From NCBI GenBank assembly GCA_030390025.1, contig CM059431.1:126916001-126980000 (forward strand): 64,000 nt of DNA, in the 5' to 3' direction. The notes below the pieces were generated by a model. The model saw only the letters and a program-made list of their open reading frames with translations. It had not been told where the DNA came from and did not search any database. The first letter of the stretch is position 1. Each line of letters opens with the position of its first letter. Shown here one piece after another: positions 1-64,000 of the stretch. This stretch comes from Squalus acanthias. Taxonomy: Eukaryota. The translations under genes and the position numbers were made by a program.

Positions 1-1775
1 TGAGTTTGCTTACACTATAGAAGACTGAAAGAGAATCTTATTGAGGTATTCAAGATCCTTAAGGATGTTGAACCTGAGCAGCATCAGTAATTTTAATAGG
101 CAGCTTTACAGACATTTGACAACAAAATCGATTGAATGATGCAGGTAGGCAACTGCGTATTCTATTTTTGAGCTCAGGGTCGAAACAATCTTTTCCAGTC
201 TTATAGAGTCTTGCATTCCTACTGATTCTTGCTACTTGCAACTCTTCACATTCGGAATCCTCAATCACACCGGGTCTGAAATTCCACAAAGTATTCACCT
301 TCTGGTGTACATTTGTAACTTTTTCATTAAAGTTATCAACAGATAAATTTCACTACTCCTCCATCTGTTTTTTTTTCATTGACTTACGGCAATTGAACCT
401 TTATTTTCTGAACAATGAAAAAATTGCATTGCAAGATATGGTAACAGTGAATTAATTTTATAAGTTGTGAAGGCAAGCTTAAGATTGTTATAGTGCTCTA
501 GTCACACACAGCTATTCCTTTAAAGGAGTTTCCTAACTGTTCTGTTGATCATGGTCTTGTTTGTTTGTGATATAGGTTACCCTCTTATTTGGGAGACTCC
601 TGACCCCTTATTCAGCATTCCTTGCTGACAAAAGACCTCTCCTTGCTGACAAAGCTTTTCCTTGCTAAATATTATCCATAGCCTAAAGAATTCTGGGAAT
701 GAGCAACTTAACCATTTTATTATTTCCAGCTACAGTCCAAGTATACAAGCTATTTATAAGTGAAAAGAAAGCAAAAAACCTTAATCATATGAGATTAAAC
801 CAAATCCTAATCCTACGTATATATGTATATAAGAATAGGGTAGCTTACACCTTGTATATCATGAATTGCTTTGTGCTACTTTGCTACTGAACACTGGAGT
901 AGTTGCAGGAGTAGCACTGGAGAATAGCTGCAAGCATACAGAAGCTTCACTACCTATATCTAACCTTGTTAGATCGGCAACTGTTCCAGGATCACTGATG
1001 CTACAGTCATTGTGGGATAACTAATTTCTGAGGTGCCATCTGCTAACAATTGTGCACAGCTCGGCTTTAAAGCAGAATTGCTGTTGAAACAAATATAAAT
1101 CTCTGCAGCTTTGATACTCCACGCAAGGCACTGGAAGTGTGACTATTCGGGAAAGGTGCTCTTACTTTGACAATGGTTTGTATAATTGAGGTCTCGAAGG
1201 CAGACATCACTGGTGCTGCCACGTGCTCAATGAAAGCCTGCAGTGCAGATAACTGTTGCTGTATGACATCATTCATATGAGAGTTGGCAGCACATATCTG
1301 AGCGTTGGATTTCTCCAAACTGCACAGATCATCTTCCAGTGTCATTGACCAGAGGCAAGTGGCTCCTCAATAAGGCCTGATGCTGCAATAGTTTCTGTTT
1401 CAATGCAATCCCACTAAGATCTAAATTGCCTCACAAGGTGGAAAACAGGCACGGTGCAAACAAATTTATTGCCTTAAACTTTTTCAAATTTTTGGGATCA
1501 ACTGGCTTATTAACAGCTTCAGAAGCGTGAAAGATTTTTATAATTGTGATTGGCTGCTATATTTTCACTGCCACTTTGAAAGTTGGTTATCCCAGAGCTA
1601 GCATTTTAGAATGAGCCATAATCTGCTGATATCATTTGGGGGATCTGTTAAATGTTGAAACACAGCCTTTAAACCTGTTTTTTTAATGAACCAAGGACTG
1701 TCAGGCTCTGGATATTAAGTTTACAATCCAATAATTCCCAGGACTATGCTTTGACTTGTTTTAGAGAAGATAGTA

Positions 1776-2324
1776 CAGGAAACCCTTTGTTATCCGGCAC
1801 CGACGGGACCGGGATGGTGCCGGTTGATTAAAAATTCCGGATGACGGAGAGGGTTATCTACCGAGGCTATTTTTAACAAACAAAAATAAAAAAATCAAGA
1901 AATGTGCAGTATACAGTAATTGGGTACTCACCTACAGAATGTTGTGTTAAGTGGATGGTGGAAGATGCTTGATTAAGTACAGTGCTTGGACCAACTTTTG
2001 GGAATTCCATAATGCAAGATGGGGGAGATAATTCACAATAAAGATGGAGAGACACACAGAAAAATGGCGGATCGGAAGAGACTACTGGCAGCGCGGGAGA
2101 GTCAGACTCCTGTTATTGAGGTGTTTGGACTTCCGACAGCGCCAAGAAGCCGAGTAGTGGCGGTTTGGAGAACTACCCCCACTGACTAACTCGGCCACCA
2201 CAGGAGACTCGGACTCGGACTTGGCAACATTTCCGGTTATTGAGGTGTTGTTTTCGGAGTATGAATTTTGCCGGTTAATAGAGAATTCCGGATATTTAGG
2301 TGCCGTTTAAACGAGAGTTTCCTG
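1776..2324. mobile_element. Tc1/mariner (pogo/Tigger-like) MITE, 549 bp
   Basis: Imperfect TIRs CAGGAAACCCTTTGTTATCCGGCACC ... GGTGCCGTTTAAACGAGAGTTTCCTG, flanked by TA at 1774-1775 and 2325-2326. No coding capacity. Confidence 0.85.
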
Positions 2325-2519
2325 TACCTTACAGATTCCTGGTGTTACCTCCATGTACAGCAAGTCTTGTGCTCTCATTGTTTTGTGCTTTCACAAGCAA
2401 TCAATTTTGGACCTGTTGTTTTAAGAATTTCTAAATATTGACCATTTACCTCTAGCATCTATTGTCTCCATAAACTTGGATCTCTCCTCCATTATTTAGT
2501 TGCCTGTTTGGGAGCACCT

Positions 2520-2790
2520 CCCAGCCCTGAAACCTCTGATACTCAGAAGGATAATAGCAGCAATGTCATGGGGAAACCATCACTACCAAGTTCCCTTCCA
2601 AGTACGCAACATTCTGACTTGGTTATAAATTGCCATTCCTTTATTCCCTACCTAATGCCATTGTGGGAGTGCCATCACCAGAACGACTGCGGTGGTTCAA
2701 TATAAGGACAACCACCACCTTTCCAAGGAAACTATGGATGGCCAATAAAATACCACCTTGACAGTATCGCCCGCACCCCGAGAACAAATA
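2520..2790 (+). mobile_element. Degraded 3' end of a CR1/L2-group LINE (same family as 6389-7550)
   Basis: Resembles the 3' ends at 29520-29781 (+) and 6389-6660 (-). Boundaries approximate. Confidence 0.6.
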
Positions 2791-3039
2791 GGAACGTATA
2801 GTTGGGAATGTTATCGATATCATTTGTACTGAAAAATCTGTTAAATGCCTATGTGCAGTTATCCTCACCATTATTTTTGCCTTCTTTTTTGCCTACTACT
2901 GCATGGGATCATGCTATTCACAAATTGATTGGCACCTTTGTCTAGCTAAGAACCTTGACTGCACTTCAAAAGTAATTCATTGGATGTGAAGCACTTTAGG
3001 ATGTCCTAAGAATGTGATACGGTACTATGCACTGAGGGT

Positions 3040-3571
3040 AGCAAGGGTACAGAATGCACTCTGGGTGAGGCACTTCAATGTCCATCTCAAGAGTGGCTAA
3101 GAGTTACCACAACTGACTGAGCTGGCCAAGTCCTGAAGGACACAACTGCCAGACATGCGGCAGGTGGTGAGAAGAAACAACACAAGAGAAGAACCTACTG
3201 GACATCCTCATCAATATACCTGATTCAGAAATATCTGTCTAATGACAGCATTGGTAGGAGTGATCACTGCACAGTTCTTGTGGAGACCAAGTCCCACCTT
3301 ATCATTGAGGACACCCTCTGTCGTGGTATGTGACACTAACAGCATGCAAAGTGAGATAGGTTAAGAAGAAATCTAGCTGCACAAAACTGGACATCCATGA
3401 GGCACTGAGGGCCATCAGCAGCAGCAGAATCGTATACCGCCACAATCTGTAACCTCATGGTCTGGCATATCCCTCACTCCTCCATCACCATCGACAGATG
3501 ACTAACCCTGGTTCAATGAGTGCGGAAGAGCATGCCAGGAGCAGCACCAGGCATTCCTGAAAATTAGGTGT
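3040..3571 (+). mobile_element. Degraded LINE endonuclease-region fragment; left half of the LINE split by ERV-B
   Basis: LINE-like sequence ends ...AAAATTAGGTGT and resumes GTGTAAACCTGGTGAAGCTACAACACAGG at 28734. It continues at ~29225-29303 and ~29782-30170. Confidence 0.7.
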
Positions 3572-4337
3572 TGTAAGCCTTTCTCTTACTCGAGAATTAC
3601 GAATAAGCGTTACAATGACAGATAAGTATGTGATCAATAAAACTGGTCTTTATTCACACTACAGTTCAAAATTCAAGTGTACATCGCAATCAATATGCTC
3701 CCAATTTACCGTACATAAACAGTATTCCCCAGCAACTTATACGCTAACTCCTGCCGATTTATATCCCAAGTCAACCGTACATAAAAATACCCTTTAACAA
3801 TATCTAAGATCTATGGCCGACTTTCATACATACTCCTTTATCTCTGGGTGATCGGTTCAGAAAAGTCGTAAGTTGCAAACATAGACTGGCCAGCTTTCTT
3901 TGTTCCTCTCTTCTTCCTTCTTCTTCCTTCTTTTGGAATTTCCCGCTTCTGGGTCATTCCTTTATAGTGCCTTTCTGCCGGCCCGCCTCGTAGTTCTTCA
4001 TCTGCTTCCCTCTGATAGGTCAGTTTCACTCCCAACCTTCCCTGATTGGAGTTCCTTCTGCATGACACGTTTATGTTCCTGTGATGTGTGTGCGGGCAAG
4101 ACTTCCTCTGCAGCCCGTGTTTCTCCTTCCTGTCCATATGGTCTTACAAACAAAGGACCATATGCTGACCACCTGACAATGGACCCCCTGCTGAGTTCCT
4201 CCATTTTGTCTCTTCACAAACAAAGGAATACATGCTGATCCTACATTTTGAATATTCTGTAGCCATTTCACAATTCGTTCTGAACTTCGATCTCCACATG
4301 GTAGTAACGGTTTTATTACGGTTTTGAGAATCTTACA
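3572..4337 (-). repeat. ERV-B 3' LTR (766 bp)
   Basis: TG...CA ends. Homologous to 26361-26559 plus 28170-28733. Minus-strand AATAAA at 3649-3654. Confidence 0.93.
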
Positions 4338-4350
4338 GTCCTCCCTTAAA
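4338..4350 (-). promoter_or_regulatory. Polypurine tract of ERV-B
   Basis: Minus strand reads TTTAAGGGAGGAC immediately before the LTR start TGTAAGA. Confidence 0.75.
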
Positions 4351-5196
4351 TGTCTATTAATGTTTATTCATGTGCAGACATTTCACCAGAGTTGGAGTTG
4401 TATGCATTCCGATCGGACATAGTCCTCTTTTATCCCCTACAATACAATATCTATATCCCCATTTCACATTATTAAAGCTGATCCCGTAACAGTTCCATCG
4501 CACGCTTAAGTTTTCTTCCCTTGTTCTTTCTTTGTTAATGTCTTGCCCGCATTCCCCACTCCCACATAAGCACGATCACACACATTAGCTGTAACCATAG
4601 CAGAGCTTGTGAGCACAGTCTTACCCATGGAGCTAAGTCTATACGATTAAATCCCAAATCCCACCAAGAAGTTGCCTCGTTTATTAACAAGGTTATTATG
4701 CTGTCATTAGCATCATTCTCCTTTTTAATACTGAGAATGTCCTTCCCACTCCTCCAATCCGTTTCACAAACTCAGTGAGATTTTCATTTATCCAAAGTAA
4801 CCCATATCCAAAGTTGGACACGTATTTCTCCAAATCTTCTATCCCGAATAGTCCTGTTCCCGATTTTTACCATCCTTTTAGGTTCAATATACATAGTACT
4901 GTTAGATACCAGACATATTGTAGCATTCTTTTGCCCATATTTATAATTTGTTCCTGTGGTGGTCCAACAATAGACACCCTGTTCCTTATAAACAATGGTG
5001 GTACATTGTGTCGACCTTACGACAGTGACCTGACACTGATACTTGGACATCCTATTGGCTCTTCATTGTCCAAGACATTATACATACACATGGTGGTTCT
5101 TCCTTGGGTCTTAAATAGATATGATTTTACCTCATAGAGAGATTGGTTATATTTAACAACATATCCGGGTGATGATGTATATTTATATAAAATATC

Positions 5197-5959
5197 GGCC
5201 CAAAAATTCGGCCCTTCCCGTGTGAGTGCACAGTGTAGACTCACCCGTAATGCTTTCCGAAGTGCTGGTTTCCTGCATGCACTGCGCATGCGCGGGAAAC
5301 CGGAACTTCCGGTATGGTGAAGGGGGCGGTTCCTAGGTGAACCGCGTGTGCGCTAGAGGCTGCGCGCACGCAGCACACTTAGATTTTTTTCAGGTTTCTA
5401 CGCGAGGGTAAGTATTGAAGATACTACGCTAATAAAAAGAAGGCGTAAGACCCCTTTTGAACAAGGTAAGTGGTTAATTAAGTATAATTTTAATTTTTTT
5501 TCAACAGGTTTATCTTTTTTAGATACTTTAAAGAAAGGTAAGTTTATTTTTATAACTTTTAAAAAGTATTTTAATTTTTTCAAAAATTTAAATTTTTGTT
5601 TAAAGTGGTTAATTTATTTAACTATAGTTATTTTATAAATGTGATGGTTTTTTTTAAATTTATTTTAAGTTTAGCTGTTCTTTTGAGGCCGATTTCAATT
5701 CACAGATTTGACAGGTCTCCTGTCAAATCTATGAATGAAAGATGGTCTGCTGCCATTGGCTCTCCATGGCCCACGTGATCCCAGGGGTCGCATCGCACTA
5801 ACTGCGCACCCTGGAACACGCAAGCACTGCGCGCCAGCTCTTGGGAGAGGCCCAGGACCCGAAGTTCCCGTGGGCCCAAAACACAACGGCAGGCGCGGTA
5901 GGTAAGAGAGCATGCGATCCTTACCCCCGCGGCAAGCCGGCCACGCGAATTTCTGGGCC
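5197..5959. mobile_element. Non-autonomous DNA transposon (Harbinger-like MITE), 763 bp, inserted in ERV-B env
   Basis: TIRs GGCCCAAAAATTCG / CGAATTTCTGGGCC, GC-rich ends and an AT-rich core. Flanked by AATATC on both sides; the env frame FLKD-ILYKY is restored on removal. Confidence 0.85.
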
Positions 5960-6388
5960 AATATCTTTCAGGAAACCCATATTGGCTACCTTACACACCC
6001 ACAGTGGTGCCCAAGGTTTGGACATTATGGGCATTCATCAAATGATTCCTATCAAGCTATCATCACTAGTCTGATTACATTTGTGTGGCGCGACATGTAC
6101 CACAGTAAGACTTCGCAACTGACACACTGTAAAATTTGACTGATAACTTTCTGCTGCCTTAAGGTGTTTATCTTCCATCCAATTGGAACCCTTCCCTCAG
6201 CTATTCTATTCAAATTTCTCCCTATGTCCTGTAGAATCCAAGAAATTATCATTGCACATGCATCATTTTGTGCTGCCTGATCAGAAGCGTTTCTATCCTC
6301 CCTTGTCAAATTGTTTATGGCCTGTGCCTGATTTTTGCAACAATTTGACCAAACCTTGCATGTGAATTGTCAAGGTCAATTCTGCTTC

Positions 6389-7550
6389 TTTTTTTTTTAT
6401 TCGTTTATGGGATCTGGGCATCGCTGGCAAGGCCAGCATTTATTGCCCATCCCTAGTTGATCTTGAGAAGGTGGTGGTGAGCCGCCTTCTTGAACCGCTG
6501 CAGTCCGTGTGGTGAAGGTACTCCCACAGTGCTGTTAGGTAGGGAATTCCAGGATTTTGACCCAGCGACAATGAAGGATCGGTGATATACATCTAAGTCA
6601 GGATGGTGTGTGACTTGGAAGGGAACTTGGAGGTGGCGGTGTTCCCATGTGCCTGCTGCCCTTGTCCTTCTAGCTGGAAGAGGTTGCAGGTTTGGGAGGT
6701 GCTGCCGAAGAAGCCTAGGCGAGTTACTGCCATACATCTTGTAGATGGTACACACTGCAGCCACGGTATGCCAGTGGTGGAGGGAGTGAATGTTTAAGGT
6801 GGTGGATGGGGTGCCCATCAAATGGGCTGCTTTGTCCTGGATGTTGTCAAGCTTCTTGAGTGTTGTTGGAGCTGCACTCATCCAGGCAACTGGAGAGTAT
6901 TCCATCACACTCCTTACTTGTGCCTTGTACATGGTGGAAACCCTTTGGGGAGTCAGGAGGTGAGACACTCGCCGCAGAATACCTAGCCTCTGACCTGCTC
7001 TTGTTGCCACAGTATTTATGTGGCTGGTCCAGTTAAGTTTCTGGTCAATGGTGACCCCCAGGATGTTGATGGTGCGGGATTCGGTGATGGTAATGCTGTT
7101 GAATGTCAAGGGGAGGTGTTTAGACTCTCGCTTGTTGGAGATAGTTATTGCCTGGCACTTCTGTAGCGCAAATTTTACCTGCCACTTATCACCCCAAGCC
7201 TGAACATCATCCAGGTCTTGTTGCATGCGGGCATGGACTGCTTCATTATCTGAGGAGTTGGGAACGGTGCTGAACACTGTGCAGTCATCAGCAAACATCC
7301 CCCTGTCTGACCTTATGTTGGAGGGAAGGTCATTGATGAAGCAGCTAAAGATGGTTGGGCCTAGGACACTGCCCTGAGGAACTCCTGCAGGATGTCCTGG
7401 AGCTGTGATGATTGACCTTCAATCACCACAACCATCTTCCTTTGTGCTAGGTATGACTCCAGCCAGTGAAGCGTTTTCTCCCTGATTCCCATTGACTTCA
7501 GTTTTACTCGGGCTCCTTGATGCCGCACTCAGTCAAATGCTGCCTTGATG
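6389..7550 (-). mobile_element. 5'-truncated CR1/L2-group LINE with poly(A) tail, inserted in ERV-B env
   Basis: ORF 6453..7298 encodes the RT C-terminus (FADD; KAQVRSVMEYSP). The T-run at 6389-6398 is the poly(A) tail. Confidence 0.9.
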
Positions 7551-7637
7551 TACTTTACCTATGCTATTCTGGTTTCTTAATGCCTGCTGTACCTTTTCTC
7601 TCAATTTTCCCAATTGATAGTTCAAGCTCATAATATC

Positions 7638-8117
7638 TGAAGTAAGATATTAAAAAATTGGACATAACAAGGGCAAGACGGGCATGACTCATTTGCAGAA
7701 AAGCAGGCCTATAACGAGATTAACAGAAGCAGGCCTATAACGAGATTAACAGAAGCAGGCCTATAACGAGATTAACAGAAAACGGCTAGCACAGTTCTGG
7801 AAACCACATCATGGGCTAGCACAGCATTGTGTGTAAATTATGTGTTGTCTTTGTATAAACCGCCACCCTCGGATAATGAGTAAATGTGTAACTTTTAAAA
7901 TTAATTGGATCTCCGTAAGGGTAAGGCAGAAATGTTGTATAAATATGTGTGTGCTTTGATTAGCTCGGTGGAGTTGGACTTACGCAGCGATGTAAGAGGT
8001 TCTCCCCAGGCCTGAATAAACCGTTGTGACTTCAATTACTTGGTCTGTCTTTCTTTCAACAAGCCAGTAGCGTCGACCTTGTATATCACTTGGTCCGCAC
8101 TTTGGGGGCTTACTTCA
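7638..8117 (+). repeat. ERV-A 5' LTR (480 bp)
   Basis: Three 26-bp U3 direct repeats (AAGCAGGCCTATAACGAGATTAACAG, 7701-7778), TATAAATA at ~7938 and AATAAA at 8015-8020. Confidence 0.97.
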
Positions 8118-8119
8118 AT

Positions 8120-8137
8120 TGGCGACGAGGATGGGAT
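8120..8137 (+). promoter_or_regulatory. Primer binding site, tRNA-Ser(GCT)
   Basis: TGGCGACGAGGATGGGAT, 2 nt after the LTR, complementary to the 3' end of vertebrate tRNA-Ser(GCT) as I recall it (...ATCCCATCCTCGTCGCCA). A splice donor GG|GTGAGT follows at ~8183. Confidence 0.88.
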
Positions 8138-8704
8138 ACGCGATCTGAACAAAAACTCTCGGACAGCGATAACCTAAGACGGGTGAGTACGTTTAAAATT
8201 ACCACCTGTAAAATTAGAGGTTAATCGCTGGTGAGACGTTAAGTAACTATAGTACAAAAGAACTATAAAAAGAAAGACACCTTTAATTGAAGGCGGTTAA
8301 AACTGCCGGACTGCGGTACCGGAAAACAAAGGTTTAGAAACCCGGTAGGCCCACGAGGTGCGGCTCTTAAGAAGTAGTTAAATGGGTTGTTTTAACACTG
8401 GGTGAAGGACGAGTCCTTCTGGCCGAAAAGTAGACTAAGCGCGTGACTGCTTAAAGTATAAGGAGATCCGTTGTGTCAATAAAGTATAAAGTTGAACTGG
8501 GAATCACGGAGTGATCGACTCGGACAAGGGCGGTGCCTCTCTCAAACACCTAGCCTGAGCCTGAATTAAGAGGACGTAGTCCCACGTGACGGCCAGGATC
8601 AAGTAGGCGTAGGGACTACAAAGCACCACAGGATCGTGATCACGTGACAAGTAAGGGTGTATAAAATATTGAATAAAGTATAGGAGTACTCGAAAACTTT
8701 GGAT

Positions 8705-10232
8705 ATGACTAGTAAAGAGGATAAGGAACCCTGGGGAGACCCAGAGTCTGTAACACGATATGTTTATGACAAGAATAAAAAACTAATTGAAAAAATGAGG
8801 AACCGGGACGATAAACTAGACACACAAAGGGACTGGTGGATGAAACAAACCAAAAATAAATTGGAAAAAGCGTACATTATCGTGGCGGCACGTTACCATC
8901 GGGAATGTATGCTCCAGCGCGGAGTCCTTAAGACATATCCAGTAGCTGCAACCTCCCCAAACCCGGGTGACTCCTGGGAAAAGGTATACCCGGAACTGCC
9001 CCAGTGGGGGGCCGACCGGCTGTCCTCCCCCGTATTCAGGACACCAGTCGGTGGTCCCGGAGCCTGTTCCGATGGCACCAGTGACACTGCAATATAGGCT
9101 GGCAATCCCCGCGGTCCCGGCAGTTCCGGCGGCGGGGGGAAATCCGGCCGTTCCGGCAGTACCGGGCAGGCCGGCCACCACAACGATGACGTACACACCG
9201 TTAAGCCTGCAGGATCGGGTGATTCTCCTCAACGAATTACCAACCTTAAAACACCGGCAGAATAATCAGACATTCTGGCACAAACTGCGCGAAGTACGCA
9301 TAAACCATGCCCTACATAGTATAGATATCGATCAATTGGTACGAGCTAAATGTCCCGAGGAACAGTGGAGATTAGTGCAGGACAACCACGGAAATGGCCA
9401 GTGGGCCGCAAATACAGGACAGACAATCCAACAATTAAACACTGAGTTCGACCAACTCAAGGCCGCTGTGGAAGCAGCAATGGGACAGGCCCCCGTAAAT
9501 TGGGCAGCTAAAAGCGGAATCACACAAAAAAAGGGAGAAAGCGCCATCGATTATGGAAAACGAAAGTGGTCCGCCTCTGAGGGTAACTGTGGGATCCCAG
9601 GCCCCTTAAACAAAAACAACGCTTGTTTTCTGCAAACATTTAAACAGGGACTAAGTCCAATGCACCAGAATGCAATAAAAATGGGGCTAGTGGTCCACAA
9701 TAATTGGGATGATTTAATACAGTGGGCGTGCGAAGTAGATAATCAGGCCCAAGAACAAGCCAAACCTAAAATAGCTGCTCTAAGGACGGATAATGACAAT
9801 GAAGATGCATTAAGTGTGGCGGCATGCTTCGGTTGCGGACAGGAGGGCCACATGAAAAGGGATTGCCCGAGGCAACAGAACAATCAGACATCTCAGCAAA
9901 AGGCTTCCTGTCATAACTGTGGAAAACCAGGGCATAGGAAACAACATTGTTGGAATAAAGGAGGAGGAAGGGAAGGTCAGGGACCCAGACAGGGAGGAAA
10001 CCCGGGGTCAAGTATTGGAAGGTCAGAAAATAACGAGGAAAACGTGGCGAAACTGATCAAGAAGGGAATGCAGGACTGGGAGGATGACAGGGAAAGAGAA
10101 GAAAGGAAGAGGAGAAAGAGTAGGAAGTATAAGAGAGACGATTCCTCAGACACCTCCGACGAGGAAGACATAGTGGAGCTGACAAGGAAAATGGAAAAAC
10201 TGGTCAAACAAATAAAAAAGGGCAATGCCTGA
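8705..10232 (+). pseudogene. gag: ERV-A gag with one frameshift near 9000-9015
   Basis: ORFs 8699..9097 and 8967..10232. Late motifs YPEL and PPPY, MHR-like ITQKKGESAIDY, and two CCHC knuckles (CFGCGQEGHMKRDC, CHNCGKPGHRKQHC). Confidence 0.92.
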
Positions 10233-11031
10233 CAGGTAGCGGCCCTCGGAGACCCGGCAAAGAGAGACCCTAGAATGTTTATTGAGGCACTGGTAGGGGG
10301 CCGACAGTGCAGAATACTCATAGACACCGACCGGGGCAGCAATATCTCTAACAAACGTACCCTTGCCGCAAACCAAGAAAAATATTTTTATATCCGGGAT
10401 AGGGGGAGTAAAAATTAAAGCATGGGAAAGTGAGACAGCATTACTAGAATTAGGAAAAATCATTATACCTACATGTTTCTGGATCTGTGAAAATACTGAG
10501 GGGACCATCCTGGGTATAGACATACTAAGGGAAGTGGGAGTTTTAATAGACCCCAAGCAGGATAAGTTGCTATGGCCCGATAACCATAAGGAAGAGAGAC
10601 ATAAATCAAAGGGATCCAAGACAGCATGCGCCATCAGCACTCTCCGAATAATAGACCCCAAATGGGACGAAAAGGGAGGATGGGGGGAAATTTGCCACCG
10701 ATTCCCCGAACTATGGGCCAAACACAAGCAGGACTGTGGACTGGTCAAGATAAACCCAGCCAGAGTCCCCGGGCCAACCCACCGACCCCATAAACAGTAT
10801 CCCCTAAAAATGGAGGCCCAGACAGCCGTACAAAGTATAGTATTGGAACTAGTTAAACAAGGAATTTTGCGAGCAACAGTGTCCGGCACTAATTCTCCAG
10901 TATGGCCCGTAAAGAAACCTAATGCGTCATATCGACTTACAATCGATTACACAGCCTTAAATAAAGTGACCCCAAAGGAATATCCAATTGTAGCAAGCCC
11001 AGCTACTATCTTTATACAAAGAACCCGATGA
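10233..11031 (+). pseudogene. pol: ERV-A protease plus N-terminal RT, truncated
   Basis: In frame after the gag TGA: QVAALGD...CRILIDT. A 4-bp duplication breaks the DTGAAIS motif. RT motif NSPVWPVKKPNASYRLTIDYTALNKVTP is present; homology stops at ~11013 with no YxDD, RNase H or IN. Confidence 0.92.
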
Positions 11032-11620
11032 GTAACCCAGAAATCATATTGCACAAGGAAAGCAAGGATTATTGGCATAAAGTCCAAAAGGAGCCGGACG
11101 ACCTTGTATTCGCGTTAATAGAATCCTGTTGCATAATGATAGTAATATTCTTCATGGTCTGTATGTTTCAATAGATCTGGGAAACTGGCCAGGAGAGAAG
11201 AGACTGGAAAAGGATTGAGTCAATAAGGATGAACTAAAATAAACTAATCACACAACTCTCTAAAAAATTACAGAAAACGGAACACTTAATGAAACCAATG
11301 CCTGCTAACAAACAAAGGTTACAAGATGAGGAAGTGGAAGGCATTCTACTAATTTAATTGGATGTATCTGCATGGCTTGAATAATTGTAGGTTCTGTATG
11401 CGTCTATCAAGGAGTGTGTATCCGGGTACGGGGTAACCCAAGGCCCGAGATAGTAGAAGTAGTAAGAATGGAATAATTAACTGCTGGTGACGACCAGCCT
11501 TGTATTTCCACAGGACAAATTAGAAGAACGACGGAAGAAGGGACGGCCGACAACAAGGAACAAGATGATCAAGTATCTGCTTATATATGGCCTTATAGGC
11601 CTAGGCGTACTCCATAATGT

Positions 11621-12078
11621 AGAAACATAGAAACTAGGAGCAGGAGTAGGCCATTCGGCCCGTCGAGCCTGCTCCACCATTCAATACAATCATGGCTGAT
11701 CATCCAAATCCAGTACCCTGTCCCTGCTTTCTCACACAGCATCCCCCCAGTACAGATAGGGGCCATCTCGGCCCATCGAGCCTGCACCAATCCCACCCTA
11801 TTCCCCGTAACCCCACGTATTTAATTCCCCCTAACATATCCCATCCTATCCCCGTAACCCCGCATATTTAATCCCCCCTAACACTAAGGGTCAATTTATC
11901 ATAGCCAAATCAACCTAACCCGTGCATTTTTGGACTGTGGGAGGAAACCGGAGCACCCAGAGGAAACCCACGCAGAGAATGTGCAAACTCCACACAGACA
12001 GTCACCCGAGGTCAGATTTGAACCCAGGTCCCTGGCGCTGTGAGGCACCGGTGCTAACCACTATGCCACCGTGATGCC
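11621..12078 (-). mobile_element. tRNA-derived shark SINE (HE1/V-SINE type) with CR1-derived tail
   Basis: Minus-strand head GGCATCACGGTGGCATAGTGGTTAGCAC with B box GGGTTCAAATC, central GTGTGGAGTTTGCACATTCTC domain, and a TTTCTATG-type tail. Confidence 0.88.
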
Positions 12079-13383
12079 TAAAACTACAGGAAATAGTTAC
12101 TTGTATATGTCATGGAAATACGCGAGTCAGCTGAACCTCTCTAGCTGTTGGGTCTGCTCCGGAGCCCCGCCAAATTCCGAGGAAGGAATTCCGGTGAAAC
12201 CCGTGCCTTTTAATTACTCGGAAATGGCATCCGGAAATGATAACGGTATCAATAGCAAGGGGGAGGATATAAGCCAGGTGAAGAAGCAATGGGAGGCAGC
12301 AGGGTATGACCCAGATCGGTTCAGAGGGTGGTATCTTCCCAAGTACACTAACACACAGGAACCTCCATTTTTGACCCTCAAGGAAGAAGTGGAAGGAATA
12401 ATTTGTATAACAAGGGAAGGAGCGGGAAGGGATATGGGACGCAGTAAATGTTGCCAACATGTCAGTATGACACGAGCCCAAGACGGGCCAGTGTTCACCG
12501 CAACGTATCTAACTGTCCCCCTTGATAACGGCACGGAAGGGAACACTATCATACCGTGGGTAACGGACGAATCCCGGACATGTGCCTATAATGGCACATA
12601 TTTTATATGCGGTGAAAGGGCATACCCCTGGCTGCCATTCAGCTGGAGAGGATCATGTTACCTCGGCTATGTACAGCCATATGTAATCCACCACAAAACC
12701 CTAACCGATGCCCAACAAGCGGTCCCAATGGGCAGGAGCAAACGGGCGGTGCAAACCTGGAAAAAGGTTATGACCATAATGTGGCCTTTCTATGGGGTAC
12801 ATAGAACCATTTTAGAAACGGACCAATTAAATACATTATTGGAACAATTGGCCAATGATACGGCTGGGATGGCCAGATCAATAAATGAAGAATTGGTAGC
12901 TGTACGTACTGTCGCAATGCAGAACCGGATAGCCCTAGATTATGTATTAGCAAAGGAAGGAGGGACGTGTGCCATAATAGGACCAACATGCTGCACTTAC
13001 ATTCCAGATGATTCAGAAGAGATTGAGGGGTAGAAATTAGGTCGCGCCCCATTTGGGGCGCAAATATCGTCCGAGCGCAAATATTAGCGCCTGGCGCTAA
13101 TTATCGGCACTGACAGGAAACTTCACTTTTACCGCCCCGGGAGGTGAGTGGAGCGCTAAATTAGGCGCTGCACACCTCTCTTAAGGCGCAAAGGCCTAGG
13201 AGTGAGGCGCTACCTCAGCGCACGAGCGCAGCGCAGCTGCTGCCAGTTAGCGAGGGAACACAGACACACTGGCGCCGGACACTTCTTAAAGCGGGGGGGG
13301 CCACTTGCTCCCCAGCCACACCCTGCTCATTGCAGCCTTGAATCTCAGCCTGGAGAGACCTGTAATCCATTTTGCTGCCAAGC

Positions 13384-15314
13384 ATGGAGAGGGTGAGAGA
13401 ACGCGCTCATCGCTTCACCGAGCGGGCCTTGGATGCTCTGGTTGGCGCAGTGGAGCGCAGACGATGCATGCTGTTCCCGGAGAGTGGCAGGAGGCCTTTG
13501 CCACGCGAGTTCAGAAGAGTGTGGAGGGAGGTGGCTCAGAGCGTCTCCTCCAGGAGCATGGTGCCCAGGACCCATGTTCAGTGCCGCAAAAAATTCAACG
13601 ACCTCACTCGGGTCGTCAGGGTGAGTGGCTTTTTCACAATACCTCTCCATCCCTCCATCTCAACCTCACTATATGGCCAGAGGGTCTTAAAACCCCAATG
13701 CACAACACTCATGCAACACCTATGGCCCTTTCATCAAACACACACACACATTCCACACTTTGCATACAGTAAGGGCTATTCACCTATGGGAGGCACATCA
13801 GGCAAGACCATGGCTGCATATTGTAAGGGCTATTCACCTATGGGAGGCACATCAGGCAAGACCATGGCTGCATATTGTAAGGGCTATTCACCTATGGGAG
13901 GCACATCAGGCAAGACCATGGCTGCATATTGTAAGGGCTATTCACCTATGGGAGGCACATCAGGCAAGACTATGGCTGCATATTTACTCAGATGCTGTCC
14001 TTTTTCTTGCAGGCTAAGCTGGCTCATAATCGGAGACAGCAGCAACGGACGGGTGGAGGGCGGCTTCAGCTGCAACCCCTCAGCGATCTGGAGGAGCGCG
14101 TCCACAGGATTGTGGCAAGCCGGGTGATCGGTCCCGTCGCCACTGGGGACGCCGACCCCGTTGTGGACAGCAATGGTAAGGTCATCACCTTTTTGTCCTC
14201 TGTCCTTCCACTTGTCCCTCACAATAGCAGCCTTTGACACTTTCAATCCAACTTGCTAACTCGCTGCACTTATTCCTCCCTTACTGCCACCCTGTCCTCA
14301 CGCTAAAGCCACTCTTGTACCTCCCTGCTTTCAGATGGTGATTCACCAGCTGAGGAGATGGTCCCTGAAGCTGCCACTGGGAGTGATGCTGCAGCTGAGG
14401 AGGAAGAGGAAGCCGGAGCATCAGTGCCACCCTCTCCCGAGGAAGCCCATGGCCACACTGGGAACACGCCTTCCCCGGAGGGGAGCAGGGGGGAAGGGGC
14501 TGATGATGGTGAAGCTCCAGGACCCAGCGGGCTGCAGCAACGCCATGGGGGGGGGAGGGAAGAACGGGAGCCTTCTCCCCAGAGGGAGAGTATGCCAGAT
14601 ACTCCTACTGCAATGGACGCAGAGGAGGAGCGGCTGATTGCAGAAATGAACAGCCAGGCGGTGGGCATGCACACTGAGCTCATGGGTGCAGTGGGAAGGG
14701 TGCCCGAATGCATTGAGGCACTGGCAAGGAGTGTGGAGCACTTCGCTGTAGCACAGGCGGATGCCACACTAAAGCTTAGTGCTGCAATTCAGTCACTGGC
14801 TGCCAGGAACCCATCTGAGACTGCTCTCATGCAGACTCAGATTGAGGCCACGCGAGCACTGACTGCTGCCATCCTCGATGGTTCGTGCACATGTCCCCGG
14901 GGCTGTCACCGCGCCGCAGCAGGCCAGCAATCTGTTCTCCGGCAAATTGCTCCGGATGCTGAAGTGCTGCCTCGTGGGAGTGCCAGTGTGTCGGGCGAGC
15001 AGGGAGTTGCTGTCCTCTCTCACGATGACAGCATTCCTGCTGCCAACACTGTCACTTCTCCACTGCACTTGCCACCGCCTGTAGGACAGACTGCTGCCGC
15101 CCATGCAGAGTTGGTGCAGTCTGCAGCCGGGCCCTCCAGGCCCAGAAGTGGTCGAGGCCGTCCTTCAGGGGCATCTGCAGTGTCAGGGTCTGACGAGCAG
15201 CAGCCTTCCACCAGCCTTGCTGCAGCCACTGAGGTCCCATTACGGAGGAGCAGTAGGGTTAGAAGGGGGGAAGTGCGCAAGGGAAGGAGATCACCCTCGA
15301 AGGGCAAAAAGTAG
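13384..15314 (+). CDS. Harbinger Myb/SANT-like DNA-binding protein, 3 exons (13384-13620, 14013-14175, 14335-15314), 459 aa
   Basis: Trihelix pattern RFTERALDALV...WREVA...RTHVQCRKKFNDL. Canonical GT-AG introns with compatible phases (0 and 1). Basic C-terminus. Confidence 0.9.
13769..13984 (+). repeat. 54-bp tandem repeat x4 in intron 1 of the Myb gene
   Basis: Unit GTAAGGGCTATTCACCTATGGGAGGCACATCAGGCAAGACCATGGCTGCATATT. Only two copies occur in Harb-1b (22517-22624). Confidence 0.95.
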
Positions 15315-15608
15315 GAGGTGTGCCAAAATGCTGGTCATTTTTTTATTAAAGGCCGAGGTTCATGGCCCAACTTTTGTTTAGTGTTTTGGACATTATCTCC
15401 AGGTTGTGAGAACCAGTTATGTTATTGACTGTTTTTTTGTGTTTATTTCTATGAGTTTGTCATGAGGAATTGACACACACAGAGTTTGTACAATAAATAA
15501 GTTTCTGTGTTCAAAATATACATGGCTGGTGGTTGGAATTATTGGTGCCTTGGCCGGCTTAGGGGTTGCGTGCTGGGTTGATTCGTGTTTGTAGCAATGG
15601 CAGGGGCC

Positions 15609-16769
15609 CTAGAAGCGGCTTGCTATTAGTCGTTGACGGACGGCCCTTGCAGTTTGAACATTGTGGGCCGCCCTCCTGCCTTGGTGCTGCTGATGATCAT
15701 CGTCCTCGTCCTGTTCCTCCTCTTCCTCCTCCTCCTCTTGTGGTGCTGCAAGGCCTGGTGGCATTGGCTGCGTCCTGAGGATTGCCATGTTGTGCAACAT
15801 GCAGCACACGACTACGAAGTTCGAAACTTGCTCAGGCGAGTACTGCAGGGCTCCTCCGGAATGGTCCAGACAGCGGAATCGTTGTTTCAGCACGCCGATT
15901 GTGCGCTCAATAATGTTCCTGGTTGCTTGATGGCTTTCCTGGTACCGCAGCTCAGCAGGGGTGTTTGGCGCACGGAGCGGTGTCATCAGCCAGGTGCTCA
16001 ATGCGTACCCCTTGTCCCCCAGAAGCCAACCAACTGGCTGATGCGGTGCCTCGAAAATTTCTGCCACAGTACTCTGGCGCAGGATGAAAGCATCGTGGCA
16101 GCTGCCCGGATAGTGGGCATTGACAGCGAGAATCACCTGTCTGTGGTCACAGACCAACTGCACATTCAAGGAATGGAACCCCTTTCTGTTCCTGAATTCC
16201 TCTGCATTCTCTCGCGGAGCACGCAAAGCCACATGCGTGCAGTCAATGGCGCCCTGCACCATGGGGAAGCCCGCTACCCTCGCAAAGCCCATAGCACTGT
16301 CATGCTGCTTGTCTGGGGTCATAGGGAAAGAGATGAAGTCTCGTCTCCTTCTGAAGAGGGCATTGGTGACCTGCCGGATGCAGCGATGCACCGCAAACTG
16401 GGAGATATTGGCGAGGTCCCCAACAGCAGCTTGGAATGAGCCAGTGGCGTAGAAGTTCAAAGCCACTGTGACCTTCACTGCCACCGACAGAGACGTCCTG
16501 GACCTCAGCTGAGGCTGCAGATCTGGCTGCAGCAGGTGGCAGAGCTCAGTGACCACCTCCTTGCTGAATCGCAGCCTTCGCAAACACAGCTCCTCGGACA
16601 TATGGATGTAGGAGAGCTGTTCACGATATACCCTGGGAGGGTAAGCTCTCCTGTACATGCGCCTGATGGCCCTCCTCCGTCTGGCCATCATTGCCACTCT
16701 CTGTCTGCGTCTCACTATCCTCCGATTGAGCTGGAGCAGGACGACGCCCCCAATCATTGCAGCCCCCAT
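15609..16769 (-). CDS. Harbinger (HARBI1-like) DDE transposase, 386 aa, intact
   Basis: HTH region plus catalytic motifs GAIDCTHV, LLGDKGY and IERTIG, then CCMLHN. No stops. Confidence 0.96.
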   Translation of the reverse strand: MGAAMIGGVVLLQLNRRIVRRRQRVAMMARRRRAIRRMYRRAYPPRVYREQLSYIHMSEELCLRRLRFSKEVVTELCHLLQPDLQPQLRSRTSLSVAVKVTVALNFYATGSFQAAVGDLANISQFAVHRCIRQVTNALFRRRRDFISFPMTPDKQHDSAMGFARVAGFPMVQGAIDCTHVALRAPRENAEEFRNRKGFHSLNVQLVCDHRQVILAVNAHYPGSCHDAFILRQSTVAEIFEAPHQPVGWLLGDKGYALSTWLMTPLRAPNTPAELRYQESHQATRNIIERTIGVLKQRFRCLDHSGGALQYSPEQVSNFVVVCCMLHNMAILRTQPMPPGLAAPQEEEEEEEEQDEDDDHQQHQGRRAAHNVQTARAVRQRLIASRF

Positions 16770-17975
16770 ATTCTCTTTGCCAGAAAAGTAATGAGGTACA
16801 GCAACTAAAGTAGCAGCAAAGTTAGGATGAACTAGGCCAAACTACCTCACAAAGCGTTGAGTCAATGTAGAAGTCTCTCTCTCTCTCTCTCCGAATCTCT
16901 CTCTCTCTCTCAGAACGAGTGGTGCATAAATGTCGACCACAGAAAAAGACAGGAAGAGGCCCCCTTTAAATAGCGCCCCCCCCAGCCCCACAGCGATTGA
17001 TAACGTTCCAGTCTTCCGGTCGTTGGAAGCGCCAGGCGGTAAGGCAGGGGGCGCCACTCAATTTCCGCTCCGGGGCGCCCCAAGGGCGTTGCACCATGGA
17101 ATGACGTCACAATCTGCGCGCGCAGGTGGTCGCAGCGGTAAGTTTTAGCGCCGCCGCACAATCTCAAGTTAAGTTCTCGAGCGGCGCAAACAGCGCTGCG
17201 CCCGGGCGTTAGCGGCTTAACGCCCCATTAGCGCCCTCTTAAGGCGCTAACGGGAGGCGCAACCAACTGAATTTTTCCCCCTGAGAACCTTGCAACCCAC
17301 ATACAAGAACAGGCAAGAAAAACTAGAAACTCCCCCACCTCTTCCTATTTTGGTGATTGGGGATCAGGATGGTTGGGGACGTTGGGCGCCTCAGTGGTAC
17401 AAGGCATAATGATATTCCTCGTGATTGTTGTTACAATATACTGTGTATTCTTGCTGCTCAAATGCCTCTGCACCAGATTAGGTAAAGCCAAGATTGGCGC
17501 CGTGGCAAACCATGAAAGAAAGGAAGATGAGGAGCCTCTCGCAGGAGATCCCTCAGTCACTCTTATGAGAATGGTGTAAGACCCGATCTATAGCCCTAAA
17601 ATTACAAGGAATGAATTGGACACGGTAATTAATAACCAGGCCGGCCAACCATAAGACGGGAGTGGCAGAAACAGGATTGGTGAGTGATGACAGTCTCGAA
17701 AGGATGCGTCACGCACCCACCGGGGGATGGAGGACGAGCTTGAACCAGAAGCTCAAACCATTGATGCAGGGCTCTGGGGCCCCGGGAATGGCAACATAAG
17801 AACAAAGACAAAAAAGACCACATATACCGCGTGGGGTGAAACCGGCTCATAAATTGGTTTATGTCATACCCATGTATAACCTAGACTGGTAGAAGGCCAG
17901 AGAGTGCACACTCGGGCAAACACCAGGCAACAGGAATACATGTTGACCTGTATTGGAACAGTTGTCCAATAGGTC

Positions 17976-17987
17976 AAAAGGGGGGAC
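17976..17987 (+). promoter_or_regulatory. Polypurine tract of ERV-A
   Basis: AAAAGGGGGGAC directly before the 3' LTR. Confidence 0.9.
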
Positions 17988-18465
17988 TGAAGTAAGATAT
18001 TAAAAAATTGGACATAACAAGGGCAAGACGGGCATGACTCATTTGCAGAAAAGCAGGCCTGTAACGAGATTAACAGAAGCAGGCCTATAACGAGATTAAC
18101 AGAAGCAGGCCTATAACGAGATTAACAGAAAACGGCTAGCACAGTTCTGGAAACCACATCATGGGCTAGCACAGCATTGTGTGTAAATTATGTGTTGTCT
18201 TTGTATAAACCGCCACCCTCGGATAATGAGTAAATGTGTAACTTTTAAAATTAATTGGATCTCCGTAAGGGTAAGGCAGAAATGTTGTATAAATATGTGT
18301 GCTTTGATTAGCTCGGTGGAGTTCGACTTACGCAGCGATGTAAGAGGTTCTCCCCAGGCCTGAATAAACCGTCGTGACTTCAATTACTTGGTCTGTCTTT
18401 CTTTCAACAAGCCAGTAGTGTCGACCTTGTATATCACTTGGTCTGCACTTTGGGGGCTTACTTCA
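17988..18465 (+). repeat. ERV-A 3' LTR (478 bp)
   Basis: Differs from the 5' LTR by 5 substitutions and one 2-bp indel (counted by eye). Confidence 0.97.
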
Positions 18466-19438
18466 ATATCCCCTGTATTTACCCATCCTAACCCGGTATT
18501 CCACATAGTTGCTACATTATTGAGCACACTGCGCTTTCTCCTCTGTGACGGCGATTTCAGGGTCTGAGGCTCCTCCCCTTTGTTCACTTGATTGCTATTT
18601 TCCTTCCAAAAGGTTTTTATTAACTGCACTTTTTTATCTCGTAACCAGTTTCTAGTGGGTTAATTGCAGCATGTCGGCAAGGCAAGACTAGACATATATA
18701 TAATAACCTCCCTCGCATCTAATACACAATCATGTAACATTAACAACTCACTCAGAACCAACACTAATCCGTTAATCGGAGCAGGGAATGGGATGGGGCA
18801 CTTTTCACTCCCTTCTTCAGGTGGCACTGGTTTCTCTTTCGCCTTTAATTGAATGGCTTCTTTGGACTGATCAGGACATTGAATATTATCATAACGATTT
18901 TCAATTTGAGGATCATCACGGGAGAAATTTCTGTTTACACACATTAGTGATTACTGTGTGATTACTTGACCAGAAATTTGTCCAACAGTAACTTGTCCCA
19001 TCAATTAACGGGGTAGCTACGATTCCTCTTGCCTTCCTCAGTCTCAGGTTATTTGTGGTCTCACCCGGTGCAAACCGGAGTTCTAGGATCGTCCCGTTTG
19101 GAGTAGTCTCATTTGAGCACTTTAAACAAATCCTTTGCCCCTCATGCACCCTCTGCTCCATTACTCTCACTGTCCAATTATAACATGTTATAGTTTGATT
19201 TTTAATTGTTACATTCATCTCATTTACAACAGAAAACCCTGTATCCAGTGAGGTTATGGTTCCATTGGTGCTGTTTCTGAGCTGCTGTGATTCCTGATAT
19301 AGTTCAATCCCATCCACTATGTGCATCAAAGCGCTCAATACGATTAGGAGTTTCCCCATCCTGGAGCTTCTGTAACATATAACACAGTTAATATTCACAT
19401 ACTCTTATTCACACATTCAACATGATTTCCTTTTTGGT

Positions 19439-19990
19439 TCACTCCCACCTCCTCCTGAGGTTGCTGATGTTGTTCCCAGTGTTGTGGGCGGCCCTCAAGT
19501 TCAATTCCTTTAAAGTTCCCCACAGGTCACTCAGGAATTTGTCCTGAGCCACCTCTTTAATTTGTTTATCAGTCAGAGTGAGGACCAACAGGTGTGTGGG
19601 GGTTCGCATGGGTCTCCCTGTTACCAATTCATGAGGGGAATGACCCGTTCCTTTGGATCTGTTACTGCGTATCCCCATAAGGATTAGGGAAAGTACCTTA
19701 TCCCACTTAGTGTACTGTTTGTTTAATTCCTCTCGCAGGGCAGACTGCAAAACGTATGGTTCATTCTCTCCACAATCCTCAATGATTGTGGGTTGTGGGT
19801 CACATGCCATTTCCCTTCAATTCCTAGCAGTTTCACAGTGGCTTGCATTACCTGACCTGTAAAATGACTTCCCTGGCCTGACCCTATCACGGAGGACATC
19901 CCCATCTGGAGAATACCCCTTCAACTAGGGTCTTGGCCGTCCATGAGGCTGTGGCCGACTTGCAAGGGAAGACTTCTACCCACCTGGTAA
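19439..19990 (-). pseudogene. ERV-B integrase remnant
   Basis: Frameshifted core motifs GQGSHFTGQV, HNPQS..IVERMNHT and WDKVLSLILMGIRS...TGHSPHELVTGRPMRTP. Confidence 0.9.
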
Positions 19991-22131
19991 TCTTGCACCG
20001 TTAACACTCATATGGCCCCCTGCTTAAAAAAAACAGACAATCCATTGCGGCTTTCTAACAGCGAAATGGGTTAATTCGTCAATTTACGATCCCCTTCTGT
20101 CAATGTGGGCAAACATCCACTCAAATTTAAAAACATAAAAATTTAACAATGCCCAAAATGTTTACAAAACCCACAGCTGGTTGTGGAGTTAAAACAGAGT
20201 CCACAGCTGCTTGTGAAAAGAGTTAACTTCTTTATTTTGCATTTCAAAAGAAGACAAACACAGACATCAATCACTGTCAGATTTTCTCACACAGCTTCTC
20301 ACAGCTTTCAAGTAAATCTTTACTTTTGCAAAGTCTTTGTACCTTTAAAATCTTTGTTGAGATCCTGATCAACTCACTTCAGCAGGTAAAAACATCAGAC
20401 ATCCTAAACATTCTGTGAAGCAACGCCACACAATAGCATTTCCTTTTTTATCCTGGTCACCCATACTTGGAATTGGTCAAGAATTTCAAAAAATTGTTGA
20501 TGTGATTGCCTCATGTTCGGAACTAGAGGCTTTCACACAATTTACACCAACCAGAATTTCACCGTGACAACAATAAAAGTCTGGTTTTAACCTCAATAAC
20601 TCCAATTCAATTCAAACCAATATTTTTAAACTAACCAGTATCACTTGAAAAACAAAGGAAGAAGCCACACTAACAAAGAAACATTCACACATGCTTTGCA
20701 GACGTTCAAATTCATTTTTCTTCCAGGCACATTGGCAACTGTAACTTCAAGGCTGAAGCTTATCTTTTGTAAAACAATTAACAAACTTTAATTGAAATCA
20801 ATTAACAAACTTAAAACAGCACATGCCTGTCCATCATTCAAGACAAGACTACAAAGGATTAAACAGCTTCAAGCTCGCAGTACAGAAAAGTGGGTGGAGC
20901 TGAAACACACACACCAGGCACTTTCTTTCAAGAAAACAGACTTACAGACAAAAGGATACTGTGACTTCTTAAAACTTATAGTCAGAAAAACTTCCACACT
21001 TTAACACAAACTTTCACACAAACTGAAGTTCCAACATCCTTTAAGGTTGGTTCCTTTCACTCAGCAAACCTTGTGTTTTATTTGTCTCGGCACAGACAAT
21101 AATAGCTTCGTGTCGGTAAAACTTTAATCTTCCCCTGTTTTTTCCCTCTCTTAAATTGCCTCAGCAACGTATTCTGTCTCCCTCCCTTTTCTGGCGGGGT
21201 TAACTTCATTTCTTCATCTTCATCCATTTCACTTACAGCTACTCTTTGTTTGACTGCAATGAAATGTCCTTGGAGTTCACCTCCCATTTTTAGTTTCCCT
21301 AAATCACCCACCATTTCTTTCAATGGCGTCGTGTTATATGGTATAATCATGTTGTAACACCCCCTCTGTTCTGCCCTCCGACAGGGGGACCAAATTTCTG
21401 CTGCCTCATAGGATTCATTGGCGGTGGGACCGGGGGTTCCGATACTTCTGGTGGGGTTCTCAAATCCCCGTATTGTGGTTCATCCTCAGACCACTTTCCT
21501 TCCCCCTCTACTTCCCCATCCATATCCCCTTCCTCTGGGATCATTAAGCATATTATCCCCTTCTCTACTGATAGCCGAGCTTTCAATCGCTCAATTTCCT
21601 CTTGGCATTTAGTGTGATCAGGTTCTCCCCCTTTTTGTTCCTGCAACACCTTAAATGCTGTTTTTACATTGCTTAACTCTTCCTCAGCCAAGGCTGCCTG
21701 CCGATGTTGCTTATGGCTTTCTTTCTGCCATTCATTAGCTCTTCGCGAACACTCCATCACCTGAGACTGTAAGGGGGAAAAATTAGGTCGCGCCCCGTTT
21801 GGGGCGCAAATATCGTCTGGACGCAAAAATTAGCGCCTGGCGCTAATTATCGCCACTGACTGTAAACTTCACTTTTACCGCTCCGGGAGGTGAGTGGAGC
21901 GCTAAATCAGGTGCTGCACACCTGTCTTAAGGCGCAAAGGCCGAGCAGTGAGGCGCTAACTCAGCGCGCGAGCGCAGCGCAGGTGCTGCCAGTTAGCGAG
22001 GGAACACAGACACACTGGCACCGGCCAGTTTTAAAGCGGGGGGGGGCCAACTTGCTCCCCAGCCACACCCTGCTCATTGCAGCCTTGAATCTCGGCCTGG
22101 AGAGACCTGTGAATCCATTTTGCTGCCAAGG

Positions 22132-23951
22132 ATGGAGAGGGTGAGAGAACGAGCACAGCGCTTCACCGAGCGGGCCTTGGATGCTCTGGTTGGCGCGGTG
22201 GAGCGCAGAAGATGTATACTCTTCCCTGAGAGTGGCAGGAGGCCTTTGCCACACGAGTACAGAAGAGTGTGGAGGGAGGTGGCTCAGAGCGTCTCCTCCA
22301 GGAGCATGGTGCCCAGGACCCATGTTCAATGCCGCAAAAAGTTCAACGACCTCACTCGGGTCGTCAGGGTGAGTGGCTTTTTCTCAATACCTCTCCATCC
22401 CTCCATCTCAACCTCACTCTATGGCCAGAGGGTCTTAAAACCCCAATGCACAACACTCATCCAACACCTATGGCCCTTTCATGAAACACACACACACATT
22501 CCACACTTTGCACACAGTAAGGGCTATTCACCTATGGGAGGCACATCAGGCAAGACCATGGCTGCATACAGTAAGGGCTATTCACCTATGGGAGGCACAT
22601 CTGGCAAGACCATGGCTGTATATTTACTCAGATGCTGTCCTTTTACTTGCAGGCCAAGCTGGCGCATAATAGGAAACAGCAGCAACGGACAGGTGGAGGG
22701 CGGCCTCAGCTGCAACCCCTCAGCGATCTGGAGGAGCGCGTCCACAGGATTGTGGCAAGCCGGGTGATCGGTCCCGTCGCCACTGGAGACGCCGACCCCG
22801 TTCTGGAAAGCAATGGTAAGGTCATCACCTTTTTGTCCTCTGTCCTTCCACTTGTCCCTCACAACACCAGCCTTTGACACTTTCAATCCAACTTGCTAAC
22901 TCGCTGCACTTATTCCTCCCTTACTGCCACCCTGTCCTCACGCTAAAGCCACTCTTGTACCTCCCTGCTTTCAGATGGTGATTCACCAGCTGAGGAGACG
23001 GGCCCTGAAGCTGCCAGTGGGAGTGAAGCTGCAGCCGAGGAGGAAGAGGAAGCCGGAGCATCAGTGCCACCCTCTCCCGAGGAAGCCCATGCCCACACTG
23101 GGAACACGCCTTCCCTGGAGGGGAGCAGGGGGGAAGGGTCTGATGAGGGTGAAGCTCCAGGACCCAGCGGGATGGAGAAACGCCATGGGGGTAGGGAAGA
23201 ACGAGGGCCTTCTCCCCAGAGGGAGAGTATGCCAGAGACTCCTACTGCAATGGACGCAGAGGAGGAGCGGCTGATCGCAGAAATGAACACCCAGGCGGTG
23301 GGCATGCACACTGAGCTCATGGGTGCAGTGGGAAGGGTGCCCGAATGCATTGAGTCACTGGCAAGGAGTGTGGAGCACTTCGCTGTAGCACAGGCGGATG
23401 CCACACTAACGCTTAGTGCTGCAATTCAGTCACTGACTGCCGTGATCCCATCTCTGACTGCTCTCATGCAGACTCAGATTGAGGCCACGCGAGCACTGAC
23501 TGCTGCCAACCTCGATGGTTCGTTCACATGTCCCCGGGGCTCTCACCGCGCCGCAGCAGGCCAGCAATCTGTGCTCCAGCAGATTGCTCCGGATGCTGAA
23601 GTGCTGCCCCGTGGGAGTGCCAGTGTGTCGGGCGAGCAGGGAGTTGCTGTCCTCTCTCACGATGACAGCATTCCTGCTGCCAACACTATCACTTCTCCAC
23701 TGCAGTTGCCACCGCCTGTAGGACAGACTGCTGCCGCCCATGCAGAGTTGGTGCAGTTTGCAGCCGGGCCCTCCAGGCCCAGAACTGGTCGAGGCCGTCC
23801 TTCAGGGGCATCTGCAGTGTCAGGGTCTGACGATCAGCAGCCTTCCACCAGCTTTGCTGCAGCCACTGAGGTCCCATTACGGAGGAGCAGTAGGGTTAGA
23901 AGGGGGGAAGTGCGCAAGGGAAGGAGATCACCCTCGAAGGGCAAAAAGTAG
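22132..23951 (+). CDS. Harbinger Myb/SANT-like protein, 3 exons (22132-22368, 22653-22815, 22975-23951), 458 aa
   Basis: Same splice sites and phases as in Harb-1a. Frame is open. Confidence 0.9.
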
Positions 23952-24262
23952 GAGGTGTGACAAAATGCTGGTCATTTTTTTATTAAAGGCCGAGGTTCGT
24001 GGTCCAACTTTTGTTTAGTGTTTTGGACATTATCTCCAGGTTGTGAGAACCAGTTATGTTATTGACTGTGTTTTTGTTTTTATTTCTATGAGTTTGTCAT
24101 GAGGAAATGACACACACAGAGTTTGTAAAACAATAAGTTTTTGTATTCAAAATATACATGTTTGGTGTTTGGAATTATTGGTGCCTTGGCCGGCTTAGGG
24201 GTTGCGTGCTGGGTTCATTGATGTTGTTAGCAATGGCAGAAGCCATTTCCACAGCAGGGGCC

Positions 24263-25426
24263 CTAGAAGCGGCTTGCTATCAGCCGTTGACGGACGGCCC
24301 TTGCAGTTTCACCATTGTGGGCCGCCCTCCCGCCTTGGTGCTGCTGATGATCATCCTCCTCGTCCTCTTCCTCCTCTTCCTCCTCCTCCTCCTCTGGTGG
24401 TGCTCCAAGGCCTGGTGGCATTGGCTGGGTCCTGACGATTGCCATGTTATGCAACATGCAGCACACAACTACGAAGTTGGATACTCGCTCAGGCGAGTAC
24501 TGCAGGGCTCCTCCAGAATGTTCCAGACAGCGGAACCGTTGCTTCAGCACGCCGGTTGTGCGCTCAATGATGTTCCTGGTAGCTTGATGGCTCTCATTGT
24601 ACCGCAGCTCAGCAGGGTTGTTGGGCGTACGGAGCGGTGTCATCAGCCAGGTGCTCAATGGATACCCCTTGTCCCCGAGAAGCCAACCAACTGGCTGATG
24701 CGGTGCCTCGAAAAGTTCTGCCACAGTAGTCTGGCGCAGGATAAAAGCATCGTGGCAGCTGCCAGGATAGTGGGCATTGACAGCGAGTATCAGCTGTCTG
24801 TGGTCACAGACCAACTGAACATTCAAGGAATGGAACCCCTTTCTGTTCCGGAATTCCTCGGCATTCTCATGTGGAGCACGCAAAGCCACATGCGTGCAGT
24901 CAATGGCGCCCTGCACCATGGGGAAGCCCGCTATCCTCGCAAAGCCCAGAGCGCGGTCACGCTGCTTGTCTGGGGTCATGGGGAAAGAGATGAACTCTCG
25001 TCTCCTTTTAAAGAGGGCATTTGTGACCTGCCGGATGCAGCAATGCACCGCGAACTGGGAGATATTGGCGAGGTCCCCAGCAGCAGCGTGAAATGAGCAA
25101 ATAGCATAGAAGTTGAGAGCCACTGTGACCTTCACTGCCACCGACAGAGACGTCCTGGACCTCAGTTGAGGCTGCAGATCTGGCTGCAGCAGGTGGCAGA
25201 GCTCAGTGACCACCTCCTTGCTGAATCGCAGCCTTCGCAAACACAGCTCCTCAGACATATGAATGTAGGAGAGCTGTTCACGATATACCCTGGGAGGGTA
25301 AGCTCTCCTGTACATACGCCTGTTGGCCCTCCTCCGTCTGGCCATCATTGCCACTCTCTCTCTGCGTCTCTGTGTCCTCCGATTCAGCTGGAGCAGGACG
25401 ACGCCCCCAATCAGTGCAGCCCCCAT
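24263..25426 (-). CDS. Harbinger DDE transposase, 387 aa, intact
   Basis: GAIDCTHV, LLGDKGY and IERTTG. Start set at MGAAL by homology to Harb-1a. Confidence 0.95.
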   Translation of the reverse strand: MGAALIGGVVLLQLNRRTQRRRERVAMMARRRRANRRMYRRAYPPRVYREQLSYIHMSEELCLRRLRFSKEVVTELCHLLQPDLQPQLRSRTSLSVAVKVTVALNFYAICSFHAAAGDLANISQFAVHCCIRQVTNALFKRRREFISFPMTPDKQRDRALGFARIAGFPMVQGAIDCTHVALRAPHENAEEFRNRKGFHSLNVQLVCDHRQLILAVNAHYPGSCHDAFILRQTTVAELFEAPHQPVGWLLGDKGYPLSTWLMTPLRTPNNPAELRYNESHQATRNIIERTTGVLKQRFRCLEHSGGALQYSPERVSNFVVVCCMLHNMAIVRTQPMPPGLGAPPEEEEEEEEEEDEEDDHQQHQGGRAAHNGETARAVRQRLIASRF

Positions 25427-26338
25427 AGTCTCTTTGCAAGCAAAGTAATGAAGGACAGCAACCAAAGTACCAGCGAAGTTAGGATCAGTAGGCAAAACTA
25501 CCTCACAAAGCGTTGACTCAATGCAGAAGTCTCTCTTTCTCTCTCTCCGAATCTCTCTCTCTCTCTCAGAACGAGTGGTGCAAAAATGTCAACCACAGAA
25601 AAAGACAGGAAGAGGCCCCCTTTAAATAGCGCCCCCCACCCCAGCCCCACAGCGATTGATAGCGTTCCAGTCTTCCGGTCGTTGGATGCGCCAGGCGGTA
25701 AGGCAGGGGGCGCCACTCAATTTCCGCTCCGGGGCGCCACAAGGGCGTTGCACCATGGAATGACGTCACAATCTGCGCGCGCAGGTGGTCACGGCGGTAA
25801 AGTTTAGCGCCGCCGCACAATGTCTAGTTAACTTCACGAGCGGCGCAAACATTGCTGCGCCCGGGCGCTAGCGGCTTTGCGCCCCATTAGCGCCCTCTTA
25901 TGGCGCTAACGGGAGGCGCAACCAACTGAATTTTTACCCCTAAGTATTTTATGTTACTTTCCCCTTTCACTTCTTCAGCTTGTCGCTGTTCTTTTAGTTC
26001 CTCTAACTCTGTTAACTGGCGGTCCATCATCGCTTCCCTGTCGCTTGCCTTTTGTTTCAGTTGCTCAATCTCTCTGGATTGTTCATCCATCACTTTCTTA
26101 TTTTGAACTAATTGTCTTTGATAGGTTAACAGCCATATCGCTTTATATCATGCACCCTTTCCTAATGGAAATTCCGTCCATTCCTTTGCTTTTTGTACAG
26201 GGTCATCATTCTGCAGACTATCTCTAACCCATGGTTTATCTGTATTGATTTTTCCATGAATATATTTTGCTACCAAATGCTTCATGCTTCTCACTTTCTT
26301 GTCCGGCATTGTTATAAAAAATGCTTTTTCCCCTCAAT

Positions 26339-26356
26339 GTCCCTTCATGGTTGCCA
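26339..26356 (-). promoter_or_regulatory. ERV-B primer binding site, tRNA-Arg(TCG)-like
   Basis: TGGCAACCATGAAGGGAC matches the recalled TGGCGACCACGAAGGGAC with two CpG-type transitions. It lies 4 nt from the LTR. Confidence 0.8.
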
Positions 26357-26360
26357 ATTA

Positions 26361-28733
26361 TGTAAGCCTTTCTCTTACTACTGTTTGGACCTTGAGAATT
26401 ATAAATAAATGTAACAATGACAGATAAGTATGTGATCAATAAAATTGGCCTTTATTCACACTACAGTTCAAAATTCAAGTGTACATCGCAATAAATATGC
26501 TCCCAATTTACCATATTTAAACGGTATTCCCCAGCAACTGATATGCTAACTCCTGGCGATGTAAGGGGTTCGGGTGGCTCTGTGCTTAGCCTGGGTGCTA
26601 GTGCAGGGTTAGGCCTTGTTGCCTGTTCTGGTCTCCAGCCAGCCTGGTAGCACTAGACACCTGTGAGTGGTTCGACCCACTCACCCTTACGGTTCTGACA
26701 CTGGACTTAGGTGCGAGAGCAGTAATGCAGAGAAAACTCAGGTAGACCCGGTTGAATAGTACGAAATGGAAAATCTTTATTGCATATTGTTCAAGATTAC
26801 AAAATACTTGTCATAAGCACAGATTAATGACAGTACAAGCTTACATACATTTATGCAACTAGGTTTAAGGAAACGAGGAGCGCACGACACATCGTAAAAG
26901 GGGACACACATTATAATTATCCTTAAAACTTAAAACCCTCCCCTATCAATACCTGTCCTAATCTAGATCTGTAGGATCGAGAACCATGCTCACCACTCGT
27001 GATAACTCGTAGAATTCTAAAACGATGGTCGGATGTTTTCGCCACAGCACCTGACTATTCACATGTTGATCAGGGGTCTCTGTACCCCACTTGTTTACTC
27101 ACTCTGCTGCTGCAAGCAGGCTGGGCTCCCCGTTGTCATGAAGAACTCGACAATGCTCGGGCCCGGCTGTAGAACTCAAAGAAAAGTCTTTCTGGATCGA
27201 CACCAGTTCGATAGAATTCGAAGAAAAGTCTTCCTGTGTCAGTTCATGCAGTAACCTATAGAGTTCAAAAATGGTCTATATATTTTCGGGCGCGGTCGGG
27301 GTTTACTGACCGCGGCGGCATGTGGATTCTTCTTCTTCTCTTCTCATCTCATCTCCTCGGGCCTTCGGGTCCAGACACCGTTTACCGACCTTCGGGATGG
27401 TGCACCCGATTTCGCAGCGCGCCACGAGGTCGACCCCAAAAAGGGATCAGCAGAACAAGAGAGAGTAACGGTCGTCCGGGAGAATAGCCAAGAGGCGATT
27501 CCAAGCGAATGAATAGGATAAGAGAGCGATGGACATTTGGACACTACAGTTGTAGTACTGTAATTCCTTATCTCCTGCCCAAACTTAATGTTCATCTTTT
27601 GTCATGTTTTGGCGCTCAAACTTCTTGTATGGGGTGGTTCTTGTCGTTAATGGGTTTCGGTGATACTTGTAACTGTCTAAGTACCCGTTAATATTTCTCC
27701 CATTGTGGAACCGGCTAGGAGTCTCCCTGGAGGGGTTTTGGGGCCCTCCGAATTCTTGCTGTGAGTACCCGCAAATGGCTCTCTCATCGTAGAGCTGTGG
27801 GGAATTTGCGTATCAATGTCTTTGGATGGGCCCTTAATTGCCCAGTACAATAGCCCTCGTTTGTGCATGGAAACCGATTCCAGCACTTATATTCTCTTAG
27901 GTGTACAAAATGCAAAACGATCGCGTCTTGTCTTATTTCATTATGCTGAGTACTGTCCGATCTTGCTGAAATGTTTATTGAAACGCCATCTTGTCTGCCT
28001 ACTGAAAAATCTGGAACCTTCTGCCACGAGGCGCGGCGGCCATTTTACAGGCTGCTTGTGTCCGTTTTGAAACATGACAGCATTTTGCTGAAATAAAGCT
28101 GTTTTTACGAAACTGTATGTCTCTTTCTCATTATTTTGAAATCGCGATAATTTGCGAATTCTACAGCGATTTATATCCCAAGTCAAACGGGCATAAAAGT
28201 ACCCTCTAATAATATCTAGGCTCTATGTCTGACTTTCATACATACTTCTTTATCTCTGGGTGATCGGTCCAGAAAAGTCGTAAGTTGCAAACATAGACTT
28301 TCTTTATTCCTCTCTTCTTCCTTCTTTCTGAATTTCCTGCTTCTGGGTCATTCCTTTATAGTGCCTTTCTGACAGCCCCCCTCGTATTGCTTCATCTGCT
28401 TTTCTCTGATAGGTCAGTTTCACTCCCAACCTTCCCTGATTGGAGTTCCATCTGCATGACATGTTCATGTTTCTGTGATGTGTGTGGGGTTGGGACTTCC
28501 TCTTCAACCTGTGTTTCTCCTTCCTGTCTATGTGGTCTTACAAACAAAGGACCAAATGTTGACCACCAGGCAAAGGACCCCCTGCTGACTTCCTCCATTT
28601 TGTCTCTTCACAAACAAAGGAATGCATGCTGACTGCCTACATTTTGAGTATTCCGTAATCATTTCACAATTCGTTCTGAACTTCGATCTCCATATGGTAA
28701 TGGTGGCTTTATTACAGTTTTTAGAATCTTACA
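26361..28733 (-). repeat. ERV-B 5' LTR, interrupted by a solo LTR
   Basis: Segments 26361-26559 and 28170-28733 align with 3572-4337, with roughly 10% divergence by eye. Confidence 0.92.
26560..28165 (-). mobile_element. Solo LTR (1606 bp) of an ERV-C-related family
   Basis: TG...CA ends and 4-bp TSD GCGA (26556-26559 and 28166-28169). The reverse complement starts TGTAGAATTCGCAAATTATCGCGATTTCA like 60906 and is colinear with that LTR. Confidence 0.93.
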
Positions 28734-28766
28734 GTGTAAACCTGGTGAAGCTACAACACAGGGCTA

Positions 28767-29223
28767 TAGTTTCAGCTGTGGCTCAGTGGGTAGCACTCTC
28801 GCCCCTGAGTCAGAAGGTTGTGGGTTCAAGTCCCACTCCAAGAGACTTGAGCACATAAAGCTAGGCTGACATCCATTGCAGTGCTGAGGGAGTGCAGCAC
28901 TGTCGGAGGTGCCATCTTTCAGATGATATATTAAACTGTATCTGCTCTCTTAGGTGGTTGTAAAAGATCCCATTGCACTATTTTGAAGAAGAGCAGGGGA
29001 GTTCTCCCCGGTTTCCTGGCCAATATTTATTCCTCAACATCACTAAAAAAGATTATCTGGTCATTATCTCAGTGCTTTTTGTGGCCGTATGCTGTGTGCA
29101 AATTGGCTGCTGTAATTCCAACAATACAACAGTGACTACACTTCAAAAAGTACTTCATTGACTGTAAAGAGCTTTGGATCGTGAAAGACGCTATATAAAT
29201 GCAAGTTCTATCTTTTTTTCTTT
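28767..29223 (+). mobile_element. SacSINE1/DeuSINE-type tRNA-derived SINE
   Basis: A and B boxes TGGCTCAGTGGG and GGTTCAAGTCC, central Deu-like GATCCCATTGCACTATTTTGAAGAAGAGCAGGG, and L2-type tail GCTATATAAATGCAAG. Confidence 0.85.
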
Positions 29224-29303
29224 ACATGCATGCAATACGGCATGCTATAGACAGAGCTAAGCTATCCCACAACTAATAGATCAGGTCAGAGCTCTGTAGC
29301 CCT

Positions 29304-29781
29304 GATTGGATGAGTGCAGCTCCAACAACACTCAAGAAACTCGACAGCATCCAGGACAAAGCAGCCCGCTTGATTGGCACTCCATCCACCACCTTAAACA
29401 TTCACTCCCTCCACCACCGGCATACCATGGCTGCAGTGTGTACCATCTACAAGATGCACTGCAGCAACTCACCAAGGCTTCTTCCCAAACCCACAACCTC
29501 TTCCACCTAGAAGGACAAGGGCAGCAGACGCATGGGAACATCACCACCTTCAAGTTCCCCTCCAAGTCACACACCATCCTAACTTAGAAGTATATCACCG
29601 ATCCTTCATCATCGCTGGGTCAAAATCGTGGAACTCCCGACCTAACAGCTCTGTGGGAGTACGTTCACCACATGGACTGCAGCAGGTTCAAGAAGGCGGC
29701 TCACCACCATCTTCTCAAGGGCAATTAGGGATGGGCAATAAATGCTGGCCTTGCCATCAACGCCCAGTCCCATAAAAAAAA
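29304..29781 (+). mobile_element. 5'-truncated LINE 3' end (family of 6389-7550), inserted into an older copy of itself
   Basis: Encodes MSAAPTTLKKLDSIQDKAARLIG; poly(A) at 29775-29781. Confidence 0.85.
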
Positions 29782-30199
29782 CATGCAATCGTGAATGGTG
29801 GTGGACAATTAAGGCTCCATAAACATCCTCCTCCTCAACGATGGAGGAGCCCAGCAAGTGATCGCAAAAGGCAAGGCTGAAGCATTTGCAACCATCTTCA
29901 GCCAGAAGTGCCTCCTCCTGAGGTCGCACCATCACAGATGCTAGTCTTTAGCCAATTCGATTCACTCCACATGACATCAAGAAACAGCTGAGTGCACAGG
30001 ACACAGCAAAGGCTATGAATACAGACAAAATCCCAGTTGTAGCGCAGAATTCCAGAACTAGCTGCGGCCCTAGCCAAGCTGTTCTAGTACAGCTACAGCA
30101 CTGGCATCTACCCAACAATGAGGAAAATTTGCCAGATATTTCCTTTCCATAAAAAAGCAAAGACAAAGCAAGGAAATCTAATATTGTTCTTCCACTTTA

Positions 30200-30900
30200 T
30201 AAATTACATGTCTTCTACCCTGTCCAGCATATCTTTAAGGCATTTCATATTTTCACTAACTCCTGTTTTCCAAATTAATTAACACAGCCTTCCCTGTTAT
30301 CTTAAAATCAGCTTTTATTAATGTAATTATTCCTTGTTCTAGAAAGTGTCACAGGGTCACATCTAATGACATTATGATCACTGGTAATCAAGTGCTTCCA
30401 ACCTCTAAATTTTTCATTATCTTAAGCTCATGTCAAAACATTAAATGATGTATGCTTTTTAGTGCTACCCTTTTTAGTGTTTTGTCAAGAACAGCCCTGT
30501 ATTAACCTCATGAATTAACCTCCCTCATTTGAAACTTCCTACCAACATGCCACTTAATTAAAGGGTAATTAATATCACCCATAATTAGCACCCTCCCTTT
30601 CTCCAATAGACATCGAGTTGAATAATCCCACTTCACTTTCCTCTCTCTGCTTTGTTGTTTATGAAGAGTTCCTATGATTATTCGCTTTTTCTTGGTGTCA
30701 CAAATTTTAACCAAAATTTGCTTAGTGCTCCTTTGTCTGATGTTAAATCATTGATTTTGATTGCTGCAAGACTCTCTCACTTTACTTATGTCATTTATTT
30801 CTCCAGCTTTTTTCCTCTTGATTCTGAATGACATAAACTGACTGGATATAATTTTCATTCAGAATTTCCAGGACATGGTTCCTTATGCTACTTTTTAATG
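30200..30900 (-). mobile_element. Highly degraded CR1 endonuclease fragment
   Basis: Remnant VLIMGDINYPLIKW motif. Boundaries approximate. Confidence 0.55.
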
Positions 30901-31409
30901 TAAAAAACATAGATTTATTAATATTATAATGATCCCTACTGTCAGGCTCCCATTATTGAATTGCCAAACACATATTCAGTACTGAGATAACTGTAGAAAA
31001 GGATTTGGTCCTGAAAGAAATTAGAAAATTATGCAACTGAAACACTTTTGTTCAAGAAGGGAGAGAAAAACAGGGAAACTATAGACCAGGTAGTCTCATG
31101 TTATTATACGCAAACACTTATTTATTGAATAGATAAAAGGAATACAGTAGAAGTAAGGATATATTGGCCTTGGAGGGCGTGCAGTGTAGATTCACCAGAA
31201 TGATACCAGAGCGAAAAGGGTTAAATTAAAAGTACAGGTTGCATGGATAGGCTTGTATTCCCTTCGAAGATTAAGGGATGATCGAATTAAGGTGTTTAAG
31301 ATGATTAAAGGATTTGAAACATAGAAACATAGAAACATAGAAGATAGGAGCAGGAGTAGGCCATTCGGCCACTCTAGCCTGCTCCGCCATTCAATGCGAT
31401 CATGGCTGA

Positions 31410-34400
31410 TCATTCAAATTCAGAACCCTGTCTCTGCCTTTCTCCCCATATCCCTTGATCCCTTTTAGCCTTAAGAAATATATCCAACTCCTTCTTGAAT
31501 ATATTTAATGAATTGGCCTCTACTGCCTTCTGTGGTAGAGAATTCCACAGGTTCACCACCCTCTGGGTGAAGAAATTCCTCCTCATTTCTGTCCTAAATG
31601 GCTTACCCCTTATCCATAGACTGTGACCCCTGGTTCTGGACTCCCCGATCATCGGGATCATCCTTCCTGCATCTAGTCTGTCCAGTCCTGTTAGAATTTT
31701 ATATGTTTCAATGAGATCCCCTCTCATTCTTCTAAACTCCAGCAAGTACAAGACCAATCGACCCAATCTCTCCTCATACATCATTCCTGCCATCCGAGGT
31801 ATCAGCCTGGTGAATCTTTGCTGTACTCCTTCCATGGCAAGAACCTCCTTCCTCAGATAAGGCGACCAAAACTGCACACAATACTCAAGATGTGTTCTCA
31901 CCAAGGCCCTGTAGAACTGCAGCAAGACATCCTTGTTCCTGTACTCAAACCATCGCACTACGAAGGCCAACATACCATTTGCCTTCTTAACCACCTGCTG
32001 CACCTGCATGCTTACCTTCAGCGACTGGTGCACAAGGACACCCAGGTCTCGTTGCACTTCCCCTTCTCCCAATCTATTGCCATTCAGATAATAATCTGCC
32101 TTCCTGTTTTTGACACCAAAGTGGATAACCTCGCATGTATCCACATTATATTGCATCTGCCATGCTTCTGCCCAATCACCCAACCTGTCTAAATCATCCT
32201 GCAGTTTCTCGGCATCCTCCTCACAGCACACACGCCCACCCAGCTTTGTGTCATCTGCAAACTTGGGGATATTACATCTAATTCCCTTGTCTAGATGATT
32301 AATATATATTGTGAATACCCCACTAGTCACTGCCTGCCACTCGGAAAAAGACCCGTTTATTCCAACTCTTTGCTTTCTGTCTGCCAACCAGTTCTCTATC
32401 CAAGTCAATACCTTGCCACCAATCCCATGTGCCTTAACTTTACACGCTAATCTCTTATGCGGGACCTTATCAAAAGCCTTTTGGAAGTCAAAATACACCA
32501 CATCCACTGGTTCTCCCTTATCTATTTTACAAGTTACATCCTCAAAAAATTCCAGTAGATTAGTCAAGCATGATTTACCTTTTGCAAATCCATGTTGACT
32601 TTGTCCGATCCTGTCACTGTTTTCCAAGTGCTCTGCTATTACATCTTTTATAATGGACTCTAAAATTTTCCCCACTACCGATGTCAGGCTTACCGGTCTG
32701 TAATTCCCCGTTTTCTCTCTACCACTTTTTTTGAATAGTGGGGTAACATTAGCTGCCCTCCAATCCATGGGGACTGTTCCAGATTCCATCGAATGTTGGA
32801 AGATGATCAGCAATGCATCTACTATTTCTAGGGCCACTTCCTTAAGTACCCTAGGATGTAGATTATCAGGCCCTGGGAATTTATTGGCCTTCAATCCCAT
32901 CAATTTCCCTAACACCATTTCCCTACAAATACTGATTTCTTTCAGTTCCTCCCTTTCATCAGACCCTATGTTCCCTAACATCTCTGGGAGGTTATTTGTG
33001 TCCTCCTTTGTGAAGACAGAACCAAAATATGTATTTAATTGGTCTGCCATTTCTTTGTTCCCCATTATAAGTTCCCCTGATTCTGACTGCAAGGGACCTA
33101 CGGTTGACTTCACCAATCTTTTTCTCTTCACATATCTATAAAAGCTTTTACAGTCAGTTTTTATGTTCCCTGCAAGCTTACTCTCATATTCTATTTTCCC
33201 TTTCTTTATGAATCCCTTTGTCCTCCTTTGTTGAATCCTAAACTGCTCCCAATCCTCAGGTTTACCTCTTTTTCTGGCCAATTTATATGTCCTCTCCTTG
33301 GATCTTATGCTATCCCTAATTTCCCTTGTTAGCCACGGTTGAGCGGTTGAGTCAGCTTTTTTGTTTTATTCTTATGCCAAACTGGGATGAACAAATTCTG
33401 TATTTCATCCATGCGGTCTTTGAATGTTTGCCATTGCCTATCCACCGACAACCCTTTGAGTGACATTCCCCAATCAATCCTACCCAACTCGCGCCTCATA
33501 CCATCGTAGTTTCCTTTATTTAAATTCAGGACCCTAGTCTCTGAGTCAACTACTTCACTCTCCATCTTAATGAAGAATTCTATCATATTGTGATTGCTCG
33601 GACCCAAGGGGCCTCGTACAACAAGATTGCTAATTAATCCTTTCTCTTTACATAATACCCAGTCTAAGATGGCCTGATCTCTGGTTGGTTCCTCGACATA
33701 TTGGTCCAGGAAACCATCCCGTAAACACTCCAGGAATTCCTCTTCCACAGTATTGTTACTAATTTGGTTAGCCCAATCTATATGTAGATTAAAGTCACCC
33801 ATGATGACTGCTGTGCCCTTATTGCACGCTTCTCTAATTTCTCTTTTATTGCCATCCCCAACCTCCGCATTACTGTTTGGAGGTCTATATACCACTCCCA
33901 CTAACGTTTTCTGCCCCTTGGTATTTCTCAGTTCTACCCATACAGATTCCAGATCATCAGAGCTAATATCCTTCCTTACAATTGTGTTAATCCCCTCTTT
34001 AACCAGCAATGCTACCCCACCTCCTTTTCCTTTTTGCCTATCACAGAATCACAGAATCACAGAATCCCCACCTTGCAGATAGAGGCCATTTCGGCCCATC
34101 GAGCCTGCACCAACACATATCCCACCCTATCCCCGTAACCCCACGTATTTAATCCCCCCTAACACTAAGGGTCAATTTATCATAGCCAAATCAACCTAAC
34201 CCGCACATCTTTGGACTATCTTTCCTGAATATTGAATACCCCTGGATGTTGAGTTCCCAGCCTTGGCCACCCTGGAGCCATGTTTCCGTAATCCCAATCA
34301 AAACATATTTGTTTACCTCTATTTGCGCAGCTAATTCATCCACCTTATTCCGAATGCTCCTTGCATTAAGACACAAAGCCTTCAGGCTTCTTTTTTTAAC

Positions 34401-34439
34401 GCTCTTAGACCTATTAGAATTATTATTTACTGTGGCCAT
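31410..34439 (-). pseudogene. CR1 ORF2 (APE endonuclease plus RT), with frameshift, small RT deletion and SINE insertion
   Basis: ORFs 34191..34439, 33329..34009 and 31410..33281. Motifs NARSIRNK, MGDFN, QHGFAKGKSCLTNL, FDFQKAFDKV and FADD; the PQGSVLGP motif is missing. Confidence 0.93.
34043..34215 (-). mobile_element. 5'-truncated HE1-type SINE in CR1 ORF2
   Basis: Matches 11750-11935, has an (ATTCTGTG)n tail, and is flanked by CTATC at 34038-34042 and 34216-34220. Confidence 0.85.
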
Positions 34440-34539
34440 GTTTGATTTAAACCGTTGATTTCTCTGACTGCTTCTTTAGCTTTTATCCTTGCTTCCCTTT
34501 CCTCTGTCTCCCTGCTCAGGTTCCCAACCCCCTGCCATT

Positions 34540-35490
34540 TTAGTTTAAACCCTCCCCAACAGCACTAGCAAACACTCCCCCTAGGACATTGGTCCCGGCC
34601 CTGCCCAGGTGCAAACCGTCCGGTTTGTACTGGTCCCACCTCCCCCAGAACCGGTTCCAATGTCCCAGGAATTTGAATCCCTCCCCCTTGCACCATTCCT
34701 CTAGCCACGTATTCATCTGAAATATCCTTCTATTTCTACACTGACTAGCACGTGGCACTGGTAGCAATCCTGAGATTACTACCTTTGAGGTCCTATTTTT
34801 TAATTTACCTCTTAACTCCCTATATTCAGCTTTTAGGACCTCATCCCCTTTTTTACCTATATCGTTGGTAACTATATGCACCACGACAACTGGCTGTTCA
34901 CCCTCCCCTTACAAAATGTTCTGCAGCCGCTCGGAGACATCCTTGACCCTTGCACCAGGGAGGCAACACACCATCCTGGAGTCTCGTTTGCGGCCGCAGA
35001 AACGCCTATCTATTCCCCTTACAATAGAATCCCCTATCACTACAGCTGTCCCCCTCTTTTTCCTCCTGTCCTGTGCAGCAGAGCCACCCCTGGCGCCAGG
35101 AAGTTGGCTGCTGCTGCCTTCCTCTGATAAGCCATCCCCCTCAACAGTATTCAAAGTGGTATATCTGTTTGAGAGGGGGATGTCCACAGGGGACTCCTGC
35201 ACTACCTGCCTGTGCCTACTACTCTGTCTGTTGGTCACCCATTCCCTTTCTGCCTGTGCATTCTTTGCCTGCGATGTGACCAACTGCTCAAATGTGATAT
35301 CCACGACGTCCTCAGCATCGCGAATGCTCCAGTATGTATCCATTCGCAGCTCCAGCGCCACAATGCGGTCTGCCAGTAGCTGCAGCTGGATACACTTCCT
35401 GCACACATGGTTGTCAGGGGCACAGGAAGTGTCCCTGAGTTCCCAAATAGCGCAGGAGGAGCATACCACAGGGCTGAGCTCTCCTGCCAT
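34540..35490 (-). pseudogene. CR1 ORF1 (zinc finger/leucine zipper plus SGNH esterase) with one in-frame stop
   Basis: Motifs CSSC...CRKC, VIGDSIVRG, TNDIG and DGLHL. The TAA at 34909-34911 separates two in-frame ORFs. Confidence 0.9.
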
Positions 35491-35750
35491 GACTTACCCT
35501 TTAATTAATTCAAATTAAATTAAATCAAATCAATCCCACCAATTACACTGCAGTTAAATGATATACTTAGGGGCCCTGGTTTACCAACAGTCCCCACTAC
35601 ACCACAGAGAGCTTAGAAACTATAAACCACAGAGTTTAAGTTTAAAAAGAGAGAAATACTCACCAACCAATCACTTACCTGGTTTCTGGTGATGTCACAC
35701 TTCGATTACTTTTTACTTCTCTCCCTCCCTCTGAGCTCGGAGATTGATAA

Positions 35751-36057
35751 GCCTACCTGGTCTCAGCCGCCTCTTTTAAACCTCGCCACTGCCATCTCGT
35801 TTCCCGCAGGTACGCCGCCGCTCTGAGGCCTACCTGGTCTCTGCCGCCTCTTTTAAAACTCGCCGCTGCCATCTCGTTTCCCGCAGGTATGCCGCCGCTC
35901 TGAGGCCTACCTGGTCTCTGCCGCCTCTTTTAAACCTCGCCGCTGCCGTCTCGTTTCCCGCAGGTACGCCGCCGCTCTGAGGCCTACCTGGTCTCTGCCA
36001 CCTCTTTTAAACCTCGCCGCCGCCGCCTCATTTCCCGCAGGTCCGCCGCCGCTCTGA
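35751..36057 (-). repeat. 77-bp GC-rich tandem repeat x4 at the CR1 5' end
   Basis: Units start at 35751, 35828, 35905 and 35982. Confidence 0.93.
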
Positions 36058-36376
36058 ATAGATAGAGAGAAACTATTTCCTCTGGTGTGGGTGTCCAGAA
36101 TAAGGGGCACAACCTTAAAATTAGAGCGAGGCCGATCAGGGGTTATGTCAGGAAGCACTTCTTCACACAAAGTTTAGTGGACTTCTGGAACTCTCTCCCA
36201 CAATAATCTGTTGAGGCTAGGGCAATTGAAACTGTAAAAACTGAGATTGATAGATTTTTGTTTGGCAAGGTTATAGGGCCAAGGTGGGTAAATGCAGTTA
36301 AGATACAGATCAGCCATGATCTAATTGAACAGTGGAACAGGCTCAAGGGGCAGAATTGCTTGCTCCTGTTCCTATG

Positions 36377-37051
36377 CATTTCACTATACTGGAAAGACCG
36401 ATCCTGGGCCTCTGCACTATGAAATGCGCAGAGGCCCATGTATCCCAGGGGCGCATGTGGTTTGCAAGCATCCCTGGGATCACGTGGGCCATGGGGAACC
36501 AATCAAAGAAAGGAATTTCCCTTCACACTTTTGACAGGTCTCTACGCGCAGAACTGTCAAAAGTATGAATGGGGATCACTTGAAAAACACAGTTAAACAT
36601 GAAATACATTTTTAAAAATCACATATTTAAAATTAATTAAAATGACTTTAAATTAAATATTTAAAAAACAAAATAATTTTTTGAAAACAATAATTCAAGT
36701 TTATTACGGGGTTAAAAATAAACTTACCTTTCAAATTATAAATCAGTGAAAAAAAAATATTTTTATTTTTTAAAACTCTTATGCTGGTAAAAGCAGGCCT
36801 TACGCAGGCTTTTACCAGGAGTTAGATTTTTAAAGGTTGTCAGTGGGCGGAGGTTGTGCAGAAAGCGGAACTCCCTGCCCACGGAGGCCCTTCTCCCAGG
36901 CATGCGTGCGATCTGTCAAGAGGATTCTTGACAGATCGCAAGTGTCGGGTTTTAGCTCATGCGCTTCGCATGCCTAAACCCGACACTTGCACGGCCCCTA
37001 TGGGTGCGTACACACCTCGTATGCGCCCGTGGGGGTCAGAAAATCCGGCCC
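36377..37051. mobile_element. Harbinger-type MITE, left end missing
   Basis: Colinear with 45760-46418. Right TIR AAAATCCGGCCC. Confidence 0.75.
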
Positions 37052-37605
37052 AATATTTATCCTCAGCTCACTGACAAAGCATGTCAGCAGCTGCAACTAT
37101 GCAAAACACATATTTTGAGTGTTTTAATTGACAAGCCTGTCTCTTTGTTTCATTAGTTGCTGTTTGTTATTAATATGTTGGGTTCCGTGATGATGTCATT
37201 TTCCTCTGCTACTTGGTTCTCATGATCTGAGATGTGCTCTGTTGAGGCCAGTTCCTTGTTTTGCATCGGTGAATGTCAAGGAAGATTATACTGTTTATGA
37301 ACACTGATGATCCATAGCATGTATGAATGTAAAAGAAAAATTTGTGATGAGGGATAACTGTTCCTGTTATCGTTACGCTGCGAATGACCCCTACCACTGT
37401 ATATGATGATTTGATGTCTATAATGAAATAATAAAATCCTTGCTTGCCCATAATTCTTCTCACTACTTGTAAAACAGGCCAAACTAATTAAATTCAAGTC
37501 AATTAGGATATTTTGCAACAGGAAATTGTGTAAGAAAATCAGTGCAAAACAGCGACAATATGATCAAAAGCCCATATGTACAGCCCATTGAATACATTGT
37601 TTTAC

Positions 37606-39303
37606 ATCATAGAATCATAGAAATTTACAGCACAGAAGGTGGCCATTCGGCCCATCTTGTCCATGATGGCCAACAAAGAGCTATCCACCCTAATCCCACT
37701 TTCCAGCTCTTGGTTCGTATCCTTGTAGGTTATGGCACATCAAGTGCATATCCAAGTACTTTTTAAATGTGAAGAGGGTTTCTTGCCTCTACCACCCTTT
37801 CAGGCAGCGAGTTCCAGATCCCCACCACCCTCTGGGTGAAAACATTTCTCCTCAAATCCCCTCTAACCCTCCTACCAATTACTTTAAATCTATGCCCCCT
37901 GGTTATCGACCCCTCTGCTAAGGGAAATAGGTCCTTCCTATCTACTCTATCTAGGCCCCTCATAATTTTATACACCTCAATTAGGTCTCCCCTCAGCATC
38001 CTCCGTTCCAAAGAAGACAACCCCAACCTATCCAATCATTCCTCATAGCTAAAATTCCCCAGCCCAGGCAACATCCTTGTAAATCTCCTCTGCACCCCCT
38101 CTAGTGCAATCACATCCTTCCTGTAATGTGGTGACCAGAACTGCAGGCAGTATTCTAGCTGCGGCCTAACTAGTGTTTTATACAGTTCAAGCATAACCTC
38201 CCTGCTCTTATATTCTATGCCTCAGCTAATAATGGGAAGTATCCCGTATGCCTTCTTAACCACCTTATCTACCTGTCCTGCTACCTTCAGGGATCTGTGG
38301 ACATGCACTCCAAAGTCCCTCTGATCATCTGCACTTCCCAGTGTCCTACCATTTATAGTGTATTCCCTTGCCTTGTTAGCCCTCCCCAAATGCATTACCT
38401 CACACTTCTCCAGATTGAATTCCATTTGACACTGTTCTGCCCACCTGACGAGTCCATTGATATTTTCCTGCAGTCAGCTGCTTTCTTCTTCATTATCAAC
38501 CACACGGCCAATTTTTGTATCATCTGCAAACTTCTTAATCATACTTCCTACTTTCAAGTCCAAATCATTGATATATACCACAAAAAGCAAAGGAACCAGT
38601 ACTGAGCCCTGCGGAACCCCACTGGAAACAGCCTTCCAGCCACAAAAACACCCTTAGACCATTACCCTTTGCTTCCTGCCGCTGAGCCTGTTTCGGATCC
38701 AACTTTGCCTTGGATCCCATGGGCTTTTACTTTCATGACCAGTCTGCCATGCGGGACCTTATCAAAGCCTTGCTAAAATCCATGTCGACTGCATCAAATG
38801 CACTACCCTCATCGACCCTCCTTGTTACCTCCTCAAAAAATTCAATCAAGTTAGTCAGACACGACCTTCCCTTAACAAATCCATGCTGACTGTCCCTGAT
38901 TAAGCTGTGTCTTTCTAAATGAAAATTTATCCTGCCCCTCAGAATTTTTTCCAATAATTTTCCCACCACTGAGGTTAAGCTGACTGGCCTGTAATTGTAA
39001 GGTCTATCCCTTTCTCCCTTTTTAAACAACGGTACCACATTAGCAGTCCTCCAGTCTACCAGCACCACACCTGTAGCCAGTGAGGATTGGAAAATGATGG
39101 CCAGAGCCTCTGTTATTTCCTCTCTTACTTCTCTTAACAGTCTGGGATACATTTCATCCAGGCCTGGGGATTTATCCACTTTCAAAGATGCTAAACCCCT
39201 TAATACTTCCTCTTTCACTATGCTTATTTCATCTAATATTTCACACACCTCCCTGATTGCAATTTCTGCATCGACCCTCTCTTTTGTGAAAACAGACGCA
39301 AAC
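37606..39303 (-). mobile_element. 5'-truncated CR1 LINE (RT to 3' tail), frameshifted
   Basis: ORF fragments 38733..39365, 38222..38425 and 37763..38035; (ATTCTATG)n tail. Confidence 0.92.
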
Positions 39304-41337
39304 TCATGGTTTACTGCTTCTGTGTAACCGTGATTTAAAACAATAACAAATTTTGTCATGAGCAAACTGCTTCTGTTCAGATTGTGGGGGTAATTTTATC
39401 CTGACCTGCCCTAGTCGGAAACCAACGGGTTCGGATTGGCCGCCCATTATCATTGGGAAAGTAAAACTGGGTGGAGTGTAATATGGGTGGCTGATCCGAG
39501 CCTGTCAGTCTCCTGCAGGGTGGGTTAGGTTAAGTTAATAGAATCATAGAATCATACAGCACAGAAAGAGGACATTTGGCCCATCACGCCTGTGCCAGCT
39601 CTTTGAAAGAACTGTCCAATTAGTTCCATTCCCCTGCTCTTTCCCTGTAACCCTGAAAATTTTTCCTTTCCAAGTATTTATCCGATTCCCTTTTGAAAGT
39701 TACTATTGAATCTGCTTCAACCACAGGTATTCCAGAACATAACAACGCGCAGCATAAAAAAAAATTCTCCTCATCTCCCCTATTTTGCTGTTTTTTTTTA
39801 AAAGCAAGACTTTAGAAATACACAGAGATGGTGAGCTGGACTGTTGCATTTGAAGGAGTGATTGTGACAATTACAAAAAGTGATTTGTTTCCCTTTAAGC
39901 AAAAAAGAAACCAGACATTAAAAGTTACTGATCTCGGTGCTACACTTTCCAAATTGACAGCTTGGTTGTGTGCAATTGTAATTATTACTTTGTATTCAAA
40001 AAATCTTTCTGGAAAATGATAATATCCCACTGTTTAAGAATATTAAAAATAGTGAAGTAAGAGAGGGGCTTGCCACTTAAATTACCAAACTATGAAATTC
40101 CTGCCCGGTGCAGAGAACAAAATGATCACCTTGGGTTTCATTGTTCCTGACAGAGTTTACAAGGTACTTTATAATTTTATTTGAATGCAGGTGCAGTTCT
40201 AGCTGTAGTACAATAATGAATAAGTTTGGTGCAAGCACAATTTACTGCAAGGGGTAGCATGATTCTCACAAAAAAAGTCACATCATTGTCCCTTGATTTA
40301 TCACCTTTGATAGCACACAGAGAATATTAAACCTAAATTTCCATCAGACATGGTTGAAGCATGATTCGGATTTTTGTTCCTGTAATATAAAAAATCTTAC
40401 GTTATGAAAAATTAAACATTGCCTTCAGATTATTTTGTTGGTTATAGTAGGGAGAGAGGAAGTGACTATATGTATATCCAGAGTAGTAGTATGCTGCATC
40501 CATATAATTAGCATTGGTGCTCTACTATACAATATTATTCGTAATAATTAACAGGGCTATCTCATTTAAAAACTAAGTACAATCATTTTTCTTTAGCGTA
40601 GCTGCCTTTGTAAGTGACAGCTTTCACCATACATGACAGAGGGAGGGGGAGGCAAGCTCAAAACAACACATTTGACATTAATATTTGTTGAGGCATGGTT
40701 ATTAAGTTATTTTCCAAAAACAGGCAAATTTAGTGGTAAATATTTACCAGCAGAGGATTAAAAAAATAAACCAATTATTACATCGACTGAATGATAGCAC
40801 AGAATGAGGGTCTTCAACCCATTGGGCTCAAATTTCATTGGGCCATTGAGGTGGCATTGAAGGCGTATGGGTGAAATTGCAAAAACTGGCGGCGGACCCA
40901 ACCCCGCCTCCAAGCAATTTTCATTAAATCGTGTCTGCTGGTCCCGTCTCTGTCCGGCCTCCAAGAGGCAGGATAGGCTGTTAAGGCCCTTAACAAGCAC
41001 TAAATTGCCTCTATAATGCCATTTTGATAGGCCTTCGTGATTTTAACCCTTTTCCCACATGAAGCACGCCTGTTCTGAAACACGACGGTGAAACCTGGCG
41101 GTAGCACAATTGGATTACTGACTATCAGCTGCAGCTCAACCATTAAATAGGAGATTTAATCAGCCATCATTTGCAGGTGGCAGGACTTTGCTATCTCAGG
41201 TCTGGGGGAACTTCTAGAAGGCATAACCACAGCTGTGGAAGTTTGGAGCCTGACACCCATCTCCAGTGTGACCTCCTGGGAAACCCCTCTTGCCACCTTG
41301 ACTGAGCGCTTCCTCAACTGAGGCATATACCAGAAGC

Positions 41338-42573
41338 ATGGGAGCCATTTATTTCCTTCCCTTCTGGACATCAGATAAGGATGAAGACCAGCCGCGGCAC
41401 CAGCAGAACTATGAACAACAGCAGCACCAACAGCAGCAGCACCAACAGCAGCAGCAACAACAGGAGCGCCAAGCTGCTGCTCACCCACCTGAAGCTGCAC
41501 AGGCCAGAAGGGGCCAGCGCATGGAAGCCCATCGGCACAGGAGATACCCCCCAAACAGGGTCTACCGACACAGGGTCAGCTACCTCAACATGTCTGAGCA
41601 GCAGCGCCAAAGGCGGCTCCGACTTTCGCGAGAGGTAGTGGGTGACATCTGCGCAATGCTGCAACAAGACCTGGAGCCCAGAGGACCAGGTGGACAACCC
41701 TTACCAGTGGCTGTCAAAGTCACCACCGCACTCAACTTTTTTGCCTCAGGCTCATTCCAGGGATCAGCAGCAGACATCAGCGGCATCTCCCAGGCGGCCG
41801 CACACACTTGCATCACACAGGTAACCGATGCCCTCTTTGCCATCGTGCACAATCACATTCATTTCACCAAGGATCAAGCAAGTGTCACGGCACGTTCGGT
41901 TGGATTAGCTAATCTGGCAGGATTTCCAAGGTTGCAGGGCGTCGTTGACTGCACACATGTGGCCCTTAAGGCACCCCATCGCAATCCAGGTATTTTTGTC
42001 AACCACAAGGGCTTCCACTCCCTTAACGTTCAGCTGGTGTGTGACCACAAGAAGGAAATTTTGCATGTTTGTGCCAAGTACCCTGGCAGTTGCCATGACT
42101 CCTTCATACTGCGCCAGTCTAGTGTGCCTCCGCTATTCAGTCCGCCAGACCAACTTAACGGATGGCTACTTGGAGACAAGGGCTATCCCCTGAAGAGATG
42201 GCTAATGACGCCGTTGAGGAGCCCATCCAACGAAGCTGAGGAGAGCTACAACTCCAGCCACATGTCCACCAGAGCCATAATCGAGCAAACCATTGGTTTG
42301 CTGAAGATGCGCTTCAGATGCCTGGATAGATCAGGTGGAGCCAGGGTCTCCAGAATCGTCGTGGTTTGCACTTCACAACATGGCACAGCGTCGTGGCTTG
42401 CAGATTCCTTAGGACCAAGTGGCTCGTCACATATCCTCCTCAGATGAGGAGGAGGAGGAGTAGAGAGCGAAAATGAACATCTTGCAGAGACCCATCAACC
42501 AGCGGCAGCAGTACGTGAGAACATTGCTGCCCGGGATGCAAGGAACGCACTCATCTTGGCCAGATTTGCTTAG
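41338..42573 (+). pseudogene. Harbinger transposase with polyQ N-terminus and damaged C-terminus
   Basis: [15 protein letters not shown] and IEQTIG are intact. LQYSP is deleted and there is a frameshift before the LHN motif (~42350-42375). Confidence 0.9.
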
Positions 42574-42830
42574 CCTAGCCAATCAAGCACTTTTGCCTCG
42601 CTGCTTCTTACCTGAGCATCGACAATGGCCAAGAACCAGCGGATTCCTAGCAATTTGAACACCATACTGACAATTGCAAGTAATCCTAACCCCTCAATGT
42701 GGAAGTCCCATTCGCGAAATGACACACGCCAAAACTGCAGCAGTAGCCATCAGATTTTTTATTTACAGTAATCATCTGATGGCTATTTAACATAAAACAT
42801 CAAAATTCAACCAAGTGACTACCCTTGTGA

Positions 42831-44814
42831 CTATTTGTGCACTATCTTTCTCTTACGCGTGCTCCTACGTGGTGCTTCCCCTGTGGCTTCAGCAGATGTG
42901 GAGGCCCCTTGCTCACTTTCTTGCTGCTCCTGTCTCGACACCTTTGGTGGGCGTCCTCTGGGGCTGCGAACCTGTGAGGGCTCGGCAACAGTCTGCTGCT
43001 CCTGCGGCTGTGCAGGGGTTGAGACGCCGATCTCATTTGGGTGCGGACTCTGGTGGGGCTTTGACTGAGGACTTGTCAGTGGCATGGAAGTGTGAGCGCT
43101 AAGAGAGGAGCCCCCACTTCCTTGTTCTCTGCAAACAACATCCCTCTCATGGGTCAGGTCCACCTCAGCGCTTGCAAGTGGATTGAGAGCACCTTGCTGC
43201 ACATCAGGGGGGCCATGGGGACCCGTATCTGCACTGGAAGTCCTACTCAGAAGGACTTCCATGAAGATCTGGTTTCTGTGTTCAATAGATGACCATCGCT
43301 CCTCCAGAGATGTCATTCTATTCTGAACACTCACCATGTTTTCTGCACTCTGGCGACATATCTCCTCCATGGCCGCAGCCATCCTCTCGTCTACTGTAGC
43401 CATCCTTTCGACGGAGGTTGCCATCACTTGCACGGAGGTTGCCATCCTTTCCGTGGTGATGCGTTCATGCACCAATGACTCCACAAAGGCTCTGTTCATG
43501 TTCGCGATGGACTCCTCCATTCGCTCCACACTCGCAGCGACCCTGGAGACAAAACCTGCCAGAGACTCCTGCATCTGTTCCTGGAGTTCCAGCACCGCTG
43601 ATCTTCTGGATGGACCTAGAGGCAGAGGGTCGACATGCAGCTGAGCCGAGCTGGGAGAATCCTGCGCCCTCCGACTAGGACTCTCCACTGCTGTCCCTGT
43701 CTCCACTATCTGCTGATGCTCACTTGTGAGCTGTGATACACCAGGTGACAACACTACTCTATCTCGCGATGTTCCCTCCGAGATGTGAGTGTCTGCGCTG
43801 GTGCTGGGTGCGCTGAATTCTGCTGACACTGCGCCCTCAGAGGTTGCAGCTTCCTCTGAGGCATCTTGAGGCTCATGCTCTTCCTCCTGGATAGTGGGGA
43901 CAGCTGCTCGCGATGGTCCTTGGGGGGAGTAAAGGAAAGCGTCAGAGATGTGTGGCCAAGGTTACATGCACATTGCATATTGCAGATGATCATAAGTCCA
44001 TCTGTTAGAGCTTCAGAATCATTATCAGCGACTCATGCAATGTCATTGAGAGAGATGGAAAACTATTCTGTCACCAGCTTGCTGTGATGCGCCCATCTGT
44101 CCATCCCCCACTTGGGAATCTTCCTCTACTCCCACCATCTCGAGGGCCGCCTCCTCCCAGGTGGTGAGCTGGGCTACTGAGGGTGGCCCTCCACCTGTCC
44201 TCACTCTTTCCCTCTTATTGTGAGCTCTCTTTTCCTGCAGTGAGGGAGACAAGTGGAGTTTGAGTGAGAATGAAGGAGTGTGTGTAGAGAATCCATAACA
44301 TAGATGCTTAGAAGGAGACAAAGATGCAGTGAGGTGTCAAGACCAAGGGCCCTCCCTGTGTGTTGTAAGTTGTAATTGCATCACAGTGATAGGGATTGTG
44401 AGGGCTGCATAGTCGAATAGTTAGGTGAATGTGACCATAGAGAGAGAGGGAATGGCTAAGGGTGCGTGGATGTCAGTGTCAAGTGGGATGTGGAGGATGA
44501 GATTTCTAAAGCTGAGTGCTGGTGAGGAGAGGCAATGGGGATCAGATTGAGGGTGATGGGAAATTCATACTCACTTTTCCAGTGCGCAGAAGGTCATGAA
44601 GCCTCTTCCTGCACTGAAGCCAGGTTCTGCGGGTTATTGACAAAGAGTTGACCTCCTCTGCCACCTGTATCCACATAGCGTTGGTTTGCTGGGGAGGCTT
44701 CTTCCTCCCTGAAGAAGGGAAGAGCACCTCTTTGTTTGCTCTTGCTCCCTCTACTAAAGCCTGTAGGGCAACGTCATCAAATCGAGGTGCAGACCTAGGT
44801 CTCTGGCTGGCCAT
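42831..44814 (-). CDS. Harbinger Myb/SANT-like protein, 3 exons (44814-44575, 44234-44075, 43918-42831), 495 aa
   Basis: APRFDDVALQALV...W..VA...RTWLQCRKRLHDL. GT-AG introns in phases 0 and 1 give one open frame; coiled-coil ERMATSV heptads. Confidence 0.85.
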
Positions 44815-45624
44815 TCTTCTTGCAGGTGCCTCTAACATGCAAGAGCAAAAGCTTAGCAGTCTGCAGAGGAAGCAAGGCTTGTTGCAGACCTTAAATTCAG
44901 CAGCAATGATGATGTCATCGGAGGCAACTTTCAGACTGGAAAAACGCACTGGCCATGGGTTCCCACACGTTGGAACTCAATTGGCCAATTAGGTTAAAAT
45001 GGCATCATTCTCCCACATCGATTTAGAAACGGGTGGCTAACACGAAATGTGGATTACACGACCCTAGCCCGCCCCAGTATCAAAATCCAGCCCATTGTGT
45101 CTGAGCCGGCTCTTTGAAAGAGCTATCCAATTAGTCCAACTCCCCACTCATTCCCCATAGCCCTGCAAAATTCTCCTTTTCAAATCACATGCACTCAGCA
45201 TATTATACATCTTGTTCCTTTTCCTTCCCCTACTAGGCTATCAGCGCAGCTCCAACTGTCTACCCATGCTGTTGAACACATGTTGTACTTGTGCGATTAC
45301 TCTTTCCCTTTAAGAGCTTTATGAACTCCTTTCACAGCTCCCATGCAAGGTCTGTATTGTACAAGATAATTGCACTATTCATACAAGTTGAAAGCACAGG
45401 ATTTGGCTTGAGGAACCCTTAATTGGCTTTTCATAAGCCATTAATAATCGAAAGAGTAACACTGCCATCTTTCAGAAGAAAGGAATTTCAGGAGAAGACA
45501 GTTATGATTCATTGGAGCCAATCCATTAAAATTATCCAGCATTTACGCTAGCTTTATTTAGATGATAAGTATTATAAATTGAAGAATTTTACCCCGTCCT
45601 GTAAAATGTTCACAATATTTACAA

Positions 45625-46418
45625 GCCTGGATATATAACCAAAACAATTGCACAAAATTTGCGGTCGGAGGCTTCCCGCGGGCGGATTCCTCCGACCTGT
45701 AAAAAATCTATGAATTTACCTGGTGGTCCAGGAGGTACGGAGACTCGTGGTCCTGGGCCTCTCCGGGTACCCACGGGTAGAGGCCCACGTATCCCAGGGA
45801 CGCAGGTGGTTCGTAGGCGCCCCTGGGATCACGTGGGCCGGACCAACAAATAAAAGAAGGGAATCCCCATTCATACTTATGGGAGCTCCGCACGTATGGA
45901 ATCCCCATAAGTATGAATGGGGATCACTTAAAAAATACACAAACACATGAAATATATATTTTTTTAATTATATATTTAAAATTAATTAAAATGCCATTTA
46001 ATTAAATATTTTAAACAAAAATTTAATTTTTTGAAAATAAAATGTATATGTTTTAACGGTGCTAAAAATAAACCTACCTTATTGGACAGAATTTATAATG
46101 CATAACTGAGTTATAAAATTTTATTTTTCTATTTTTTAAAGCTCTTATGCTGTTAAAAGGAGGCCTTACGCCTGCTTTTACCAGGCGTAAGAATTTCACG
46201 GACATTCAGCGGGCAGAAGTTGGGCAAATAGCGCAACTCTCCGCCCGCGGAGGCCCTTCTCCCGGGGATGTGGAGTATCTGTCAAGAGAATTCTTGACAG
46301 ATCGCAAGTTCCGGGTTTTCGCTCATGCGCTTTGCATACCTAAACCCGGAACTTGCGTGGCCCTTACCGGGCGCGTGCGCACCTCGTACACACCGATAGG
46401 GGTCGCAAAATACAGCCC
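45625..46418. mobile_element. Harbinger-type MITE
   Basis: Right TIR AAAATACAGCCC, degenerate left end, AT-rich core. Related to 36377-37051 and, inverted, to 5197-5959. Confidence 0.72.
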
Positions 46419-46499
46419 ATTATTATCAAGCAGTCTCTGCATCTTTAGCCAGTTTGTTCTGGTTATTTACTCAGGTTAATATGTGCAATCCAAAAGCAG

Positions 46500-47490
46500 T
46501 TAGATACACGGGACACAACCAACAGAGTACCCTACGTCGTCCAGTACTTCCCCGGAGCGGAAAAACTACGCCATGTTCTTCGCAGCCTTCAACATGTCAT
46601 CAATGACGACGAACACCTTGCTAAGGCCATCCCCACGCCTCCACTACTCGCCTTCAAGCAGCCGCCTAACCTCAAAAGTACCATCGTTCGCAGCAGATTA
46701 CCCATCTTTCAGGAGAACAGCAATCAAGACACCACACAACCCTGCCACGGCAACCTCTGCAAGACATGCCAAATCATGGACACAGATACCATCATCACAC
46801 GTGAGGACGCTACCCACCAGGTACACGGTACATACTCATGTGACTCGGCCAACGTTGTCTACCTGATACGTTGCAGTAAAGGATGCTCCAGAGCATGGTA
46901 CATCGGCGAGACCATGCAGACACTGAGACAACGTATGAACGGACACCGCACAACAATCGCCAGGCAGGAGGGTTGCCTCCCAGTCGGGGAACACTTCAGC
47001 AGCCAGGGGCATTCAGCCTCGGATCTGCGGGTAAGCGTTCTCCAAGGCGGCCTTCGGGATACACGACAGCGCAAAATCATAGAGCAGAAACTGATAGCCA
47101 AGTTCCGCACTCATGAGGATGGCCTCAATCGCGATATCGGGTTCATGTCACGATACAGAACGTGACTTGACATCATGGCCGGTCTTCCCAGGTGTTTTTT
47201 TTTAAAAAAGACTAACACAAGAACCAACACAAATTGACAGGATATGCAGCCAGCAGGTGGTTTGACACGTTGGACCCCCTGGGACACATCTCATTGTCTT
47301 GGCTGTGCTCTTAGTGTGTCTTTGATGTAGGGAAAGATTTGAATAGATTTTGTCTGTGTTTAAATTGTGAATTCTGGGAGATTCTCTCACTGCTAACTTA
47401 CCTGAGGAAGGAGTGAACCGCTCCGAAAGCTTGTAAAATTAAATAAATCTGTTGGACTATAACCTGGTGTTGTGCGACTTCTCATTTTTG
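46500..47490 (+). mobile_element. 5'-truncated Penelope-like retroelement (GIY-YIG endonuclease plus 3' repeat)
   Basis: ORF 46776..47165 with CDSANVVYLIRC...WYIGET...LRQRMNGHR and GLN. Confidence 0.92.
47398..47436 (+). ncRNA. Minimal type I hammerhead ribozyme motif
   Basis: TTAC-CTGAGGA-A-GGAG(tgaaccg)CTCC-GAAA-GC-TT-GTAA: catalytic core boxes, 4-bp stem II, palindromic AAGCTT stem III and TTAC/GTAA stem I. Confidence 0.7.
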
Positions 47491-47919
47491 TATAAAGCAG
47501 ACACCAATACAATGGCTGAACTGTGCCAAATTCTCACTCTTGATTTGAAGGGTCTAACTGACTTAAACTGCTGTGCCTGTGGCTCTTAAAGTCACAGCAA
47601 CCATAACTGTCTTTGCTACACATTTCATTCTGGCTTCAGGGTATGAAGTCCTTTCATTAACAAAAGAGATTAGAAGAAAACCCAATGAACCACCATGCTT
47701 TCTGTCTATTATGTGTCATGACAGCCAGTTCTCTAACCTGAAAACAAAAGTCCTGTCTATCATAATCACCATTAGCATCATATTGATCTGAATAAACTAC
47801 AGTTACAACTAATCTGCCTGAAACCAGAATGAGTGGTAGTCCTCACCTCTGTCATACCGTCCCTTTAATTATGACTATGATCTTTTATTTCTGATAATAG
47901 AATTGCAGACAATAAAAAT

Positions 47920-48945
47920 GATAGCCAGGACAAGTATAAGGAACATAAGAAAGTTACAAAAATGGAGCATAAGAGGGAGTATGAGAGAAAATGAACAAAA
48001 AATATAAAGGGCCTTAAAAAGGGCTTTCTGTAGCCACATTAGTAGTAAAAGGATAGTCAAGGTAGGGGTGAGGCTGCGAAAAGATGAATCAGACAAGCTT
48101 GTAGTGGACATTGAGGAAATTTCATGCAAAGAAAATAAGTAGTTATATCAGTTTTTGTAAAGCAGGTGGACATCGAGATAACAGAACCATCAAACATGGG
48201 TACAGAAGGATATTGTTCAAAGAGAAATGGTATTAAAGAGGCACCTCAAACTTAAGGCAGACAAATCATTACACCTGATGATTCATCTATGAAGATCCTA
48301 AGGGAAGCTATGGAAGAAATAACGGAGGTGATGATTATAATTTTGTAAAATGCTGTGGAAACTGGAAATTACACTGGAGGATTGGAGGATGGCAAATGAG
48401 ACACCCCTCTTTAAAGAAGGAGGCATAGATAAACCAGAAAAGTTACAGATTACTCCAGTTGCTGGTAGATAACTTTGTACTACTGGTGGGGAGCCTTGCT
48501 CACCAGAAGCACATATTGGAAATTAATTTAAACCAGTTAATCTCCTGTGGCATTGCAGATGGTAAGTCAGAGAGTATGGCGACTCTCTTACCTCCCTCTG
48601 CTGTCTTCACGTTGCTATTTTTCTGTCTCTCTCTCTCTCTATATATATATATCTCCTCTTCTGCTCCCCCTCTTTTCTGTGTCTCTCCCCTTAACTCTTC
48701 ATTTTTTTGTTCTCTTGTGGTGAGAATGTGGAACTCTCTACCACATGGAATGGTTGAGGTGAATAGCATAGATGCATTTAAGGGGAAGCTAGATAAACAC
48801 ATGAGGGAGAAAGGAATAGAAGGATATGTTGATAGGGTGAGATGAAATAAGGTGGGAGGAGGCTCGTGTGCAGCATAAACACTGGAATTGACCTGTTGGG
48901 CCAAATGGCTTGTTTCTGTGCTGTATAATTCTATGTAATTCTATA
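47920..48945 (+). mobile_element. Degraded CR1 fragments (~47920-48450 and 48716-48945)
   Basis: Remnant motifs EDWRMAN..PLFK and VVRMWNSLP, with an ATTCTATGT tail. Confidence 0.7.
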
Positions 48946-49004
48946 CAATTCTTCTACTTCTCTCTCAGTCTTTTCTTTTCTTCTTTCCATTTGGGTAAGC
49001 GGTG

Positions 49005-49441
49005 GTATAACAACTACAACTTGCATTTGTATAGTGCCTTTAATGAAGTAAAAAGGCCCAAGATCCTTCACAGGAGCAATTATCAAACAAAATTTGACAC
49101 TGAGCCACATAGGAGATATTGGGACAGGCGACCGAAACCTTGGTCAAAGAGATAGGTTTTAAGGAGCATCTTAAAGGATGTGAGAGAGGTAGAGAGTCAG
49201 AGATGTTTAGGGAGGGAATTCCAGAGCCTAGGGCCTAGGCCACCAATGGTGGAGCAAAGAAATTTGGGAATGCGAAAGAGGCCAAAAATGGAGGAGCGCA
49301 GAGATCTTGGAGGGTTGAAGAGCTAGAGGAGGTTACTGAGATAGGGAGGAGCGAGGCCATGGATGGATTTGTAAACAAAGATGAGAATTTTTAAATCGAG
49401 ACGTTGCTGGACTGGAAGCCAATGTAGGTCAGCGAACAAAA
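49005..49441 (-). mobile_element. L2 LINE 3' fragment
   Basis: Reverse complement of the L2 tail (ACTATACAAATGCAAGTTGTAGTTG) plus LWNSLP-coding GGAATTCCAGAG. Confidence 0.7.
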
Positions 49442-49750
49442 GGGCTGGATTTTGTGAGTGGAGACGAGTTGGAGGCGGGACTGCTGCTTGTCATGTCAAT
49501 GACCTGCCTCCATCCTCGCCTGACCAACCAGAGGGATTTTCCCTGATTGAGCTTGTTAAGCCCGCCCTGCAGGCTCAGCAGGCCAATTAGGGAGGAAGTC
49601 ACTGACAGAGCACGTCAATGTCAGACGTGCTATCTGTCAAGACTTCTTGAAAGAAGAAGAGTCAGCATTTGACAGCTCTGTGAAGCTGTCAAACACTGAC
49701 ATTCTCTTTAGTTTGATGAGGCCTTATGTGCAGGACTCATCAAACTTTTC
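49442..49750. mobile_element. Left part of a Harbinger-type MITE
   Basis: Starts GGGCTGGATTTTGT and is colinear with 53937-54245. It stops at the Harb-2b left TIR. Confidence 0.72.
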
Positions 49751-52700
49751 GGGCTCGATTTTGCCAGGCCCGATGAGGCAGGATTGGAGGCGTGTGAGGT
49801 GGTAAAATCGCAAAAAATGGTGAGCGAGCCCGATCCCGCCTCCATCCCGCCTCCGAGCAATTTTCCCAAATGCGTGTTTTCTGACCCTGTTTCCATCCCG
49901 TCTCCAAGAGTCCCTTAATGCCCTTAACAACCAGTTAAGTGCCTCTATAATCCCATTTTGAGAGGCCTTTCTGATTTTACCACTTTTCCCACGTCCTGCA
50001 TGTCTCCTCTGGAACACGCCAGTGAATCCTGGCGGCCTCACAAGTTGACTGCTTACTAACAGCTGCAGCTCCACCATTAAAAAGGAGTTTTCAGCAATCA
50101 TCATTTGCAGGTGGCAGAACTTTGTTGTCTCAGGTCTGGGTGAACTTTTAGCAGACATACCCATTGTTGTGGAAGTTTGGAGCCTGACACCCATCTCCAG
50201 TGTGACCTCCTGGGAAACCCCTCTCGCCACCTTGACTGAGCGCTTCCTCAACTGAGGCATATACCAGAAGCATGGGAACCATTTATTTCCTTTCCTCCTG
50301 GACATCAGATTCGGACGAAGACCAGCTGTGGCAGCAGCAGAACCCTGAACAACAGCACCACCAACAGCAGCAGCAACAACAGGAGCACCAAGCTGCTGCT
50401 CACCCACCTGAAGCTGCACAGGCCAGAAGGCACAAGCGCGACCACATTGCTGTCCGGGATGCAAGGGATGCACTCATCTTTCCCAGATTTGCTTAGCCTG
50501 CACAATCAAACAATTTTGCCTCGCATCTTCTTATCAAACCATCGACAATGGCCAAGAACCTGCGGATTCCTATCACTCTGACCACCATACTGACAATTGC
50601 AAGTCGCTCTAAGCCCTCAATGTGAAAGTCCCATTTGCGAAATGACACACGCCACAACTTCAGCAGTTTGCCATCAGAATTTTTTTATCACAACAAGCAA
50701 CTGGTGGCATTTCAAAAATAAACTCAACATAACACCCAAGTGACTACCCTTGTGACTACTTGTGCATTATCTTCCTCTTACGCGTGCTCCTACATGGTGC
50801 TTCCCCTGTGGCTTCAGCAGATGTGGAGATCCCTTGCTCACTTTCTTGCTGCTCCTGTCTCAACACCTTTGGTGGGCGTCCTCTGGGGTTGCGAGCCTGT
50901 GAGGGCTCGGCAACAGTCTGCTGCTCCTGCGGCTGTGCAGGGGATGAGACGCCTATCTCAGTTGGGTGAGGACACTGGTCGGGCTCTGACCGAGGGCTTT
51001 GCAGTGGCATGGTCATTTGAGCGCTTGGAGAGGAGCCCCCACTTCCTTGTTGTCTGCCACCAACATTCTTCTCATGGGTCAGCCCCACTTCAGAGCTAGC
51101 AAGTGGCTTGACAGCACCTTGCTGCACTTCAGGGGGGTCATGAGGACCCATTTCTGCACTGGAAGTCCTTCTCGAGAGGACTTCCATGAAGGGTTGGTTT
51201 CTATGATCAGTAGCTGACCATCGCTCCTCAAGAGATGCCAGTCTATTCTGAACAATGACCATGTTTTCTACACTCTGGTGACTTAGCTCCTCCATGGCCA
51301 TAGCCATCCTCTCCTCTACTGTAGCCATCCTTTCCACGGAGGTTGCCATCCTTTCCGTGGTGATGCGTTCATGCGCCAATGCCTCCACAAAGGCTCTGCT
51401 CATGTTCACGATGGACTCCTCCATTCGCTCGACACTCGCAGCGACACTGGAGACAAAACCTGCCAGAGACTCCTGCACCTGTTCCTGGAGTTCCAGCACC
51501 GCTCTCGTTCTGGATGGACCCGGAGGCACAGGGTCAATATACAGCTGAGCCGAGCTGGCAGAGTCCTGCACCCTCTGACGAGGACTCTCCACCATCTGCT
51601 GATGCTCACTTGTGAGCTGTGATACACCAGGTACCAACACTACTCTATCTCGCGAACGTCCCACCGAGGTGTGAGTGTCTGCGCTGGTGCTGGGTGCGCT
51701 GATTTCTGCTGACGCTGCACCCTCAGAGGTTGCAGCTTCCTCTGAGGAGTCTGGAAGCTCAGACTCTTCCACCAGGACAGTGGGGACGGGTGCTTTCGAT
51801 GGTCCTGTGGGGGAGTAAAGGAAAGAGTTAGAGATGTGAGGTCAAGGTTACATGAACATTGAATAGTGCAGATGATCATAAGTCAATCTGTTAGAGCATC
51901 AGATTCATTATCAGTGAATCATGCAATCTCAATGAGAGAGATGCCAAACTATTCTGTCACCAGCTTGCTGCGATGCGCCCATCTGTCCGTCCCCCACTTG
52001 GGAATCCTCCTCGATCCGGCGATTTCCAGGGCCGCCTCCTCCCAGGCGGTGAGCTGGGCTACTGAGGGTGGCCCTCCTTATGTCATGGCTCTTTCCCTCT
52101 TATTGTGGGCTCTCTTTTCCTGCAATGAGGGGCACAAGTGGAGTTTGAGTGAGAATGAAGGAGTGAGTTTAGATAATCCATTGCATAGATGCTTAGAAGG
52201 ATACAAAGGACCATCCCTGTGTGTTGAAAGTTGTTGTTGTCATGGCATCACAGTGATAGGGAGTGTGAGGGCTGCATGTTCGAATAGTTAAGTGAATGTG
52301 ACCTTCAAGAGAGAGGGAATGGGTAAGGATGCAGGCATGTAAGTGTCAAATGGCATGTGGAGGAAGAGGTTGGCAAAGCAGAGTGGTGGTGAGGAGAGGC
52401 AATGGGGATCAGATTGAGGGTGATGGGAAAGTCATACTCACTTTTCCTGTGCGGAGAAGATTATGGAACCTCTTCCTGCACTGCAGCCATGTTCTGCGGC
52501 TCATTGATATGGAGTTGACCTCCTGCGCCACTTGCAGCGACACAGCTTTTGTCTGCTGGGGTGGCTTTTTTCTCCCTGAGGAAGGGAACAGCACCTCCTT
52601 ATTACCTCTGGCTCCGTGCACCAGAGCTTGGAGGGAGGGCTCATCAAACCGAGGTGAACACTTTTGCTTGATCGTGGACATTGTCGGGAAATCAACACCT

Positions 52701-52960
52701 TCATACAATTTGCAGAGCCTTTGCAGTCTCCAGAGGAAGCAAGACTGCTTGCAGGTCTTAAATCCAGCAGCATTGACGACATCATTGGAGGCGACTTTCT
52801 GTATGAAAAGATCATTGGGCCAGGTGTTCCCACACGCAGGAAATCAATTGCCCAATTAGGGGAAAATCCAACTTTTTCAGCACTTCACTTCGGAGTCGGA
52901 GTCCTGACACGATTTCCACCTGACACGTCCCAGCCCGCCCACACTAACAAAATCCAGCCC
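49751..52960. mobile_element. Harb-2b: non-autonomous deletion derivative of the Harb-2 family, 3210 bp
   Basis: TIRs GGGCTCGATTTT / AAAATCCAGCCC. The transposase is reduced to a 74-aa N/C fusion (50272-50496). The Myb gene (52681-50756, minus) has a TAA and a 1-nt deletion in exon 2. Confidence 0.9.
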
Positions 52961-53859
52961 TGTGTGTGTGCGTCTTTCTTTCTCTCATAGGTGTTAGAAA
53001 TTAGAATCATTGTCTTACAGGTAAGTGATTAGTACTGACTTTTTCTAACTGTCAGCAAAATACAGGGGAGATAATTGGCTTAAAAATTCATTTGTTGTTT
53101 TTTAAAAACTGGACTAATATTAATAGGAAAATTATTTCTGTCACCAGCTCTCATTCGGTTAATATAGTTTCTAAAGGTTACAGAACACAAATGTGCTATC
53201 AAAGAAATGAGGGGGTGAATTTCCTCGCTGTTTTCGATGTAATACATACTCAGGGAAAGCAACTTTTTGTGGTACAAAGCTGGGACAGAAGCAGATTTGC
53301 CAGTTTATCAACAGAAAATTGCTATCCACCAAATTCCTTCATGCTTGTTGGCCCTTCCTGCTATCCAGCTGCCAAGTCCCAAATACCTTCCTTTAAATAT
53401 ATCATAATGAGAGGCAAAAGCACAGCAATTCGGAGATTCCTGCATTTGCACTCACGCTGCATACAGGGTAACTTTGACTGAAGATTATATGGCGCACCTG
53501 CTGCCCAGACCAGATGGGACAGGCGGTGAGTAGTTTTAGAGCCTGAATGGTGTGGAGAGTTTCACTGGTGATTTCTGCAGCTGGCATTGTAAAGGGCTAT
53601 TTCTACTATTTCTGGGCAAGGATGAAAAGAGAGGGTGTCCAATGCATTACCTTACCTGCCCTTGTAAGGTCATTCAGTGCCCGTATCACCTCCCTTCAGA
53701 TGGTAAGAGTAACAGTTCTGGCAGGCATACTAGTATGGACGCCTAGGAATCTGTAACCTCCTTAATTCGATTTCCTCAAGGACGGTTTGCTGGTCAGAAT
53801 CTGGGAAATTGTAACATCTTATTCCCAGCCTGTGTGTCATACCCTGCTACCTTCTTTGG

Positions 53860-55468
53860 CTGCATGTGATCCTAATATGATAGAATTTTACATTGGGTTT
53901 GAGAGTGAAATATATAAGTACAAAACTAGAGTCTTAGGGGGTGATTTTATCAATGGGGACGTGATGGAGGTGGGAAAACTGCTTGTCGGGTTTTAGTCCC
54001 TGCCTCCATCGATGTCTGGCCAACCCATGCTATTTTCCCTTGATTGGCCTTGTTAAGCCCGCCCAGCGGGCTTAGCCGGCCAATTAAGGGAAAGCCGGTG
54101 ACAGATGACGTCAGCGAATGACGTTTCATCTGTCAAGATTTTTTGACAGATGAATTGTCATCGTTTGACAGCTCTGTGAAGCTGTCAAACACTGACAATC
54201 TGTCTTCTAAGTTGACTCCTTTACTGAAGACTCACTTAGAAAGCTTTCCTGAGCAGAAAGCAGAAGGCTGCTGCATTTAAGAATGGAGCGGCCATTCTGC
54301 TTTCTCTGCCGGTGAGATGAGGGAGCTCCGCAGCCTAAAGGGATGAAGCCTGGAGGAAGAAGCAAAGGTAAGTAATCTTATTAAAACACTTTAGACTCAC
54401 CTCACACACTTACCTCTCCACACTTGCAATCATCACTCACCTGCACACCGGACATTTTGGCCCCTCTGACCCCTGCAGACCCACAGCTCACCTCGCTGAC
54501 CTGGCGAGGTTCGGAGCCATGGGGAAGCCCACACTTTAGGGCTCAAAATAGGGATTAACCAAAAAACTGCCTGTTAACTACCTGTTAACAGGCAGTTAAT
54601 TAGCACTAATCCCCTTCCCGCCTCGAGGAGACGGGACCCGGCGCGGGTCGGGTACCTGCCTCCTGGGAAGATGGCATGGAGGCGGGTTGGGGCGGGATGA
54701 GTACCCGCTCCCCGATTCTGCCATTTCTCGGCATTCCCGCCTCCATACCCGCCTCCCCAGGGCTGGGAGAATCGCCCCCTTAAACTTAAATAAAGCCAAT
54801 TACATAGGTATGAGGGACAAGTTGGCTAAGGTAGATTGGGAAATCAGATTAATAGGTATGACAGTTGATAAGCAGTGGCAAATATTTAAAGAAATATTCC
54901 AAAATTCTCAACAAATATACATTCCATTGAAAAATAAAAACTCCATGTGAAAAGTGATCCATCCGTGGCTAACTAAAGAAATTAAGGATATATTAGATTA
55001 AACGAAGAGGCTTATAACGTTGTGAAGAATAGTAGTAAGCCTAAGGATTGGGAGAGCTTTAGAAACCAGCAAAGGATAACCAAAAACTTGATAAAAAGGG
55101 ATAAAATAGAATGAGTGTAAACTAGCAAGAAATATAAAAACAGATTGTAAGAGCTTCTACAAGTATGAAAAATGGAAGAGAGTAGCAAAAGTAAGCGTTG
55201 GTCCCTTAGAGGCTGAGACAGGAGAAATTATAATGGGGAATAAGGAAATGACAGAGACTTTAAACAAATATTTTGCATTTGTCTTTACAGTAGAAAACAC
55301 AAAAAGCATACCAAAAATAGTGGGGAATCAAGGGACTAATGAGAGTGAGGAACTTAAAGTAATTAAGATCAGTAGAGAAAAAGTACTTGAGAAACTAATG
55401 GGACTAAAAGCTGATAAATCCCCTGGACCTGATGGCCTACATCCTATGGTTCTAAAAGAGGTGGCTAC
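53860..55468 (+). mobile_element. CR1 ORF2 internal fragment split by a MITE
   Basis: KTRVL-NLNKANY is joined across 53937-54779; continues to GLKADKSPGPDGLHP. Confidence 0.85.
53937..54779. mobile_element. Harbinger-type MITE, 843 bp
   Basis: TIRs GGGGGTGATTTT / AGAATCGCCCCC and TSD TTA (53934-53936 and 54780-54782). Confidence 0.88.
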
Positions 55469-57769
55469 AGAGCAATGTTCCCTCTATTTGATTTTGTACT
55501 GAGCGGGTCACGAACTCCTTTGAGCGCGACCTTTATATCCGTGGGCAAATTTTACAACAACAACAACAACATCAACAACAATGATGACAGCAACAGCAAC
55601 CACTTAAAAGTATGTATACAGTAATGCCATATTGCCACCCCACTGTCTCAAATCATGAGACAATCAGACTAGGTTCTATACAAGTTTAATATAACTTCTC
55701 TGCTTTTGAATTCTATTCCTCTAGAAATGAACCCCAGTGCTTTATTTGCCATTTTATGGTTTTTTAACCTGCATTCCTACTTTAAATGATTTGTGAATTT
55801 ATACCCCTAGATCCCTTTGCACGTCTATTCCATTTAGACTCTTATTTGCCAAGGAGTAGGTGGCCTCCTTATTCCTCCTACCAAAATGCACCACCTCACA
55901 CTTATCTATATTGAAATTAATTTGTCATTTACATGCCCATTCTGCAAGTTTGTTTACGGTAGAATTAATTAAAAGCTTTTAGTTCGTCATCTACAAACTC
56001 TTTCTAAAAAATAAAATTACTTGTCAGAAATGACTGGGATATAACAGAACTGCATAATAATGCATTAACACTTCAGAAACATCACTCAGTTACACGGTTA
56101 TGCATCGACAAACAATCCAAAAGCCCAAGGTGAGCTGAAAGAGCATATCTATTCAAGCAATTTGTATTAATTTTAAAGTTTTCAACATATTAGCCCATCC
56201 CTCATGTCACTATAGCAATGGCTGCACAAGCAGCGGTTTTCCTATGGCGCTGACGTGCTGTACATCCACATAAGTAATTAGAATATTAATCACAATGCAA
56301 CCAGACAACCAACAAATATGAAGGGCTGAAAGGTTAACTCTGTTTCTCTCTCCACAGATGCTGCCTGACTTGCTGAGTATTTCCAGCATTTTCTGTTTTT
56401 ATTTGTGGTTTCTTCTAAAGTAGCTTCCTGCAATTTTTATACATAACTCTTGTTTCTATTAACACTCCAGTAAACGTAAAGAGGAAATCGATATTTATAT
56501 TATTCCTGGAACTTGTTTGGACGATAGAACGACAGACAAAATAAAATGGTTGTGTTTTCCCCTTTTTTGGTTTCTTCCTAAACATCTTAATTACACATTT
56601 TTAAAAAGTCAATAAAAAGTAATATGTAACTCCTACAAATACTCCCCTACCCTCCCTCTCCTCAACAGTGTGGTTATGTTTTTGTGTAAAGCTACTCACT
56701 TCAGTTGATCGTTCAAAATCATATATTGAGAAATTTGAATTTTAAAATGTTTTAAGCATTTCAGAGCCTCTTTAAAAGCATTTGGACTTCAAGACCTGGC
56801 TGAAACTTGTTTAGATGAGAGTAAAATTGATTTTTGCTTGTTTCTTCCAAAATCATATTTGAAACTTAGGGGGGAAAAAGTGTTTTTAGCACTAATTTTT
56901 TGTGAAAAGTTCATTAAAATTCTTTAAATTCTATCAAGTCTCAGAGCAGCTTTGACCGAAGAAGTTGCTCCAAGTTTCTCTTTCCCTCTTCAACGCCGTC
57001 ATTAAACATACAAAAAAAAATAATAAAATAAACTCTAATTCCAAATGGAGCGCAAATAAGAAAGTGAATAAAGTGGTTAAACTTCCTAAGAAGCCTGTGA
57101 GGTTATCTATCCCCAGCCTTGGCGATGAGTTGGGATCAGTTTTGGAGATGTCGTTTCCTCTTTTTCTGCTGCCGTTCCCTCCATCTCTCTCAGACTTTGA
57201 GTTACAAACGGGGGCACAAACTTTTTTTCCTCTCTCACAACTTAATTTAAATAACCTTGATAAACTCTTTCAAAAAGGGGACAACACCTGGCAAAATTTA
57301 ACTGGCACTTACCACGGGACATTCATCATCACTTTTCCATTTTGTTCCGGCTTTAAACAATTTTCCAATTTTTAAAACCTTTTTATCTCACATTTTTGTT
57401 TCACCACAGGCCTAAAATTGTTTGCTTTAGCCTCCTTCCAGCGGCCATTGTACATGAGCTGCGCCTCCACCTGTGTTGTTCCAAAGTGCAGCCGTCGTTC
57501 AGTCCCCAGGAACGGACTACACACGTCTCCACAGAAAAAAGTTACTGATAAATCCCGAGACAATGCTTGCTGGTTTCCAGGCCTCTGTATCTTAGCAAAT
57601 GCTGTTCCAATTTGGATCGGCTCTGAGGTCACAAACAACTCTCTGTGAGGATTCCCAGGCCGGGCCTAGAAATTGCCCTACGCCTGCTTGCATCAACTGT
57701 AATCGGACGATTTTCAGGCATCCTTGGGGTGTAGGACGTTGGTCTCCAAAATTAGACATTGTTGCGCCC

Positions 57770-58120
57770 ATTTAACTGCCCTCTGAAGTGGCCAAGAAAG
57801 CCACTCAGTTGTATCAAACCACTACAAAGAAAAACATGAATCAAACTTTACGGATCACTTGTCTGCAACCTAGGCATAGAATCAGGACATGATGAAGGCA
57901 AATCCAGCCCAGAAAACCCTGCAAAGTCCTCCTCACGAACATCTGGTGACTTGTGCCAAAGTTGGGAGAGCTTTACTACAGACTAGTCAAGCAATAACCT
58001 GACATAGTCATATGCACAGAATTAAAGCTATCAGCCAATGTCCCAGATTTTTCTATCACCATCCCTGCGTATATCGTGTCCCAACAGCAGGACACACCAA
58101 ACAGAGGTGAGGGCACAGCA
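57770..58120 (+). mobile_element. 5' fragment of a CR1/L2-group LINE (start of endonuclease), degraded
   Basis: Remnant PAKSSSRTSG and QxPDIVICTE motifs. Confidence 0.5.
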
Positions 58121-58193
58121 AGACTGCTTATTTCCACATCTGTAATATCACCTGTCTCTGCCCCTGCCTAAGCTCATCTGCTGCTGAGTCCCT

Positions 58194-60905
58194 CATAAGA
58201 ACATAAGAAATAGGAGCAGGAGTAGGCCATACGGCCCCTCGAGCCTGCTCCGCCATTCAATAAGATCATGGCTGATCATCGACCTCAACTGCACTTTCCC
58301 GCCCCATCTCCATATCCCTTGATTCCATAGAGTCCAAAAATCTATCTATCTCGCCTTGAATATACTCAAAGACATAGCATTCACAGCCCTCTGGGGCAGA
58401 GAATTCCAAAGATTCACAACCCTCTGAGTGAAGAAATTCCTCCTCATCTCAGTCTTAAATGGCCTACCCCTTATCCTGAGACTATGCCCCCTAGTTCTAG
58501 ACACTCCAGCCAAGGGAAACAACCTCTTAGCATCTACCCTGTCAATCCCCTTCAGAATCTTGTATGTTTCAATGAGATCACCGCTCATTCTTCTAAACTC
58601 CAGAGAGTATAGGCCCATTCTACACAATCTCTCATCATAGGAAAGCCCTCTCATCCCAGGAATCAATCTAGTGAACCTTCGTTGTACCGCCTCCAAGACC
58701 AGTATATTCTTCGTTAGATAAGGAGACCAAAACTGTGCACAGTACTCCAAGTGTGGTCTCACCAAAGCCCAGTACAATTGTAGCAAGACTTCCTTACTCG
58801 TATACTCCAACCCATTTTCAATAAAGGCCAACATGCCATTTGCCTTCCTTATTGCTTGTTTTACCTGCATGCTAGTTTTCTGTGTTTCTTGCACGAGGAC
58901 ACCAAAATCTCTCTGAACATCAACACATGAAAGTTTCTCACCATTTAAAAAATATTGTTTTTCTATTCTTCCTACCAAAGTGAATAACCTCATATTTCCC
59001 TATATTATACTCCATCTGCCACCTTACTGCCCACTCACTTAGTCTATCTATATCCCTTTGCAGACTCTTTGTATTCTCCTCACAGCTTACTGTACCACCT
59101 AGCTTTGTATCATCAGCAAACGTGGATACATTATACTCAGTCCCTTCATCTAGATCATTAATATAGATTGTAAATAGCTGAGGTCCAACACTGATCCTTG
59201 CGACACCCCACTAGTTACACCCTGCCAACCTGAAAAAGATCCATCTATCCCTACTCTCTGTTTTCTGTCTGTTAACCAATCCTCTATCCATGCTACTATA
59301 TTACCCCCAACCCCATGAGCCCTAATCTTGTGTAATAGCATTTTATGTGGCAGCTTATCAAATGCCTTTTGGAAATCCAAATATACTACATTCACTGGTT
59401 CCCCTTTATCTATCCTGCTAGTTACTTCCTCAAAAAAATCTAATAAATTTGTCAATCACAATTTCCCTTTCATAAAACCATGTTGACTCTGCCTAATCAG
59501 GTTATGATTTTCTAAGTGCCCTGATACCACTTCCTTAACAATGGATTCCAGCATTTTCCTGATGACTGATGTCAGGCTAACTGGCCTGTAGTTCCCTGTT
59601 TTTTTCTCTCTCTCCTTTCTTGAATAGTGATGTTATATTTGTGACCTTCCAGTCCGCTGGGACCATTCCAGAATCTAGGGAATTTTGGAAGATCAAAACC
59701 AATGCATCCACTATCTCTTCAGCCACCTATTTTAGAACCCTAGGATGTAGGTTGTCAGGTCCAGAGGATTTGTCGGCTTTTAGTCCCATTAGTTTCTCCA
59801 TTACTTTTTTTCTACTTATATTAATGACGTTAAGTTCCTCACACTCATTAGACACTTGGTTCGCCACCATTTTTGGTATGCTTTTTGTGTTTTCTACTGT
59901 GAAGACAGATACAAAATATTTGTTTAACATTTCTGCCATTTCCTTATTCCCCATAATAATTTCTCCTGTCTCAGCCTCGAAGGGACCAACGTTTACTTTG
60001 CTACTCTTTTCCTTTTTACATACTTGTAGAAACTCTTACAATCTGCTTTTATATTTCTTGCTAGTTTTCACTCATTCTATTTTTTCCCTTTTTATCAATT
60101 TTTTGATCAACCTTTGCTGATTTTTGAAACTCTCCCAATCCTCAGGCTTATTATTATTCTTTGCAAAATTATAAGTTTCTTCTTTCAATCTAATGTTATC
60201 CTTAACTTCTTTAGTTAGCAACGATTGGATCACTTTTCCCATGGAGTTTTTGTTTCTCAATGGAATGTATTTTTGTTGAGAATTATGAAATATTTCTTTA
60301 AATGCTAGCCACTGCTTATCTACCGCCATGCGTTTTAATCCATTTTTCCAATCTACCTTAGCCAACTCGCCCCTCATACCGATGTAGTTGGGTTTATTTA
60401 AGTTTAAGACTCTAGTTTTGGACTTAGGCAAGTCACTCTTAAAATTAATGTGAAATTCTAGCATATTATGATCACTCTGCCCCAGAGGATCCTTTACTAT
60501 ATGATTGCTAATTAACCCTATTTCATTACACAATACAAGATTTAAAATAACCTGTTCCCTGGTTGGTTCCATGAAATATTGTTCTAGGAAACTGTCCTGA
60601 ATGCATTCCAAGACCTCGTCCTCCAGACTACCTTTGCCAATTTGATTTGTCCAGTCTATATGAAGATTAAGTCCCCTAACATTATTGCATTACCTTTGTT
60701 GCAAGCTGCTAATATTTCTTGATTAAGATTCTGTCCAATGGTTAAGCTACTGTTAGGGGGCCTACTAGTGTTTTCCTACTACTCCTACTAGTGTTTTCTG
60801 CCCCTTGATATTCCTTATCTCCACCCATACTGATTCTACTTCCTGATCTTCCGAGCTGAGATCCTTTCTCGCTACTGTCCTTATGTCATCCTTTATTATC
60901 AGGGC
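58194..60905 (-). mobile_element. CR1 LINE ORF2 to 3' tail, interrupted at 60905 by ERV-C
   Basis: ORF fragments 60072..60611, 59727..59954, 59150..59455 and 58346..58993; (TTCTTATG)n tail. Confidence 0.92.
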
Positions 60906-62539
60906 TGTAGAATTCGCAATTATCGCGATTTCATTTTTTAATAAGGAGAAAACACAAAGTTTCGTTCAAAACAGCTTTTATTTCAGCGAAATGCTGTCAG
61001 GTTTAAATTGGACACAAGCAGCCGGTAAAATGGCCGCCGCACCGCGTGACAGAACATTCTAGACTTTTCAGCAGGCAGACAAGATGGCGTTCCAATAAAC
61101 ATTCTTGCAGGATCGATAACGATTCAGCACAGTGAAGACAATACACAGGACATTATGGGTTTACAGTATAAACATCGATACTGGAATCGGTCTCCCAGGT
61201 ACAAAGGAAAGCCATCAAGGGCCCATCCAAAGGACATTAATATGTAAACTCCCAACGGCTCTACGATGAGAGAGCCGTTAGCAGGTAGTTATACAGGACA
61301 CTTGGAAGCCCCAAACCCCTCCAGGGGGAACACCGACCGATTTAACAATGGGAGAAATATTAACAGGTACTCAAACATTCAGGAGTAGCCCCGAAACCCA
61401 TTAAGGACAGAGATCACCCATACAGGACTTTTGGGCGCCAAACCTTAAACAAAAGAATGGACATTGTAGTTGGGCGGGAAACGGAAGAACTGTGCACTAT
61501 AATTGCAGGCCCAAACCGTCCATTCGCTCTCTGGCCTCTTGCTCTTTTGCTCTTGACTCTTGTCGCTTGCTGCTGTTATCATCGTGGCTGCTCCTGTGTT
61601 TTATCCGGTCGATTCGTAACCTCGTGGCTGCTCCTGGGTAAAAGACTGTTGCAAAGACCTATGTTGGTAGCTGGCAGCGGAACCGAAGGCCCGGGATGAG
61701 ATGAGATGAGATGAGATGAGATGAGAGGAGAAGAGAAGAAGACCTTATCCATCGCCACGGTCAGTAAATCCCGACCGCGCCTGTAGGTCGATCAGCCAAG
61801 TCTTCTCGACAGGAAGTTTTCTTCTTTAACAAGACATATTGCATCAATGATAACTGGACTGTGCAAACACATCGTATCAGTGATATTGGCAACGGTGCTC
61901 CACGATTAAACTTTGAAGCCCACCAACAGAGGTCTTCACTACAGCGGACGGTCCAGCCGACTGACCGAGCAGCAGAAGCAGTAAACAAGTGGGACCAGGA
62001 GATCTCCTGACCAACACGTGGGTGCTGCGGTGAAAAACATCCGATCAGCTATTCGGGATTTCTCCGAGTTATTACGAGTGGTGAGCATGAGTCTCGGGAT
62101 CCTACGAAGCTAGTTTTAGGATAGTTATTGATAGGGGAGGGTTTAAAGTTTAAGGATATTTGTAATGTGTGCCCTATTTACGTTGTGCTGGTCGTTCCTC
62201 GTTTCCCTAAGAGTGATTATAACTGTTTGTAAGATTGTACTGTCATTAATCTGTGCATATGACATGTATTTCATAATTTTAAGTATCATGCAATAAAGAT
62301 TTTCCATTTCGTACCGTTCAAACCAAGTCTACATGAGTTTTATCTCCATTACTGCTCTCGCATCTAAGTCCAGTGTCTAGAACCGTAAGGGAGAGTGATT
62401 CGAACCACTCACAGGGGTGTCTAGTGTTCCCAGACTGGCTGGAGACCAGGCCTAGACCCGCACTGACATACAGGCTGCACAGAGCCGCGTGAATCTCACA
62501 GGCTACGAGACACGCAGGGTCAGGAGAGTATCCCTTACA
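60906..62539 (+). repeat. ERV-C 5' LTR, 1634 bp
   Basis: TGTAGAAT...CCCTTACA, colinear with the solo LTR 26560-28165. Contains (GATGA)n at ~61695-61725 and AATAAA at 62292-62297. Followed by PBS and gag. Confidence 0.93.
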
Positions 62540-62543
62540 GAAA

Positions 62544-64000
62544 ATGGCGACCGCGGCAGGACACTGGCAGCGAGAGGGTAGTGTGTTAGATTTTGGAATG
62601 ACTGTACGAAATGTGATGCAGGAAAAGATAGCGGATTACGTATTTGGAAAGGTTAATCTAACGAAAAAGTGGATAAGCGAATTGTTAGCGGATAAGAGCC
62701 CACTAGAGGCAGCTGAAAGGTGGACGGATAGTAAGGAGCATAAAAAAGCAGTTGAGAAAGCAGTCTGGCTTATGTGCTACAAAAGGCAGGTTCAGATTTC
62801 AAACCAGACCAATACAGCGCTAACCGCTCGAATCAAGCAGTTAGAGGAGGAAATGGAGGAGAAGGTTTCTGGAGGGGAGGCGCTCATTAAGAGTTTAAAT
62901 GAGTTACGCCAGGAAAGCCAGGAAGTCTCCAGTTACCTTAAAACAAGGGTAGAGTATCTCGAGTGCCAGATCACTGAAGCAAAATTAAACGAGAGTAGGA
63001 TGAAGGAAAGATGTAACCGTCAAGCTGCCCAGATAAGAACTCAAGAAGAGAGCTTAATGGGGGTTAGGTCGGCGTATAAGTTGGCCCTTGAGGATAAGTT
63101 TCAGGGAGCCGACCATAGCGCCTGCGAAAAAGAGATAGAGAGCCTCAAAAAGGCCGTGAATAATGCGAACGGCATGGTGTGCCTTATTAATCCGTCGGCA
63201 CGCCAGCCGCTAGTAAATGAGAGATTTAGAAATTCCCCACCAAGTAAAGCAGAAGAAGTAGTAGCCAGTGCGCCCTCCGCGCCACCCAGCTATTCAGAAA
63301 CCTGGGTTAGGGAGGAAGCAACGGAAGAAGCAAAAGAGCCCGTTGAAAAGGAGGTAGAAAAGGGATCGTTGTATCCAGTAACGGGGATTAAAAGGGGCCC
63401 AAGCAGAAACGGTGGGGAAGAACCGGGGGATCTCCTCGGACAGCTGGTGTTGCCTCACAGTTCACATCAGCTGAGGGCCATGATAAACCACGTAAGGAAG
63501 CTGACCGAGATAGACGACCCTTCCGTACATTTTAGGGAAGTTGAGCAAGCCGCAGCCATCAACGGCTGCGATGATGGGGAGACAGCAAAAATGCTGCTGT
63601 TCTCTTTAGATAGCTCGGTCCTTCAGTGTCTCTCAGGCGATAGCAAGAGGGGTAATAAAAGTTATGAGGAATTGAAAAATGAGGTCCTAGAAGTAGTGGG
63701 AGCGAACGACGGAGGTCCGTTTGCTAGAGTGGGACAGACAGTGCAGATGGAGGGAGAACCCCCGAAGGTTTTTGCCGACAGGCTGTGGCCAGTATATGAG
63801 CGCAGCTGTCTAGGTGCGCCCGAGCGCGAAGATGTGGAAGGCGCCGCTTTAATTCATTGGCTTAGGTGCATAATAGCCAACAGTTTACCAGCCGTTAGAG
63901 AGCAGGCAAAAGCCTGGTTCGATCCCAATGACCTCAACCTTACGGAAGAGTCGGTCTTGAATCGACTCACGTTAGGTTACCGTAACATAAGGGGTATGGC
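62544..64000 (+). CDS. gag: ERV-C Gag, open to the window edge (ATG 62544 or 62598; at least 467 codons); absent from the ORF track
   Basis: Hand translation shows no stop: MTVRNVMQEKIADYVFGKVN..., a long coiled coil, DHSACEKEIESLK, late motif PSAPPSY and MHR-like QTVQMEGEPPKVFADRLW. Confidence 0.9.
   Translation, partial: MATAAGHWQREGSVLDFGMTVRNVMQEKIADYVFGKVNLTKKWISELLADKSPLEAAERWTDSKEHKKAVEKAVWLMCYKRQVQISNQTNTALTARIKQLEEEMEEKVSGGEALIKSLNELRQESQEVSSYLKTRVEYLECQITEAKLNESRMKERCNRQAAQIRTQEESLMGVRSAYKLALEDKFQGADHSACEKEIESLKKAVNNANGMVCLINPSARQPLVNERFRNSPPSKAEEVVASAPSAPPSYSETWVREEATEEAKEPVEKEVEKGSLYPVTGIKRGPSRNGGEEPGDLLGQLVLPHSSHQLRAMINHVRKLTEIDDPSVHFREVEQAAAINGCDDGETAKMLLFSLDSSVLQCLSGDSKRGNKSYEELKNEVLEVVGANDGGPFARVGQTVQMEGEPPKVFADRLWPVYERSCLGAPEREDVEGAALIHWLRCIIANSLPAVREQAKAWFDPNDLNLTEESVLNRLTLGYRNIRGM
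62545..62562 (+). promoter_or_regulatory. ERV-C primer binding site, tRNA-Arg(TCG)
   Basis: TGGCGACCGCGGCAGGAC is an 18/18 complement of the recalled tRNA-Arg(TCG) 3' end ...GTCCTGCCGCGGTCGCCA. Confidence 0.9.

Follow-up and report, generated by a model that had tools for sequence, protein, structure and literature searches.

Retroviral elements of the window

The window, i.e., the whole 64,000-nt stretch analysed, ends inside an endogenous retrovirus designated ERV-C. Its downstream part is carried by a sequence extending past the window, labelled L009. The following features of ERV-C were annotated:

60902..60905, plus strand: left target-site duplication (TSD) GGGC, repeated after the 3′ LTR at L009:7210-7213
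60906..62539, plus strand: 5′ LTR, TGTAG...TTACA, 1,634 bp, with AATAAA at 62292
62545..62562, plus strand: primer-binding site (PBS) for tRNA-Arg(TCG), 5-nt spacer from the LTR, complementary to the tRNA gene L046:1447-1521
62544..64000, plus strand: 5′ part of gag (open reading frames) with an N-terminal helical region, coiled coil, acidic/Pro spacer and capsid
L009:1356-2516 (past the window): ORF2, 386 aa, standing where pol would be
L009:2801-5152 (past the window): env, 783 aa, with a candidate splice acceptor 13 nt ahead of its ATG
L009:5576-7209 (past the window): 3′ LTR, 2 differences from the 5′ LTR

The insertion site is a LINE remnant (LINE match at 58194-60869). Pairwise comparison of the two LTRs revealed only 2 differing sites in 1,634, and because of this ERV-C is a recent insertion. 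The PBS pairs with the host tRNA-Arg(TCG) gene over 15 encoded nucleotides plus CCA. The gag gene runs another 355 nt past the window, through one CCHC knuckle (Pfam zf-CCHC, E 0.066), to a TGA-CTAG stop, which gives a Gag of 603 aa from the ATG at 62544 or 585 aa from that at 62598. Its capsid part matched retrotransposon-gag/Ty3-capsid clusters of the ESM Atlas at 0.93-0.95. Both gag and env are free of breaks. Neither RT nor IN was found across L009:1-7209 by an ORF and domain search, and the ORF list contains no ORF of at least 90 aa between env and the 3′ LTR. The 4-bp TSD and the Gag CCHC do not match ERV4, which has a 5-bp TSD and a Gag without zinc finger (PMC4299795).

A solo LTR and ERV-B, the latter traced by its LTR ends and by tblastn with ERV-C family proteins, lie on the opposite strand:

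26560..28165, minus strand: solo LTR of the ERV-C family, a different LTR subtype, 1,606 bp, 75-79% to the ERV-C LTR, TSD TCGC, inside the ERV-B 5′ LTR
3572..28733, minus strand: ERV-B, decayed, TSD ACAC
26361-28733, minus strand: ERV-B 5′ LTR, interrupted by the solo LTR
26339-26356, minus strand: ERV-B PBS, 4 nt from the LTR
25929-26357 and 21536-21772, minus strand: ERV-B gag pieces, separated by a Harbinger-type transposon
19475-19988, minus strand: ERV-B integrase remnant (tblastn 49-71%)
18450-18857 and 5930-6336, minus strand: ERV-B env pieces, separated by ERV-A (tblastn 25-47%)
3572-4337, minus strand: ERV-B 3′ LTR, 766 bp

The coding remnants of ERV-B detected by tblastn carry stops and frameshifts, and its PBS matches a second host tRNA-Arg(TCG) with 2 CpG-type mismatches. 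An earlier note on this DNA had seen one retroviral family present three times. This holds for the solo LTR, whereas ERV-B, judged by sequence comparison, is a decayed distant cousin outside the ERV-C family: its LTR has nothing in common with that of the ERV-C family beyond chance words of 9-12 nt. The Gag alignment on which the note relied was reproduced (25% over 143 aa, E 3e-12; 32% over 79 aa, E 4e-8), as were the coiled coil ahead of the capsid and the 4-bp TSDs of ERV-B and the solo LTR. The note had also put the ERV-C LTR at 1.6 kb and the tRNA-Arg PBSs at 4-5 nt from the LTRs, in agreement with the measured length and with both spacers, the two sites being matched to host tRNA-Arg(TCG). 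The GGGC that it foresaw is present right after the 3′ LTR, and the gag that it called unbroken and CpG-rich has a CpG observed/expected ratio of 0.83 versus 0.39 in the flank. Retrieval of the downstream sequence, which it had advised, yielded env and the 3′ LTR. Of its wording "young or complete", only the first part can be retained, as pol is missing. Likewise, the ERV-C locus, with its 2 LTR differences and no pol, falls outside the invading ERVs (ERVi), defined in PMC10435555 by identical LTRs, intact gag-pro-pol-env and insertional polymorphism.

Short and long forms of the ERV-C family

The long form of the family (~12.6 kb) is organized as LTR-gag-pol-env-LTR, with an in-frame UGA-CUAG stop between gag and pol. 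Its Pol includes PR, RT, tether, RNase H and IN, and Pfam places RT_RNaseH at 498-602 and RNase_H at 650-793, i.e., a dual RNase H. Pol was read in four long copies: in three it is unbroken, spans 1,500 aa and carries the catalytic motifs, and in one it is frameshifted. Among long copies, gag, pol and env each occur in an unbroken state. The short form, represented by the ERV-C locus, measures 9.3 kb. It retains the LTRs, PBS, gag, the 3′ tail of pol and env, and about 3.7 kb of pol (PR-RT-RH-IN) is swapped for 334 nt resembling the family's own Gag coil. The long copies L041-44 align to ERV-C solely on both flanks of this insert.

Genome-wide, the short (pol-less) junction gave 1,105 matches and the long (pol-bearing) junction 2,187, against 0 for reversed-pattern controls; these are counts of junction patterns rather than whole proviruses and possibly include haplotype duplicates on small contigs. 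Some junction matches stand in head-to-tail runs, ~7.7 kb apart. Among the first 100 exact LTR starts listed, 88 make 44 pairs (27 at ~11 kb, 12 at ~7.5 kb and 5 other). A pattern from the middle of the insert gave 850 matches; since this does not exceed the 1,105 short junctions, the search indicates no separate source of the insert elsewhere in the genome. Among the sequencing runs listed as containing matches, none was of RNA, and run X9 shows no coverage across the insert, a gap given no weight.

All 57 env matches scored, which were best-scoring picks, lack a stop. Thirty env copies picked by protein score differ on average at 16.8 of 2,352 nt (0.7%), with 88 silent versus 9 replacement variants, an excess inflated by that selection. 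The three named relatives of Env come from a skate and a sawshark, which makes a shark the probable host, and the conservation of env in a skate amounts to 75%. In the env tree, labelled with 13 short and 17 long copies, 11 changes between labels are needed, compared with a shuffled mean of 10.0, and the starred branches force at least 4. The env haplotypes of the two forms thus appear intermixed, pointing to co-packaging and recombination, although gene conversion between copies could likewise mix them.

Based on these data, we suggest the following scheme, in which ERV-C probably spreads by borrowing the enzymes of complete sister copies. The long form would make Pol through read-through of the UGA-CUAG stop. 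Short RNAs may then be packaged along with Gag-Pol and the long RNAs; tRNA-Arg would prime them, and the enzymes of the helper would integrate them. Template switching between co-packaged genomes would shuffle env across the forms. Env may have been retained because spread goes via enveloped particles, the putative Ig-like head of Env binding the receptor.

It is also conceivable, if improbable, that the family spreads only by germ-cell retrotransposition, or partly by duplication, and that env is unbroken merely owing to the recency of the burst. The 0.7% divergence of env leaves a short time for decay, and the head-to-tail matches fit such a course. However, the short form dropped 3.7 kb of pol but retained 2.35 kb of env, and both the silent excess in env, biased sample as it is, and its conservation in a skate speak against it.

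Expanding ERVs usually lose env, and the pol-less, env-keeping form runs counter to this. The literature searched yielded no case of a massive recent burst involving a helper-dependent form that keeps env. With the short form mixed with its helper, genome sequences by themselves would suffice to measure co-packaging and recombination.

The envelope protein

Env alone had no significant match in Pfam and PDB sequence searches, and TLV_coat, the gamma-type Env domain, was not matched in ERV-C. An Env family profile matched SnRV Env (E 5e-8, searched in a set of 6 ORFs) and foamy Env (E 0.018). The Env model matched hPIV3 F (Foldseek E 4.5e-12), NDV F (Z 10.9, rmsd 18.1, 371 aligned) and foamy Env (Z 8.2, rmsd 5.9, 278 aligned). 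A single-sequence AlphaFold model (pLDDT 32) was set aside.

Similarity to Mononegavirales F, with an RxKR site, characterizes lokiretroviruses, and the ERV-C family Env has this similarity and an RxRR site. However, F-type Env matches were also obtained for foamy virus, SnRV and the walleye epsilonretroviruses (WEHV/WDSV), so the F-type fold is not loki-specific and does not diagnose that group. The Gag coil, described for some lokiretroviruses, occurs in SnRV Gag too, and dual RNase H, although present here, is common to all retroviruses and hence shared beyond loki. Loki-like traits such as the coil and the F-type Env thus extend beyond loki. The shark family adds support to a wide occurrence of F-type Env in early-branching retroviruses (loki, foamy, SnRV, walleye), as opposed to a loki oddity.

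The ERV-C family Env probably carries an Ig-like head at about residues 85-170, as predicted from a signal that is below every curated cut-off in a region where model pLDDT is < 50 over most of residues 1-217. The head profile gave 0 matches to the PDB at E up to 1. A transglutaminase beta-sandwich matched to residues 63-167 (Z 5.8-6.3) was discounted as lying in a low-confidence part of the model.

Phylogenetic position and known systems

An initial quick tree of 120 rows, without loki and foamy rows, served as a guide only. The first larger tree had 52 rows; P0008 (chimeric) and P0009 (frameshifted) were excluded from the trees. P0191/P0194, sister to the shark-frog clade there at 87/60, were dropped from the later AU-tested tree (long branch), as were the class II rows. 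Lokiretroviruses were represented by L047-49 and P0184. ERV-L is missing since a motif scan of viral contigs found 0; ERV-S, ERV4, fish foamy-like, Odin and elephant-shark references were also outside the trees. A search of viral contigs with the shark Pol gave 9 pattern matches and no relative.

In the RT and tether trees, the shark family falls inside the crown retroviruses (100/96, 99/99), with loki outside. The RT lies at the base of the crown, as a deep-branching chondrichthyan lineage proposed in the earlier note would. It is outside the class I (gamma/epsilon) clade (100/100) and outside Metaviridae (Ty3/Gypsy), and the RNase H is dual instead of single. By the trees and the AU tests, the family is placed outside both loki and foamy.

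That the family represents lokiretroviruses, for the first time in cartilaginous fish, is barely credible. In favour of the loki-like reading, which the earlier note had raised, are the coil-bearing Gag, the F-type Env with RxRR, the dual RNase H, a UGA-CUAG context as in loki L048, and identities to loki of 41-42% in the tether and 37-38% in IN, which are above those to SnRV (29% and 31%). However, the RT phylogeny is against it: the AU test rejected shark+loki (p=0.002) and shark+frogs+loki (p=0.005), and neither the RT tree nor the tether tree admits it. Furthermore, compared with the loki rows read in the PMC7947760 supplement, the RT has the LPQGFHNSP motif of SnRV and does not have the loki signatures VPLS[RH]W and PFG[YL]-NSP. 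A loki RT query found nothing above 41% among the 150 scored of 16,657 candidates in the genome.

Long LTRs are a foamy trait. Together with the N-terminal Gag coil and the Env fold common to foamy Env, this feature recalls a foamy-like ERV. Such an origin is very unlikely given the Gag CCHC knuckle, the in-frame gag-pol read-through, the Arg primer and the rejection of shark+foamy (AU p=0.011), which concerns three mammalian foamy rows.

The nearest named Pol relatives are frog and coelacanth elements (41-45% over RT-RNase H). We considered them as lokiretroviruses and rejected this: P0006 is not identical to the Loki-Lch Pol as published, and the P0005-P0007 peptides are absent from the supplement text searched. 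The top IN matches are named NYNRIN-like; the IN tree, with no CGIN1 row, gave no resolution. Among the exogenous viruses tested, SnRV is closest by RT identity (45%). No tree joined it with the family, both lying in a basal polytomy, yet the AU test does not reject a grouping with SnRV (p=0.20, for shark+frogs+SnRV, and 0.18).

The shark, frog and coelacanth "NYNRIN-like" elements could be an unnamed lineage of their own, the first crown branch apart from SnRV, with loki-like tether and integrase features and the same mechanism of spread. This is a plausible reading, though less likely than not. The shark+frog/coelacanth clade branches first in two trees (95/81 and 87/86; the remainder 84/76 and 82/91), all Pol domains have their closest rows among frog, coelacanth and Logan sequences, and the frog Pol protein P0002 continues into the Env type of P0155 (48% over 107 aa). 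On the other hand, the AU test does not reject the SnRV grouping, single-domain trees give a basal polytomy, and a review puts coelacanth and amphibian elements within the SnRV-like clade (PMC4977317).

Taken together, ERV-C is likely a recent pol-less member of an early-branching, SnRV-grade crown retrovirus that is multiplying, now or very recently, as a two-form population. Thousands of young copies with unbroken genes allow a direct look at the earliest branches of the retrovirus tree. More tentatively, and less probably than not, we may be dealing with a deep-crown retrovirus with an F-type Env and Ig-like receptor head that still invades shark germ lines as a helper plus an env-keeping satellite, whose duplicated Gag-coil read-through ORF would tune assembly or packaging, with 95-100% identity across several hosts. 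If true, cartilaginous fishes would have an ongoing retroviral invasion on record for the first time, and the ancestral envelope of retroviruses would have a living model. A survey of 2,004 vertebrates (13 cartilaginous fishes) names no cartilaginous order among 37 orders with invading ERVs.

SnRV, according to PMC12193657 the one exogenous virus in its clade, and the SnRV-like ERVs (clade Huo, PMC6001957) share with the shark family the RT motifs, the in-frame gag-pol read-through and a homologous F-type Env core. SnRV also has a Gag coil with one CCHC and a PBS just past an LTR ending in TTACA. It differs in its Env (1,134 codons versus 783 in the shark, where the tail is 21 aa), in a 3′ ORF, present in SnRV beside spliced accessory ORFs, that has no counterpart of at least 90 aa in the shark env-LTR gap, and in the low IN and tether identity (29-31%); the shark LTR is 1.6 kb, and one clade was not recovered. 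In the elephant shark, CmiERV lineage I is SnRV-like, with an old copy dated to ~75 My (PMC4422223), in contrast to the shark family, whose junction matches number in the thousands and which includes a pol-less form.

Lokiretroviruses (PMC7947760) resemble the family in the "smc" coil before the capsid, F-like Env, dual RNase H and NYNRIN-like integrase, but the shark RT and tether lie outside their clade. They too have helper-dependent, pol-less derivatives such as zebrafish BHIKHARI; there (bioRxiv 2024.03.25.586437), Bik-2 has gag without pol and env and Bik-1 a single gag ORF, whereas the shark short form has an additional ORF and retains env. Foamy viruses share an Env core homologous to paramyxo-/pneumovirus F (8RM0/8RM1, PMC11468914) and the N-terminal Gag coil, and differ in the rejected RT clade and the zinc knuckle, read-through Pol and Arg primer of the shark; their Env is larger, the shark Env being smaller with a probable Ig-like head. 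The frog and coelacanth "protein NYNRIN-like" elements (P0002-P0007, P0009), known here from automatic gene models only, are closest in Pol and have the same Env type, with a weak N-terminal Ig signal.

ERV-C and its neighbours

As the earlier note had stated, ERV-C begins at 60906; the contig is C7 and the genome 3.71 Gb in size. Its LTR is 1,634 bp long, and the 5′ and 3′ copies (the latter in L009, the next 10 kb) differ at two sites. The predicted TSD, GGGC, is present directly after the 3′ LTR and is the same as the left flank. At the rates applied in PMC4422223, 2.2e-9 per site per year and a second, assumed one of 2.2e-10, the LTR-pair divergence gives an age of ~0.3 to 2.8 My, a rough range based on two mutations only. 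The downstream order is gag, an in-frame TGA, a 386-aa ORF, a 783-aa env and the 3′ LTR. Of the parts sought in these ~10 kb, env and the 3′ LTR were found and pol was not; ERV-C is therefore not the complete copy that the earlier note thought it might be. A domain search of the 386-aa ORF found no enzyme domain.

Elements of the window:
60906 to beyond the window, plus strand: ERV-C
3572-28733, minus strand: ERV-B, interrupted by a solo LTR, a Harbinger-type transposon and ERV-A
7637-18467, plus strand: ERV-A, within ERV-B env; LTRs of 483 bp at 98.6%, 5-bp TSD ATATC
13026-17285 (within ERV-A env) and 21772-25944 (within ERV-B gag): transposon pair, ~94% alike, which we take to be of PIF/Harbinger type
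40824-45103 and 49751-52970: second transposon pair

The quoted alignments between the ERV-C and ERV-B Gags are real. However, the proposal of one family present three times held only in part: the solo LTR is 75–79% identical to that of ERV-C, whereas the ERV-B LTR is unrelated, so that the window contains two family members and one distant cousin. Each transposon of the first pair includes a transposase and a Myb/SANT-like ORF. The PR-RT piece of ERV-A is nearest to unnamed proteins from the snakehead retrovirus (SnRV) search (P0173, 50%). Its Env, by contrast, is of gamma type (TLV_coat, E 6e-15), and a pol/env mismatch is possible.

Pol-less and pol-bearing copies

Long copies were first spotted by comparing gag and env match positions from two genome searches, since some copies had 3.3 kb more between these genes than ERV-C. 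Of the four inspected (L041-44), one is frameshifted; in the other three, Pol is 1,500 aa long, unbroken, and shows motifs for PR, RT, tether, RNase H and IN. The short form has the first 32 nt after the gag stop and the final portion of pol in common with the long one; between these, 334 nt stand in place of ~3.7 kb of pol. This insert encodes a coil aligning with the family's own Gag coil at a score of 68, reached by 0 of 500 shuffles; five other coil-rich sequences scored 35–46. The alignment is suggestive of a diverged Gag duplicate, with the caution that coils align easily. An acidic, Pro-rich Pol tail of ~265 aa following integrase is kept in the pol-less form (L041:4140-4939; L009:1722-2516), and a motif at its start resembles the end of the Gag coil.

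Genome-wide, the junction patterns (≤2 mismatches) gave 1,105 short and 2,187 long matches, and reversed controls gave 0. The LTR-start pattern of the ERV-C subtype had 1,664 matches and the LTR-PBS junction 675 at 1 mismatch; set against the junction counts, many internal copies therefore probably carry other LTR subtypes. Of the exact LTR starts, the first 100 in the list comprise 88 that are paired (27 long, 12 short and 5 other pairs) and 12 single ones, as expected if the burst was so recent that most copies have not had time to become solo LTRs. All 40 listed LTR-gag matches were ~100% identical, and none of the 57 scored env matches had a stop, both lists being best picks. The family is real and unusually young; the earlier note had suggested youth for the ERV-C copy. 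A number of copies are arranged in head-to-tail runs or as close pairs, 7.7–11 kb apart (C1:143657918-143673389; contigs C1304 and C3520), and possibly share LTRs.

In a tree of 30 env copies, short (13, one ambiguous) and long (17) forms were intermixed. The mean difference was 15.6 among short copies, 18.0 among long copies and 16.4 between the two forms; the label needed 11 changes versus 10.0 when shuffled. The short form thus has one common junction on many env haplotypes, a pattern that template switching between co-packaged genomes would produce.

The env stretch was present in 14 sequencing runs (7 studies, 6 organism codes) at shares of 0.46–0.77. Each of four runs examined, from 4 organism codes, had env contigs at 95–100% identity, and three covered the pol-less insert. 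This shows spread among samples, and possibly among species; one organism code may be the source, and the result has no bearing on expression.

Pol placement, and the primer

By Pol, the family was closest to an unnamed Logan protein (87%) and to proteins of frogs and coelacanth that are annotated as NYNRIN-like (41–45%). Among the references, P0010 was assigned to SnRV (genome L045) by identity with the SnRV row in the PMC7947760 supplement; lokiretroviruses (L047-49) were found by their RT motif and agree with published rows, and foamy and class II references were viral contigs picked by motif. In every rooted RT and tether tree, lokiretroviruses were sister to all else and the shark element fell within the crown. 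The AU test rejected shark+loki (0.002), shark+frogs+loki (0.005) and shark+foamy (0.011), and did not reject shark+frogs+SnRV (0.20); a shark+SnRV clade was recovered in no tree. The tether and IN are closer to loki than to SnRV, which may reflect the long SnRV branch; this and the missing clade speak against a plain SnRV label. The family is not a lokiretrovirus, one of the options in the earlier note; the other, a deep-branching lineage, stands, within an early-branching SnRV-like grade. The gag stop context UGA-CUA(G) (L009:1353-1359) also occurs in loki loci L047 and L048, unlike the UAG-G of SnRV.

The screen of three chondrichthyan genomes reported in PMC7947760 found no loki. Our loki RT query of this genome gave no match above 41% among 150 scored of 16,657 candidates and therefore does not overturn that absence. 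The top rows of those scored include many RT-bearing frames of 1,300–1,550 aa at 36–41% to loki RT; further basal families are probably present.

The tRNA-Arg PBSs were borne out: that of ERV-C is complementary to a host tRNA-Arg(TCG) gene, and that of ERV-B matches a second. The primer pattern had 433 genome matches, of which a single one was confirmed as a tRNA; tandem arrays hold almost all of the first 100 in the list. Large arrays of 1.62-kb period on C26 (~39.0–41.9 Mb) carry the 3′-end pattern of this tRNA, the primer of the ERV-C family. SnRV has an Arg primer, and foamy viruses have long LTRs.

Envelope and comparison with known retroviruses

Named Env relatives were from skate (75%) and sawshark (53–59%), and a wider search gave 49 proteins. 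In ERV-C Env, RQRR lies at 327 and the single transmembrane segment near 734; the tail is 21 aa long. Its model, built on a 41-row alignment, has a mean pLDDT of 60 and is confident across a large part of residues 220–630. It matches paramyxo- and pneumovirus F, foamy Env, and the predicted Env structures of WEHV1 (E 9e-12) and WDSV (E 1e-9); the sequence profile matches SnRV Env. The resemblance of foamy Env to F is described in PMC11468914. Because foamy, WEHV1, WDSV and SnRV Env match as well, an F-like Env is not diagnostic of loki. The walleye epsilonretrovirus models Q9WHI8 and A4GTG3 strongly match the F-type model, and these predicted structures suggest that class I fish retroviruses, too, have an F-type Env.

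An Ig-like domain is rather probable in the N-terminal part. Of 11 proteins scanned, 4 show a Cys-Trp-DxGxYxC pattern, and 9 of 10 best named Atlas matches (scores 0.84–0.87) were in one clan. Pfam Ig gave E 0.4 for ERV-C Env and 0.0085–0.045 for three relatives, all below the cut-off.

In the literature covered (few subscription journals; Repbase/Dfam outside its scope), we found no young high-copy shark family of this kind, no env-keeping pol-less form of it and no Ig head on such an F-type Env. Further background came from PMC10435555, PMC6001957, PMC12193657, PMC4299795, PMC4977317, PMC4131045, PMC13709493 and bioRxiv 2023.10.26.564294. SnRV-like ERVs are already known in a chondrichthyan (PMC4422223) and pol-less helper-dependent ERVs in zebrafish (bioRxiv 2024.03.25.586437). 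The ERV-C family belongs to the SnRV-like grade of early-branching retroviruses and has a helper-and-satellite structure, in which we infer the helper role.
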